Below, piece after piece: positions 1 through 64,000 of a DNA stretch of 64,000 bases. Within the stretch, counting starts at the first letter, position 1. Every line of letters begins with the position of its first letter. The position numbers were made by a program, and so were the translations under genes. The notes under the pieces are model-generated. The model did not search any database and was not told where the DNA came from. It worked only from the letters and a program-made list of their open reading frames with translations. Origin of the DNA: Eledone cirrhosa (lineage: Eukaryota); NCBI GenBank assembly GCA_964016885.1, contig OZ024741.1, forward strand, positions 174,282,001 to 174,346,000. Direction: 5' to 3'.

Positions 1-186
1 TCATTAACAGTAGGAGGGAGAACATCATCAATGAGTTGTGAAGGGTTAATGCCAGGGATCAAATCATTGTTAGTTTCTTGTTTGGAGATCTGTTGGATAG
101 TGTCCTGGAGTTCAGCAAGGTACATTTCATCAGGAACAGCTACATTGTCAGCCATATTGAATTTTGAATTTGTTGGTTTTGCTTTA
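1..186 (-). CDS. TEX9: TEX9-like coding exon (continues beyond window start)
   Basis: Acceptor tatatctttcag at 187-188. Reads (I)KAKPTNSKFNMADNVAVPDEMYLAELQDTIQQISKQETNNDLIPGINPSQLIDDVLPPTVN. Phase 2 matches the exon ending at 1498. Resembles recalled human TEX9 TADDVAIPED...IDDIF. Confidence 0.8.
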
Positions 187-552
187 CTGAAAGATATAGT
201 TTAATAACTTTAGTGACAAAAAAAACTCCTTTTCTCTTTTTTCCTCTCCCCATTTCTCCTTCCCTCTCCCCCATTTCTCTCAGACCCATCAACCTCTTTC
301 ATCTCTTCCTTTCTCCCTTTCTCACACCCTCCAACCTCTTTCTGTCCCTCTCTCTCCCCCTCTCTTTATACCTCTCTCTGATGTTAGAATTATACATGCC
401 CAACAAAAACAAGTTATTTTCTGTTGTCTTGGAAGTGGGACCTATTCTTGGGTATATTTGAGGTACTGATTTCAAAAATGGCATCATATTTGCCCAATTT
501 ATTTTTAAGAAAGGTAGTAAGTTATTGTTGTTATTATTATTTAGCCCCTGAA

Positions 553-1000
553 TGGCAGTGGATTGGCAGTATCGGTAGAGCATTGGACAACATGCACTGC
601 AGCATAGAGTTTCGTCACTTTACTTTCTGAGTCCCAACGAGGTTAGCTTTGCCTTTCCTCACAGGGTCGATAGAATAAAGTGCCAGTAATGCACTGGGGT
701 CGATTTAATCGAATTTTCCCCTTCCCCAAATTGTTGGTATTGTGCCTAATTCAGAAACCACTATTTAGCCCGTGAGTAGAGTGAGGAGTTGGCAGAATTG
801 TTAGAACATTGGACAAACTGCTTTGTAGCACTTAGTTTCTGCCCTTTACTTTTTGAGGTCAAATATCACAGAGGTCAGTTTTGCCTTTCATCCTTCCAAG
901 GTCAATAAAAAATAAAGTACCAGTCATGTACTGGAGTCAATATAATTGACTTTTCCCTTCCCCCAAATTGCAGCCCTTGTGCCAATATTAAAACAAAATA
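553..1000 (+). mobile_element. Two tandem copies of tRNA-headed SINE family A
   Basis: Head TGGCAGxATCGGTAGAGC, core CTTTGCCTTTCATCC..GGTCGATAAAATAAAGTACCAG, tail GGCCTTGTGCCTAAA-TAGAAAC; units ~553-762 and ~781-1000. Confidence 0.75.
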
Positions 1001-1497
1001 TTAGGCCCCTGATTAGCTAACATCAAACATGACATATGATCAAAGCATTCTATACAATCATAGTTATCCCATCTTATTTTCATAGATACAGAACTACATT
1101 ATCAGATGTATCCTTCGGGGTTTTTTAAGGTAAGTGTAAATGACCAAATGGAGGCTCTCTCATCAACTCTTCATATCCTGTTATGATTTAGCAGAAAATA
1201 TCTAAAAACAGATTTGTAAATTCTAATGTGGACAAATTATTGTGAAGGTTTACAGTATTAGAGTAAAGACTTAAGTATGTAATGTGATATGATGAGAGTA
1301 CTGTTTTGTACTTTTCAAGAATGTCTTGCTAATGTGGTTTCATGAGGTACAGGATGATAAGAGTTAACTCATTGTCAAGTAGAGCATTGGATGAACCACA
1401 TTTAGTTCCATTCTTTTACAGTCTGACTTTAATTACTCTTGGGTTCTTCATTGCTATTTCACTATAATGGAATAAAATTGAAAACAAAACCACTTAC

Positions 1498-1599
1498 ATG
1501 GATGAGGTTTTATGTTTTGTAGACTTCTGTTGCTTTGGAGAAATGTTTGGTCTTACTGGAGTGGTCAACTGGTCAAGAGAAGAAGTAGAAACTGATTGA
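1498..1599 (-). CDS. TEX9: TEX9-like coding exon (acceptor ambiguous: 1599 or 1613)
   Basis: Donor gtaagt at 1497. Reads QSVSTSSLDQLTTPVRPNISPKQQKSTKHKTSS, ending AT, which joins the T of the next exon. The cag acceptor gives phase 2; an aag acceptor at 1614-1615 gives phase 0. Confidence 0.7.
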
Positions 1600-2114
1600 C
1601 TGCAGTGGATATACTTTAGCATATAATTTAAACCTTTCATTACCAAATTTCAATTATTTAATGAAGAATTTTAAAGGATTCACCAAAAATATTAATCACT
1701 AGAATTTTTTTCAACATGCTGCCGCGTATGTGTATATGTGTGTGTATGTGTGTGTGCATATGCATACATTTATATGTATGAATATATAAATATAAACGTG
1801 CAAACACAGACACACTTACAAAAATATACACTCGTAGACATATATTCACACAAATACACATACATTCACACAAACACACACATACATTTACGCAAACATA
1901 CACATACACTCACACACAGCATAGCAAATGGAACTCCAGCCACTGTTTTGCTATAGGTTTTCACCATCCCCTTCCTTCCTTTTACACACATATACATTCA
2001 CACAAACACACTGTATGACAGACAGATGTTGCTCAAATTTATATATAGATTTCATTACTGATAGTAACTTAACAAATGTTTCTCATATAAAATTGTTAGA
2101 TTTAAATTTAAATA

Positions 2115-2342
2115 GGACCCCTTTAACATTCACATTACTCTATATATACTATTATATTTTCATGGTAAATACTTTATCTCACATAATTATCTCACATAAT
2201 ATCGAATCTATGAGATTTTGAAAGTATTTATTTTGAGAACAATACGTTAACATCAGTTTGAGTGACCAGTTACAGCCATTTTCAACAGAAAAAGGTAGAG
2301 AATTCTGGCTGGTTTTGGCCGGTTTGAACATTAAAGGGTTAA
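2115..2342. mobile_element. Possible piggyBac-like MITE remnant
   Basis: Left end CCCTTTAACATTCA and right end TGAACATTAAAGGG-TTAA are inverted; degenerate. Confidence 0.35.
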
Positions 2343-2559
2343 AATGGGTGATTTTGTTTCAGAAAACCAGGGACAGTTTCAGAAGATTTGGTATCAAAAG
2401 GCTTAAATAGGAATCCTTTAAAATGGAAGAGGCTTTGATTCTATGAAACTAGTTTTGGCTGGGTTGACATCAAAAGGATTACATAATGAATAATAATAGT
2501 ATATTGATAGACACAGAACTTTCTCTATCTCATACCAGTTATATTTTAGGTCAGACTGT

Positions 2560-4812
2560 CCTCTTAGATGAGTCACTGCCACTCATTATGACTGCCTAAT
2601 GAATCACTCTCGTTTACCATAACCCTCTGGAGTTAAATGGGTCACTCACACTCACCATGACATACAATCTGAGGTGAGAGGAGTTACTCTCACTCACTAT
2701 AACTGTCTGAGGTTGGGTGAGTCTCACTCCCCATAACTATGAAATAAGAGTGGATACTCTCACTCACCATAACTGTCTAAGGTGAGAGGGATCACTCTCA
2801 CTCACCATAACTATGTGAGGTGAAACGGATCACTCTCATTCACCATAACTGTCTGAGGTGAAAGGGATCACTCTCACTCCCCATAACTGTCTGAGGTAAA
2901 AGGGATCACTCACACTCAGCATAACTGTCTGATGTGAAAGGGATCACTCTCACTCACCATAACTGTCTGAGGTGAGAGGGCTCACTCTCACTCCCCATAA
3001 CTGTCTGAGGTGAAAGGGCTCACTCTCACTCACCATAACTGTCTGAGGTGAGAGGGCTCACTCCCACACAGCATAACTATCTGAGGTTAAATAAGTCATT
3101 CCTGAACAGCATAACGATCTGTAGTTAGGGCCTTCACTAACACTCACTATGACATACTGTCTGAGGTTAGATAAGTCACTCTTACTCCCCATAACTGTTA
3201 GAGGTTAGACGAGTCACTCTTCATTACCATTTAATGGAGGGGGCAAAGGAGGCAATAGCCTGAGGACTCCTACAGTGGGGGGTCCCACCAGTGATGGCCG
3301 TAGCAATTTATCTGTGCCCTCAGCTGGGCTTTTTAGTTTCAGGATGGTTAACATTTGTTTATTTAATACCTGTATGTATATCTTTTCAATTTCAATTACT
3401 TGCGCCAAGATAACTTTGATATGTGAAATTGGGGGTTTGCTGTGTGTTCTAATTTTTTTGTGTATCAGGGGATCTCCCAAGGTCTAAATCCATCCCTGCT
3501 CACCATATCTGTCTGAGGTTAGATAAGTCACTCTCACTCACCATAACATATTCTCTGAGGTTAGAGGAATCACTCTCACTTACAATGAAATATTGTCTGA
3601 GGTTAGAGGAATCACTTTCACTCACTATAACATACTGTCTGAGGTGAGATGGGTCACTCTAACTCACTATAAAATACTGTCTGAGGTTAGATAAGTCACT
3701 CTCACTCACCATGAAATACTGTCTGAGGTTAGAAGAATCACTCTCACTCACTATAACTGTCTAAGATTAGATGGGTCACCCTTACTCAGTATAACATACT
3801 GTCTGATGTGAGATGGGTCACTCTCACTCACTATAACATACTGTCTGAGGTTAGATAAGTCACTCTCACTCACCATAAAATACTCTCTGAGGTTAGAGGA
3901 ATCACTCTCACTCACTATAACTGTCTGTGATTATATGGATCACTCTCACTCACCAAATCTGTCTTAGGTTAGATAAGTCACTCTCACTCACTATAATATA
4001 CTGTCTCAGGTTAGATAAGTCACTCTCACTCACTATAACATACTGTCTCAGGTTAGATAAGTCACTCTCCCTCACCATGAAATACTGTCTGAGGTTAGAT
4101 AAGTTTCTCTCACTCACTATAACTGTCTGAGATTAGATGGGTCACTCTCACTCACGATATCTGTCTGAGGTGAGATGAGTCACTTTCACTCACTATAACG
4201 TAGTGTCTGAGGTGAAATGGGTCACTCTCACTCACTATAACATACTGTCTGAGGTTAGATAAGTCACTTTCACTCACCATGAAATACTGTCTGAGGTTAG
4301 AGGAATCACTCTCACTCACTATAACTATCTGAGATTATATGGGTCACTCTCACTCACCATATCTGTCTGAGGTTAGATAAGTCACTCTCACTCACTATAA
4401 TATACTGTCTGAGGTTAGATGTCACTCTCACTCACCATGAAATACTGTCTGAGGTTAGAGGAATCACTCTCACTCACTATAACTGTCTGAGATTAGATGG
4501 GTCACTCTCACTCACCATATCTGTCTGAGGTGAGAGGAGTCACTTTCACTCACTATAACGTAGTGTCTGAGGTTAGATAAGTCACTCTCACTCACTATAA
4601 CATACTGTCTGAGGTTAGAGGAATCACTCTCACTCACCATGAAATACTGTCTGAGGTTAGAGGAATCACTGTCACTCACTATAACTGTCTGAGATTAGAT
4701 GGGTCGCTCTCACTCACCATATCTCTCTGAGGTGAGATGAGTCACTTTCACTCACTATAACATACTGTCTTAGGTTAGATAAGTCACTCTCACTCACCAT
4801 GAGGTTAGATGA
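2560..4812 (+). repeat. Minisatellite, 38-41 bp unit (CTGTCTGAGGTTAGATAAGTCACTCTCACTCACTATAACATA)
   Basis: Roughly 50 tandem copies; interrupted at ~3221-3498. Confidence 0.95.
3221..3498. mobile_element. Non-autonomous DNA-transposon-like insertion in the minisatellite
   Basis: Unrelated sequence splits a repeat unit. Right end GTCTAAATCCATCCCTG (rc CAGGGATGGATTTAGAC) looks like a hAT-type terminus; left end degenerate. Confidence 0.45.
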
Positions 4813-4966
4813 GTCTTTATTTAGGCATTGTCTTATGGCCAGAGGTCCTTCTAGGAGGACAAAATCCTTTAAATCACCTCTTATGATACATAGGATATGG
4901 TGTACCTATTCTAAACACACAGGAAAATAAAATAAGTGAAAATGATGAAGAAAATTCAAATTTTAC

Positions 4967-5042
4967 CTTTGAATTAGATATTCTGGAAGATAGACCATCA
5001 TCACCAATATCACGAAGAAAATCATCATCATCATCAAAGTCT
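4967..5042 (-). CDS. TEX9: TEX9-like coding exon
   Basis: aataacag acceptor, gtaaaa donor, 76 nt. Reads (Q)DFDDDDDFLRDIGDDGLSSRISNSK; phase matches the upstream exon. Confidence 0.8.
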
Positions 5043-5844
5043 CTGTTATTAAATTAAAAAAAGATATACATGAGATTTATTTTAGAGGTTGGATAGAAGA
5101 CATGTAAAATAACAATGGTTAGAAGAAGAAATTGATGAAATGATGAAAGGTGAAAACATCGAAATGTATGTAGGATGCAGACATGAAGATATCAAGGCAA
5201 ACACAGAATAATGAAGAGGGGAAGATTTTAGAATATACTAGACCACCCATGATCTGTTGGGTCATCATGTTCACATCAAAATATTTTTTGAAATCATATT
5301 CACTTCAAAATAATTTTTAAATAATTAAGATATACACAGACATGTATATGTGAAATGAAACTGGAAGGCCCATATATATACGTGTGTGTATGTATATAGA
5401 TAAATGTGTGTGTATGTATATATGTATGTGTGTGTATACATATATGTGGGTGTCTGGGATCACACACATATATATATATACACACACACACACTCACATA
5501 TATACACACAACAACAACACCAGCTCTCTCTTTCTCTTTTCCATTCTCCTTCTCTGTCTCCTCTCCCTGTCTCTATGTCTTTCTTTCAATCTACTCTCTC
5601 ACAACCACTATCTCTTTCTCTCTGTTTATGAAGGTACTCAGAAAACCCCATATCTCAGGAATCCATGCTCTGATTTACTCAAAACTTGTTTTATTCCATT
5701 TGTATTCCCATTTCAGGGTTAACTTCCTTTCAACGTATTTTCCAATTATACACCCTTTTGGCTGTATTACATTACAGACAAACAAGCAAGCAAGCAATCA
5801 GAGAGTTTTGGTAATATATAAATACATGATACAGTGAGAATATA

Positions 5845-6025
5845 TTAAAACATGTCTCTTTTCCTACTTATCAACATTTTGGTTTTTGTTAAGTTTATTC
5901 TCAGCTCTTTTGATTCTAACTTCTGTTTCCACAGTCTGAATTTGTTCCCTAGTTCTTCTGCTGATTCAGCCATAAGAACTAGATCATCAGCATACAGAAG
6001 TTCCCATGGACAACGTGTCTTAAAC
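5845..6025 (-). mobile_element. RTE LINE reverse transcriptase fragment
   Basis: EFKTRCPWELLYADDLVLMAES...INLTKTKMLIS; same family as 47531-50750. Confidence 0.85.
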
Positions 6026-6439
6026 TCAAAACATATATACAGAATGTAGTTAGATATCAAGACATATATATCAGGATGTAGTGAGTCACCAAGACATATA
6101 TCAGGATGTAGTGAGATATCGACATATATCCAGGGCATAGGGGAGAAGATATCATGTTATATACAGGATGTATAGAAGATATCAAGGTATATAAAGGATG
6201 TAGAGGGGAGAAGAATATAGCAAGGTGTATACACAAGGGGACGGGAAGACATTAAAACAGATACAGGATATAGGGGTGAAGAAAATAAAGACATAAAATA
6301 GAAGAGAAAAAAATATATATATACACAGGGTGTTAGATGAAAATATTAAAACATATATACAAGATATAAGAGTGAAAATATCATATATACAGAGTATACA
6401 TGCATGCCCTCATGCGCTGCAAGCAGCATGTTGAGCTGG

Positions 6440-6650
6440 TGCTTATCTTGTTTCCATGGCATGAATTGACTGAGAGTACATGACTTCCCCCTAGGCAGGA
6501 GACCAGTCCATCACAGGGTTAAACCCCCAGCTATTGCTGGTACTCATTTTCAGCTCAGTATACTGGAGCAATGTGAAATGAAGTGTTTTGCTCAAGAACA
6601 CATTATGATCGTAAGTCCAATACCCTTACCACTAAGCCACGCCATTTCAC
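6440..6650 (-). mobile_element. SINE family B-type 5' part (tRNA-like head plus core)
   Basis: rc GGCGTGGCTTAGTGGTAAGGGTA...TCTTGAGCAAAACACTTCATTTCACATTGCTCCAG; related copies at ~56760-56890(+) and ~57760-57970(-). Confidence 0.7.
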
Positions 6651-6818
6651 TATATACAGGATATAGGGGTGAAGATATTTAAAAAATCTACACACAGGAT
6701 ATAGAGAAGAAGATATGAAGACATATATATTCAGGATAGCGGGGAGTAATACTGACATGGGGCTAAACAACAATGACAAAGACAGCAACAACATCTAACA
6801 ACAACAACAAAAACTTAC

Positions 6819-6925
6819 TGTAGAAATTCATCAGGATTTATATGGTCCAGCAGGTGACTTGAGATGTCGGGTGTCTGGCTAAAATAAGTGTCCGTACCAG
6901 CTGTAATATCAACAGGTTGGTCTTT
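6819..6925 (-). CDS. TEX9: TEX9-like coding exon
   Basis: ttttcctcag acceptor, gtaagt donor, 107 nt. Reads KDQPVDITAGTDTYFSQTPDISSHLLDHINPDEFL; phase 0 to 2. Confidence 0.85.
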
Positions 6926-7077
6926 CTGAGGAAAAAGAAAAAAAAAATTGTCATTTAATTTTAGTGAGGTTTTAGTCAACCATAAAAAACGAACAAACAG
7001 GAAACATGGGATCTGTAAGATGCAGCATAGGTAGCATGCCTAGGAGGGCTGTACTTATGTGACTACATATTATTATT

Positions 7078-7262
7078 TGGTGAATTGACAGTATCGGTAG
7101 AGGGTCGGACATGCTTTCCAGCATAGTTACGTCCCTTTACGATCTGAGTTCAAATCCGGCCGAGGTTAACTTTGCCTTTCATCCTTACGGGGTCAATAAA
7201 ATAAAGTACCAGTAATGTAGTGGGTTATTGCTGGCTTTGTGCCTAAAATAGAAACAATTATT
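7078..7262 (+). mobile_element. SINE family A copy
   Basis: B-box-like GAGTTCAAATCC plus family core. Other copies: 13808-13987(-), 41967-42150(-), 46795-46897(+). Confidence 0.75.
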
Positions 7263-7413
7263 TAAGTAGTTGGATGTGATATAATTTTATTAAAATAATC
7301 AAATATTAGCGATCCAAGACTAATATGTAATACATACTATGAAACATGTGTAAATGCCATGCAATGAATGTTATTCCCACTCTTCTGGATTGTGATGTTT
7401 TAAATAATTTTTG

Positions 7414-7452
<39 letters not shown>

Positions 7453-7496
7453 AACAAGGAGAGAAGAATACTGCATGGTTGCACATGGATTACATA

Positions 7497-7584
7497 TTAT
7501 AAACTTAGTCCCTCATCAGTGATTTGCCAACCATGCGATGAAATACCAATGATGGTTGGCAAATCACTGATGAGGGACTAATTT

Positions 7585-7590
<6 letters not shown>
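7497..7590. repeat. Inverted repeat (fold-back) between (TA)n runs
   Basis: TTAGTCCCTCATCAGTGATTTGCCAACCAT ... ATGGTTGGCAAATCACTGATGAGGGACTAA, 30 bp perfect arms. Confidence 0.9.
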
Positions 7591-7625
<35 letters not shown>

Positions 7626-8461
7626 TATATACACACACACACTCACTCACACACACATATACCATCTAACCCATGCTAGTGTGGAAAATGGACATTAAAT
7701 GATGATGATGATATTTACTCTGATTTATCAGTTTGTTAAGCAGGTTATGGTTTGGATTAGGTTAATCAGTGATTCTAGGTTTTAGTTTTGGTCAGTTTAG
7801 GTTCTGGTTATTGAGCTAGTGGTTTATTTTGGTGGATGTCTGTATAGCGGATCAGGTTCATTGGGGTTATAGAGTCAGGGAGTATATCTGGTCGGTACAC
7901 TGATTATGTGTCGATGCATAGCCAGTTATGTAATGGGCTCATATTCACTACAGATTATTATAGAAACAATGTAATACAATGGTTGCAGCCTGATGTCCAT
8001 CACCCCCATACCAGTAACTGGTGCAAGTTGGTGGTTGTTGAGCCAGAAGGAGGACATGGCGTGAAGAACATGTGAAATTTTAGGTGTGCAGTATGGGTCT
8101 GAAAAACAGAGTTGACTATATGTTATGATTTGCTTGAGTTCATGGACAGCTTTGGTTTGTTCTAGATGTATCTATGTTCAAGTTTAGACAATTGAAAGTC
8201 TTAGTTACATACATCCTCCTCCTCATCATCATCATTTTACATCCATTTTTCCATGCTTGCATGGGTTGGATGGGTCTTTTCCAGAATAACATCTCCATAA
8301 TTATTGCAGTGAGAAGATTCTTCAGTCCTGTGAGACAGCCTCTCTAAGGCTGGAGGCATAATAAAATACACCCAGCCCACACCATAAAGTGGTTATTGGT
8401 AGGAAAAGCATCGAGCCAGAAAAGCTCCACTAAAGACTATATAGAATCATATATATATATA

Positions 8462-8716
8462 TCATCATCATCATCATCATCCACTTTTCCATGCTGGCAT
8501 GGGTTAATCGAATTATCCTTTTGTGAGTAATGCCAGGTCAGATAACCATGTCATGCTCATACAGAACCAATTTGGGCCTGGTTTCTACAGCAGGATGCCT
8601 GTCCTAGTGCCAACTGGGTGCTTTTTGTCGTGACACCTACATAACCACTTTGCAGTGTGGACTGGGTGCTTTTTGTTGCGACACCTAGATGACCACTTTA
8701 CAGTGTGGGCTGGGCG
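8462..8716 (-). mobile_element. 5'-truncated SINE family B copy with (ATG)n tail
   Basis: AGGAAGGGCATCCAGC-type motif, ~41 bp internal repeat, CCCATGCxAGCATGGAAAA..(ATG)n tail. Further copies near 9430, 14085, 27250, 29910, 39790, 43270, 50757, 54820, 59290, 60120, 60300, 62580. Confidence 0.75.
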
Positions 8717-8957
8717 CTTATATATATAATTTAAATTAAATCTGCCTTCCTAACAACATCTCATCTCCGACCGATCCTTTAAGACCTTCACAGGGATACT
8801 CCCGTGATAATGGGTTTTTCAACCCAAAAAATTTGGTAAGGTAAAATTCTATCATTATCTTGGCACCTTTAATTTTCTAATGCAATGTATGGCTTTTAAA
8901 ATTATTTAAATTTATATTTCCTATTCAACAATGCTTCAAGCAAACTACAACACTGTG

Positions 8958-9031
<74 letters not shown>

Positions 9032-9142
9032 CATATATATATGCACAATATATATACACACAAATGCACAAATACACATATATTATATATATTACATTAC
9101 ATATATGTTTGTGTATTTCTGTGTGCATGTATATATATATAT

Positions 9143-9187
<45 letters not shown>

Positions 9188-9304
9188 TATATACAGTTAG
9201 ATAGATAGATTCAATGACAGGAAATGCTTAAGGCATGATGCATGTCACTATGGTGCCACCTATGATTCCATCTGGAATAAAGAATCCAAGAAAAGATTAC
9301 TTAC

Positions 9305-9368
9305 TATTAATTCTTCAGCTTCTCTCACCAAATGAGCAGTTTGTGCCTCTAATTCAGCATTCCGTTCT
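9305..9368 (-). CDS. TEX9: TEX9-like coding exon (N-terminal coiled coil)
   Basis: gtttaccag acceptor, gtaagt donor, 64 nt. Reads (Q)ERNAELEAQTAHLVREAEELI, similar to recalled human TEX9 [21 protein letters not shown]. Confidence 0.85.
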
Positions 9369-9964
9369 CTGGTAAACAAAATGTGATATAGCAGTTACAT
9401 GATATTAAGAAATAACAGATATATTATCATCCTTATCATCATCATCCTCATCATCATCATCACCATTTAACATCAATTTTTCAACTCTAGCATCGGTTAG
9501 ATCAGTTGTCCAGATGTGAGCCAAGCCAGATCAGATGACCATGTCTTGTTCGCATTGGACTGATTTTAGCTTGGCTTCTGTGGCTGGATGCCCTTCCTAA
9601 TATCAACCACATTTACAGTGTGTACTGGGTGCTTTTTGTTGACACCAATTCGACCACTTTACAGTGTGGACTGGGTGCTTTTTGTCATGACACCTACACG
9701 ACCACTTTACAGTGTGGCACCAGAAATGACCACTTTACAGTATTCGTGTCACGATAAAATGAACTCAGCAAAGCATGGAATCATATGTTGGGCCCCTGCT
9801 CCACCAGGAGGTCAATGGGTCTGCTTCAATAACTAGTTTTAAAATGGTACTATCCTGATTTTTATACATATACTAGCAGAGGTACCCGGCATTGCCCGGT
9901 ATAACTCTCAATGGAGTAGTCGTTCAAATGAACATCAAGACTTCTGTTAAACACAACTATAGAA

Positions 9965-10350
9965 GTAACAATTTATAGGTGTTGGCCCTAAAGAGGGCCT
10001 TTGAACGTTCACTTTGAAATATCTCTGCGGCGGTGCTGCCAGCAAAGACGAATCCGATGGTAACAATTTAAAGTTGGTGGCCCTAAAGAGGGCCTTGGAT
10101 CATTCACTCTTAAAAGTCTCAGCGGCGGTGCTGCCAGCAAAGATGAATCCGATGATAACAATTTAAAGTTGGTGGCCCTGAAGAGGACCTTTTAACGTTC
10201 ACTTTGAAATATCTCAGCGGTGGTGCTGCCAGCAAAGATGAATCCGATGGTAACAATTTAAACTTGGTGGCCCTGAAGAGGGCCTTGGATCGTTCACTCT
10301 TAAAAGTCCCAGCGGCAGAGCTGTCAGCAAAGACGACTCCGATTAGAGGT
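9965..10350 (+). repeat. 95 bp x4 tandem repeat inside the Helitron
   Basis: Unit starts at 9965, 10060, 10155, 10250. Confidence 0.9.
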
Positions 10351-12559
10351 GGTGGCCTTTAACAAGTCCTTCACACCACTTTGGTGTGTCGTATTTGCTT
10401 TGCATGTTATTTGAGATTGTAACCTAGAAAAGCATGTAACAGTCGGTGGCCACAAAAACGGCCTTGGCAAGATCACGCTGGAATGTGAAAAAAATGTGTA
10501 AATAAAATGTATGGAAAAGTAGATTAATTAGGTTAAAACTACGGAACATTGATAGCAAAGCGTAATAGCAACATATACATGTGGAAAACGGAGACATTGA
10601 AAATTTATAACGTATAGCAAAAGTAACCTCAGAGGCGTACGTGGTATTTTCAAAAGGACAAAAATAGCACACGGATACAGCAAATGTAAGCACTTATACA
10701 TAAATAAAAAGGCAATTACTTGTTGGCGGACGGGGTGCCTACACAATTTCTTATAGACTATATTTTGGGTTTTCTCGCGAGTTGCAAAAGCAAATATCCT
10801 TGGTATGAAGACAGTATCCCCCTTACCACATCCTGTAAGTATTGTTGCCTCAATAACATGAGGCATCACCTTTTGGACGACCAGACGCGTGCCCTTGGAA
10901 AGCCTTCAGGTTTCCAAATTCCCGAGGAGCATGACAGGAGCACCTTTCTTAAGTCGCAGTAATTGTGGTGGCAATCCGGGAGTTAAGAAATTCTGTGGGG
11001 TAATTAACAACTTCGTCCGGATCAACCATAGAGTCAAGGGACTTGTAAACGTGCAGGTTTCCAGGCAAGCACAGTGTAGTCTGAGGAGGGGTCGTAGTTA
11101 AAGGCCTTCAACAACCATCGTGAATTGCAAGTCCTAGAAATGCCACGTAACGATGATCGCCGCTGTTCACTTTGCAGAAGTCGGCCACGTCGTTGCTCTC
11201 TGGTTTCAGTATTTCGTGCAGCAGTAGTGGCAGCGGCACCCCTGCTTTGTCGAACGGCGCGTCGTCCTTCATCCTCTCGAGCGCGAGCAGCGAATGTTGC
11301 AGTGGCATCCCTGCTTCATCGAATGGTGCGTCGTCCTTTTGCGTGCGAGCAGTGGCTGTTGCAGTGGCGTCCCTGCTTCGTCGAACGGCACGTTGTCCTT
11401 CATCCTCTTGAGCACGAGCAGCAGCAGTCGCGGCAGCATCTTTGTTCCGTTGAAGTTCACGCCGACTGTCATCCTCCTCCATTCTTGCAGCTGCCATTTG
11501 CACAGCATTCTGTTAGAGCCTGATCGCAGTCGCATTTACATCTTCAGTCAGACGCCTTCGCTTAGACCTACTTGTATCATTAGATAATCGACCAATGAGA
11601 GTTCTTTTCTTGGGAGGCCTTGTTTTTAGAAAATTAACCAGGGAGAACGATAAATAGTGGACAAATAATGTTTAAGTTAGCAAATCTAAACACGGATATA
11701 AATTGTGAAAAAATGTGATAAATCTATGTGGTCTGAGAAAGTGGGTTTGTTTTGCAAGATTTTGTGTACCAGTCAAATTTCACGTTTTAAGTTAAGGGCA
11801 ATGCAGCGTACGAACTACCTGTGATAAAGGAAATTAAATGGTGTGGTTACAGTGGTAGGTATATAAGTGTCAGTATGTTTGTTCAGTTCGAATATAGCAA
11901 TAAGTAAGTACTAACCATTGAAAGGATACAGGCAAAAATGGCCGAAAAATCACAGCATGATAAACTGGAACCTTATGACCATAAACACATTAACTAAACC
12001 TCCTTTAAGGTGACAAATGTTGAGGAAGCATACGTTTCAGAAACATGGGGTAGCTTATGAGAGTACGCCTGTAAAAAAACCTACCACTTGTCAAAAGCCA
12101 AAAAAGAAGTGTGATCCTAAGTCAGACTTGACCGATATAAATAAGAGTGATTTCGCTCAATGAACAACACTCCAGTTGTCTGATTGGTTAGATAATACAA
12201 ATAAGTGTGATGAAATCTACTGAACACAACTCACTGATGTGTGGTTGGCCAGAGGTCACCATTTCACACTTAATTGAGGTGCAATTAAACGGGGGAGAGA
12301 ACCGGGTGCAAAAACTAATCAATCATTTGCACAGTTTAGGCATGAGTGTGAAATAGCACAATCCACATACAGTAGGCGTTAAAATTTACACCTGGGTTAA
12401 ATTGCGCTTTTTTAGTTAGGAGTGTGAAATGGCGCCAAAGTTCAAGGGAAAAAATTTAACTCCCCATTCCGCACTTAATTGTGGTGCAATTACACGGGGG
12501 AGACAACCAGGTGCAAAATTAAATTCAATCATCCTAAAGTTAACTAAACAAACTAAAGT

Positions 12560-13640
12560 TAAGTCAGGGGGATTTAAACATTCGCTTCTCCATTTGTAGG
12601 ACATGAGTAACCGATGCGTCAACTTTTGTTTAAATTGACTTTTATTTCCAGAAGTTGAAATACTTTGCTGCGACAATAATATGAACTTTAAAAGTGGTCC
12701 AAAGAGGCTCACTGGCCTCCCTAGGGGGTTCCCTTGCAAAATTCAAGTGATAACGAATGTGTGGTGTTTTATCTTATGGCAGGCAATAACCATTTTGTTT
12801 AGTTTTTGTAAGAATCATCAAGTATAAACTCCCGAGGTGCTTTTTTATTGTGGCAGTTTGAACTTTTATAGGTTAATGAATTGAGCTCATTGTCCCCGGG
12901 GGGTCCTCTTGCTGAATTGAAATGAAAGTAAATGTGCCTCACTCCAAATCTTCATCTGTAGTACATGAATAACAACTAAGTCGAAATTTGTTTTATTGGA
13001 CTACCAATTATCGAAGCTATGACGCTTTGCTGCATCACAATAGCCTAATTCAATAAATGACTTGCCAGGGCTTACTGCCCCCTGGGGGTCCCCTTGCTTG
13101 TTCCAGGTATAGACAGTGTCTTCAACATCATCTTTAGGCAATGGTAACCAATGTGTCCGGTAAAGTTAAAATCGAACGTAAACTTCAAAAGTTATCAGGT
13201 ACTAATACAGTGTTAGTGTGAACTTCAATAGATAGGTCGAAGGGGCTTACTACCCCCTCCCCACACACACACACAGGGGTCCCCTTGATAAGTTCAAGTA
13301 AAAGTTCATGTGTTCACCTTCCTTTATAAGCTATGGGTAACCAATACGTCTCGCTTCGTGAAAACCAAACACCAACTCAAGCAGTTATGACGTTTTGTTG
13401 CATTGATGATATCAACTTCAACATTCATCAAGTCGGTTTACTGCCCACTAAGGGGTCCCCTACCTGAATTTCTGTGCAAGTGCATGCCTGCAAATTTATT
13501 TGTAGGCGATAAGCAAACAAAAGATTAATTTTGGTGAAGATGGGAGGTAAACTGCAGGAATTATGGGGCAGTAGTACTGCTTACTCCAAGTGAGAGGCTT
13601 AAGGGGATTATCTGCCCTTGGGGGCCCACAATCGATGTAC
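12560..13640 (+). repeat. Degenerate ~180 bp tandem array inside the Helitron
   Basis: GGGGTCCCCTTG-like anchor recurs near 12724, 12900, 13085, 13276, 13452, 13620. Confidence 0.65.
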
Positions 13641-14377
13641 GCAAAATAAAATAGCCTACAATGCGTAATGGGACTTCAGAAACCTATGAATGAAATTTGG
13701 TGCAAATCAGTTGTAAAATGTAGAAATGTATGCGGTTACACAGACAGACATGTAAATAAAGTTATTAAACGAAAATGACAGAAGTTATTAAAATAGTAAA
13801 AGTAACTAATTGTTTCTACTTTTGGCACAAGGCCAGCAATTACCCAGTACATTACTGGTACTTTATTTTATCGACCTCGTAAGGATGAAAGGCAAAGTTA
13901 ACCTCGGCGGGATTTGAACTCAGATCGTAAAGGGACGTAACTATGCTGGAAAGCATGTCTGACCCTCTACCGATACTGCCAATTCACGTAAATAATAGTT
14001 AAGATTTAGGCCAGTACATATGTATACGCTGAAGCGTACACACACATACATATACACACACAAATATACACATATCTATAAAGTTATGTTGGTACCACAA
14101 CATCCAGTCCAAACTAAAGAGGTCGTGTAGGTGTCACAACAAAAAACACAGTCCACGCTGTAATGTGGTCGTGTAGGTAATGGTAAAAAGCTCTATTTCC
14201 ACACTGGGCATCCAGCTGTAGAAAACCTGCCAGATAGTCCTATACGAGTGAGACACGGTCACCCGATCAATCTTGCCTCAAGTGGGACAATTCCCGTCTA
14301 ACCCATGCTAGCGTGGAAGAAAGATGTTAAACAATGATGATGATGATGATATATATATATATATATATATATATAAC

Positions 14378-14597
14378 AAAGGAAATGTGGTAAGGAACCA
14401 GGTGGACCATAACACACTAAAGTACCCAATACTTAGGGTAGTAGAGTGGGTAATAGGAACGAGTAGGACCCCGACGGCTGAGCTCAAGCCGTTTCGACGG
14501 CTAATTCTGGACTTTAAAAAAAAAAAAATTTTTTTTTTTTTACTCCAGAAATTGCCGTCGAAACGGCTTGAGCTCAGCCGTCGGGGTCCTACTCGTT

Positions 14598-14600
<3 letters not shown>
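14378..14600 (-). mobile_element. PLE pseudo-LTR end fragment with fold-back
   Basis: Homologous to 35535-35670. 14455-14600 is a palindrome around an A/T run and carries only the 3' half of the hammerhead. Confidence 0.75.
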
Positions 14601-14635
<35 letters not shown>

Positions 14636-14744
14636 CATACATATGTGTTAGGTAATTCCGAAGGAAAAGGAAAGGAAAAAAGAGTGCTCTATGTATAGAA
14701 CAGAGCTATTTAATTAGAAAGTGAACAACACAAAATATAACTAC

Positions 14745-14810
14745 TCCATTACCAAAGGTTTCTGGATCACAGACGATAATAATATATGTCTGGATCAGTC
14801 GTCAGATAGA
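14745..14810 (-). ncRNA. Type I hammerhead ribozyme motif
   Basis: UCUAU-CUGACGA-stem II (GAUCCAGAC/GUCUG-U-GAUC)-GAAA-CC UUU GG-UA|AUGGA; GUA cleavage triplet. Confidence 0.75.
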
Positions 14811-15509
14811 TGTTATAGATAAAAAATATGAAATGAGATTTAAAATCTGTTAAAAATTGGAAGTGAGGCTGGAAAAATAACGGGAAATATACATAAGAAA
14901 AGAAAGGTAAGAAAACTAATAGATAAAAAATATAAAATAAAAATATATATAGCAATATAGAAAAAGACATGTGTACATACATATACACACACATACACAC
15001 ATTCAGATAAAAGGAAAATATATATATATATGTATATATACATACATGTATATTTACACATACATGTACACGGACATACACATATACATACGCATATATA
15101 CAGATGCACACACACATATATAAAAATATATACAGACATACATACAGACATATAGAAATACATATACATACTCACATATATCATATACATATATATATAT
15201 ATACATATACATGCATATATACATATATATGTATATATGGCACAGACACAAGTTGTATAGATACACTAGTCTGCAAAAACATACACATGCAAACACACAC
15301 ACACATATATAAATATATATACAAAATGATATAGAGTTATACATAAATACAATCACATATGCAAAACTACAATACATGCATGTATGTCCAGTGGAAGTAT
15401 AAACAGCTTGGAGCATGCCAAAATACAAATGAACACACGCAGATAACCATACACATAAATACATATATACATACACATATATATATATAAAAAAATATAT
15501 ATATATATG

Positions 15510-15760
15510 TGTTGTTTCCTTGAGCAAGACACTTTATTTCACATTGCTCCAGTTTACTCAGCTGTAGAAATGAGATGATAGGACTGGGGTCCCTATCATT
15601 CCACTGTAAAGTGGATGTGTAGGCACCACGGAAAAAAAAGCACCCAGCACTCACTGTAAATGAGGTGTGTTAGGAAGGGCATCCAGGTGTAGAAATCAAG
15701 CTAGAATCAGTTCCCGTCCCACCCTTGCAAGCAGAGAAAAGCGGACGTAAAATGATGATA
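15510..15760 (+). mobile_element. SINE family B copy with RTE-derived 3' tail
   Basis: Core TTGAGCAAGACACTTTATTTCACATTGCTCCAG; tail CCCACCCTTGCAAGCAGxGAAAAGCGGACGTAAAATGATG. Near-identical copy at 52970-53275(-). Confidence 0.8.
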
Positions 15761-15839
15761 TATACACACACATACATATATACACACACACATATATATA
15801 TATATATATACATATACACATGCACACTTACATATATAT

Positions 15840-16033
15840 GCCAGTTGCAGGAAGACGCAATAGAGGAAGGCCACAAAAACATGGGCGGAGGTGGTGAGAG
15901 CAGACCTCAGATTGCTTAAGCTTACGGTGGAGATGACGAAGGACCATGACAAGTGAAGAGATGATGTGCTGAATAGGACCTGTTCCACCCTTGCAATCAG
16001 GGAAAAGCGGACGTAAAATGATGATGATGATGA
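15840..16033 (+). mobile_element. RTE LINE 3' end
   Basis: GRPQKTWAEVVRADLRLLKLT, then the same tail as SINE B and (ATG)n. Second copy at 57545-57737. Confidence 0.8.
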
Positions 16034-16121
16034 TACATAAAAATATATGTGTTAGGTGATTCCGAAGAGAAAGCAAAGGAAAAAACGAGTGTTCTATGTA
16101 TAGAACAGAGCATTAAAAATA

Positions 16122-16719
16122 TATAAATATTTCGTATCTCCAAAGAAATACGGTTTTAGGAAGCCGTAGCTATGCAAACACCGGGGGGGGGGGGCTAACG
16201 CCCTCTGGTGATGTCCAGCAGAAAAAGACGCTTGTCCCCCCTGCTTCTGCTGGACATCACCAGAGGGCGTTAGCCCCCCCCCCCCCGGTATTTGCATAGC
16301 TACAGCTTCCTAAAACCGTATTTCTTTAGAGATACAAAATATTTATACATATTGTATAAAGCTATGCTTGAAGCAAAATCCTATTTCTTTTCTATTATAA
16401 GTTGAGCCAACTTATGCAGCTTCGTATGCAAATGAGATTAATCACCTCAGTTACACAGACGAGAAAACTATGTATTCTCGCCTGTCTGCTAGTCCAGCAG
16501 TCGCAAGTGGTGGGAGGGACCGTCCTGATGATGGCCAATTAAGCCTGAAATGCATAGATGGTTGTCCCCGTTGCTTCTGCTGGACATCACCAGAGGGCGT
16601 TAGCCCCCTGGTGTTTGCATAGCTACGGCTTCCTAAAACCGTATTTCTTTGGAGATACGAAATATTTATACATATTGTATAAAGCTATGCTTGAAGCGAA
16701 ATCCTATTTCTTTTCTATA
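16122..16719 (+). mobile_element. Retrozyme-like non-coding tandem repeat (~330 bp unit) with 5' fold-back
   Basis: 16227-16395 is repeated at 16557-16719; 16122-16223 is an inverted copy; a hammerhead sits at the unit junction. Confidence 0.65.
16519..16562 (+). ncRNA. Minimal type I hammerhead ribozyme motif
   Basis: ACCGUC-CUGAUGA-U GGC CAAUUAA GCC U-GAAA-UGCA-UA|GAUGGU; palindromic UGCA in stem III. Confidence 0.75.
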
Positions 16720-16744
16720 TAAACATATTTTGTTGTTATGTGCT

Positions 16745-17580
16745 GAAGGCAAAGAAAAAACAAGTGCTCTATGTATAGAACAGAGCTGTAAAAATATTTT
16801 GTTGTTGAAAGTATGTGATAAAGGTCCAGGATGGTAAAATAAGAGAGAATGTTCAGGAAAAGATGAAGTCAAAAAGTGAATAATATGTAAAATAAGTATA
16901 AAATAAAGTAAAATAAAATAAGTGTTGAAAATGTAAAGTAAGAGAGATTGTTCAAGGTAAAAATAAGGGAAAAAAAGAAATGAATAAAATAGGTGTAATA
17001 TAAAATAAGGGCTTAATATAAGTGTTAAATGTGTGATAAAGGTCCAAAGTGTTTAAAGTAAGAGAGAATGTTCAAGGTGTAATATATGATAAGTGTTGAA
17101 TGTGTGAAAAGGAGAGAGTCTTCACGGTGGGTAAGTGTCCAAAATGGTGTTTTGATACTGAGAAAGGAGGTGAGTTCTTATATGTGGGCAACTTTTAAAT
17201 ATCTCAGTATTAGAGTTAAGACAGGTGTTGGGAGATTTCAGATTTTGTAGAATTCTATATTTTTCTGTTATGCACAAGGTACACCTTCTTGTGCCTTTAA
17301 CATATTCTTTTGATTGGTCTAAAATAGACCAATCAATTTCATATGGAATCCCACGCTCTTTCATCTCCCACACTCTATTTGCCAGCGCCGTAGTTTTCTT
17401 TTTATCCTGGTGTCGAAAGGAATCGACGAGTTCATAGTATCTTTTTTTTAAAGGTATCCTGGGTCATGCCCACATAACGTTCTCCAGTAGAAGGTTGGTT
17501 GGTGTGAATAGGTCTTATCAGATTTGATGTTGCATTTGCCTTGCAAAGGACATTCACCTGGGTTTCTGCATACATATATA
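16745..17580 (-). mobile_element. 5'-truncated Penelope-like element (GIY-YIG C-terminus, Hydra-clade-like)
   Basis: VCRNPGECPLQGKC...RYVGMT..TFKKRY...TALANRVWEMKE..IDWSIL...RRCTLCITEKYRIL..CLN..EIFKSCPH; ORF stop at 17122. Confidence 0.8.
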
Positions 17581-17744
17581 TACTTTATAAATAACAATCA
17601 AAGAGTGTTTAAAACATTTAACCACTTACGATCGTTGATTGTTATTTATAAAGTAATATACTGTTATTTTATATTGAGCTATTCTCATACTTGTAATTGG
17701 ATAATATTTAATATTACCCACATTATATATATATATATATAAAT

Positions 17745-19361
17745 AAAATAAAATAACAGGAGGTTGGACTGGTGTAAATCCTTGAAAGGTTTATTATACT
17801 ATGATCATTTCAATGACCGGGTTCCATATGAATCCGGTGATATCATCAGGTATTGGAATATAACAAAGGAATATGTAAAAAACCATGGCTCCGAAAAATC
17901 AGAGACAGAGACAGAGAGGATGACCGACCAACTAGCTGCCTTTACCTCGGCCAGTCGTCCTCAAAGTGGTGGCAACTGAATCCACTATGACCATCCAGTG
18001 AGGGGGCGAAGGCTTATAATGCACTACCACCTCTCCATCAAAGAAAAAGGGGAAGAAAGAAAGGAAGGAAGAAAGAAGAAAAAAGGGAGAAAGAAGTCAG
18101 CGTAAGAGTCACACTACATTCATGCTAGAAAATGCCGCGAAAAAAATGCTACTCCAAAGAATCTATAATGAGTGTCTGTATGGTCTAATGTGTGAACCGA
18201 AGATTGGAACGTTAAACTAAAAATTAAAAATATTAAATTGCAAAATGATAAATTGAAAAATAAATTATTAGAAAATTAAAGGTTAAGTAAGCGAGATTTA
18301 TTTAATGAACTTACGGAGAGAGTCTTATATGAAAAAATTAATCTCGATAAGATATTAGGATGGGATATAGAGTAAAGATTTCGATTGCGAGTCCCAGCCA
18401 GCACCCCAAAAGAATATTAGTAAATCACACATGAGGGGTTTATTTACGTGCCAGTAGAGGCATGATACAGCTAATAGTTATGCCTAAACCTGGAGTTTAT
18501 AGGTATAAGTATAATATGGCGGCCAAAACAGGCGGCACGGTGGGACCGGGGCAAAGCAAGCCGCTCCGAGTAATTTTGTTTACCGAAAGAGGAGAAATTT
18601 ATTTTTCTGAGCACTCAAAGAAGGCTGAACTTTCCAAGTGCCCAGCGTGCAGCCGGGAAAAGCCACCACATAAGTCGAAGGTAGCAACCCAATGAAAAGT
18701 GCAAATAGACCATAATTATTTTAAAGTCCCAGTTAGTCCGGGTTATAAGTAGTGTGGTTCTTAGGTGGGTAGGGGGCTATGAAAGGTGCATAATGACCTG
18801 AGTAAGGAAAGTTACAAAAAAATAATAAAAGCAGGATACAAAGATAAAATACAAATATAAGGATAGAATACATTGATAAAAATACATTAATAAAATAATA
18901 AAAAATTAATAAAGGTAAATAACTAGGGATGTAGAAAGACGGAAGTATATAAGAACGTATCGGAGGAATCACAGTGTAGGGGAAATACAATATAGATCAA
19001 GTTGTAGTAAGATAATACAGGTTGTACATATAGATATAGAGGATGGAGGAGATGGAATGGTAACATGTTGTACCTAGTGTAAAGTTTGGGTTTCCGAATT
19101 CAGTATGAGTCACAAAAAGTCCTGAGGTATAGAGTCAAGAATTCAGTCAATACAATACATGTTTTAGTATAATATGTAGAGTTTTGTCGGAATCGGAATC
19201 ATCCCGACAAGGAAGTAGTATCGGGTGGCGGTAGATAAAGCACAGAGCAGCCAAAATCCGAATGGTAAGTAGATCAGTTAATCCCATCCTGGCAATAGCT
19301 GTACACTGAAGTCAGTGCCGCTGTTCAATATTACATTTTGAAGTGCTCAACATTTTGGAGC

Positions 19362-19370
<9 letters not shown>
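17745..19370 (-). mobile_element. Probable PLE 3' UTR / pseudo-LTR remnant between (TA)n runs
   Basis: Ends with a hammerhead followed by AATAAA; no convincing ORF; family not assignable. Confidence 0.45.
17796..17853 (-). ncRNA. Type I hammerhead ribozyme motif
   Basis: AUAC-CUGAUGA-stem II (ACCGG/CCGGU)-GAAA-UGAUCA-UA|GUAU, immediately followed by AAUAAA. Confidence 0.7.
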
Positions 19371-19397
<27 letters not shown>

Positions 19398-19459
19398 AGT
19401 TATATATATATATAATATGGGTAATATATATATATATATGTGGGTTATATATATATATA

Positions 19460-21680
19460 AGCGAATTAATAAGTAAGGCATGCAAGGAAGCCACAGACAT
19501 AGTCATCAATGTCCCCTCACCCAATGATCTCAAATTAAGACCTATAATAGCAGGCCCCGCTTGCGAAACCCACCGCCTTAGCAACTTCATTGATACCCTT
19601 GTCAAGCCTTTTCTCAAACACATCAAAAGCTATATAAGGGACGACCTAGATATGCTCATTCACCTCCTTAATATGCCCCTTTCTGAACAAACCCTACTAG
19701 TGACGTTCGATGTAGTCAACCTATACTCCAACATCCCCACAACCTAGGAATAGAAGCTATCCAATTCTGGCTGGATAATTACCACAATGAACTCCCACAA
19801 TGCATCAAAAAAGAATTTGTGATCGAGGGACTCAAATTTATCTTGGAGAACAATTACTTCGTTTTCAATAACAAATCCTACAGGCAGAAATCTGGGACCG
19901 CTATGGGAACGAAAACAGCCCCCACTTATGCCAACCAAGTCATGGGATACCTGGAAATCACCCTCTACACTAAAGTACTAAACAAATTTGGAAACACTCT
20001 CCACTTACACATAGTAAAGAACTGGAAGCGATATCTAGATGACTGCTTCATCCTTTGGCACGAAAACATCGAGAAACTTAAAGAATTTCACACCCTTATA
20101 AATGGGCTCAACACGAATATTAACTTTACGATGGAATACAGCCATCAACAACTCCCCTTCCTCGACATCCTCATTAAGATTCATAACAAAAAAATAGAAA
20201 CAGACATATACTACAAGCCCACAGACTCGAAGCAATATCTTCCTTTCAACTCTTGCCACCCTAGACACGTTAAAATTAATATTCCCTACAACTTAGCCAA
20301 TAAAATTAGTCTCCAATAAAAACACCTGTTACTTACGGCTACAAGAACTAAAGGACACACTCATAGGCAGGGACTACCCTGCATCACTAATTGACAATGG
20401 AATCCAACGTGCCCTAAAACTCAGTACCCAGGACCTTAGACACCCTAAAGTAAATCAACCGAAACTAAAAGCTCTTCCATACATCTCCACACACAACCCC
20501 TCAACAATGAGGCCTTTGACACCATCCTCCAGAACATCCCTGTATTGAAAAAGGACCATAGAATGAACCAAATTCTACGAACACACGATATCATAAAGAG
20601 CAAAAGACAATCCAAGTCAATGAAAAACATCTTAACACATGCCAAAGTACTGCCAACCACAACAACGAAACCCACAGTAAAAAAATGCGATAGACCCAAC
20701 TGTGGCATATGCATCAACCTAATAGAGGGTTCGGAATTCTATTTCAAAGAAGGACAACGTTTTATAGTAAAACACAATTTCACATACGCATCAGAAAATC
20801 TAATATATGTATTAACTTGCTCAGGTTGTCGAGAAATATACATAGGCCAGACCAAAAACAGCCTCCGCCAACGCATGACCGTCCATAGATCCCAAATTAA
20901 AATACGGGAATACAGGAAAATACCACTGAGTGAACACATTGATACCTGTGCCGCCCAAAATCATCCCACCTTTAGAATCTTTCCCCTCTACAAATTTAAA
21001 GATAATGCCACCCACACCCAGCGCATCAGCAAGGAATCTCACTTTAACAAATACGGACCCCGTCTAAACACTTCTCCCTAGGATGAACCCACAACATACA
21101 CACGTCAACATACATACCTACATCAGCATACATCCTACATACATCTCTATCCACATATACACACAATGACATACGTAAACACACATGTTCTATGGTGCAA
21201 CACAAATATACACAAATTTGCATACCTTTTGATGTCTATAGATATAAACGTGCCGACACACACACATGCATTGCACACTGATGGGCACATATATATCTGT
21301 ACACAAGTATTCCAATACGGCAGGGCCTAATGGATTCCCCTTGCAGTACGTACAATCTGGGCATTCACACACACCTTGGTGTTATGACAATACTATATAT
21401 AATTTCACCCCTTTTATTATTAATGTTTTTTGATGTTCTTTTGAGAGAATCGTTTTTTGCAAATTACTGAAAATATCGAATAATGTACACCATTTTTACC
21501 AGTATCACAAAAATACTGGTCCACCCACACACGCGTACACTAACATACAAACAGACATATACACACACACTTCTCCGTATAAGACAAGAGCTGAAAAATA
21601 TCTTTCAACATGTTAAAATATCCCCACACACGTACAGACACATTCCTACTGACCGAATCCCTCTACCACGAATCACTCTG

Positions 21681-21726
<46 letters not shown>

Positions 21727-22310
21727 TTATCTTAATAGACATCTGAACTGTTGACCTTTCAACATGACTGCAATTCACACACACATCCCTACTGACCATT
21801 ATCACAACAACGAACCTCTTTACTACACGCACGCACACACACACATATTTGTCTTAAAAGACTTATTTTTCAGTGACTTCTCAATCAGGCGAAAAAGGAC
21901 ACTCTTCGACAAACCTACATTTGGCGCAAAATCAATTTTTAACATTCACGTGACCTCTACTGACCAATCAAAATTGTTTTGACTTCAAGAATTTTTGCAA
22001 CACAAATTGGCGCGAAACTTATAGTACTCATTCACGTGACATTCAACAACCAGACAAATCTTAATACCTCTGGAGCCACTTTTTTCACATAAAACAGGTA
22101 GAATTTCCAAAACTGATCAGATTAGAGCAAACATCACGGGCGCTCTATCTCAAAATTATTTTTGAAAAGCATTAGAAATGCATAACCGGTAAAAACTTAA
22201 AACTAAAACTGAATACTAACCAATACTTATTACTAATTTTTACTTATTCCTAATTAAACTATTTTTCACTGGGAAAAATTTGTCAGCATTTTCTTTTCCT
22301 TTTACTAATA
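19460..22310 (+). mobile_element. Penelope-like element, Neptune-type (RT + GIY-YIG), 5'-truncated and frameshifted
   Basis: LRPIIAG, TFDVVNLYSNIP, YRQKSGTAMGTKTAPTYAN, WKRYLDDCF, PFLDI, DIYYKPTDS, linker CDRPNCGIC, IYVLTCSGCREIYIGQT; coding remnant 19460-21081. Confidence 0.9.
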
Positions 22311-22329
22311 TATATATATATATACAAAT

Positions 22330-22533
22330 AAATTATCGAGAATCGGAATCTCGGCCCACGAAATAACGAAACACAATCTTCGAAATGCATGGCAAAGGGC
22401 TCAATAGTTTGGATATACCAGAGCTATAACTATCGTTTAAATACCAACACATAGAGACAATGCTTAAAATCATTCGCACAACCGAAAAAACGACCAGGAA
22501 AATTCGGGTCACACAATTAATAAATTAATAAAT

Positions 22534-22535
<2 letters not shown>
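22330..22535 (+). repeat. Unclassified ~200 bp dispersed repeat inserted in (TA)n
   Basis: Diverged second copy at 24890-25105; ends in AATAAA. Confidence 0.7.
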
Positions 22536-22593
<58 letters not shown>

Positions 22594-22668
22594 AGAGAGA
22601 GTTATAAACTCAAAATACTCTTTTACAATTAAATAGCTCAAAGAAAGGAATATTTCTCCGAGCCGTGT

Positions 22669-22958
22669 AATACAAATAAATATATGATAGGGATAAACAC
22701 TGATACAAGTATACATGTGTTCGCATTGCAAATGACCAAGTTAGCTAGATTTGAAAAATACTAATTAAAATAATACGGTTTGCCTGTCTCAATTTAAAAT
22801 AATACAGGTTTGTTTTTATTGATTTATTATTTTAAATCGAGATAGGCAAACCGTATTATTTTAATTAGTATTTTTCAATCTAGCTAACTTGGTCATTTAC
22901 AATGCAAACACATGTATACTTGTATCAGTTTTTATCCCTATCATATATTCATTTGTAT
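22669..22958. repeat. Long inverted repeat (~135 bp arms)
   Basis: 22669-22805 is the reverse complement of ~22824-22958 with few mismatches. Confidence 0.9.
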
Positions 22959-23538
22959 ATATATTTATATATAGATACAATTATTACATCGACATTGTTT
23001 GACAATGAAAGATAATCTAATAAGTTGGGCATATAAATCCTGGAGACGGAAAAAATTTGTACATCACTGCCAGGTTTATATTTTTCATAGTCAAACAACA
23101 TCGATGCTTCCAGCTTTCAAATATATATATATAGTATATTTAAAATTACATATCTATACTATAAAGCTGACGGCCGTATGTAAGTAACAAACATTCCGCC
23201 AAGCGGCTGGACCAAACGGCATCAAATTTGTACCATAGATGTAACTTTTTCCAAGTAAGAAAGTGAGAGTACTTTTGTCTACTGAATTTTGTTAAAAGAT
23301 TAAAGACATTATTTAAATATTCACTTCTTTAAAATTTTCAAATGTCAACACTTCCGGTTATACAACATTCCTAACGTCTTCTTGAACCAAAGTATCATCT
23401 TCCTGTTTTCTTTTGGTTGCAAGGTTTTGCAATATTTACTTCTGCATTCACAGATTGATTTTTTAAGTTTCAGAAGATCCCGTTAATGGTGAAAGCAGCA
23501 ATTCTTTGCTTAAACTTTAATCTGTTATTTTAATATAT

Positions 23539-24284
23539 ATAAACGGAAAAAATGAAATGAAATTTCATTTCTCACTCTTAGTACGTCTGTTACTTAAATA
23601 TAAGTATGTATACGTACATACATATATGTATACAGACGTACAGTAGTATGTATATATATATATACATACATGCACATATATATATATGTACGTATGGATT
23701 CACCAAACATTTATTATAATGCTCGATGTGTTTGTAAACAAACATCCCGAATTAAGCCGAACAGTGTCTAGCAACCATCGTTGCTCATTTGTTCAACACT
23801 GACAACGGAACGCTGTACTAGTTTCAAGCTTATTAGCTATCGTCAGCAACGTATACCTTCCTGCCAGATGACTGAACGTCTGAAAGTATATACTTTCCTT
23901 ATGCATATTAACGGCTGAGCAGCCTAATTTGCATATCGAGTGAGTTAATCGGCCGGGCGCACCGAAAACGATAAACGGAAAAAATGAAACGAAATTTCAT
24001 TTCTCAGTCTTAGTACGGCTGTTACTTAAATATAAGTATGTATACGTACATACATACAGACGTACAGTAGTATGTATATATATATACATACATGCACACA
24101 TATATATATATGTATGGTTGCTAGACACTGTACGTCTTAATTCGGGATGTTTGTTTACAAACACACCGAGCATTATAATAAATGTTCGGTGAATCCATAC
24201 GTACATATATATGTGTGCATGTATGTATATATATATACATACTACTGTACGTCTGTATACATATATGTATGTACGTATACATAC

Positions 24285-24315
<31 letters not shown>
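23539..24315 (-). mobile_element. Retrozyme-like non-coding repeat (~432 bp unit, partial tandem plus inversion)
   Basis: ATAAACGGAAAAAATGAA recurs at 23539 and 23971; 24115-24290 is an inverted piece; contains a hammerhead. Confidence 0.7.
23811..23851 (-). ncRNA. Minimal type I hammerhead ribozyme motif
   Basis: CGUUG-CUGACGA-U AGCU AAUA AGCU U-GAAA-CUAG-UA|CAGCG; all core positions intact. Confidence 0.85.
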
Positions 24316-24850
24316 CTAAGGCGGGTAAAATTCCCGAGATCCATGGACGAGTTCTCTCCAGCGGTCTCTGTCCCTCATTATCGCTGCCATATCCTGCATC
24401 TCCAACAGACCAGTGTCTGTCCTTACGGCATCAACATATGTTAACCTTGGTCTTCCTATTCCAGTGTCTCCATGTAGGGGCTCCCAAAGGAGCACTGAGT
24501 GCAATGTCAACTCTGGATGTCGGTGAGCATGTCCAGCCAACCTCAGTCTCCTCTGTGTCACTTTTGAGCTGACTTTTGGGATGCTCCCATACAGCTCTGA
24601 GTTTTTCATCCTCAGTGTATACTGATTAATGTTCAGAGCCATCCTCAGCATTCTCGTGTAGCACCCATCCACCATCTGAGTGAGTTTCTTGGTCAGTGTC
24701 CAAGTCTCAGACCCACACAGCAGCACAGACTCCACTACAGCAATGAAGAGGCGGATTTTCAGGTCTCTACGAAGGTCCGACTTCCACACCGATCTCAAGC
24801 TGTGGCACGCCGCCCAGGCCTTGCTCTTCCTCTCAACCACATCATCTTCC
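24316..24850 (-). mobile_element. RTE-clade LINE C-terminal fragment (second family)
   Basis: KIRLFIAVVESVLLCGSETWTL...RRLRLAGHAHRH...GRPRLTYVD; flanked by (TA)n. Confidence 0.85.
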
Positions 24851-26115
24851 GTATTATATATATTTTCATTTATATATATATATATACAGTAGAATGATCG
24901 AGAATCGGAATATCGGCCCACGAAATCACAATAAACAATATCTGACATGTGTGGCAGAGGGCTCAATAGTTTGGATAAACCAGAGCTATAACTATCGTTA
25001 AAATACCAACACACAGAGATCATGCCTAAAATCACCCGTGCAGCCAAAAAAGAACGACCAGGAAGATTCGGGTCACTCAAATAAAATATCAATAAATTAA
25101 TAAATTAAATGAAAGTATATAATTACATATTCGTGTATAAATATTATTGCATACACAAAACAAAATATAAACAAACGTATTTATTTCACGAAAGCACAGA
25201 CGGCTTATAGTCATTGTTACTGCCAATATGCCACCCAAAAACGTCCTAGCCTGGCCGCAAGATCAGATTTTCCAGAAGAAAAAATGTTACTAGAGCAACA
25301 GAGAGACTAAGCTTCCCGATTACCATCAACAAAGCTCATGGTCAAACCCTAAAAGTGGCTGGCCTTCATCTGGGAAAACCATGCTTCTCCCATGGTCAAT
25401 TATATGTAGGATGCTCTAGGGTGAGCTCGCCAAACAATCTCTTCATCTTTGCTCCCGAGGGCCGAACAAAAAATATTGTATACTCTGAGGCTCTAACAAT
25501 GTAATTTATGTATTTTCTGTTACTTGGAATTTCCATTATGGTTGTACAAATTATTGTAAAGTTTGTTAAAAAATTTGTTCTCTGTTCAACATTTATTGTT
25601 GTAACTATCAATTTTCTTTAACGTACTGGCTGAGAAAAGAAACCTACAATAAAAGAACATCTTAAAGTTTACCCAAGCCAAATGTGCATATATCGCAGCT
25701 ATTCATATGTTTTAAACATTAGATAACGATTGCTGATGTATATTGTACGACAGAATTAGCTGAAAAATATTTTGAATGAACAAATAAAAGAGATATAAAA
25801 GAGAGATGTTTGTTGGTTGGTTGGTTCCTTCGCATATCACACAAAAAAAAAGAAAAATGACAATTGGAAAGTATGTACAGGATTGGGATAAGAGTGTATC
25901 CAGGAAAGTTTATTGATATTACTTTTATAACACCAAAGAAGAAGAAAGACATACCATTTATGCTAACCAACCTGACTGCTATTTCTAGCAGGTTGGGAAT
26001 CAACCATAAGGGATTCTCTCTGCGAGTTCGTTGTCAGTGATGATCGTGTTTCGCGGCCTATGTCTCTGATTCTAACGGTGGTTTACACACACACACACAC
26101 GAACACTCACACAGG

Positions 26116-26147
<32 letters not shown>

Positions 26148-26149
<2 letters not shown>

Positions 26150-26689
26150 ATATAAGTATGTACACATACATATATGTATACAGACGTACAGTAGTATGTA
26201 TATATATATACATACATGCACACATATATATATGCACGTATGGATTCACCGAACATTTATTATAATGCTCGGTGTGTTTGTAAACAAACATCCCGTATCA
26301 AGCCGTAGCGTCTAGCAACCATCGTTGCTCGTTTGTTCAACACTGACAAAGGAACGCTGTACTAGTTTCAAGCTTATTAGCTATCATCAGCAACGTATAC
26401 CTTCCTGCCAGATTGTTGAACGTATATACTTACCTTATGCATATTAACGGCTGAGTAGCCCAATTTGCATATCGAGTGGGTTAATCGGCCGGGTGCACCG
26501 AAAACGATAAACAGAAAAAATGAAACAAAATTTCATTTCCCACTCTTAATATATATGTGTGCATGTATGTATATATATATACATACTACTGTACGTCTGT
26601 ATACATATATGTATGTACGTGTACATACTTATATTTAAGTAACAGCCGTACTAAGAGTGGGAAATGAAATTTCGTTTAATTTTTCCGTT

Positions 26690-26692
<3 letters not shown>
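26148..26692 (-). mobile_element. Second copy of the ~432 bp retrozyme-like repeat with terminal inversion
   Basis: Colinear with ~23600-24010; 26550-26692 is inverted. Confidence 0.7.
26355..26395 (-). ncRNA. Minimal type I hammerhead ribozyme motif
   Basis: Identical to 23811-23851 except CUGAUGA instead of CUGACGA (variable position 7). Confidence 0.85.
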
Positions 26693-26727
<35 letters not shown>

Positions 26728-26861
26728 TACACACACATGCACACACACACACACACACAGTAAACAAGACAATGCATTCAATACAGACATTTTCTCTTCT
26801 GCCGGTCTTCTCTTATCATTTGTTAACCTTGGTAAAGCTGGGTACCTCAGCTAGTATCTAA

Positions 26862-27080
26862 TATGTATGTGCAACCTTAGGTCTTGGGGTCCAGTTATGG
26901 CTCTCACTGTATAGTTATGGCTTCCACTATATAGTGAAGGAGCTGGCCTCTCAACGGGTGTAACGACAAAATTACTGTAATTTTATCCTGGCATCCTTTG
27001 AGAGGTCAGTTTTGAAACAGCCCCTCCACTATACAGTGGAAGACATAATTGGACCCCCAAACCAATGGTTGCACATACAT
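26862..27080. mobile_element. Fold-back MITE-like element
   Basis: TIRs ATGTATGTGCAACC/GGTTGCACATACAT, with further internal inverted segments. Confidence 0.6.
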
Positions 27081-27730
27081 GTTAAGTTTATGAAATTTTA
27101 AAGATACTAGATAAGCTCTCTTGCAATAAATTGAGCATTGTTTTCCTTGACCTTTGATCTACAGATATCCTACATACATGTATAGGTGATGATATGTGCG
27201 TATATACACAAATATGTATATAAACCATGTGTGTATATAGGTATGTAACATCCAGCCCACACTGTAAAGGGATCGTGTAGGTGTCACAACAAAATGCACC
27301 CAACCCACACAGTAAAGTGACCATGTAGGTGTCACAACAAAAAGCACCCAGCCCACACTATAAAGTGGAAGTGTACAAGACATGGCAAAAAGCACCCAGT
27401 ACACACTGTCAATGTGGTTGGCGTTAGGAAGGGCATCCAGCCATAAAAAACCAGCCAGAAACGGTCCGACAGTTCACACTGTAAAGTAGATGAGTAAAAG
27501 ACACAGTAGAAAGCACCCAGCACATACTGTCAATGTGGTTGGCATTAGGAAGGGCATCCAGCCACAGAAAACCAGCCAGAAACTGTTCTATATAAGCGAG
27601 ATATGGTCACCTGACCCAACTTGCCTCTAAATAGGACAAACCTGTCTAACCCATGATAGCATGGAAGATAGACATTAATCAATGATGATGATGATGATAT
27701 ATATATGTAAAGAAAAGAAAAGAATCCCCA

Positions 27731-27773
27731 GTCACTGAAGAGGTCACAGAATGTGTGACGAAAGAACTTTGAC
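27731..27773 (+). ncRNA. Minimal type I hammerhead-like motif
   Basis: GUCA-CUGAAGA-G GUCACA gaaug UGUGAC-GAAA-GAAC-UU|UGAC; lies in a dispersed repeat also found at 46300-46490. Confidence 0.65.
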
Positions 27774-27990
27774 AATATATAAACAATCATCTGGTTGTGG
27801 AACCAACCAACCAACCGGAAATTTATAAATTCCTAAATTTATAAATTTATTATAATAAATTGAAGTGAAAGCAACTGGTGTGTGTGTGTTTCTTATTGGC
27901 AACATGACCCTCCCAAAGTATAACAATATCGGTTTCAACACACGTTTTCAGATAAAGAATCTTGCTAAACAAATTCAGAAACGAAATATA

Positions 27991-28074
<84 letters not shown>

Positions 28075-28079
28075 TATAT

Positions 28080-29879
28080 TTCGTTTCTGAATTTGTTTAG
28101 CAAGATTCTTTAAATCCATCCCTAGAAATGTTTCTCTTAGAATCTCCCGCCTATCGTCCAACCAACAAACCTTCAAAGAACATGCCGAGTATTATGATGA
28201 TGCACTTAGGAAAGCCGGTCACCTAGATAATATAGAGTATATAGTCAATGATCACCAAAACACCCAAAATAAATCACATAGGAGTAGAAATAGCACAGAA
28301 TCACCACCATACATACACTACCGCAATAGACACAATAATAGTCGCACACCACCAAACAGAAGGCGATGTAAGGAGTATATCTGGTACAACCCGGTCTATA
28401 ACAAATCTATTAAAACCAATCTACCCTCAAAATTCTTTCGATTAGTTAGAAAACACTTTCCAACATCACATAAATATAATAAAATCTTAAACCCTAACAC
28501 CATCCGGCTTTCATATTCAACCGCCCCTAATATTGAACAACATATAAAAATGCTTAACGCAAAACGGTTGTATAAACGCCTTCCAACACATAACAATACA
28601 CGTAAAACATTAGCTATAACATCACAAAACAACAAACAACATCCTGTTCTACATAAGCAACCTCATCAACCCATCCATGGCAATACAACAACGCAAAATT
28701 GTAATTGCAACTGTGTCCAACCAGGAATGTGTCCGTTGAACAACCAGTGTCTTGAACGCAACATCGTATACAAATGTACTATCGAATCGGATAGACAGAA
28801 GTGGTACTATGTGGGATCTACAGCCACCTCCTTTAAATCACGCCTTTATAGACATCGTTATTCGATAAAACATGAAAACCAGCGTTATGTAACAACACTC
28901 GCAGACAAGGCTTGGCAGCTGCGTGAAAATAACCAACATTTTCACCTAAAATGGGATATAATAGCGACTGCCCCCCCATATTCCAATGGACAGGAATTTT
29001 GTAGATTATGTAATGTAGAATTATTTTGTATTATGAAATCCAAAAACATTTTATTAAATAACAGAATAGAGCGATCGTTATACTGTAACCATCGCTTAAA
29101 ATCTACATTTTCATATTATAAATACTACCAGGATTGAACGCCTGTCTCTATCCCCGTTTGATTGTCAAAATAGATATGAACATTCTTTATTAGTCTTAAT
29201 TCTATCAACTCTTCTATTATTTACCTTTTAATACAAACTGCTATAGATAAAATGAGATTTCTGATTTTTTGATTCAATTCCCTAGAGCAAATACCAGCTG
29301 ACCACTAGCATTGATGTTATTTAGTAGCAATCGAAATCTCCCCCTTCCCCAATTGACACTTTATGATTAATACTACTGCACCAAATGACCAGCCCTGTCC
29401 ACTGTCCAGTTGGTCAAGTAGAGATTAAAATCGGCACCCCCAAAATTCTTATTTAGATTTACTCATGGTATTCTCATTAAAAACCCATTATATACTTGTT
29501 TAGCAGTAAATTATTTTACCATCTGTCATATTCTATCCCCTCTGTTCCTTCCTCTTTTACTAATATAAATACTTCAATTTTTCTGATTTTATCCAGTTTA
29601 TCCAAAATCTCTGAAGAAGTGACAACTGATTATACATTTGCTATCGAATACTTGCTAACATTATATGATTACGCAAGCAGCGATACATAGGTATTCGGTC
29701 TGTTACAGAAACATATGTCAATACCTAATAAATTCCTTTTTTAACAAAAGCACTTTCATTTTATATTCATCCTTTCTACATTTCTCCGGAATATAATTTA
29801 TACTCGTTGAGCAAACCTGCACGTACGCTGTTCATCTCTAACGTAACGATATATTATCACTACATTATTGATAACCTGA

Positions 29880-29880
<1 letters not shown>
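28080..29880 (+). mobile_element. 5'-truncated Penelope-like element (Hydra-clade-like)
   Basis: IWYNP, CNCVQPGMCPLNNQCLERNIVYKC..YYVGST..FKSRLYRHR..CRLCNVE..LLN..CNHR (stop at 29137); 3' hammerhead and AATAAA. Confidence 0.85.
29607..29723 (+). ncRNA. Hammerhead-like motif with long stem II (stem I degenerate)
   Basis: CUGAAGA at 29611; stem II GUGACA/UGUUAC enclosing CGAAUAC/GUAUUCG; GAAA-CAUAUG-UC. Confidence 0.55.
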
Positions 29881-29911
<31 letters not shown>

Positions 29912-30923
29912 CAATGTAAAGTTATGTTGGTGCCGCGCCATCCAGGCCGAAACAAATGAGATCGTGTAGGTGTCACGACAAAAAAACACACAGTCCACGC
30001 TGTAATGTGGCCGTGTAGGTAACACGGTAAAAACCTCCCAGTCCCACACTGTAAATGTGGTTGGTGTTAGGAAGGGCACCCAGCTGTAGAAAACCCGCCA
30101 GACAGTCCTATGCGAGCAAGACAACCACTCTTGCCTCAAGTGGGAAAACTCCCGTCCAAACCCATGCAAGCGTGGAACATGGACGTTAAACGATGACGAT
30201 GATGATGATGATGATATATATATATAGTCCTCGTCGGAGAAAGGTACAGCGTGGATGACACGTCTTACACTTACAAGCAAGGAGCAAGGAAAAATGGATG
30301 CTAAACAGTGATGATGATGATGAAGTTTTATGCATGTTATGAAAATGTAAATATCCTAACTGAAGCTAAAATATGTTCAGGGTCTTTCTTTTGTTTTGTT
30401 TAATATATTATAAAATATATTCATCATCCTCATCATCATTTAATGTCCACTTTCCTTGCTAGACAGAGTTGGATGGGTCTTCACAGACCATGTCAGTACT
30501 AAAGCAGGGCTACTGACTTTCCACACAGGCAAGGGATTCACATCTCGCTTACATATGGAAGGGATGACTGATAGTATAGAGGAGGAGGGAATGTAATGGT
30601 GGGGAGTGGATTGTGTGATCAATAGTGTGTGTGTGTGGGGGGGGGGGAGAAATCACTAATGAGTGGTAGCAGAGGGGGTGCACAGGGTAGAGAGAGTAGC
30701 TACTAGGGTGCAATAGTGAGGGTACCCAAGGACTTTAACTAAGGAGTGATACTGGAAGGGCATAGATGAGGAGGATGAAGTGGTGACAAGATGATTATAA
30801 AATATAGTATAACATATTAATAAACATTATAACATAACTGGATAATTGCTGGCCTTGTGCCTAAAGTAGAAACAATTATAACATAACTGGTGGAAGAAAG
30901 GCAGTACCCCCTGTGTTCTACAC

Positions 30924-31204
30924 CAGTCATGGGCAACCTGTGGCCTGCAAAGCTTTCTGAATGGCTCGCCTATGTCACCTAAGTGAAATCTTTCTGATTT
31001 TTTTTACTCCAACTTTTCAGTTGTAATTTATCTTTCTATCATTTTTACAATCAAGGAAAACAATGTGTACGAATTTTGAAGAAACAAATCAAAACAACCT
31101 GAGTTACCGCCCTTTTTTTTAATGTGGGCACGAATGTAAATTAGAGCTTGATGATGAGCCATATCTCATGTGGCCCGATTCTTAAAAAAGGTTGCCCATG
31201 CCTG
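30924..31204. mobile_element. hAT-superfamily MITE
   Basis: TIRs CAGTCATGGGCAACCT / AGGTTGCCCATGCCTG; perfect 8 bp TSD TTCTACAC at 30916-30923 and 31205-31212. Confidence 0.9.
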
Positions 31205-31464
31205 TTCTACACACTGCTTGATATAAATAGTGGTGCTATAAAAATCCCTCTATAAGCGAAATCATAGAGGTAGTCATCTTCTAATAAAGACACAATCTCT
31301 GAAATGTGTAAAGATAAACTATAATGTTTGTCTTCTTATTCAAAACCTGTAGTTATAACAACATTTAATTCATCTTAATTCTTCTAATATACAAGATGTT
31401 ATAGCATGCATATTTATTATATAAATTAAGTTGCAAAAATAAATATATGTGGTATAAGGGGAAA

Positions 31465-33090
31465 CAGTGACAGAGATCAGTAATTGATTTTGTCATTGTC
31501 TCTGATTTCTTTAATTCTCTGCTGGATGTTCATGTTAAGAGAGGGACTGAGCTGTCAATTGATCACCATCTAGTTATCTGCAACTTGGGACTATCTAAAG
31601 CCAAGGAAGCCTACAAAACTGGCAGGTTCAGGTTGATCTACAGGATAAAGTGGGAAATACCGGTGAATAAAGAAGTCAGGAACAGTTATGAAAATACTAT
31701 TGCATCCAAATTCAAAGAACTCCCTGAGCAAACTGAGGATGTTGAAGTGGAGAGGAGATTGTTCAGCTCAGCAGTTTCTGCTTCAGCTGTTAAATGCTGT
31801 AGGCAAAAGAGGCTTAGTGTGGTGCAGGATCGCAGGAGGATTGCAAAGATGCCATTTGAGCAAAGAAGGCAGCCTACAAAGATTGGCTTAGAAATAAAAC
31901 CTCCTTTTGTACTGGCAGTACAAGAAGGTACAAAAAGTTGCAGCAGAGACAGTAAAGGTTTCCAAGGTTAAAACATGGGAGGACTTTGTGGTTAAGCTGG
32001 AATCCAACTTCAGATCAGCAAATGGTCTTGCTGACTACATAATAAGAAGTCCTCCTCCATACCTGCTACCAGGAATGCATCTGGGGATCTCCTCTCATCA
32101 GAGAGGTGCATCCTTGTGAGGTGAAGAGAATACTTTGCTGATCTCTTAAACCCAATCACAACAGCATCTTCTGATGTACATGAGGTGAATCTTGGAGCAA
32201 TGACTAATTCTCAGAGACTGAGATCACAAGAGCAGTTAAAGAGCTCAGATGTGACAAGCCCACTAGAGAGAATGAAATTCAGTCCAAGATGTTAAAGTGT
32301 TAAATAGAGAAAGTATTCTCTGGCTGACTCATGTGTACCAGGTGGTCTGGATCTCTGGAAAGGGACCCAAGCAATGGCAATCGAGAGTGATAATCCAAAT
32401 TATTTTCAAAAAGGGAGACAAGAGAGATTCTCCAATTATAGAGGGATCCCCTTGTTAAGCCTCCTTGGTGAAGCTATGCTAAATGTCTGGCAAAGTGATG
32501 TAAGGAGATTGTTGAGTCCAAGCTAGCTGATGAACAGTGTAGTTTTCATCCCAGACACAGCACAACCAACCAAATATTCACACTGTGGTAGGTCTTTGAG
32601 AAATCATGGGAGTAGTGTTGTGGAAGGTTCTGTGGGAGTATGGGATTGATGGTCATCTTTTTGTTGCCCTGATGTCTCTATACAAATACCTGAGTATTAG
32701 TGTTCGGATAAATAGTGCTAAATGAGAACCATTCAATGTAGGAGTTGGACTCCTCCAAAGGGTCCATACTGTCATGCCTCCTGTTGGAAGTCTGGTTGGA
32801 AGTGGTACCACAAATGGCAGGTGTAGGGTCAGTCAGCTGGAATTTGTAGATTCTCCGAATTAAGAGATCACAGCTCCGAAAAATTTTATGAACAAAACCA
32901 ACTGGCAGGAGACCCAGGGATAGACCCTAGGTAAGATGGTTGGATAATATCCATGAGCTCGGCTGTTCTTGCTAGAGGATCCAGCCAGATCAATTGGAGA
33001 TTGTTGCATCTGATAGGACCCACTGGAAGGAGTGTTTGAACATTCTGCCCCCACGACCCTCTCAGGAATAAAGTGAACAAAGAAGAGAAG
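31465..33090 (+). mobile_element. Decayed RTE LINE (Expander/Rex3-like)
   Basis: IDFVIVS..LDVHVKRGTELSIDHHLV, FKKGDKRDSPNYRGIPLL; many stops. Related 3' fragment at 33670-33945 ends in (AGA)n. Confidence 0.7.
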
Positions 33091-33947
33091 CTGCCAAACT
33101 AATGGAATTTATGAAAATTAGACTGATACATTCTGCTTGACATTAATAACAATGTGATAAAGATTCATAGGGTAGACATCTTTTGATGAAGAGACAATGA
33201 TCTGTAGCGGGAATAGTAAAAAGTATATTTACACTTCCATTTTTTTTTTTTTCACAGCAAAGCTTTATCATCATTTTACATTTGCCTTTTATGCTGCCTT
33301 CTATGGATGGTTTGTTATGGTCTGCAACTAGACAGGTCAGAGTGACCACATCTTGCTCATACATTCTATATTTGGCATGGTTTCTACAGCTTGATGCTTT
33401 ACTAACACAAATCACCTTATAGAGTGTACAGGAAGCATTTTATCATGGCACTAACACAAACACTTTACAAAGTGTACCGAGTACATTTTATTGTAAAAGC
33501 ATTACTACTTTACAGAGCACATTAAGAAAATATAGTTATATATCAAACATTAAATATATTTTAAATCTTCTGATATACTCTGTTTTGCATAAATATTTAT
33601 TATTTTATTAATTACGTTGTCAAACAAGTGCAGAGCTCAGAGAGTTACTCCAGGTAAAGTCAGTACTTCTCTGAATTGAGAGATCATAGCTCCAATACTA
33701 TGGGTATGTGGTTAGAATGTCTCAGGAAAGAATCGTTGGAAAGATGTTATGGGCAGGAGACCCAGGGGTAGACCCCCCCGAGCAAGATGGTTGAATAACA
33801 TCCATGAGCTTGGCTGGTCCCGCTTGGGTATCCAGCCGGATCAGTTGGAGACAGTTGCTTCTGACAGGACCCCTGGAAGGAGTGTTTAAGGACTCTATCA
33901 CCATGACCCTCTCAAGAAGAAGAAGAAGAAGAAGAAGAAGAAGAATG

Positions 33948-33989
<42 letters not shown>

Positions 33990-33992
<3 letters not shown>

Positions 33993-35290
33993 CATCATCA
34001 TCATCATCACCGTTTTACATCCGTTCTTCCACGCTAGCATGCTTTTTGGCCTTGATTGACTCCTCCACCTTACTGTTCCACCACCACGTTACTCTCCTCC
34101 TGCCTATAGGTCTGCTCCAGTCACAGACTTCATCTGCCGCCTTCAGCAGGTTAGCTTTCAGGAATTCCCACTGTTTCTCTATATTGTACGACTCTAATTG
34201 CTCTTCCTTACTGTCAAAAGCATCAAGTAATATGCTTTTAAATTTATTATTGGCTGTGGGGTCCTTTAGCTTCCATATTTTTCTCCTGGGGATAGTCCCC
34301 CTCTGTTGTCGAGTACGTCTTGTCCTGACTATGAGGTCGCTGACTATGAGTCTATGTTGGGAGGTGCATTCTTCATGGGGGAGGGATTTAGTGTTTACAA
34401 CAGACACTCTATCACGTCTTCTGGTAAGGATATAATCTATCTGACTGGCGTGTTCCCCTGATCTATAGGTGATCAAGTGATTGTCTCGTTTTTTGAAGTT
34501 AGTGTTACAGATAGTTAGGTTATTTGCGTCACAGAATTCCAGGATTCTGGAGCCTTCCTCATTTCTAGTACCAAACCCTACAGCCTCCATGGTTCCGTCA
34601 TAGCCATCACAATGTTGTCCAACGTGACCATTTAGGTCGCAAGCAATAATTATGTAGTCACTGTCGGTTATTTGGGAGGTAGTGAGCATCAATGTCTCAT
34701 AGAATGTCTTTTATAACACCAGGCAGCCCGGATTGGGGTGCGTACGCAGATATTACTGTCACAGTAGTTCTATTTAGGACAAGTCTTATTTTAATTATTC
34801 TGTCGTTCACTCTATTTACGTCTATTATCTTATCTACCCATTTTTCTGCTAACATGATTCCTACCCCACCCAGCCCATTGTCATTTCTCACCCAGAAAAG
34901 CTTATAGCATCGTTTTTTACCCACAATGAATCTAGCAGACCCACCCCTCCACCTGGTCTCTTGGATACAGCAACATCAACCTCCTTACGCTCAAGCATTT
35001 CTACAACCTCGTTAGAGCGACCTTTTAAGGTGCCTACATTCATGGTACCAACTCTGAAGTTTTGGGTTGCGTTTGGTGGGTGGGAATGGTGGGGCGCGGG
35101 GAGGGGTGAGGGAGATGGGGTTGGGGTTATGTTGGCCATCCGCGGCCGAAATAAGGAGGAGGAGTCCTTGCCTTTTCGTCCAGCAGCATGAGGTGAATTT
35201 GTCTTTATCTTTGGCATTGTCACTGAGTGTCCAGATTTTTCAGACTCTCCAGAATTCCATAGTCCATCCATCATAGCGAAAGGCAACCAG
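33990..35290 (-). mobile_element. RTE LINE 5' half (APE endonuclease) fused to the (ATG)n 3' tail
   Basis: GTMNVGTL, ISAYAPQ, CDLNGHVG, SQIDYIL, SQHRLIV, TWWWN, then CATGCTAGCGTGGAAGAACGG..(ATG)n. Confidence 0.85.
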
Positions 35291-35615
35291 AAGAAGTGAT
35301 AGCATAGGCCGCTGACTTATGATTGGTCCAAATAATAATGGTGGCGAGTGGGGGCGGGTGGGAGGGGTATGGGGTAGTTAGCGAGAAGGTTTAAATAGAA
35401 TCCTTGAATTTTGGGTATAATTGGACAAGCATATAACAGTAATAAGCGAATAATTATGGGATTTTAAAATACAAGAAGATTATTTAGAACAACCAGACAG
35501 AATTACAGAATAGCATTGAGAAAGAGCAAACAAAGGAATTGTGGTAAGGAACCAGATGGACCATAACACACCAGAGTACTCAATACTTAGGGTAGTAGAG
35601 TGGGAAATAGGAAAA

Positions 35616-35722
35616 AGTATGACCCCGACGGCAGAGCTCAAGCCGTTTCGACGGCTATTTCTGGACTAAATTAGAATTTTTAGCCTGGTGAATAAATAGC
35701 CGAACTTGTCAAGGGGGTACTT
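35616..35722 (-). ncRNA. Type I hammerhead, U3-A8 core variant
   Basis: CCCC-UUGACAA-G..CGGCUAUUU/AAAUAGCCG..C-GAAA-CGGC uugagcucu GCCG-UC|GGGG. Confidence 0.75.
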
Positions 35723-38671
35723 CCTTATATGGGAAGATTGTAGTTGTCAAGAGGATCGGTTAAAATTTGTTGTAAACACAAATAAGTCTATCATGGCATT
35801 TGGTGGGAGGTAGGGGTGGCTGAACTTGCCTGTAGAACAATAGGGGAGTGAGTGGAGCGGTCAAGTATTGAAAGTGATATGTATACAGCAGATTCTAAGG
35901 ATAGTGTATGAACTGGAGGAGGGAGGTTGTAGAATAGGTAAATCAAATGAGAGTAGGAGACAATAAAATATAATAGAAAGAAATAAAAAATATATATAAA
36001 ATTAGAAAGTGAGAAATGAATAAAAAAAAGTCCTTCGAAAACAGCATTTGTAATGTTTCCTCCGAGCATAAGTTACACGGACGGCGTCCTCCCGTGTAAG
36101 AGTTAGCTCTGGACAGTAAGCTCCAAGTGAGATTGTAGGTTATATTATTATCTTGGAGGTCCCAGATATGGCCCGAAAGTGTAGTGGCATGTCGCCGGAC
36201 CGGGTTTCGGAAAGTATGTCAGTGTTGGTAGAGCCGGGCTTTGAAGTCACACACGGTTAATCCTATATAAGCTTTGTTGGAGGTGTCCGTCCTCATGTTG
36301 CACTGGTAGATCACGTTACGTTCTCAGTATTTGTTGTTGAGGGGGCACGTAGATCTATCAGGGCAGTTACATCCCCTAGACCCAGACTCCCTACTTCACA
36401 CTGAAGGACCATAAATCCGACTTCGACCGCAAACCATCCATTAGGCTTATAAACCTAACGAAGTCGGACATAGGGAGAATCAGTAAAAAGATCCTAGACC
36501 GAGTTATACCAAAAGTTAAGCAAAACGTGAGACTTAGCCTATAGGTCAGCACCCAGGAAGTAATCTCATGGTTCAGGAATATGGAGGACAAACGAGACAC
36601 AAAATTCATCCAGTTTGACATAGAGAGTTACTATGCATCTATTACCTTACCGCTCCTTACGGCCACCTTGGACTTTGCCGAAACACTCACACCCATCACT
36701 GACCAGGAAAGAAATATTCTCCACGCCAGGAAAACAGTCCTACTTTTCGACAACTCTAAGGGTATAAAGAGAGCTCCCGACTCCCCCTTCGACGTCAGTA
36801 TGGGCGCGACGGATTCGGCCGAGGTCACAGATCTTATAGGATTATTCCGAAATGTTTCCTGCATTCGGCGGTGGATTGTACCGGGATGATGGGCTCCTCA
36901 CCCTCAATGGGTACAACCCCAGTAGTACAGACCGGGTCCGTAAACAACTAATCAACTTTTTCCGGGATTGGGGATTTAAAATCACCCTACAAACGTCCCT
37001 AACCCGAGTCAATTTCCTGGACGTTATCCTTAACCTCGAAAATGATCTGTACTACCCATACAGGAAACCAAACGACAACCTGCACTACATCCACTACCGC
37101 TCTAACCATCCTAGAAACATCACCAATAACCTGGTTAAAAACATCTCCCTCGCATATCTCGTTTGTCCGCTAATGTGCAGATATTCGACGAACACGCACC
37201 TCATTACAACCAGGCCCTCAAGCGGAGTGGTTTCCGGGAGGAAATATCCTTTTATCCAGCTTCCCTTAGCGGAACCAGCAGGCGACACCGCCGCTCATGC
37301 AACGTAACGTGGTTCAATCCTCCCCATAATGCCGAGGTGGCAACACCTATCAGGAAAATCTTCTTTAGACTCCTCGAAAAACACTTCCCACTACAACACC
37401 GCTACCACAACATAATCAACAAAAACACCATCAAACTCTCCTACAGCACCACATCTAACTTCGCAGAAAACATTGTTTCCTCAAACAACAAAAATCTCAA
37501 CCCCTATGGAAGAAATAACCTAGACATCAGTGGAGAGCCGACCAGGAGGTGTAACTGCCCTGATAGATCTACGTGCCCCCTCAACAACAAATGCCGAGAA
37601 CGTAACGTGATCTACCAGTGCAATGTGAGGACGGACACCTCCAACAAAGCTTATATAGGATTAACCGCGTGTGACTTCAAGACCCAGCTCTACCAACACC
37701 GACATACTTTCCGAAACCCGGTCCGGCGACATGCCACTACACTTTCGGGCCATATCTGGGACCTCCAAGATAATAATATAACCTACAATCTCACTTGGAG
37801 CTTACTGTCCAGAGCTAACTCTTACACGGGAGGAAACCGTCCGTGTAACTTATGCTCGGAGGAAACATTACAAATGCTGTTTTCGAAGGACCAACTCCTA
37901 AACAAGAAAGACGAACTGGTAACCACATTCAAACACAGATTGCGTAGGACTTACCTCGCCCTTAAACCCCATAACGACCCGGGTGGGTAGACAAGGGCTG
38001 ATACCCCCCCACACACACACTTGCCGAATAAGTTAGGGGAAAGCCCAGCTTACATAGGTAGATGTATCTCTTTTCTTTTCCTCTTTGTCTTCTTCTTCCC
38101 CCTGTCTCATCCTATCACTTCATTCTACCCCCTATTTTCTTCCTCGTTTGCTTTTCCCCTTTCGCCTACCCCGATGCAGCCCACGGGCCTCTGTAGCATC
38201 AGTTCCCCCACCCCTGTAATTTTAAGATAGAATTGGCCGAATACGTTTTACTAACTACTTATAGCAGATGTGTTAAACCCCTTTAATTTGTATCAGTTTT
38301 GTAATTTCTACAAGTTTTTTCTATTCTCAACTTATTAACCTGTAATTATAAGATAGCATTGTGATTTTTTTTATTCATTTCTCACTTTCTAATTTTATAT
38401 ATATTTTTTATTTCTTTCTAGTATCTTTTATTGTCTCCTACTCTCATTTGATTTACCTATTCTATAACCTCCCTCCTCCACTTCATACACTATCCTTAGA
38501 ATCTGCTGTATACATATCACTTTCAATGCTTGACCGCTCCACTCACTCCCCTATTGTTCTACAGCCAAGTTCAGCCACCCCTACCTCCCACCAAATGCCA
38601 TGATAGACTTATTTGTGTTTACAACAAATTTTAACCAATCCTCTTGACAGCTACAATCTTCCCATATAAGG

Positions 38672-38778
38672 AAGTACCCCCTTGACAAGTTCGGCTATTT
38701 ATTCATCAGGCTAAAAATTCTAATTTAGTCCAGAAATAGCCGTCGAAACGGCTTGAGCTCTGCCGTCGGAGTCATACT
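38672..38778 (+). ncRNA. Type I hammerhead, U3-A8 core variant (3' pseudo-LTR)
   Basis: UUGACAA at 38682-38688, GAAA at 38745-38748, GUC triplet at 38765-38767; one stem I mismatch. Confidence 0.7.
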
Positions 38779-38782
38779 TTTT

Positions 38783-38844
<62 letters not shown>

Positions 38845-38850
<6 letters not shown>

Positions 38851-39737
38851 GCGGGCGATATTTGTTCGCAAGATTACTGTCTAGGAAAAAATAACACAGT
38901 AGTTTTATTTTTTAAGATATATTTATCAAACTTGGGTCAGTTTGTCTTCATGACTTGTTCTTTCGATCTCACTCGATAAACCCGCCATTGGCTTTGATGA
39001 CGGCCTCAAGGCGGCTTCGGAACCGGCTACAGGCCTTCGTCACTGTCCCCCGACTTAGGCCCCTAAAGGCACTTGTGATCCAGGCCTTCAGATCGTCTTT
39101 CATATTGCAGCTAGATCTGTTGGTGTCTCGTTCCACTGCGCCCCACACAAAGAAGTCGAGGGGGTTGCAGTCAGGCGAGCTGGGAGGCCAGATGTCAGGT
39201 TAAGTGTGGTCGACGAAGTTCTCTGACAACCAGGCTTGGGTCTTTCGGCTGATATGGCAGGGCGCTGAGTCTTGCTGCCACATGTACGGCCTACCTGCAG
39301 CTACCTGGTCGATCCAGGGCTTTACTACCTCGCTCAGAACGCAGATGTTGCCATCGGTGTCCAGCCTGAGGCCTTCAGGGAAGAAGTGAGGTGGCATGAC
39401 ATCACCTTGACTGCTGACGACACCTAAGACCAATGTTATCGCTGGAAACTTTGTCTGCATGACTCTGGGCACGTCTTTGGATGAGACAGCAAGCCACCTG
39501 TTGTTCTGGGAGTTGATCTTCTGGTCTTATTTGACCTCCTGGCGTGGATTCCAAGAAGAACTCTGTGTCTCTTCCACAAATTTGGAGGTTCAAAATTATT
39601 CATAATCAATTATTCTGAAAATAAATAATGGAAATATAGTCACTGTTTTTTATGAAGACAAGAGTGACAATGGAAGTAAAATAAATTTGCATAAAATTAG
39701 CAGCTGAAAATTGCGAACAAATATTGTCCGCACCCTG
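38845..39737 (-). mobile_element. Internally deleted DD37D (maT) mariner
   Basis: TIRs (C)AGGGTGCGGxCxATATTTGTTCGCAA with TA flanks; WQQDSAPCH...WPPSSPDCNPLDFFVWG. Confidence 0.9.
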
Positions 39738-40269
39738 TATATACACATATATACATATATATATATACATATTATACATATATATATGTAAGCACCAAGC
39801 CCACACTGTAAAGTGGAAATGTAAAAGACATGGCAAAAGGAACCCAGCCCACACTGTAAATGTGTTTGGTATTAGGAAGGGCATCCAGCCGTAGAAAACC
39901 AGCCAGAAACACCCCTATATGAGCGAGACATGGTCATCTGACCCAACTTGCCTCTAAATGGGACCCGTCTTACCCATGCAAGCATGGAAGATAGACATTA
40001 ATTGATAATGATGATGATATATTCTTAGAAAATGTATGAAAATAACTGTAACCACAGTCAATTGCTTTAAATAACAGCTTGGAAAATCAGATAAAATACC
40101 TTGATAAACATAAAAAAATGACCAGCAGCCACTATGAAGAATTGAATTCTGTACCTCTCAAATTCCAGTTAAGCACTCTTTACCATTCAGCTAAACAACC
40201 CTTGACCATTATATACATATATGTGTGTATGTTTGTGTGTGTATATATATAATATATATATATATAATA

Positions 40270-41293
40270 TTATAAAGCTGAGTGTCATGTGTATTATGTA
40301 TGTATCCTACACACCTCCCTATAGTTTCTTAGCTTTACTCTCTCCATCGCTCTTCCCTCTCTCTATAATAGATCATTCCCCCTCTCCATAATTTAACTGC
40401 TTTACTCTCTCTGTCGCTCTTCACTCTCAAATATTATAAAACTGAGTGTCTTCTTTTTCTCTCTGTCCCTCTTTCACCCTCTCTATAATTTAACTGGTTT
40501 ACTCTCTGTCTCTCTTCACTCTCTATATGACAACACTCTTTTACTTTCCGGAGCGTGGTATGTATGTTTATTTCAAAAGGATAACCTCCTTCAAATTCGG
40601 TCAACACACAAGCAGGTAATACATACATCAAAAGGCAACCCTCTGAGAGAGACAGAGAGTGAAAGAGACAGATTAGGAAAACTACACACACACACACACA
40701 TCTAAAGAGAGAGAGGCGATAGAGAGAGAGACAGGGAAAGAGAAACAGAGGGACGGGTAAGAAGGTAATACATACATCTAACATCATTTGGATACAAATA
40801 TCATAATATAATGGTTGCAGAACGAAAATACAGACAAATATAATGTATGTATCCCACACACTTTTTCTGTAGTCGCTCGCATACATAACACACACACAAA
40901 TACACATACTTTCACACCTGATTTCACCCGGCTAGGTATACCTGCCCCCACCACTCCACTGCAAAGATACCACACACCCTCCCGTGTCACATTGTCCTTC
41001 CGACTCTCTCACTCTCACTCTCTCTCACTGAATAACAGTTTAATTGTATCTCTCTCTGTCTAATGGCCTATCTCTCTCTTCTTTCCCCTCCCTTTGTTTT
41101 TCTGTCGTCGCTCGCATAAGTAACACACACACACACACAAATACATATACTTTCTGTCATCGCTCGCATAAGTAACACAGACACACACACATACACACAC
41201 ATAATATAACATCAAAACAAAACACACAGACACACACATGCACATACACACATACACAAACACACATACACAAACACACACACATCTATACTT

Positions 41294-41326
<33 letters not shown>

Positions 41327-41423
41327 GATCATTCCCCCTCTCTATAATTTAACTGCTTTACTCTCTCTGTCGCTCTTCCCTCTCTATATGGCAACACTGT
41401 TTTAGTTTCCGTATCTCCCTTCA

Positions 41424-41468
<45 letters not shown>

Positions 41469-41588
41469 AGAGAGCGAGAGAGAGAGTCGGAAGGAAAATT
41501 TGACACGAGAGGGTGTGTGTGGTATCTTTGCAGTGGAATGGTGGGGGCAGGTATACCTAGCCGGGCGCCAGCCGGACGGGCCAGCTAG
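40270..41588 (+). mobile_element. Non-autonomous Helitron-like element, microsatellite-rich
   Basis: 5' TATAAAGCTG as in the other copies; 3' CCGGGCGCCAGCCGG hairpin then CTAG|T at 41585-41588. Confidence 0.6.
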
Positions 41589-42393
41589 TATATATATATA
41601 TAGAGAGAGAGAGAGAGGGGGGGGGATAGAGAGGGGGGTAGAGAGAGAGGGAGAGAGAGAGAGAAAGGGATATATAAGATGAAGAAATTTAAGACATTTC
41701 ATTTGTATTACACAAATGTTAATAGGAAAAGAGATGAAAAAAAGGAAATGGTGAAAGACTCGCTCAAGCTCTATTATAAGTAATATGTCTATAGGGAATT
41801 TCGCTTTATCCCTTAATTTCTTTCAATTCAGCATCTTCAGAGACTTCATAAAAATATACAAAAATATAGGTAAAAAGACAATTTCAAGAAAATATCTCAA
41901 CAATTTCATGATATCTGGAATATACCATACTCCAAAGAGGCATCATAACTAGACACTAAGTTAAAATAATTGTTTCTACTTTTGACACAAGGCCAGCAAT
42001 TATTCCAGTGCATTACTGGTGCTTTATTTTATCGACCCCGTAAGTATACGTTAACCTCAGTGAGATTTGAACTCAGAACATAAAGGGACGTAACTCTATG
42101 CTGCAAAGCATGACGTTCGACCTTCTATCGATACTGCCAATCCACTGCCTTTTAAGTTTAAATAATAATAATTCTTTCTAATAACAATGCCATTATACTT
42201 AACTGAATGTGAGATTTATAGGAAGCGAGGAGAATGTATATCATAATATATGAATATATGATACTGTATTTTAGAATGACAAGCTTACATAGAATATTAA
42301 ATTAGTTAATTTCTATATACTAAATAAATAATGAGTTTGAAATAATATTAGTATATTCACCTGAACTTTTTTTACCTTTACTTTATATATATA

Positions 42394-43265
42394 CTAGCTA
42401 GCTCATCCGGCTGGCGCCCAGCTAGCTTTACCGGCATTTTATCTTTTCAGGAATCCCCCCCTCACTCCAGTGCAAAGAAACCGCACGCCCTCTCAAGTCA
42501 GCGATGGGGGAGGGGCGTTACGTGCTCTGGTGTTGGGTTTGAATAGTTTTTAGGATTCCCCAGTTTAGCAACCAGTACGTTAAAGAAAATTGATAGTTAC
42601 AACAATAAATGTTGAACAGAGAACAAATTTTTTAACAAACTTTACAATAATTTGTACAACCATAATGAAAATTCCAAGTAACAGAAAATACATAAATTAC
42701 ATTGTTAGAGCCTCAGAGTATACAATATTTTTTGTTCGGCCCTCGGGAGCAAAGATGAAGAGATTAACAATGACAATAAGCCGTCTGTGCTTTCGTATAA
42801 ATATGATTGTTTATATTTTGTTTTTGTGTATGCAAAAATATCTGTACACGAATATATAATTATATATATATATATATTAAAATAATAGATTAAAGTTTAA
42901 GGAAAGAATCGGTGCTTTCACCATTAACGGGATCTTCTGAAACTAAAAAAAATCAATCTGTGAACGCAGAAGTAAATATTTTGAAAAACGTTGCAACCAA
43001 AAGAAAACAGGAAGATGATACTTTCGTTCGTGAAGACGTTAGGAATGTTGTATAACTGGAAGTGTTGACATTTGAAAATTTTAAAGAAGTGACTATTTAA
43101 ATAAACGATAAAATATCTTTAATCTTTTAACAAAATTTAGTAGACAGAAATACCCTCACTTTCTTGGAAAAAGTTACATCTATGGTGCAAATTTGGTGCT
43201 GTTTGGTTCAGGCGTTTGGCGAAAAGTTTGTTGCATACATACGGCCGTCAGCTTAATAGTATAAT
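42394..43265 (-). mobile_element. Non-autonomous Helitron (uninterrupted relative of 23153-25630)
   Basis: Reverse complement of 23155-23540, 25115-25218 and 25436-25630; 3' hairpin and CTAG at 42394. Confidence 0.8.
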
Positions 43266-43750
43266 ATACCTTACACTGTAAAGTTATGTTGGTATCACAA
43301 AAACATCCAGCCCACACTTTAAAGTAGTCTTGTAGGAGTCACAACAAAAAGCACCCAGCACACACTGTAAATGTGGTTGGCATTAGGAAGGGCATCCAGC
43401 CATAGAAATCTAGCCAGAAACAGTCCTATATGAGTGAGACATGGTCACCCGACCCAACTTGTCACTAATGGGACAACCCATCTAACCCATGCTAGCATGG
43501 AAAATGGACATTAAATGATGATGATGATATATGTATATATATCAGAAAGTTATTTGTCTCTAATATATACAGACATCTCAATGAAAAGATAAAATATCAA
43601 CTCAGAGAAGCAATTAAGCATATTAAATTTCGGCCAAAATCTAGATTTGGGGTGATATAAGACAAACTAAAATAAGTCAGTTTTACTCATATACTATTCC
43701 CAACTGCATGTCTGGAATTAAAAAACAATATTAATTATTTCAATAGATTA

Positions 43751-43810
43751 AAGTGGGTATGTTTAGGAAGCTGTACAATGCAAGTACAGCTTCCTAAGTA
43801 TGCCCACTTT
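43751..43810. repeat. Hairpin with ~27 bp arms
   Basis: AAAGTGGGTATGTTTAGGAAGCTGTAC / GTACAGCTTCCTAAGTATGCCCACTTT; the host repeat's 3' end is shared with 8925-8955. Confidence 0.85.
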
Positions 43811-43850
43811 TCACTTTCATATTCCACAATGCTTCAAGCAAACTATTACG

Positions 43851-43888
<38 letters not shown>

Positions 43889-45181
43889 GAAAAGTATAGA
43901 AATTATTGTAGCAAGAAGCCAACAGCATTCCATAATATATAAGTGACTATAGCGTCAAAATGGGAAAATAGTTAACGTAAGATGTGGGAAAAATAATTCA
44001 AACTCAATTAAAAAAGAATCACGATTTATCCAACAGAATTTAGTGAAATCCAGGGAAAAGTCAATAGAGCCTTAACTCACGATAAAATAAAGTCTAAAAT
44101 ACTCATCCTTCAATTTGGAACAACTACAAATGCTCTGTATAGTCTTGAAAAGACTATTTCACGAAAACTTTCAGTGGGGATGGTCACGGTTGGAATTCGA
44201 TCCTCAGCAGAGCTCAACATGATAACCAAAATCTCACTGATTAATATGCCAAAAAGGGAATTTAAAAGCATGCTAGTTTAACATCATGCGTGATTATGAA
44301 AATAAAACGCACAAGTGGAAAAACAGCGCCGGTGACATCAGAATGAGACGAATGTTTGTTTACATGAAACAACAGTCAAAAACATTCCGAAAAAAACTCT
44401 ACAATAAGGAGTTCAGCAAAAAGCAATGGCTGTTGAAAGCTTTCTTTTTAAAAACGTTTTTTTTTAAAAACGTTCTTGCTACAGGTTCTTTCTTTTTCTT
44501 TTTCCTTTTCTTTTTGAAATATGTATGGCGGAGTGTATCCTAAGGCTGTGTCCTACTAATGTTACGCTAAATATCCCCATGATTTGTTTTTTAAAAAAAT
44601 TCCCACAAAACATTATTTATGATGAATGCCGCATACAGCATAATTGCGGGTATGTACCTGACCGATGTAGACTAAGGCGCCTATAGACTAAGGCGCCTAT
44701 GGGCAATGGAGACGTCAAAGTGATACCAGCCGTTCCAGATAACAGCCCCTCTCCCACCACAGTAGTAATTCTGATACATGAAGAAATGTTGATTGACAGG
44801 TGGAGAACGAGAAGAATCAAGAAGTGGGCAACCATGAGTGGCTAGAAATACCAGTGACGTGTACAATTCTTGACCACACATGTAATGACAACAACAGGAT
44901 CTAAATCAACAAACGAAGAAATTCGATGTTAAAGGACAATAGGAAAATATGCTTCGTAGAATCGAGACGTATCCGACGACCGCGCGATTTCAGAGTCAGG
45001 TTTCATCACCATATCGATCGTGCCTCGAGCTGGTCGCTCGAGAAACATTTGTAATATGTCCAATAAATTCCTTTCGTCGTTACACTGATTCTCTTTTTTC
45101 TGTGATATCATACTCTGCACTACGAGGGCATTGAGTGCTCATACGGCCTTCCGCATACGGACGCTTTAAGCATCCAACACC

Positions 45182-45235
<54 letters not shown>

Positions 45236-45414
45236 TAAAATAACAGATTAAAGTTTAAGCAAAGAATCGGCTCTACGGTTCTTATATATCTGATATATGT
45301 ATTATCCTTATCGAGCCCTCTTTGGATTTTAGTCTTCAAATTTATTATTATTACTATATATATATATATATATGTACATATATATATGTCAGTTCCACCA
45401 CTATATATATAACG

Positions 45415-46252
45415 AAGGAGTTGTGGTAAGGAACCAGATGGACCATAACACACCAGAGTACTCAATACTTAGGGTAGTAGAGTGGGTAATAGGAAAATGT
45501 ATGACCCTGATGGCAGAGCTCAAGCCGTTTCGACGGCTATTTCTGGACTAAATTTGAATTTTTAGCGTGGTAAATAAATAGCCGAACTTTTCAAGGGGTA
45601 CTTCCTTATATGGGAAGATTGTAGTTGTCAAGAGGATTGGTCAAAATTTGTTGTAAACACAATTAAGTCTATCATGGCAGTGGGTGGTTGGTGGGGGTGG
45701 CTGAACTTGCCTGTAGAACAATGAGGGAGTGGGTGGAGCTGGTCAAGCATTGAAAGTGTAATCTATACAGCAAATTCTAAGGATTGTGTATGAAAGTAGG
45801 CCAGAGGAAATAGGCGAAAAAGGGTTCTGGAGAAAATAGAGGCGGGACGTTATAGAAGAGGTAAATCAATTGAGATTAGGAAACAATAAAAAAAATAAGA
45901 GAAAGATATATAAAAATATAAAATTGGAGAGTAAGAAGTGATAAAAAAAAAACTGTGGAGTCTAAAACAGCTGCTATAATTAGTTGGTGTTGCTTTTTCG
46001 GCCAATGCTATAGAATAGGTTAATAAGTTGAGAATAGAAGATACTAAATAAGAATTTTTGAAATTATAGAATTGGGTAGTAAAAGTAATACAAAATCTCT
46101 GGGGTCTAACACAGCTGCTATGATTAGTTAGAATTGCCTTTTCGGTCAATGCTATCTTTAATTTACTAGAGCGGGGGTACTGAGGCTACAGAGGCCCAAT
46201 GGGCTGCCTCAGGTAGGCGAAAGGGGAAATAGCCGTTGGGGTCATACATTTT

Positions 46253-46256
<4 letters not shown>
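45415..46256 (-). mobile_element. Solo pseudo-LTR related to the 35530-38786 PLE
   Basis: Colinear with 35535-35910 and rc ~38150-38460; no ORF. Confidence 0.8.
45498..45602 (-). ncRNA. Hammerhead U3-A8 variant, decayed copy
   Basis: Core UUGAAAA retained; G-to-A changes weaken stems I and III. Confidence 0.55.
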
Positions 46257-46300
<44 letters not shown>

Positions 46301-46400
46301 AAACACATGCACCAGTTGCTTTCACTTCAATTTATTATGATAAATTTATAAATTTCTGGCTGGTTGGTTGGTTCCACAACCAGATAGTTGTTTATATATT

Positions 46401-46443
46401 GTCAAAGTTCTTTCGTCACACATTCTGTGACCTCTTCAGTGAC
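46401..46443 (-). ncRNA. Hammerhead-like motif, copy of 27731-27773
   Basis: Exact reverse complement of 27731-27773. Confidence 0.65.
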
Positions 46444-46494
46444 TGGGGATTCTTTTCTTTGTTTTTGTGCCTCTCCTTTGTTCTGTCCTACGCC

Positions 46495-46537
<43 letters not shown>

Positions 46538-47530
46538 GTATGTATATATATATAAATATATATAAATCTTCTCAGGTATCCCTATTTCCCTATATGTATA
46601 CATATACATATATATAAATCTTCTTAGGTATCCCTATGTCCCCAATTGCAAATTTTCTGCTCGCAACTATTGCTGTATTTATCACTTCGCTAGCTACCAC
46701 AACACATTTATTTTGTTACCCTCATTTTCTCTTACCATGCTGCCTCTCTATCTGTCTATTTTTCCATCAAAGGCTACAGGCCATGACTGGCTATTATCCC
46801 GCCGAGGTTGACTTACATCCTTACGGGGTCGATAAAATAAAGTACCAGTAATGCACTGGGTAATTGCTGGCCTTGTACCTAAAGTAGAAACAATTATTAT
46901 TGTAGCTGTATTCATTTCTATTGGTTATCTTGCCATGCTGTATTCTATCGGTTATTTTGATAGCCATAACGGCGACCCTCTCTCTATGATGGCTACCCCC
47001 CCTCTCTTTATGATGGCTACCCTCTCTCTATATCTCTCTCTATCTATCTCTAAGCCACCTATTACCTTCCTTTCCCTCTTCATACATTCCTCCTCACTCA
47101 TCTTGAAGTTATTGAAGAGATAAGACACACTCTACTCTGAAAGGCTAAAATGAATCACTAGAGTTGATTTAGCTACGTTCCAGCCATCCATCCATACAAA
47201 TCTTCTTAGGTATCCCTGTCTATTTTTCCATCAAAGGCTACAGGCCATGACTGGCTATTATTATTATTGTAGCTGTATTCATTTCTATCGGTTATCTTGC
47301 CATGCTGTATTCACTTCTATCGGTTATTTTGATAGCCATGACTGGCTGCCTACCTCACAATTTCCCTCACACCACCATAGCCTATTCGACCAATCAAACC
47401 TCAGCATGCCATTTCTTCTACTACTACTACTACTACCTAACTCTCTCCTCCCCCGTCCCAGCCCAACACACCCTGCCATTATTACCACCACCACTGTTTT
47501 TCTAGCCCTGAAATTTTCCTACCGTTATGT

Positions 47531-50500
47531 ATGGATGAGCTGAGAATAAATTGGAGCAACTCTGAATCAATAGATGAAATGAATATGAATCTGCGAGCTA
47601 CCAAGCACCCATGTGAAGCCCCAATCCAGAGAGAGGAAGCACACACACACCCCTGCAAAAATCAACCCTTCCCTACGAGTGTCGACAAATGCCCAAAACT
47701 CCGAGTTGGTACCATCAATGTAAGCACGATGAAAGGAAGAGCAGGAGAAATCGTAGAGATGCTAGAGCGAAAGGAAATTGATGTATGCTGTGTGCAAGAG
47801 ACTAGATGGAGAGGAGAGTCTGCTAGAGTCCTTGTAGGAAAAAGTCAGTGCTACAAATTTTTCTGGGTGGGAAGTGACGATGAGATGGGTGGTGTAGGTA
47901 TACTACTAGCTGACAAGTGGGTAGATAAAGTAATCTCAGTGTACAGGGTAAATGCAAGAATCATTAAACTCAGACTAGTCCTGAATAAAACAATTACCAC
48001 AATAATATCAGCTTACGCACCCCAATCAGGGTTGCCAGACGAACTTAAGGATAGATTTTACGAGTCCCTAATGCACACTACTGCTATAACAAACGACAAT
48101 GACTTCCTAATCATCGCAGGAGATTTTAATGGACACGTAGGTAAACACTGTGACGGCTTCAATAGAGTCCATGGAGGCCACGGGGTTGGCACAAGAAATG
48201 AGGAAGGATTCAGACTTATAGAATTCTGCGACATGTCGATATGTAACACAAACTTCAAAAAACCCGACAACCACCTGATCACCTATAGATCAGAGGAGCA
48301 TTCTAGTCAGATAGATTTTATCCTCATCAGAGGACGTGACAGATGGACGGTCGTAAACACAAAAGCCTACCCTAGTGAGGAATGTACCTCTCAACATAGC
48401 TTAGTTGTCAGCGACCTCACGGTCAGAACTAGACGAACCTGGAAACAGAGGCCAACCTGGAAAGAAAGATCTGGAAGCTGAAAGACCCCTCAGCCAGTAA
48501 CAGATTTAAAGATATTTTACTCAACGCCTACGACAGTAAAGAAGAACAGATATAGACATTCAATGTAGAAGAGCACTGGGAGTTCCTAAAAAATAACTTA
48601 CTAGAGGCGACGGATGAGGTCTGTGGCTGGAGTAAGACCACAAGCAGGAGGAGAGTGACTTGGTGGTGGAACAATAAGGTAGATGAGGCAGTTAAGGCCA
48701 AGAAACAGGCATGGAAAGAATGGAAGAACAGAGGGAGCAGGGTACATTACATAGAGACCAAGAAGGAAGCTAGGCGACAAGTATACTTAGCTAGGAGGGA
48801 AGCAGAGGATAGAAAATTCAAGCATGTTTTGCAACGTGAGGACCAGAAACAGGAGGTGTTCAAGATTGCGAGGCAGTGTGTCAGAGAGAATTGTGATGTC
48901 ATTGGAGAGAAGTGTATCCGGAATGATAAAGGTGAGCTTGCCCTCACAAGTGCTGAGAAGAAAGATGTATGGAAGAGCCATTATGATAGATTACTAAATG
49001 AGGAGAATGCATGGGAAGAAGAGACTCTACCCCAAGTAGACCCTATAGAGGGGCCAGCAGTACAAGTCAGCAGCAGCGTAGTAAGTAAGGCAATCAAAGA
49101 TATGAAGATGGGGAAGGCAACCGGTCCATCGGGTATAGCTGTCGAGATGCTGAAGGCATCTGGGTCTGTAGGTCACACTATAACCACATGTATTGTTAAC
49201 CAGGTAATACTAGAAGGCGTCATACCAAAAGATTGGTGCAGTAGCATCATTGTCAACTGATAAAAAGGGAATGGTGATGTACTAGATAGAGGAAACTATA
49301 GAGGTATAAAGCTGATGGACCAGGTCATGAAAGTAACAGAAAGAGTTATAGCACAGTTGATTAGGGACCAGGTGAAGATAGATGAGATGCAATTTGGGTT
49401 TGTACCAGAAAGAGGCACCACTGATACCCTCTTCCTTGTGAGGCAGTTACAGGAAAAATACCTAGCTAAAAGTAAGCCACTCTACCTGGCATTTGTCGAT
49501 CTCGAGAAAGCCTTTGACAGACTTCCACGTGCTGTAATCTGGTGGGCTCTTAGAAAACTAGGAGTAGATGAATGGCTTGTAAAACCTGTACAAGCCATGT
49601 ATAGGGGAGCAGTCAGCAAAGTTAGGATTAGCAATGAGTATAGTGAGGAATTTAGCGTACAGGCTGGTGTCCACTGGGGCTCTGTTCTTAGCCCTCTCCT
49701 GTTCATCATAGTCCTGCAGGCAATAACAGAGGAGTTTAAGACCGGATGCCCATGGGAACTCCTGTATGCTGATGACCTCGCACTTATAGCTGAATCTATG
49801 GTAGAACTAAAGAAATTCCAAACTTGGAAGCAGGGACTAGAAAGAAAGGGTCTCAAAGTCAACATGACAAAGACTAAGGTCCTTGTAAGTAGATGAGAAA
49901 ACAGAACCCAGATCCCCTCAGGGAAATGGCCTTGCTCAGTATGTAGGAAAGGTGTAGGTAGGAACTCCATTCTCTGCCCCAAATGCAAACAATGGGTACA
50001 CAAGAGATGTAACGGGATCTCAGGAAGCTTAATTAAGAATGTAGGCTTCACATGTAGCAGCTGTGCTGGGACAGCAAGCAGCAAACAGCCACAGGAAACA
50101 AGTACCACCAATCTCTGGGAGGGCTCTGTAGAAACAGTAGACAGCTTCTGCTGCCTAGGTGACCGAATTAGCAGCGGAGGTGGGTGTTCAGAAAGTACAA
50201 TAACTAGGGTAAGAATGGGATGGAAGAAGTTCAGGAAACTACTGCCACTGCTAGCTGTAAAAGGCTTCTCCCTCAAAATCAAAGGCAGACTGTATGATGC
50301 GTGTATCCGAACAGCAATGTTACATGGTAGTGAGACCTGGGCGCTGAAGGTGGAAGACTTACGTAGATTAGAAAGAAACGAAGCCTGCATGCTCCGATGG
50401 ATGTGTAATAGTAATATACGCGAACGACAAAGCATAAGTGAATTGAGAGAGAGACTGAGCATAAGAGGAATCAAATGTTGTGTGCAGGAGAGGCGGTTTC

Positions 50501-50750
50501 GTTGGTATGGACATGTGATGCGTATGAAGGATGACAGCTGCATAAAAGGTGCAGAGCACTAGAAGTCAATGGAAACCGTGGAGTGGGGAGACCCAAGAAG
50601 ACCTGGGATGAGGTGATAAAAGCCGACCTTACCCAATTACACCTCTCAAAGGCGATGACACATGACCGTGACCTCTGGCGTCACGCAGTAATACAGAGTA
50701 CCCGACCTCCCATGGGTACAAGCTGAAGCATATAGACAATATGCCTCCAC
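47531..50750 (+). mobile_element. Near full-length RTE LINE pseudogene (APE + RT + PHD-like finger)
   Basis: GTINVSTM, CVQETRW, SAYAPQ, GDFNGHVG, QFGFVP, AFVDLEKAFD, GSVLSPLLF, YADDL, LHGSETW, FRWYGHV; several stops and frameshifts. Confidence 0.95.
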
Positions 50751-50995
50751 ACTCTCCCACTGCAAGGTGGTCGTGGAGGTGCCACGGCAAAAAAGCACCC
50801 AGCCCACACTGTAAAGTGGACGTGTAGGCGTCACGGAAAAAGCACCCAGCACTCACTGTAAATGAGGTTGGTGTTAGGAAGGGCATCCAGCTGTAGAAAT
50901 CAAGCCAGAATCAGTTCCCATCCCACCCTTGCAAGCAGGGAAAAGCGGACGTAAAAATGATGATGATGATGATGATATATATGTGTGTGTATATA

Positions 50996-52243
50996 CAGGG
51001 TGTGGACGATATTTGTTCGCAATTTTCAACTGCTAATTTTATGCAAATTTTTTTTACTTCCGTTGTCACTCTTGTCTTCATAAAAACAGTGACTATATTT
51101 CCATTATTTATTTTCAGAATAATTGATTATGAATAATTTTGAACCTCCAAATTTGTGGAAGAGACATGGAGTTCTTCTTGGAATCCACGCTGGGAGGACA
51201 AATAAGGAAATTTCAGACTTTCTCAGCGTCAGCAGGAGAATGGTGGAAAAGGTCAGAAAGGAATTGGAAGATTCAGGATTTGATTACTAAGCAACATCAG
51301 AGAGGAAAACACATGATCGACGATCTGACGCCTTCAGAACGCCCGAGTTCGTCGCTGAAGTTTAGGATATCATCAACAATGAACCTAGCAAGTCGATGCG
51401 TGACATTGCAAGGGAGAAAGGCGTGGATGAAAAGCTCATTAGGCTGGTGGTACATGAAGACATTCGTTACGTTTGATACAAGATGAGGAAAGGACAATTT
51501 CTGTCAAAGGCGATGCAAGAAAAGTGACTGAAGCACGCAAAGAAGCTGATCAACAAGTTGAAACACCCACTGGAGCCAGACATGCTGTTGTTTTTCTCTG
51601 ACGAGAAAAACTTCTGTCAAGACTAGAAGATCAACTCCCAGAACAACAGGTGGCTCGCTGTCTCATCCAAAGATATGCCCAGAGTCATGCAGACAAAGTT
51701 TCCAGCGACAACATTGGTCTTAGGTGTCGTCATGCCACCTCACTTCTTCCCTGAGGGCCTCAAGCTGAACATCGATGGCTACATCCACGTTCTGAGTGAG
51801 GTAGTAAAGCCCTGGATTGACCAGGTAGCTGCAGGTAGACCATACGTGTGGTAGCAAGACTCAGCGCCCTGCCATACCAGCTGAAAGACCCAAGCCTGGC
51901 TGCCAGAGAACTTCGTCGATCACACATCACCTGACATCTGGCCTCCCAGCTCGCCTGACTGCAACCCTCTCGACTTCTTTGTGTGGGGCGCAGTGGAACG
52001 AGACACCAACAGATCTAGCTGCAATACGAAAGACTATCTGAAGGCCAGGATCACAAGTGCCTTTAGGAGCCTAAGTCGGGGGACAGTGACGAAGGCCTGT
52101 AGCCGGTTCCAAGGCCGCCTTGAGGCCGTCATCAAAGCCAATGGCGGGTTTATTGAGTGAGATCGAAAGAACAAGTCAAATAAAACTACTGTGTTATTTT
52201 TTCCTAGACAGTAAGATTGCAAACAAATATCATCCGCACCCTG
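50996..52243 (+). mobile_element. Tc1/mariner DD37D (maT) transposon, defective
   Basis: TA-flanked TIRs CAGGGTGTGGACGATATTTGTTCGCAAT / ATTGCAAACAAATATCATCCGCACCCTG; FSDEKNF, QDSAPCH, SPDCNPLD with 37 residues between the second and third D. Confidence 0.92.
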
Positions 52244-52439
52244 TATATGTGTTAGTTGCACCACTATATATATATATATATAGTGGTGGAACTAACATAT
52301 ATATATACATATATATAGTGGTGGAACTAACATATATATATAAATACTATATATACATATATATATAGTGGTGGAACTAATATATATATATATATATTTT
52401 TTATATTTTTTATATATTCTCTATATATTTTTTATATAT

Positions 52440-52960
52440 ATACTTTTTTTTTTTCATTTTTATCCTCCTTATATTTTATTTTATTCTTACTCTTATATCT
52501 TATTATAGTGAAATCTTCCCCATGCCTTATTACACATTATTAACTATAGATTATTATTATTCTTATTCCATTTCTAATTACCTCATGTACTTTCTCCTCC
52601 GTTTTATATATATTATATGCCCTTTGTGTGTGTGTAGCCTCTGCACACCCTCTGCACCCTACTATCAATGCCACCCCATCTATGGCTCCACTAACCACTC
52701 GACTCCCGGGAATGAATATGACCACAGCTAGTAAACAAGGACCCACACCCAACCCTCCCGCACCTAAATTAGACTTATTGGCCCCTGCTTTTGCTCTTTA
52801 CTCTCTTTATTCTTTGTTCTTGAATGTTTGGTTGGTAGAGTCCATAACACCAATCAAACCCCTTTTATAGCTCTGACGAATCCTACGGTTACGTAAGGAA
52901 GAAACATTGTAAGCCAATAAAAAATCTTTGATGCTGTAGACGCTCTTCTGTTCTTTATCA
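52440..52960 (+). mobile_element. Probable solo PLE pseudo-LTR
   Basis: Pyrimidine-rich stretch between (TA)n runs, ending with a hammerhead and AATAAA. Confidence 0.5.
52870..52914 (+). ncRNA. Type I hammerhead-like motif (short stem I)
   Basis: GCU-CUGACGA-A UCC UACG guua CGUA a GGA A-GAAA-CAUUG-UA|AGC. Confidence 0.6.
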
Positions 52961-53444
52961 TATATATATATCATCATTCATCATCATCATTTCATTTAAC
53001 GTCCGCCTTTTTCCCTGCTTGCAAGGGTGGGACGGGAACTAATTCTGGCTTGATTTCTACAGCTGGATGCCCTTCTTAACACCAACCTCATTTACAGTGA
53101 GTGCTGGGTGCTTTTTTGCCGTGGCACCTCCACGACCACTTTGCAGTGGAATGATAGGGACCCCAGTCCTATCATCTCATTTCTACAGCTGAGTAAACTG
53201 GAGCAATGTGAAATAAAGTGTCTTGCTCAAGGAAACAACACATCACCCGGTCTGAGAATTGAACTTTGAATTGAACTTTGGATATATATATATTCAAAAT
53301 TAAATTAATGGTTGTCATGTCTGAGAGACATGCGCCATATCCACTGTAGAATAAGCTCAAAGATTCCAATGAATAGATCCGAGCATTACATATCAACTAG
53401 AAATAGATTGACATATATATATAAAATAAATACATGGAACAATC

Positions 53445-54245
53445 ACAGGGAATAAAGAGGGTTGTCAGAATGCTCAAGACCAGGATTAATATCATCCACA
53501 AGTTGGCAGGAAACAGTTGGGGGTATGATGCACACACACTCCAAACTGCGTACTTAACACTTGCATACTCAGTTGCAGAGTACTGTTCACCGGTCTGGGC
53601 AGGGAGCTGCCATGCCAAGCAAGTTGACACCATCCTCAACTCGGCAATGAGAATAGTATTTGGCACTCTGAAATCTACACCTACTTAGTAGCTGCCGATC
53701 GTTTCTCATATAGCTCCTTCTCACATATGGCGTCAGGAGATGATCCATGAGACGGCTCTTCTTACAAAATCCAAGCCTGACCTTCCCATCCATGAAGACC
53801 TAGAAAACCTTCCCAACATCCACTTGAAATCATGCAAACCGTTCTGGGAATCAATGAAGACCTTTCAAGACAATAACTTTGATCTGAAGAAAAGTGGTGA
53901 AGATCCTGGAATGAGTCCAAATTTACCAACCAAGACCCTGTTCAGGACCCCACATCTAAACCAGTCAGCTTTGACTTTCCTAGAAAGCAATGAGTGTCCC
54001 TTAATTAGATCTGCATAATACATGCCAGGACAGTCCATCATCTCTATCGATGGAAAATGAAAGACAGCCCAGCATGTGACAGTGGGGACCCTGACCAGAC
54101 AGTGCTGCATGTTTTGGGGGATTGCCCCTCATACATTTTCCCGGCAGCTTGGAGGTAATCCATAAAACTACAAATGACGTCTTATTCTGGCTCACCAATC
54201 TTGATCTGCCTCCTTAACTATTGTGGATATGTCATATGACAAGAA
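53445..54245 (+). mobile_element. Vingi/Ingi-like LINE 3' fragment
   Basis: KLAGNSWGYDAHTL..YSVAEYCSPVW..HAKQVD..LNSAMRIV.GTLKSTP; degenerate C-terminal cysteine motif. Confidence 0.75.
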
Positions 54246-55258
54246 GATATTTCTATTCAGTGGTTGTTTAGCTCAAATGTACAGAGCCCTCATCTGGAAT
54301 TTGAAAGGTACAGAGTTTGATTCTCTGTAGCAACTGCTGACCAATGATTTTCTATCTATAGGTGTATTTCATCTAATTTTCTAAGGTACTATTTAAAGTA
54401 ATCGACTGCGTTTACAGTTATTTTCTACATTTGACATTGTCTCCATTTTCTAAGAATATATATATTACTGACAGATCCGCCTGTGACCTCTGTATCATGC
54501 ATTAATTTCTCCCTCCACCTTTTGAGATCTTTTCACTTGCTGCAAGGGAATCAGTCCTCTTTCTTGACCGATGCATCACGTATTAATTCCTCCCTCCACC
54601 TATAGAGATTTTCTCACTTGCTACAAACACACCTGGAAAAGGTTCATTCCATGAGGTGTTCCTTGAGAAGCTGGTGTGCCTCACAACAATGTTGCACATA
54701 TAATGTACAATTGTCGCATACAGACCAGCGAAACTGTACAGTCGGGACTTCGAAGAAAAAATAGGTATATATCTGTGTCTATTATTTCCTCTTATTTTAT
54801 AACTTTATATATATATATAACACTGTAAATGTGGTTGGTGTTGGGAAGGGTATCCAGCTATAAAAACCCCGGCCAAATTTACAGTCCCGGTGGAGCAAGG
54901 TACGGCGTGGCCAATTCTAGCCAGACTTGTCTCTCAGCGCGGACGACCCGTCTGACCCATGCAAGCATGGAAAATAAGACATTAAATGGTGGTGATGATG
55001 ATGATGATATAGATATATTACTGACAGATGTAAACATTGGTGAGAAAACCAATAAACCAGTGCTTTCAAACAAAAATACCCAGCAGTATTTGTTGAATGC
55101 AAGTTATGCCAACACTCCCTTGACACTCTCATCATTGGAAATACAGTGAATCACTGGCTGGCATGTTACAAACATATAACCAACAACAACACTACTGGTC
55201 ACTAAATGCATGAAATAGAATAGAATAAACATAAAAGGAGTTTAAAGAAACTACTCAC

Positions 55259-55365
55259 TGATATTGCTTTTCTTTGACAATTAAATCACTGGTATCAGTT
55301 TTACTTTTAGATATTGGTGGCTTCTTTTTGGCAGAATTAGACCTTTTATGAGCTGGGGGTGGCAT
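55259..55365 (-). CDS. TEX9: TEX9-like first coding exon (whole exon 55259-55390 including 25 nt of 5' UTR)
   Basis: cttttag acceptor at 55391-55392, gtgagt donor at 55258. ATG at 55365 is preceded by an in-frame TAA. Reads MPPPAHKRSNSAKKKPPISKSKTDTSDLIVKEKQY; terminal CA joins the A at 9368. Confidence 0.8.
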
Positions 55366-57126
55366 GATGATTTCCGGTTTGGGAGGTTACCTAAAAGAAC
55401 ACAAACAGAGAATTAATATTATTTCCTCCTCTTTCTGCTGCAGCTGCTGTTGACTTATGTCAATGTAGTCATTAGAATTGTTCATTCATGTACTGAGTAC
55501 ATATCCAAAATTCATTGCTTCATATTGAACACCCACTCTGTATAATCATCAACATCCTTTTTAATACTTTTCCATGGTCTAGTGGTAAATGGCCTTTTGG
55601 TTAGAGTGTTGAATTCACAATCAAATGTCATGGGATCAATTTCCAGACTAGGTGACATGTTGTGTACATAGGATTCAAAACTATGTTTTCACCTATATTG
55701 AATTCCAGTCTTGATAACGACCAGAGTCAGAAACGTCATCATCAGTTACCCACCCTTTGCCTCTGCTGGAATCTGCTAGATGTCACTACGTCATCAGTTT
55801 CCAAATTCATAGCTGAAGGCTTTCAAAATGTTTATTCGTAAACACACCATTTATTGCTAGATATACAAAATACGCATACTTATATGTATACAGCTATGTT
55901 AGAGCAAATACCTTAATACAAAACTCTGTTTTTTAAGTGTTTATACTTATCTAAAAACTTAGTTATATTACTAAATACCATCAAATTCTTTATTATTTTT
56001 TAAATAATTTGAAAACTATCGGCAGTGTCTTTCATGAGTAATAGGCTCATGAAATGGTTGAAGTGTTTATCTAAAAACTTTCCATCATAATTTTATGTAG
56101 GAACCTTCCTGATATCAACTTTTTTAGTTGCCTTTTATGACAGGAGTATGATGTACTTATTCTAAACCAGATACACACAGTAGTCGCTTGTAATAGAAAA
56201 TGTTCTAATAATATACAAAAATTCCTAATTTTCAACAAGACAAAAACAAAAAAAAAGCCAAACATGTAATTTGAGAGATTGATTGGAAAGCATGGAAAAA
56301 TAAAACAAAACACCAAAACCCAAATTACTGGAATATTCCGATAAACACTAAATCACTTGGTGTTCCATTGCTGCAATAGCACTCTTTGATCATGTGAAAT
56401 ACTTTCAACTAAGAAAAAATTTATAATAATATTATACCTTCATTAAACATGCTTCGTAGCATAAGATCTTAATTATAAGATCTTAATTAATTAAATGCAT
56501 TTTATAATTTTATTATAGCATTAGCTTGCAAGATGTAAAACAACATTGCATGAGAAAATTCTTCAGTTAAGCTATTACATCTCTATTGAAATACTGTATG
56601 GTACTGATATGTACCAACATTTGCTATTTCTGATATCCTTGATATTGCAATAGCAACTTTTTTCCTTAAATGAACTCAAACATACACTAGATTCTATAAA
56701 ATCTAACAAAGCATTTTGATCCAGATAATATCTTAGAAATCATATGGAAAAGTGAAGATGCATGGCTTAGTGTTTAGGGTAATGGACACATGATAAGGTT
56801 GTGAGTTCAATTCCCAGACTGGACAACACACTGTGTCCTTGAGTAAAACATATTTTACATTACTACAATCAACTCAGCTGAAAAGAAAATAAGTTGTGAC
56901 AACACTGGTACCAATCTAGAGAGTCCTTTGTCTTTCCTTTGGGATCCTATAAAATGTATACATACAGTATGAAATGTATATAAATAATGTCAGGACACTA
57001 TTTAATACAATGTCTTTTATTCTTTTACTGGCTTCAGTCATTACCTTGAATGTTTACAGTTGTTGTAAACTGAGTACTTATATCAGTATGGTACATTTTT
57101 TTTATCAATGTCTATCTATTGTCCAC

Positions 57127-57180
57127 AAGAAGAAGAAGAAGAAGAAGAAGAAGAAGAAGAAGAAGAAGAAGAAGAAGAAG

Positions 57181-57210
<30 letters not shown>
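57127..57210 (+). repeat. (AAG)n microsatellite
   Basis: Pure AAG run. Many (TA)n, (CA)n, (GA)n and (ATG)n tracts occur throughout the window, e.g. 58225-58570. Confidence 0.95.
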
Positions 57211-57211
<1 letters not shown>

Positions 57212-58242
57212 GTATCTATTGAGTGGCTAAGTTAGCTTTTTTAACACAACACTGTATCTAGTTTAAGATAGATCCACCATATCCTTGTGTATTGTAAGAA
57301 GTGACTAAAAGGGTTTGTGTCAGAAAGGGTATCGAGCTGTAAAACATTGCCTCAAAAAGACTGATCCAACCCATGCCTGCATGAAAAAGTTGGGGTTGAA
57401 TTAACCATTAAGTAAAATAAGTAGATTCTTAGGGTGTCAAGAGAAGTACTTAAGGCCTCAAAAGGATTTAACACAGCCCTGCCTGAAGTTGATTGAATCT
57501 AGGACTTAGAGATTGCAAAGCAAACTTCTTAATTATTTGGCCACCCAGTGGAAGGAACACAATAGAGGAAGATCACAGAAAACATGGGTGGAGGTGGTGA
57601 GTGCAGACCTCAGATTGCTGAAGCTCACAGAGATGACGAAGGACGTGACAAATGGAGAGATGCTGTGCAGAAGAGGACCCATCCCACCCTTGCAAGCAGG
57701 GAAAAGCGGACATAAAATGATGATGATGATGATGATGAGCCCTTTGTTCATATGAAAGTACCAGATGTCTCTCTGTATTAGATGCCCGTCCCTCACAAAG
57801 TTAACACCCAACTGCCACAGCTGGTACTAAGTTTTTCAGCTAAGTAGGCAGAAGCAATGTGAAATGAAATGTCTTTCTGAAAAAAAGAAAACACAATGTG
57901 CTGCCTAGTCCAAGATTCAAACCTATGACCTTATGATCACAAACCCAACACCCTAACCACTAGGCTGTGCACAATTACCACATTTTTAACGATTCTGCCA
58001 ATTAGCAGCCTGATAAATATTCTGATGATGAAGATGTCTCAGAAAAAGTCAAATAAATAATTGAATTGATTGTCTAAAGAACTATTGAAGAATTTATAAA
58101 ATGATTGTCAAACATCAGTTTCAGTACAAGTGGCTTCAAACATGACAAACAAGCAAAAAGGTTAAGAAAATTATCATCTGAGTGACAAGTGAAAGAAACA
58201 ATAAACAAAAAAGAAGTTCATGAATGATATATATATATAATG

Positions 58243-58299
<57 letters not shown>

Positions 58300-58408
58300 C
58301 TGTGTCTATATATGTATTTATATGTAATATACATTTATAATGTACATATATATATATATGTACATATGTACATATATACGTATGTACATATATATATGTG
58401 TGTGTGTA

Positions 58409-58491
<83 letters not shown>

Positions 58492-58915
58492 GTATATATA
58501 TATATATGTGTGTGTATATATATGTATATATATATATATAACATATATATATCTATATATATGTAGGTAGGTAGGTATGCATGTATGTATGTCAAATTCT
58601 CCATAAGATTCATAACTTCTTAATGGTATTTGTTGATATTTTGGTTGCAAAATGAGATGAAAGCTTATGAAGTTTTGGTTTTTCTTATAGTATCACCATT
58701 ATCATCCCCATCATCATCATTATTTCATGTCTGCATTTCTATGCTGACTTGAGTTGGACAGTTCATTACAGATCAAGTCAGTATTTAACTGGAGCTTCCG
58801 TCCTTCTTGATGCGTTGGAGAACTGAATCTTGCTCAAATATATTTTAGTTTGGCACGGTTTCTACACCTGGATGTCCTTGCTTTATGCCAACCCTTTTAC
58901 AGATTGCACAATGTG

Positions 58916-59203
58916 CATTTTATCATGGCACCAACACTAAAGAGATCGTTGTGTCCTTTATGCAACTAAATAGTCCTCTATACCCTTTTTGGGATTTCTA
59001 TGGCTGGATGCTCTCCTTATTGCCAACCACTTTACAGTTTACTAGGTACATTTTATCATGGCACCAACACTAAAGAGATCATTGTGTCCTTTATGCAACT
59101 AAATAGTCCTCTATACCCTTTTTGGGATTTCTATGGCTGGATGCTCTCCTTATTGCCAACCACTTTACAGTTTACTAGGTACATTTTATCATGGCACCAA
59201 CAC
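58916..59203 (+). repeat. 133 bp tandem duplication (~2.2 copies) of SINE-derived sequence
   Basis: TATCATGGCA recurs at 58921, 59054, 59187; copies nearly identical. Confidence 0.9.
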
Positions 59204-60235
59204 TATGGAGGTCCTACTACACATTTTGTCATGATTTCTATGGCTGAATATCCTTCCTAATGCCAATCAATTTACAGAATGTAACATCACCATCATCATC
59301 ATCATCATTGTTTAATGTTCATCTTCCATGTTAGCATGAGTTGGATGGGTTTGTCCCACTTGAGGCAAGATTGGTGGGGCGACCGTGTCTCGCTCATACA
59401 GAACTGTTTCTAGCAGGTTTTCTATGGCTGGAAGCCCTTCCTAACACCAACCACATTTACAGTGTGGACTGGGAGCCTTTTTGCCTTGTCTCTTACACAA
59501 CCACTTTACAGTGTGGACTGGGTACTTTTTGTCGTATCACTGACACAACCACTTTACAGTGGATGGAATTTGGAGGATGGAGTAACAACTTACTGATATT
59601 TTGTTTATGAAATGAAAGGTTATGTAATCATGATCTTTCATACAACATCTTACTCATATTTTAGTTACAAAATGATATGAGTGGTTATATAATCTTAGTC
59701 TTTTTTTTTTTTAAATTGTATTTCAGCAAACACATATATTTACATACATTTCTACTTCTCCATAAAACATTTTAAAGTATCATTACTGCAATGTGTCACA
59801 AGAAACTGTCAACAAAGCCATTGTATTAGCACAGCCATAACCTTAACTGAATTGACAAGCCAGACCATAGCAAACACAGACCAAATGAAATTATTGCTGT
59901 GGTATAAATTATTTATACCACACATCTTATTTCTTCAAAATATAAATTTAATCCAGAAATCACAGTAAATTGACTGCTACTCGAATACATAAATCGTCAC
60001 AAGCAAGGCTGTGTGGTTAAAGAGTTCACTTCACAACGCTCTAGCTTTGAGTTCAATTTCTACTGTAACTTCAGGCCAACAAATGCCTTGTAAGTGAATT
60101 TGGTAGAAATTGTGAAGAGACCCATCATCATCATCATCATCGTATTCATCGTTTAATGTCTATTTTCCATGCTAGCATGGGTTAGACAGGTTTGTCCCAT
60201 TAGAGTCAAGTTGGATCGGGTGACAATGTCTCGCT

Positions 60236-60277
<42 letters not shown>

Positions 60278-60689
60278 ATGATGATGATGATATATATATA
60301 TCATCATCATCATCATTGATTAACAACCATTTTCCATGCTTGCATGGGTTAAACAGGTTGTCACATTATAACACAATTCAGGCCAGGAGACCATGGCTAG
60401 TTCATATGGATCTGTATTTTGGCTTGGTTTCCACAGCTGGATGCCCTTTTTAACACCAAGCATGTTACAGGGTGAAGTGAGTGCCTTTTATCATAGCACA
60501 AAAATGACCATCTATCGGGGTGGATTGGGTGTTTTTTTTTTGTTGTATCATCAGTATGACCACTTTACAGGGTGGACTGAATGCTTTTTTCTCATGTTAC
60601 CAGCACGACTACTCAACAGGGTGGATTTCGTACTTTTTCTCATGTCAACAGCATGACCTCTATACAGGGTCACCCGACCCAACAACCTT

Positions 60690-61370
60690 CATATGCATTA
60701 TATGTCATACCACTGCAATCTCCTCTCCTGCACACAGCATCTGATCCCTCTTATGCCCAGTTTCTCTCTCAGTTCATTTATACTTTGCCATTCATCCTTT
60801 GAAGAATGCAAGCTTCATTTCTTTCCAATCTACATAGGTCCTCTGTACACTGTCCATGTCTCACTGCCATGCAGCATTTCAGTTCGTATACATGCCTCAT
60901 GTAATTTGCCCTTCATTTTGAGAGAAAAGCCTTATGTAGCCAGCAGCCATCCCATTCTCACTCTGGCTACTGAACTTTTGGAACACACACCTCCACTGCT
61001 AATTTGATTTTCTTGCCCAGGTAACAGAAGTTGTCTACTGCTTATATGGAAACTTCCAAGAATTTGATAATGCTTGTTTCTTGTGGATATTTGCTGCTTA
61101 CTGCTCCTATGCAATGGCTACATGTAAAAACCTATGTTCTTAGCTAGATCTACCTGAGATCCCACTGCATCTCTTGTGTAGCCATAGTTTGCATTTGGGA
61201 CAGAGGATGGAACTTCTACCTATGCTTTTCCTCCATACTGAGCAAAGGCATTTCCCTTCTACTTACTAGGACCTTAGTCTTTGTCAAGTTGACTTTAAGA
61301 CCCTTTGATTCTAGAGGCCATGCTTCCAGATTCTGCCATAGATTCAGCTATAAGTGTTAGATCATCTGCA
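60690..61370 (-). mobile_element. Decayed RTE LINE fragment (same family as 47531)
   Basis: [49 protein letters not shown]. Confidence 0.8.
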
Positions 61371-61374
61371 TATA

Positions 61375-61463
<89 letters not shown>

Positions 61464-63667
61464 TTGTATGTTTATGTGTGTCTGTATCCATATGTCTTGA
61501 CATCAGCACCATTTAAAGCAAATAGAGACATTTGTTTATGACTCACATAAATAGTACATCCCACGGTTACTCAGGTCAAGGAAGATGAGTAGTATATAGC
61601 ATACTTAAAAATAAATTGAGTTGGGGTTAGGAAGGGCATCTGGACATAAAAACTGATGATTATGTTCTGATTGAATTGTGGCAGCAAATTAGGACCATAT
61701 TCTTCACATGGGTCACTACATAGACTGAAAGATTGAAGTGCCAGAGGAGGACCAAAATACAGAAAAGCTTAGGGGCTCTACTAATGCCAGGCTTTGGTAC
61801 TTAGTGGGGAAGGGGCTCAGAATATTCTTGGTGCGTTGTCGTTCACAAGGAATAGATTTCAGAACGATTTTTTTATCCATAAACTCTTATTCCTAAATCT
61901 GAGGTGAGGATGCACCATTAAAAAGTGCCATCCAGTGCTCCACCCCCACTTTGGTGACAGATCCACTTAGGGGCCCAACCTTGGGTTAATACAACTACAT
62001 TGTTGTCGGCCTTAGGCAAAAGCATTTATTTATTCCCTGCAGAGTTGGGTGAAGTTCTTTTGAAGCTCTAAGTACTTTAAAAATTATGATGCACCCTCAT
62101 ATATCTGAATACAGCAGATTTCTTTCAGAAAAAGATAGTGAAAGAATAGAAAATAATTATTGTAACTAGTAAAAACCCATCGCTATGTTGCTGGTAAAAA
62201 TATTTGTTTATCATGTACGTACCTTCATAAATTGTTCAAATATTGTTTAGATTGATTTTCTCAGTGAAGATTAATTACAGTTTGAATACTGTTGTTGTTT
62301 TTATACAAATGGATGATTTGTACATAACAATGGAAAACACCCTTGTTAACTTCAGAGAAAACGTTTCCTAATGAAAAATATTGAAATATGTCAATTTGTT
62401 GCCATAAACAATCCATCTCTCTTTCACACACACTCTCTCTCTCCTCTTTTTTCTTCCTTCTACATATATGTTGTGATGGACAGACAGAGAGAGAAACAGA
62501 TTCTCTTTTATAATATAGATTAATTATACATGAGTATTCTTTATATTAATGTTAATGATAAAAAATAAATAATATGTAAAGAGGTTGTGTAGGTGTCATG
62601 ACAAAAAGCACCCAGTCTACACTGTAAAGTGGTCATCTAGGTATTACGACAAAAAGCACCCAGCCTACACTGTAAAGTGGTCATGTAGGTGTCTCAACAA
62701 AAAACACACAGCACACACTGTAAAGTGCTCATTAATGTAGGTGTCACAACAAAAAGCACACACTGTAAAGTGGTTGTGCAGACGTCATGACAAAAAGCAC
62801 CCAGCACACAATCTAAATGCGATTGGCGTTAGGAAGGGCATCCAGCTGTAGAAACCAAGCCAGAAACAGTTCTGTATGAGCAAGACACGGTCATCTAACC
62901 CAAATTGCGGACAACCCGTCTAACCCATGCTAGTGTGGAAAAATGGATGTTAAACGATGACAATGATGATAATGATTGATTTAAATGAATAAATAAAATT
63001 AAATAGTGATAGCCAGAGTGACAAGATAGAGAAGGTCAAGGGAAATTGAGGATTCACACACCTTACATATTTTGTAATCAAGGAATTATCAAATGAAATA
63101 ACTTTTATTTTAAATGTCAACATACTTTAAAGTACTATACTAGTATATATGTATTCCATTTATGTTGGATGGTTTAACTAATGTGTAGATCTAGTCATTC
63201 CAATTAGAAAATCATAATGCAATAAGCGAAAGACTCAATGTTATGTCTATCATCCATCATAAATACAGTATCTCATGGTTTTTGCAGGAATGGCTTTAAA
63301 TACTCCAATAAAAGGCAGTCTGTCGCAGTGATCACATCGATCAATAGACACCTCCGTATTAATGCTTTGTTTATATTTTGTCTTTTAAATATTTTATGTT
63401 AATTACACCTGATGATGACACCGAATGTTTCGCATCATGATCTGATGACATAAACCAGCTATAGAAATATGTATTGTGTATTTATGCAAAACATTAAAGG
63501 AATATATTGGAATCTGGCCTTCTTTTTTCATTGAAGTATTTAACTCCCTTGTGTAACATAACAACCTCCCTGGTGCTAGTGCCATGATAAAATGCACCCA
63601 ATAGAGTGTGCAATAGTGTGTAAGCAAGATTCAACCCCCACCATATATATACATAAAACTTTATTTG

Positions 63668-63876
63668 AGATATAAAGGAATATATACTGATGATATCAAT
63701 TGAGAAACTGCTAGTATTTAGTAAGAAGATATATTTACTTTATTATGGTAAATTAAAAATTCCTAATTTTAAATTATATACAGTATATCTTCTTACAATT
63801 AAAGTGTTCTATAAACATGTACTAAATACCAGCAATTTCTCAATTGATATTATTGGTATTTAATCCTTTCTATATC
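63668..63876. repeat. Degenerate fold-back
   Basis: 63668-63720 is approximately the reverse complement of 63822-63876. Confidence 0.65.
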
Positions 63877-63929
63877 GTTTAAATTTAATAAGCACCAGCC
63901 TGATGAACCTCTGTAGTCAAGATAGACTT

Positions 63930-63978
<49 letters not shown>

Positions 63979-64000
63979 TTAATTTAAGGCATAACACCCT

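Follow-up and report, generated by a model that had tools for sequence, protein, structure and literature searches.

A 1.5-unit insertion of a protein-free retrozyme with a predicted type I hammerhead in Eledone cirrhosa, probably copied in by a Penelope-like enzyme

In a window of 64,000 nucleotides of the Eledone cirrhosa genome (assembly GCA_964016885.1, contig OZ024741.1, positions 174,282,001 to 174,346,000 of the forward strand) we found an ORF-free insertion that consists of 1.5 units of a 330-nt tandem repeat with a single hammerhead motif, preceded by an inverted copy of part of the same unit. Our reading, to which we assign a probability of roughly two in three, is that a protein-free retrozyme with a predicted type I hammerhead was copied in by a Penelope-like reverse transcriptase/endonuclease, priming once on each target strand. 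The features of the locus, and of a second hammerhead family in the same window, are given in Table 1; all positions are those of the window.

Table 1. Coordinates of the insertion, its target site and the second hammerhead family
Feature	Position	Strand	Remark
Left flank, target-repeat unit	16069-16122	+	88.9% like 16745-16797
Left copy, likely 9-bp target-site duplication	16114-16122	+	8/9 identical to 16720-16728
Inverted 5'-truncated arm	16123-16223	-	unit +18 to about +113/+119 from cut site
Three-A spacer at head-to-head junction	16224-16226	+	from sequence
Copy A, a full unit between cut-site equivalent and cut site	16227-16556	+	330 nt, 44% GC
Type I hammerhead ribozyme motif (predicted)	16519-16562	+	cut predicted between 16556 and 16557
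Copy B, partial second unit	16557-16718	+	stops at the family's long 3' end
Tail	16670-16718	+	43-49 nt, on direct copy, missing from inverted arm
Right copy, likely target-site duplication	16720-16728	+	one mismatch to left copy
Right flank, second target-repeat unit	16745-16797	+	paralogue of left flank
Second hammerhead family, loci	23533-24292 and 26149-26698	-	hammerheads 23846 and 26390; unit about 424-432 nt

A sequence-only reading of this stretch had described a 330-nt tandem unit that starts at its own predicted cleavage site and is joined to an inverted copy of itself. The 330-nt spacing was confirmed, but the locus holds only 1.5 units and one hammerhead (Tandem Repeats Finder, with 1.5 copies present, did not report it). 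The inverted copy is indeed a head-to-head arm, but it begins 18 nt inside the unit, beyond a spacer of three A's, and the very start of the unit was not copied. Its alignment spans 16116-16223, with a clean match only from 16122/16123. The three A's are likely non-templated, although the cut-site A could have templated the last of them. The start of copy A lies at 16226/16227, 330 nt 5' of the equivalent site in copy B and at an offset of 0 or -1, in agreement with the start within about 1 nt of the cut-site equivalent that had been proposed. Positions 16226-16400 of copy A and 16556-16722 of copy B are 89.7% identical across 175 columns, with 10 mismatches and 8 gaps. The longest stop-free stretch in the copy A unit is 56 aa, which leaves it without protein-coding capacity, and the direct part as a whole is likewise ORF-free. 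Between 16245 and 16400, from the C run to the end of the shared stretch, all five substitutions have A in copy A and G in copy B, and three of these fall at CpG; this bias possibly reflects strand-biased deamination and possibly chance.

The hammerhead was confirmed by descriptor search at the position originally given, with the cut after A16556. Helix I pairs 16519-16524 with 16557-16562 and is followed by the CUGANGA core (16525-16531), helix II (16533-16535 paired with 16543-16545 and enclosing a 7-nt loop), GAAA (16547-16550), a palindromic helix III (16551-16554) and the UH positions 16555-16556, with cleavage predicted 3' of A16556. In the region of the loop 1-loop 2 contact, helix I has an internal loop and loop 2 has 7 nt. 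At the base of helix II, 16532 and 16546 are a mismatched U-U pair, in which this copy differs from the family majority. A strict descriptor, whose thresholds were chosen once matches had been seen, gave 3 matches in the window against 1 match across 100 block-shuffled windows. In an Rfam search of the window there were 0 matches at gathering score, and none of the 31 sub-threshold, hairpin-driven matches in 15900-16900 (E<=10) was to a hammerhead family. The local hammerhead fold was not stabler than shuffles (z -0.65 and -1.15). An origin of the helix III letters by CpG decay of a CG-rich loop was considered and rejected: neither position is among the variant rows listed (40 of 179), and an independent inverted copy has identical letters.

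Public data were surveyed with positions 16401-16850 (one permuted unit plus flank) as the reference, at 82% likeness. Of ten runs listed, seven contained part of this sequence and none was recorded as RNA; the four used were X1 (contigs), X8 (RAD reads), and X5 and X6 (contigs from other organisms). The family was matched by 4005 X1 contigs, 2243 X8 reads and 2 contigs each in X5 and X6; a 22-nt family motif had 0 matches in metagenome contigs and 0 in viral contigs. Head-to-tail joints between units (16718 to 16401/16402) were present in 11 X1 contigs, 1 X5 contig and 33 X8 reads, showing that the 330-nt unit closes on itself without an ORF. No listed piece spans two hammerheads, though these tandem joints exist. 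Where this copy departs from the family, the majority has C at 16529 (94% of X1 depth), A at 16532 (90%), G at 16538 (>99%) and C at 16559 (97%); at 16532, A accounts for 34,644 of 38,358 X1 depth and for 366 of 382 X8 + reads. With A at 16532 and C at 16559, helix II is closed by an A-U pair (4 bp) and helix I becomes fully Watson-Crick (6 bp), so that the consensus has kept the core and the majority letters give a complete canonical hammerhead. Core positions are absent among the 40 of 179 variant rows listed. Within helix II, X8 reads carry G>A at 16534 (199 of 382) and, at its partner 16544, C>T (147 of 478), each position being counted separately. The earlier proposal of a retrozyme-like family made through RNA is supported, and on its features the repeat would be filed as an abundant new family of animal non-LTR retrozymes.

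Two 3' ends are preferred in the family, at a distance of about 46 nt (43-49 nt). The short one is marked by a loose end at 16675 that continues into an AT repeat (24 X1 records), and the long one lies at 16718-16721, where 329 X8 reads have a loose end at 16721. X1 depth collapses past 16715, from 154,728 (16686-16700) to 70 (16731-16745). At our locus the direct copy ends at the long 3' end, while the outer end of the inverted arm lies at the short one. The 9-mer pair that flanks the structure is likely a target-site duplication, since only 1.6% of 5000 random local draws match equally well and the neighbouring paralogous target unit (16782-16812), a proxy for the empty site, has the 9-mer once. 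The target repeat occurs three times within 2.2 kb (14629-14707, 16033-16122 and 16745-16797), twice just 3' of an AT-rich microsatellite; it is multi-copy in the genome, as judged from the depth at 16746-16790, and has sharp ends at about 16749 and 16787.

An inverted 5'-truncated arm, a tail and the likely 9-bp duplication are marks of Penelope-like elements (PLEs), for which an inverted 5'-truncated copy, a tail, duplications of 8-10 bp and (TA)n targets have been described (PMC8557442, PMC3846280). The PLE tail is reported as optional and 30-40 bp long (PMC8557442, PMC3846280, PMC11167929); the tails found here, 43-49 nt in this family and about 57-63 nt in the second one, are longer. A PLE protein has been reported to cut and extend both strands, two internal initiation sites defining the tail (PMC11167929). 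On this model, a Penelope-like enzyme would have nicked the two target strands about 9 bp apart. A first cDNA would have started at the long 3' site at 16718, passed one uncut hammerhead and, having covered about 490 nt, halted at 16226/16227. Another cDNA would have set out from the short 3' site (about 16670-16675), run for ~100 nt and gained non-templated A's before it was joined end-to-end with the first. Counting against this mechanism, the duplication with its one mismatch sits in an AT-rich, repeated target sequence.

The second hammerhead family served as an internal control. Both of its loci have head-to-head arms, and in both of its hammerheads the basal pair of helix II is a U-U mismatch, as in an axolotl retrozyme hammerhead described in PMC7229834. 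In the 23846 locus, the distances from the cut to the outer ends are +219 for the arm and +276 for the direct copy; in the 26390 locus they are +282 and +218, respectively. Two fixed 3' ends, separated by about 57-63 nt, are thus exchanged between arm and direct copy, while the inner ends vary (+37, +125, +130 and -197). Because the outer ends are fixed and interchangeable and the inner ends varied, the arm was likely primed separately and not folded back.

The sequence-only reading had instead proposed that the cDNA ran off a ribozyme-cut template and folded back at the cleaved end, with 5' ends spiking clearly at the cut site across the family. In favour of this are the start of copy A at offset 0/-1, the intact hammerhead in the family majority, and an arm whose first position is no more than 18 nt away from the junction and which has a long G/C run in common with copy A. 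Long C runs, however, are frequent in the family (16 X1 records). Fold-back begins at the junction and has no reason to end at a priming site, and yet the outer end of the arm coincides with a fixed family end. Within their common stretch the arm carries 0/4 of the private substitutions of copy A, although these changes could be younger than the insertion. From the position of the outer end at the short 3' end, the missing private changes and the swapped ends in the second family we infer two separately primed cDNAs, and the fold-back at the cleaved end is not supported. A head-to-head junction formed by self-priming is possible by analogy: self-priming has been put forward for PLE head-to-head junctions (PMC3846280), and snap-back junctions were seen with R2 protein (PMC11331408). 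Cut linear templates with fold-back and a family-wide spike, taken together, we regard as unlikely.

We also weighed whether the inverted arm could have arisen as an artefact of the assembly or the library, or could be a palindrome made at the DNA level and unconnected with the insertion. No listed public piece crosses the junction of the locus, which lies outside the 16401-16850 reference. Against such an origin, the arm, copy A and copy B each differ in sequence, other copies of the family show head-to-head inverted-arm junctions in two other data sets (X1 and X5), and the likely target-site duplication encloses the whole structure. We therefore hold this explanation to be highly improbable.

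Decidedly unlikely, too, is that the repeat is the remnant of an autonomous PLE (a pseudo-LTR, pLTR) or a pLTR satellite amplified as DNA, without an RNA cycle of its own. The architecture of the locus is that of a PLE insertion, solo pLTRs have been proposed to seed local tandem repeats (bioRxiv 10.64898/2026.07.22.740005), and a few long arrays could dominate the summed depth. However, the unit is self-closing and ORF-free, and its canonical helices of 6 and 4 bp are unlike the long bulged helix II described for minimal PLE hammerheads (PMC4209133). The dispersal of ends into different flanks and the likely target-site duplication point to RNA-mediated insertion of a small unit. Finally, the copy A unit (cut to cut), folded as a circle, is predicted to be stabler than 100 of 100 shuffles (z -4.5).

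Returning to the preferred reading of two separately primed cDNAs, the start of copy A may or may not record ribozyme cleavage. In favour of run-off, an offset of 0/-1 is expected by chance in ~0.9% of cases per start, and in 2-5% (2.3-4.5%) when all three of the window's hammerhead elements are considered. Also in its favour, depth is higher 3' of the cut than 5' of it (1.25-fold in X1, 1.71-fold in X8) and rises between 16544 and 16559 by 27% (X1) and 15% (X8); against it, any 3'-anchored family has such an excess, and the largest depth steps are not at the cut but 5' of it (X8 at 16506-16535; X1, among the hammerhead bins, at 16536-16550). The predicted spike of 5' ends did not appear: no end at 16556/16557 is among the 15 of 341 loose ends listed, where a 4-record row at 16494 is included, nor among the 15 of 21 joints listed, nor among the three entries in all at which many molecules begin. 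The other clear head-to-head junctions of the family are at 16494 (4 X1 records) and 16502 (1 X5 contig), which puts them 63 and 55 nt 5' of the cut. Together with the second family, where 0/2 loci are at the cut, none of the four other clear inversion junctions is at a cut site. From this count an X1 joint between opposite strands (16457/16661) was excluded for its ambiguous orientation; it is not at the cut either way. Junctions are poorly sampled by short contigs and RAD loci, and the reference omits the junction of the locus itself, which is absent from the pieces, so the power of this 5'-end test is low.

Background from other elements points both ways. Genomic 5' junctions of R2 reflect, and are shaped by, ribozyme cut sites (PMC3774820), and linear multimers of comparable retrozymes occur in salamanders (PMC7229834). 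In contrast, the anole PLE did without cleavage in vitro, and no RNA reads were reported to start or stop at its cut site (PMC11167929). In addition, the cDNA of our direct copy had to traverse one uncut hammerhead. The cut site is probably not where most family copies start, and a dominant family-wide spike there is improbable. It is conceivable, though we would bet somewhat against it, that PLE machinery mobilises the retrozyme from ribozyme-cut linear multimers and that a minority of copies start exactly at the cut site. For this particular copy, the position of its start leaves the odds evenly balanced between run-off at a ribozyme-cut RNA end and ordinary truncation.

The window is AT-rich (GC 30-47% per 2 kb), with many microsatellites and retroelement ORF fragments, and its abundant short repeats are presumably octopus SINEs. 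A GIY-YIG fragment (PF01541) was found in 1 of the 5 ORF pieces scanned. The unit had no match to the PLE fragments of the window, and no autonomous partner sharing it was found there. Two identical minimal-type hammerhead-like motifs, at 27735 (+) and 46439 (-), have an extra base before a 6-bp helix II (G-U allowed) and a 4-bp helix I; with UU at the cleavage position they may be inactive. One of them lies about 350 nt 5' of a PLE-like ORF fragment (28091-29137). A perfect 160-bp palindrome (27953-28112) is centred on a (TA)n run at the head of a PLE-like ORF fragment. In a further PLE-like element, part of the ORF is repeated on the 5' side as an inverted copy of 348 bp (36030-36377 and 37544-37891, 96% identity), and hammerhead scans found none near this head-to-head style insertion. 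A tail-to-tail inverted pair with 74-nt arms and a central A/T run (14453-14602) represents the 3' end of a repeat that recurs at 35529-35670, 38724-38829 and 45402-45552, downstream of a PLE-like ORF (36840-37990). An imperfect 290-bp palindrome (22670-22958) and tandem arrays with periods of 95 bp (9965-10343), 38 bp (2603-3147) and 42 bp (3499-4800) were also seen.

Thousands of copies with readable ends and an intact hammerhead would allow the role of the ribozyme in the transposition of PLEs and retrozymes to be tested with genomic sequence only: cut linear templates should pile up 5' starts at the cut, whereas circles or uncut RNA should leave the profile flat. RNA circles have been proposed as templates of PLEs and retrozymes (PMC4209133, PMC7229834), and the sole reconstituted PLE used uncut RNA (PMC11167929). 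Mobilisation of retrozymes by PLEs has been argued from shared hammerheads, co-occurrence, phylogeny and pLTR similarity (PMC7229834; bioRxiv 10.64898/2026.07.22.740005). A search of the literature outside subscription journals listed no paper with arm, tail or cut-site statistics for retrozyme insertions, no report of a PLE or retrozyme 5'-end spike at the hammerhead site, and no report of hammerheads in octopus or cephalopods. The arm, tail and duplication of PLEs on a protein-free retrozyme would be evidence for this partnership at the level of the insertion. If PLE machinery does mobilise the retrozyme from cut linear multimers and a minority of copies start at the cut, the genome would archive both in vivo cleavage and the choice of a PLE-type enzyme between linear and circular templates, and the two fixed arm priming sites would be direct structural evidence for double priming and for retrozymes as PLE passengers. 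Since other animals have already yielded such retrozymes cleaved in vivo, the gain is mechanistic and not a new class.

Among known systems, R2 with its HDV-like ribozyme (PMC3774820, PMC11331408) resembles the proposal made here in that a cut sets the template's 5' end, visible in genomic 5' junctions, and in the non-templated bases at these junctions; R2 also shows snap-back (PMC11331408). It differs in its ribozyme, which is single and 5', and in being autonomous and site-specific, and for full-length R2 copies a start at the cut site is the rule, whereas here it would apply to a minority at most. Closer are the animal non-LTR retrozymes of coral, mussel and axolotl/newt (satellite 2), with tandem units of 150-450 bp (PMC7229834, bioRxiv 10.64898/2026.07.22.740005). 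As described there, they have, like our family, a canonical type I hammerhead with a weak palindromic helix III (PMC7229834), a GC content below 50% (44% here), neither ORF nor LTR, target-site duplications of more than 4 bp (here an 8/9 match at one locus), PLEs in the same genome and a predicted circle that is self-paired. Compared with these, ours is a new sequence family, known here from its sequence alone, with one hammerhead at the locus. Endonuclease-bearing PLEs (Penelope/Poseidon, Neptune and Naiad; PMC8557442, PMC3846280, PMC11167929, PMC4209133) share with the insertion a partial tandem with an inverted 5'-truncated copy at its head, a tail at one end only, an 8-10-bp duplication in AT-rich or (TA)n targets, and a hammerhead about 100-160 nt 5' of the 3' ends. 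Unlike them, the unit has no reverse transcriptase or GIY-YIG ORF, its hammerhead is canonical and not minimal, and its tail measures 43-49 nt and not 30-40. Having no ORF, the retrozyme would work like a passenger of PLEs and not like an autonomous PLE.

Follow-up and report, generated by a model that had tools for sequence, protein, structure and literature searches.

Two insertions of a non-coding hammerhead repeat

The window analysed here is a 64,000-nucleotide stretch of the Eledone cirrhosa genome (contig OZ024741.1), and among its features are two insertions of a non-coding repeat with a unit of ~432 nt. The period of 432 was observed once, in insertion 1 only, where the sequence that begins at 23539 restarts at 23971; across the family the unit measures 420–433 nt, with a GC content of 35–39%. 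No Met-initiated frame in three joined units exceeds 51 aa, and the one of that length crosses the TA-rich part; the preliminary description of this DNA, which had reported a unit of period 432 with no open reading frame, is upheld on both counts. Positions in the RNA are numbered from the first base 3′ of the predicted hammerhead cut (position 1 = window 23815).

Each insertion is a pair of arms that face one another, and their outer ends coincide with two 3′ ends that are fixed across the family, one at RNA ~218 (‘a’) and the other at 277 (‘b’), 59 nt apart. Insertion 1 consists of a long arm on the minus strand (23539–24114; 1.33 units, RNA 126–432 followed by 1–277), which has end b at 23539, and of an inverted, 5′-truncated arm on the plus strand (24114–24292; RNA 38–220), which stops at end a and is followed by (TA)n to ~24316. 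In insertion 2 the main arm on the minus strand (26149–26548), slightly under one unit in length, has end a at 26149, where it adjoins (TA)n, and the inverted arm on the plus strand (26549–26692; RNA ~131–277) stops at end b and again runs into (TA)n. Each insertion in the window is a mixed pair, its two arms stopping at different fixed ends. The preliminary description had presented them as partial tandems with inversions, set in (TA)n; the inverted arm and the TA borders are present in both, but only insertion 1 is a partial tandem. The stretch between the two fixed ends (23539–23597, minus strand; RNA 219–277), which we call the tail, has an 8-bp hairpin and a U-rich tract. There is one ribozyme in each insertion, and hence neither of them alone would be able to release an RNA of unit length.

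The first hammerhead core (23816–23846, minus strand) is composed of CUGACGA, a U·U pair, a 4-bp helix II with a 4-nt loop, GAAA and a palindromic helix III, ACUAGU. The cut is predicted to fall after GUA, between 23816 and 23815, a position deduced from the hammerhead consensus. The second core (26360–26390, minus strand) has U at position 7 and a predicted cut at 26360/26359. The whole ribozyme domain of the first copy spans 23799–23867 on the minus strand, with 5–6 bp of helix I beside the core (helix I-A, 23851–23847 with 23815–23811), an internal loop and a further 10-bp helix (helix I-B, 23867–23856 with 23808–23799). The minus-strand motif given in the preliminary description is found exactly as quoted, at 23846–23816 and 26390–26360, and the two window copies do differ within the ribozyme only at position 7; the word ‘minimal’ that was applied to it does not fit, with a helix II of 4 bp on a U·U pair and an extended, internally looped helix I. 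Judged by its sequence, the predicted ribozyme is of the canonical metazoan type I hammerhead form, with its core intact.

Helix III is so tight that a monomer could not hold it stably, but two ribozymes can form a 6-bp duplex between them. Palindromes in helix III have been described as permitting dimeric cleavage (Cervera and de la Peña, 2014, PMC4209133). The min-HHR of metazoan PLE pLTRs treated in the same paper share the type I topology, the palindromic helix III region and the predicted dimeric action with the present ribozyme, but in their description A9 is followed by an extra base, G10.1 pairs with C11.1, helix II is long and helix I is short, and none of this is found here. A parallel at the base of helix II is the axolotl HHR_Amex2, reported with the same U·U pair and with a helix III of 2 bp (PMC7229834). 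A search of Rfam gave no hammerhead match to the unit, either at the gathering score or at E ≤ 10; its miRNA matches were rejected as TA-repeat noise, originating in a TA-rich self-complementary segment of the unit (23590–23698, minus strand; RNA ~118–226). The local fold of the ribozyme is not more stable than that of shuffled sequences (z = −0.71). Circular folding of the whole unit is strong (z −5 to −10), but it was given no weight as evidence, since the base composition of the TA-rich segment makes it self-complementary.

Family size and insertion ends

The preliminary description was framed around two copies, and this framing does not survive a look at the genome: the 31-nt core has 10,697 exact matches in 3.0 Gb (a reversed-pattern control has 0), dispersed at ~1 core per 280 kb. 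The best 40 copies, leaving aside the window copy itself, are 95–98% identical to that copy, and older subfamilies range in identity down to ~82–88%. Because selection on the ribozyme was to be avoided, insertions were surveyed with a 19-mer outside it (RNA 92–110), which has 19,536 matches in the genome; the census took the first 100 of these, from 56 loci on contig C1 at 1.6–24.2 Mb (the first 24 Mb). Forty of the 100 census segments are longer than one unit and six are longer than two, most copies being arms of 0.3–1.8 units in inverted pairs. Same-strand arrays are potential source loci; there are nine of them among the first 100 exact cores, together holding 22, and neither window insertion belongs to such an array. 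The longest array has 7.5 units. Some long arrays have grown after insertion (L179, L200, L184), and long arrays are best explained in part as later duplications, giving no proof of rolling. At L179 the units alternate as A-B-A-B-A, with one chimera among them; a dimeric circle was considered as the cause and rejected, as later tandem duplication fits better.

The two ends of the copies behave in very different ways. The 5′ ends are scattered over the whole unit, while 82/100 census segments end at RNA 211–221 or 265–277; with TA-only matches and matches below 80% left aside, 81/94 arms end at RNA 209–223 or 263–279. An AT-rich 3′ flank, mostly (TA)n, adjoins 67 of these 81 canonical ends. The 56 census loci contain 28 head-to-head pairs, and in 22 of them one arm has end a and the other end b (two of the 22 are segmental duplicates in L184), with no a+a pair, no b+b pair and six pairs in which an end is non-canonical. 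The best-match set of copies has 10/16 a+b pairs and 2/16 a+a. Target duplications were seen at two sites that are not microsatellites, of 13 bp (L009) and 9 bp (L095).

These features have counterparts among PLEs, whose hallmarks include the partial tandem, the inverted arm and the tail (Craig et al., 2021, PMC8557442). Purified PLE protein has been reported to nick both strands of AT-rich DNA in vitro, and its cDNA to start at two internal RNA sites which bound the genomic tail (Frangieh et al., 2024, PMC11167929). As analysed here, the end pattern of the repeat reads as the same two-start tail signature, and the non-autonomous unit has almost certainly been moved by PLE-type mobilisation. 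The element used in that work, PAc (Poseidon of Anolis; PMC11167929), shares with the present unit two fixed 3′ ends that bound a tail 3′ of the hammerhead, as well as AT-rich targets and the use of both strands, but PAc is described as autonomous with start sites inside its ORF, whereas the present unit has no ORF. The tail also differs in size, being 59 nt here, 218–277 nt past the cut, against the usually cited 30–40 bp. Hydra-clade PLEs (PMC8557442) are similar in their (TA)n targeting, partial tandems and inverted 5′-truncated arm; Neptune and Naiad elements are also reported to prefer microsatellites or (TA)n, and since all three types favour microsatellite targets, the target cannot single out Hydra.

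Two other elements in the window, which serve as controls from within this genome, follow the same pattern. PLE-A (28106–29885, plus strand) is a 5′-truncated representative of a young PLE of Hydra type, whose two fixed 3′ ends lie ~108 nt apart, and one long and one short end are combined in 8/9 loci where both of its arms end in TA. It carries the Hydra-clade marks RWK, DKT and CxCX5C, many of its copies are 99–100% identical, and intact ORFs of 781 aa exist elsewhere in the genome; PLE-A is a candidate source of protein for the ~432-nt unit. The other is a second hammerhead repeat family with a 323-nt unit (16116–16722, plus strand; core 16525–16556), present in the window as a partial tandem with an inverted arm and in the genome with 635 exact cores. 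It has two fixed ends ~46 nt apart, and 24 pairs, collected with a query that favoured one end, include 16 a+b and 1 b+b. The two hammerhead families can be aligned only across the ribozyme, and their helix III palindromes are different.

The template, the ribozyme and competing readings

We regard the ~432-nt family as probably a non-LTR retrozyme, whose tandem transcripts would cleave themselves and be ligated into circles, to be copied into the genome in trans by a PLE protein; the cycle as a whole, with an active ribozyme and a circle, also appears likely. Transcription would take place at the minority of loci that have at least two same-strand ribozymes, and two ribozymes would pair through the palindromic helix III and then cut. 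As cutting would need this pairing, the lone ribozyme of a monomer would stay largely uncut, and a host ligase would join the ends into a circle. A PLE RT/GIY-YIG protein would then nick (TA)n or AT-rich DNA on both strands, and each nick would prime a cDNA on the same template, the first at site a, the other at b. Each cDNA would run back across the ligated junction to a random stop, and the joining of the 5′ ends would produce the inverted pair.

The predicted cut offers a view of the template, since priming at 218 or 277 on a linear monomer that had been cut would give a cDNA ending at position 1. Of 63 arms that reach the predicted cut, 60 read past it. Genome-wide, 1,895 junctions of one subfamily are intact at the cut, and in 7 position 1 follows two foreign bases; five of these are real, where random truncation at a rate of 1 per 459 nt would give ~2. 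The idea that 5′ ends accumulate at the cut was discarded, the excess being at most slight (5 vs ~2) and confounded by microhomology. Such reading through the cut in the DNA copies means that the template was continuous there, as a circle or as an uncut multimer. At the sites that vary between subfamilies, 6.4% differ between the arms of one locus, 2.7% between tandem units and 37.9% between loci, the pooled arm and unit figures being dominated by L200, L179 and L184. This fits an origin of both arms from one template, and the likeness of the arms could alternatively come from gene conversion. Mosaic insertions were found at L161 (4/12 variable sites) and L183 (4/41). The copies gave no support for a signature of A-to-I editing (A>G 40 vs T>C 26, P = 0.08).

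Between the two window copies there are 20 mismatches and 3 gaps over 307 aligned bases, and the chance of at most one difference in 41 nt is 0.14, so that the conservation argued from them in the preliminary description is correct as to the differences but not significant by itself. The comparison of core with flanks that it proposed has a mixed outcome. Subfamily variants are modestly sparser in the ribozyme (5/69 positions vs 42/254 elsewhere, one-sided P = 0.034, the 42 collapsing to 26 events when indels are merged), whereas rare variants have nearly equal rates in ribozyme and flanks (1.8–2.5%), as decay after insertion is expected to give. None of the 12 catalytic positions has a subfamily variant. 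The common ribozyme variants lie at position 7, in loop II, at two outer-helix positions and at one pair of helix I, which is still paired in 83/86 copies (U·G 59, A–U 12, G·U 11, U–A 1). Across 44 aligned ribozymes 94.8% of cells pair, with covariation at that one helix I pair only. In contigs of unrecorded kind from four public runs, one of them possibly the genome's own sample, only loop II and position 7 vary within the 31-nt core among the matches listed. The two arms of L189 carry an identical altered core, which means that an altered ribozyme still got copied. Taken together, the variants argue moderately for a working ribozyme in the source lineages.

The continuity of the template can also be accommodated by another origin, in which a non-autonomous PLE derivative is copied from uncut linear read-through transcripts of tandems; the hammerhead would be slow, protein-assisted or a vestigial passenger, and no circle would be needed. 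We consider this unlikely, though not remote. It predicts continuity at the cut site equally well, and it sits comfortably with the weak excess of ribozyme conservation, the mosaic arms and the altered core of L189. PAc ribozyme mutants are reported to have inserted normally in vitro, where the main substrate was unprocessed RNA (PMC11167929), and dimers of Xenopus retrozymes to have been cleaved in vitro in only 1/9 cases (Li et al., 2026, bioRxiv 10.64898/2026.07.22.740005). A dispensable ribozyme is, however, difficult to square with common variants that all fall at tolerated or compensated positions, or with a 323-nt family that is otherwise unalignable and yet keeps the architecture with a different helix III palindrome. 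Linear sources should moreover transmit their own 5′ junction, because most loci are under two units in length, but among 84 free 5′ ends no recurring junction flank is evident by inspection, bar near-by duplicates and common repeats. A ribozyme that matters and a template that is continuous at the cut would be best reconciled by cleavage and re-ligation, as in the retrozyme cycle set out above.

Much less survives of the reading in which the copies are pseudo-LTR fragments of an autonomous PLE, produced by 5′ truncation, which is highly improbable and largely refuted. The insertion marks are all of PLE type, and in Xenopus 24/57 retrozyme families are reported to be homologous to known TEs, nearly all of them PLE ends (Li et al., 2026), both of which speak for such an origin. 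At L014, moreover, the end of a PLE ORF lies 150 nt upstream in the same orientation and is joined to the repeat at RNA position 1. This candidate for a PLE–retrozyme unit was rejected, since the junction is a 4-nt microhomology inside the end of another family, and other copies of that end run on into unrelated sequence. A supposed mixed PLE/retrozyme insertion at L095/L060 was likewise rejected, as the copy is nested in a PLE ORF with the 9-bp duplication. Arms of more than one unit enter another copy of the unit and not an ORF, and the RT + GIY-YIG ORF is absent from the element, which is not an autonomous PLE. The preliminary description had named constant adjacency to a PLE ORF as the arrangement that would speak against its reading; in 116 loci, a same-strand PLE ORF lies within 900 nt of only 2/84 free 5′ ends, as seen with a small protein library that a divergent ORF, e.g. 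of Naiad type, could escape, and one of these two cases (L064) had been chosen by PLE search.

The suggestion that the neighbouring PLEs are the partners of the unit found no support. PLE-A, PLE-B, PLE-C, a Neptune-like remnant and two further Hydra-like remnants have no similarity to the unit above shuffled controls, a comparison of ~six PLE ends in a genome where a search for PLEs gave 73,217 candidates, from far more families than were compared. A pattern search for variant cores returned 28 matches, which are mutated copies of the ~432-nt family or motifs with no visible helix I, and no partner among them. Non-autonomous Chlamys elements such as MRC1 are described as ORF-less PLE derivatives in head-to-tail insertions, as here; elements of the MRC1 type generally match their partner at the 3′ end, whereas no such partner was found among the PLE ends compared. 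Finally, the family might be read as a satellite, or as an element that spreads as DNA (tandem duplication, MITE or Helitron-like), in which the resemblance to a hammerhead is incidental. The growth of L179, L200 and L184 after insertion and a superficial likeness of the inverted arms to terminal inverted repeats might be cited for this reading, which has hardly any probability left, given dispersed copies with scattered 5′ ends, pairs whose two ends are different positions of the unit and a pattern that matches PLE-A, an RT-ORF retroelement of the same genome; it is refuted for the dispersal and valid only for secondary growth in a few arrays.

Place among retrozymes and meaning of the family

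On the criteria that DNA can test, the family would belong to the metazoan non-LTR retrozymes, known from coral, the mussel Mytilus and axolotl (Cervera and de la Peña, 2020, PMC7229834), with which it shares a tandem unit that is non-coding and a few hundred bp long, a comparable GC content, a type I hammerhead and thousands of copies. The invertebrate units reported in that paper are of 170–400 nt, and the present unit is slightly longer. It differs further in its copies, mostly arms of less than two units in inverted pairs. The same paper proposes mobilisation of retrozymes by PLEs on the ground that the two occur together, and we found no mention there of ends fixed at two sites; retrozymes have also been argued to be non-autonomous PLE derivatives (PMC7229834; Li, Clavereau and Pollet, 2026; PMC7761336). 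The most recent of these studies reaches the same conclusion as ours, that retrozymes depend on PLEs, but by another route: the preprint argues from the joint distribution of the two and from homology to pLTRs across 35 genomes, no mollusc among them, whereas the present case is built on how the insertions are constructed, and the PLE ends compared gave no homologous pLTR. Our search of the literature found no cephalopod retrozyme and no fixed two-site ends in retrozymes; the family itself may already stand in Repbase or Dfam. What has been found is a real, very abundant new family in a known class, the PLE dependence of which had already been proposed.

The central proposal of the preliminary description, a hammerhead-bearing, non-autonomous family of retrozyme type moved by PLE machinery, is well supported by the fixed ends (81/94), the mixed pairs (22/28) and the rarity of adjoining PLE ORFs (2/84). 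It may also be, although we put this forward only tentatively and would not lean on it, that PLE proteins take retrozymes as trans-substrates with no homology to the driver, a small circle with two fixed priming sites being used by a PLE dimer at strictly one site per nicked strand, and that at least two unrelated hammerhead circles of this genome have converged on this arrangement. If true, such a relationship would give the first direct handle on the mobiliser of animal retrozymes and on the RNA feature that defines the PLE start.

The family adds direct genomic evidence for the type of mobiliser, in the form of the PLE two-start signature, borne by thousands of insertions, and a near-strict rule of one end of each kind in paired arms. 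With its length of 430 nt and its mapped start sites, and with young PLE ORFs intact elsewhere in this genome, the template is suited to the in vitro assay already available for PLEs. Three questions thereby become testable: by which protein retrozymes are moved, whether it copies from a circle, and what purpose the hammerhead serves.

A second hammerhead repeat family

The window also holds a second hammerhead repeat family, with a unit of 323 nt, at 16116-16722. It shares with the 432-nt family (the main non-coding hammerhead repeat, likely a retrozyme) a build of two ends and inverted arms, and the ribozyme is the only stretch in which the two can be aligned. Helix III of the 323-nt family is the palindrome AUGCAU, the base of its helix II is either U.U or A-U, and exact cores of the family number 635.

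Hammerhead-like motifs and Penelope-like elements

Hammerhead-like motifs are also found in Penelope-like elements (PLEs). PLE-A, a young Hydra-type PLE present in the window at 28106-29885 and at two loci elsewhere in the genome (L092 and L093), has intact ORFs of 781 aa and near-identical copies. From about 29611, its 3' region carries a hammerhead-like core with a weak helix I, interrupted by a helix II region of ~85 nt. The majority of its public protein homologues (P0001-P0045) lie on single contigs of ~2.2-3.4 kb, near the length of the element; these are possibly unit-length (circular?) PLE transcripts, or else collapsed repeats. At the end of PLE-B, a further PLE family (L202-L220), lies a hammerhead-like motif whose helix III is palindromic and whose core is the U3-A8 variant, about 60 nt upstream of the first fixed 3' end.

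One minimal-type hammerhead-like motif, with an additional base following A9 and a helix II of 6 bp, occurs twice in the window, at 27735-27770 (plus strand) and 46404-46439 (minus strand); these copies are probably the ends of another PLE family. Single motifs at 52873-52911 and 63687-63716 are probably PLE ends in decay. A 95-bp tandem of four copies (9965-10343) has a CUGAAGA box in two of them; no complete hammerhead was seen there.

The broken PLE at 19450-22310, with RT and GIY-YIG matches and TA at its end, appears Neptune-like, judged by its CxxxxCxxC linker motif; when compared with the 432-nt unit, it showed no similarity. A 61-aa frame at 25319-25501, which resembles Pif1/Helitron helicase C-terminal motifs, gave no match in a Pfam search.

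Notable copies of the 432-nt family elsewhere in the genome

At L125, a copy with its 5' end at the predicted cut site adjoins an antisense tRNA-like sequence, identified by eye. An older-subfamily copy lies within a PLE ORF (L095, 4388-5261), flanked by a 9-bp target duplication, and the composite was subsequently duplicated in inverted form, as if the copy had been retrotransposed together with its host PLE. At L189, both arms carry an identical set of 12 private changes, among them C-G at the helix II base and others that affect helix III and the cut site; hence an altered ribozyme still got copied.

What the first reader, a model, noticed from the sequence alone, without database searches (positions are those of the whole stretch)
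35616..45602. PLE hammerhead with compensatory U3-A8 core (UUGANAA) and very long stem II
Seen: three copies (35616-35722, 38672-38778, 45498-45602) read CCCC-UUGA(C/A)AA-~56 nt stem II-GAAA-CGGC..GCCG-UC|GGGG; the latter two carry stem mismatches. Positions 3 and 8 both differ from CUGANGA, and only position 7 varies among copies. Known: C3-G8 is a tertiary pair, and U3-A8 is a rare natural covariant that CUGANGA searches miss. Stem III is a real 4-5 bp helix yet also has a GAGCUC palindromic loop. Inference: a functional non-canonical ribozyme in a Hydra-like PLE.
Basis: partly seen in the sequence, partly recalled or inferred. Interest (0 to 1): 0.75.

Follow-up and report, generated by a model that had tools for sequence, protein, structure and literature searches.

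The report
Penelope hammerhead leaving self-cleavage fossils
The motif is a hammerhead-shaped RNA at the end of an abundant Penelope-like jumping gene; its odd U-A core pair is already in print, but many truncated genomic copies begin exactly at the predicted cut site, which likely records weak self-cleavage in living cells, something not yet shown for these elements in the papers I could read.

Summary
Observation confirmed. The three motifs are type I hammerheads in the 3' repeat of a Hydra-clade Penelope-like retroelement (PLE); copies 1 and 2 are two arms of one insertion. UUGANAA is the subfamily consensus (99 of 100 listed). U3-A8 in PLE hammerheads is published (Schistosoma, PMC4209133), and this scan has met it in other genomes.

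'Compensatory' is only half right. The lineage went C3-G8, U3.G8, U3-A8 (window), then a mismatched C3.A8 grade with 1,607 copies, then back to U3-A8.

New here:
(1) a 56-nt stem II domain, in whose 3' arm 79 of 99 sampled copies end;
(2) a one-base peak of copy 5' ends at the predicted scissile bond, often two arms joined head to head. The peak is about 2% of copies in the youngest U3-A8 subfamilies (hand-count estimate), about 0.55% in the window's subfamily and about 0.67% in C3.A8.

Best reading: a real but slow ribozyme that usually stays uncut during copying. Cleavage is inferred from DNA only; there are no RNA or in vitro data. Verdict: new variant of a known kind, interest 0.55.

The parts
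35529..35606 (-). ~80-nt 'tail' (start of the 5' leader that follows the repeat in tandem copies) at the long end of the inverted arm of insertion 1
   Evidence: the tail is followed by (TA)n in 167 of 180 distinct copies; in 4 loci it runs on into the 5' leader, reaching the ORF start 190 nt (3 loci) or 179 nt (1 locus) after the cut site
35616..35722 (-). Hammerhead copy 1, intact; core UUGACAA at 35712-35706; predicted cut between 35627 and 35626
35723..36377 (-). Inverted copy of the 3' UTR (with an internal deletion) and of the ORF end
   Evidence: inverted repeats I2 and I3, 98% and 96% complementary
36378..37990 (+). 5'-truncated RT plus GIY-YIG-type endonuclease ORF of a Hydra-clade PLE, broken by frameshifts and stops
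   Evidence: last 279 aa are 89% identical to the 689-aa open frame of relative L143
37991..38671 (+). 3' UTR / pseudo-LTR body
38672..38787 (+). Hammerhead copy 2 (core at 38682-38688; C17 = 38767; stem I mismatch at 38770) and short end, joined to (TA)n
45411..46222 (-). Insertion 2, long arm: tail, hammerhead copy 3 (45498-45602, core UUGAAAA, mismatches in stems I and III) and 3' UTR
46226..46256 (+). Insertion 2, short arm: end of stem II joined to the 3' end with stem III skipped, then (TA)n
14375..14600 (.). Foldback stub of a sister subfamily: both arms end inside the 3' strand of stem II, no catalytic 5' core; (TA)n on both sides
   Evidence: fold z = -24

Best explanation
The motif is the type I hammerhead in the terminal repeat of a high-copy Hydra-clade Penelope-like retroelement, and it is likely a real but slow self-cleaving ribozyme that cuts only a small share of the element's RNAs before they are copied. 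Shown: the anatomy, the host element, a U3-A8 consensus, two fixed insertion ends about 20 and about 100 nt 3' of the cut site, and an excess of copies whose 5' end is exactly the first base after the predicted cut. Inferred: reverse transcription starts at those two ends (as shown in vitro for an anole PLE, PMC11167929) and moves towards the hammerhead. On an uncut RNA it reads through the site, but usually stops in the 3' arm of the long stem II, giving foldback stubs. On a self-cleaved RNA it runs off at the cut, and the two cDNA arms join head to head with 0-2 extra bases. Because a long copy needs an uncut 3' hammerhead, a weakened 3-8 pair would be tolerated, while the rest of the core is kept, probably so that cleavage in the upstream tandem repeat can set the 5' end of the mRNA about 190 nt before the start codon. 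The palindromic loop III would allow dimer cleavage, but the monomer fold is also stable.
For: Core U4, G5, A6, A9, G10.1, G12 and A13 are identical in 17 of 17 real copies spanning 13 subfamilies, and A14 and U16.1 in at least 90%, while ORF ends fall to 63-68% aa identity. With the corrected structure, 87.5% of cells pair, 6 of 21 pairs change on both sides, 0 of 500 shuffles reach the covariation score, and slid controls pair only 27-51%. The hammerhead fold lies 1.1 kcal/mol from the MFE for the window's subfamily; loop III dimer -23.5 against -9.6 kcal/mol for two hairpins. Cleavage-site ends: 1,685 pattern matches at offset 0 (17 of 30 inspected are clear junctions); 455 at offset -1, where 9 of 20 inspected are blunt joins with both arms ending at the site; only 94 at offset -3. 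In the window's subfamily: 85 matches, 23 of 30 inspected real, both arms ending at the site in 5 distinct loci. The bases right around the site are nearly the same in all subfamilies, yet the peak differs (window's vs youngest subfamilies, Fisher p = 0.013 on hand-counted listings). [quoted passage not shown]
Against: The mismatched C3.A8 subfamily E1 also shows the peak (36 matches, 29 of 30 real, against 5,209 read-through = 0.67%), no lower than the window's U3-A8 subfamily (about 0.55%). A catalytic origin therefore needs C3.A8 to keep some activity. For the window's subfamily the excess over offset -3 is only about 3-fold (about 65 vs 22), though -3 is inflated by microhomology. The roughly 2% figure for the youngest subfamilies rests on hand counts of 100 listed rows from one chromosome; no direct count was obtained. 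C7 in the window's core allows a competing pairing with the 3' end of stem II (MFE of copy 1). Position 10.2-11.2 is a mismatch in 13 of 17 copies. No stem I-stem II tertiary contact was identified. Related sequences can exceed the covariation shuffles without any structure (tool caveat).
Confidence: 0.68

Rival explanations
1. The hammerhead fold is kept but catalysis is negligible. The peak of 5' ends is a structural stop of reverse transcriptase at the stem I / three-way junction, or the fold serves as a protein-binding or initiation signal.
For: The peak persists in C3.A8 copies. Positions 3 and 8 pass through all four pyrimidine-purine combinations, each one transition apart. The reverse transcriptase evidently stops at structure elsewhere (stem II). 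Ribozyme mutants did not affect insertion in vitro for an anole PLE (PMC11167929).
Against: The peak is one base wide and sits at the canonical cut site, whereas the stem II stop spreads over 25 nt. Both arms often end there with 0-2 extra bases. The catalytic core residues are invariant across the lineage. Peak height differs between subfamilies with nearly the same bases at the site.
Confidence: 0.2
2. It is a fully active monomeric ribozyme with a strictly compensatory U3-A8 pair.
For: Stable stem III and near-MFE fold; U3-A8 is the commonest state (5,487 matches); U3 was regained after the C3.A8 grade; U3-A8 is reported active in vitro (PMC3088659, citing earlier work).
Against: Cleavage-site ends are only about 0.5-2% of read-through copies; 1,607 C3.A8 copies over three successive subfamilies; the window's subfamily has a low peak.
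Confidence: 0.08
3. The head-to-head joins at the site arise at the DNA level, by deletion of the centre of genomic palindromes after insertion.
For: Most copies are foldback palindromes, which are unstable as DNA (general knowledge).
Against: Deletion gives no reason to favour one base. Single arms joined directly to (TA)n or to unrelated DNA also start at that base (for example L408, L412, L517, L527). The signal is highest in the youngest subfamilies, not the oldest.
Confidence: 0.04

Closest known systems
U3-A8 minimal hammerheads of Cercyon PLEs in Schistosoma mansoni (Cervera and De la Pena 2014, PMC4209133; read parts 1-2 of 4, supplements not seen)
   Same: Type I hammerhead in the PLE repeat; U3-A8 core; about 1,300 hits there; 4-5 bp stem I; conserved G10.1-C11.1; palindromic loop III; pairs on opposite strands.
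   Different: There stem II is 7-8 bp and stem III is minimal, and the single motif that was tested (an S. mansoni minimal hammerhead) was inactive as a monomer. Here the stem II domain is 56 nt with an internal loop, stem III has 5 bp plus a 9-nt palindromic loop, and there is no extra base between A9 and G10.1.
Hydra-clade PLEs and their hammerheads, including Hydra-1_Obim (Craig et al. 2021, PMC8557442; section 11, passages, supplement part 2 and searches)
   Same: RW[KR], DKT, CxCX5C linker, C-terminal GIY-YIG-type endonuclease with CxxC and CxH, (TA)n targeting, 5'-inverted copies, tail.
   Different: All 26 Hydra-clade rows in File S2 have canonical CUGANGA and stem II of 3-7 bp. Hydra-1_Obim is a different family: a short stem II motif was searched and not found in that supplement. 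The tail here is about 80 nt, against 30-40 bp.
Poseidon PLE of Anolis carolinensis, PAc (Frangieh et al. 2024, PMC11167929; parts 1-2 of 4 and passages)
   Same: Two internal reverse-transcription start sites that define the tail; hammerhead upstream of them; uncut RNA is the main template.
   Different: PAc has C3-G8 and cleaves only with protein in vitro; the authors found no RNA-seq ends at the cut site. Here genomic copy ends pile up at the site.
Fungal and protist PLE hammerheads with large helix III (PMC4209133) and natural core variants (Perreault et al. 2011, PMC3088659; passages)
   Same: Monomer-competent stem III; U3-A8 as a natural covariant, reported active in vitro.
   Different: Those PLEs lack the endonuclease and sit at telomeres. 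In the passages read, stem II is described as commonly short.

Membership tests
Type I hammerhead ribozyme | Three helices around the core, open at stem I | tested here: met
Type I hammerhead ribozyme | Core U4 G5 A6 N7, A9, G12 A13 A14, A15.1-U16.1, H17 | tested here: met
   present in copy 1; conserved across 17 copies of 13 subfamilies
Type I hammerhead ribozyme | Watson-Crick pair between positions 3 and 8 | tested here: met
   U3-A8 in the window and in 99 of 100 listed; not met in sister grades C3.A8 (1,607) and U3.G8 (67)
Type I hammerhead ribozyme | G10.1-C11.1 closing pair | tested here: met
   G-C 14, G-U 3 of 17; the next pair is mismatched in 13 of 17
Type I hammerhead ribozyme | Stem I - stem II tertiary contact | not tested
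   stem I has an internal loop after 4 bp and stem II a bulge after 1-2 bp, but no contact was modelled
Type I hammerhead ribozyme | Self-cleavage 3' of H17 | tested here: inconclusive
   indirect only: excess of copy ends at the site; no assay possible
Rfam hammerhead models | Match to a curated covariance model | tested here: not met
   no hammerhead family among 144 matches at E <= 1
Minimal (dimer-only) PLE hammerhead | Absent or 1-2 bp helix III | tested here: not met
   5-bp helix III, hairpin -4.8 kcal/mol; a palindromic loop is present
Hydra-clade PLE | RWK-type motif, DKT, CxCX5C linker, C-terminal GIY-YIG endonuclease with CxxC and CxH | tested here: met
   RWR, DKT, YRDD, CxCX5C, VIY-x-YIG, CxxC and CxH in relative L143, 89% identical to the window's ORF end
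Hydra-clade PLE | Insertion into (TA)n | tested here: met
   167 of 180 tail ends
Hydra-clade PLE | Placement in the Hydra clade of a PLE RT tree | not tested
   no named reference sequences were loaded; one search gave 768 mostly unnamed homologues (best 38-54% identity); Pfam gave 0 families
Hydra-clade PLE | Canonical CUGANGA hammerhead | tested here: not met
   non-canonical in the window's and all young subfamilies; canonical in the oldest relatives
Non-LTR retrozyme | Short non-coding tandem repeats, each with a hammerhead | tested here: not met
   copies are inverted pairs or ORF-linked, not tandem arrays

The most novel reading that the evidence does not exclude
Truncated retrotransposon copies act as a fossil in vivo cleavage assay. 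Their 5' ends record self-cleavage by a PLE hammerhead, and the peak height per subfamily tracks a step-by-step walk of the core pair (C-G, U.G, U-A, C.A, U-A). In this reading selection holds the ribozyme at low activity, because a cut RNA cannot give a full copy; even a C.A mismatch keeps some activity; and the long stem II is the brake that turns most insertions into tens of thousands of short foldback stubs.
Probability: 0.4. Interest if true: 0.75.

Novelty: new variant of a known kind. Interest (0 to 1): 0.55.

Why it matters
Whether PLE hammerheads cleave in vivo, and why they are kept, is open: PMC4209133 speaks of an 'absence of in vivo evidence', PMC8557442 calls their function unclear, and PMC11167929 found no RNA ends at the cut site. 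If the one-base peak of copy ends is cleavage, any good genome assembly gives a read-out of past ribozyme activity per subfamily, without RNA. The lineage also offers natural, nearly isogenic core variants (C-G, U.G, U-A, C.A) on one scaffold for direct rate comparison. Standard descriptors and Rfam miss this architecture, and a second family in the same window shares it, so hammerheads in such genomes are probably undercounted. The U3-A8 swap alone is not news.

Tried and rejected
Rfam scan: no hammerhead match; only hairpin and microsatellite noise. Pfam: 0 families for the element's ORF pieces and for the L143 ORF. Homologue search gave 768 proteins, mostly unnamed, with no DNA context. Metagenome pattern scan: 0 matches, so no cross-species test. 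Sequencing runs: no RNA holder listed; the two contig sets laid are of unknown type and show nothing on expression or RNA ends. Earlier scan notes by sequence: nothing. The first pair count used a mis-registered structure string and is discarded; one search is the corrected one. A search for an intermediate subfamily by pattern returned only 5 decayed copies; it was then found by DNA search. The idea that the foldback at 14375-14600 is the ancestor of the motif was rejected: it is two truncated arms, the commonest insertion form. Canonical cores in young subfamilies were rejected as a separate active family: they carry E-type flanks and number 21 against 1,607, as point mutation would give. 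Contamination of the C3.A8 tail class by the U3-A8 subfamily C2 was rejected: 8 of 8 newly fetched C2 tails carry a different diagnostic base, and 3 of 3 core-bearing loci among the 30 read-through loci are C3.A8. A register shift in the C3.A8 grade (C3 pairing with G7) was considered and could not be tested. A direct genome count of cut-site ends for the youngest B/C subfamilies was not obtained, so that figure is an estimate. Papers not held: PMC5785218 (Lunse et al.) and PMC1986816 (Przybilski and Hammann); both may bear on known long-stem or mismatch variants.
Full report
OBSERVATION. The three motifs are present as described. Copy 1 (35616-35722, minus) is intact: 4-bp stem I, core UUGACAA, a 56-nt stem II domain, GAAA, stem III (A15.1-U16.1 plus 4 bp and a 9-nt loop holding a 6-nt palindrome), cut site after C17 at 35627. 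Copy 1 folds better than 199 of 200 shuffles (z = -2.7). Stem II is interrupted: one G-C pair, a U.U mismatch plus bulge, about 9 bp, an internal loop and 7 bp. Rfam reports no hammerhead among 144 matches at E <= 1.

HOST ELEMENT. Copies 1 and 2 are the two arms of one insertion, 35529-38787: an inverted arm (tail, hammerhead, 3' UTR, ORF end), then a 5'-truncated, frameshifted ORF (36378-37990), 3' UTR, hammerhead and (TA)n. A relative with a 689-aa open frame (L143; 89% identical over 279 aa) has RWR, DKT, YRDD, CxCX5C, a VIY-x-YIG motif, CxxC and CxH. These are the diagnostics of the Hydra clade (PMC8557442, section 11). I did not build a tree with named references. Every insertion has two possible 3' ends, about 20 and about 100 nt after the cut site. 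The long end meets (TA)n in 167 of 180 distinct copies. In 4 loci it continues as the 5' leader, reaching the ORF start 190 nt (3 loci) or 179 nt (1 locus) after the cut. This matches the two internal start sites of reverse transcription shown for an anole PLE (PMC11167929). The host was not identified; it looks cephalopod-like to me (recalled, untested).

CORE STATES. With the window's flanks fixed and the core free there are 568 matches (control 0); 99 of the first 100 listed have U3, 99 have A8, none has C3-G8. Across the lineage, exact 19-20-mer counts are U3-A8 5,487, C3.A8 1,607, U3.G8 67 and C3-G8 21. These are lower bounds and favour young copies. In the old F group, 46 G8 matches split into 15 with C3 and 31 with U3. 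The oldest relatives (H) have C3-G8 in 6 of 8 copies. A tree of 63 ORF-end sequences (375 columns, independent of the ribozyme) is a ladder: F, G, the window's subfamily A (U3-A8), E3, E2, E1 (C3.A8), then C, D, B (U3-A8; support 98/92). Holding the 15 E-type rows together is rejected (p-AU 0.00016). Caveats: the test was run after the tree was seen; F has only 3 rows; recombination was not tested. A second tree of 90 ribozyme-region rows with positions 3, 7 and 8 masked, rooted on H, places C3-G8 and U3.G8 copies at the base and U3-A8 above; its bootstrap had not settled and G8 rows were oversampled by my searches. So the path was C-G, U.G, U-A, C.A and back to U-A. The end state is compensatory, but a mismatch did not stop amplification. 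Divergence from consensus falls from 15% (H) to under 2% (B, C, D); A's 2.5% is biased low because many rows were top hits to the window.

CONSTRAINT. In 17 real copies from 13 subfamilies, U4, G5, A6, A9, G10.1, G12 and A13 are invariant. With the corrected structure, 87.5% of 353 cells pair, 6 of 21 pairs change on both sides, 0 of 500 shuffles reach the covariation score, and slid controls pair 27-51% (one search was mis-registered and is discarded). Relatedness alone can beat such shuffles. The hammerhead fold is 0-2.4 kcal/mol from the MFE in U3-A8 subfamilies (1.1 for A) and 0.8-4.0 in C3.A8 ones; H and F1 were not folded. A loop III dimer scores -23.5 against -9.6 kcal/mol for two hairpins. 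In A, C7 allows a competing pairing with the end of stem II.

STEM II AS A STOP. The 3' half of the motif has 62,140 exact matches against about 7,180 full cores. Of 99 copies from the start of contig 1, 79 end within 25 nt 5' of the base of stem II, that is in its 3' arm; the per-base hazard is about 0.05 there and at most 0.007 beyond. Tail-bearing and short-end arms stop at the same place (38 and 44 copies), so the stop depends on position, not on length copied. The window's stub at 14375-14600 is such a product.

CUT-SITE ENDS. Among 30 tail copies listed first, about 7 loci had an arm starting at or next to the predicted cut (read by eye). Genome counts followed. Two mismatches directly before the first base after the cut: 1,685 matches; of 30 inspected, 17 are clear junctions, 2 ambiguous and 11 decayed read-through. 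Offset -1: 455 matches; 9 of 20 inspected are blunt head-to-head joins with both arms ending at the site, so they belong to offset 0. Offset +1: 813; of 20 inspected about 14 are G-run deletions, decay or microhomology. Offset -3: 94; 18 of 20 are junctions, many by microhomology. Read-through: 49,334. By subfamily, hand counts of the 100 listed rows give B/C 24, D 8, E1+C2 7 and A 3 site rows (the class with A or C then A or T before the site), against 41, 15, 19 and 24 read-through rows, and 13, 5, 42 and 22 of the 94 rows at offset -3. A versus B/C gives p = 0.013. Direct counts: A 85 matches, 23 of 30 real, about 0.55% of an estimated 11,800; E1 tail class 36 matches, 29 of 30 real, 0.67% of 5,209. 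B/C about 2.0% and D about 1.8% are estimates; a direct B/C count was not obtained. Both arms end at or within a base of the site in 5 distinct A loci and about 14 of 29 E1 loci, with a few extra bases between them, mostly one or two. The E1 class is C3.A8, not C2. So the peak is about 30-fold over offset -3 in the youngest U3-A8 subfamilies, but only about 3-fold in the window's subfamily and in E1 plus C2. The latter result weighs against a simple 'U3-A8 rescues function' story and leaves room for a structural stop.

MECHANISM. Most likely a slow ribozyme. Reverse transcription starts 3' of the hammerhead, so a cut RNA yields only a tiny stub and a long copy needs an uncut motif (inferred). 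Weak 3-8 pairs would thus be tolerated. Cleavage in the upstream tandem repeat could set the mRNA 5' end (inferred, untested). This agrees with low in vitro activity of PLE hammerheads (PMC4209133) and with uncut RNA being the main template (PMC11167929).

KNOWN AND NEW. U3-A8 is in print for Schistosoma PLEs (about 1,300 hits; PMC4209133, parts 1-2 of 4 read) and as an active natural covariant (PMC3088659, passages). Seven earlier scan notes report similar cores in other genomes (unchecked notes, seen after I had read the paper). All 26 Hydra-clade rows in File S2 of PMC8557442 are canonical with short stem II. Eight literature searches showed no report, in the listings or in the parts I read, of this long-stem architecture, of a C3.A8 grade, or of copy ends at a PLE cut site. 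Lunse et al. and Przybilski and Hammann were not held, and the supplements of PMC4209133 and PMC11167929 were not read, so this absence is provisional. Also seen in part: bioRxiv 10.64898/2026.07.22.740005 (part 1 of 5) and passages of PMC6765202, PMC7151607 and PMC3884650. A second family in the window (54655-54750) has U3-A8 in 27 of 30 relatives with a 60-nt stem II domain, and 2 of 30 loci carry Hydra-type ORF pieces, so the architecture recurs.

VERDICT. New variant of a known kind. Best explanation 0.68; interest 0.55; novel reading probability 0.4, interest 0.75 if true.

Noticed in passing
window 54655-54750 (+): A second repeat family, with no obvious DNA likeness to the finding's family, has a U3-A8 hammerhead-like motif (27 of 30 relatives), a 60-nt stem II domain and a palindromic stem III; 1,314 first-look candidates; 2 of 30 loci carry Hydra-type ORF pieces at 33-42% identity to L143. 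The window copy's MFE is not the hammerhead fold (z = 0.37).
   Followed up: partly
window 27735 (+) and 46439 (-); ORF 28091-29137: Canonical minimal hammerheads (CUGAAGA, 6-bp stem II), probably of another PLE; the ORF at 28091-29137 looks Hydra-like and lies inside inverted arms.
   Followed up: no
window 14375-14600: Near-perfect foldback stub that gives strong false Rfam miRNA hits (MIR9481, E = 7e-14). Tens of thousands of such stubs could be mis-annotated as miRNA precursors or MITEs, and could form double-stranded RNA if transcribed.
   Followed up: partly
window 46226-46256; loci L376, L387, L444: Copies in which stem III is skipped between short direct repeats, suggesting that reverse transcriptase jumps across the folded hairpin.
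   Followed up: no
window 19310-21081 (+): Broken RT (Pfam RVT_1, E = 0.0015) plus GIY-YIG (E = 1.6e-5) ORF of a different PLE type.
   Followed up: no
window 34015-35316 (-) and 47441-50562 (+): Endonuclease/RT LINE remnants (RTE-like by eye); the tail end of insertion 1 abuts one of them instead of (TA)n.
   Followed up: no
L008, L053, L092, L136: Tandem junctions where repeat, tail and 5' leader run into the ORF start; L136 has U3 in its upstream hammerhead and C3 in the other two.
   Followed up: partly
subfamily E (for example L135, L137, L138): C3.A8 nearly always comes with G7 (93 of 100 listed), so C3 could pair with G7 in a shifted register; untested.
   Followed up: no
window 9959-10289 (-): 95-bp tandem repeat with weak histone 3' stem-loop matches (E 0.0009-0.004, below the gathering score).
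   Followed up: no
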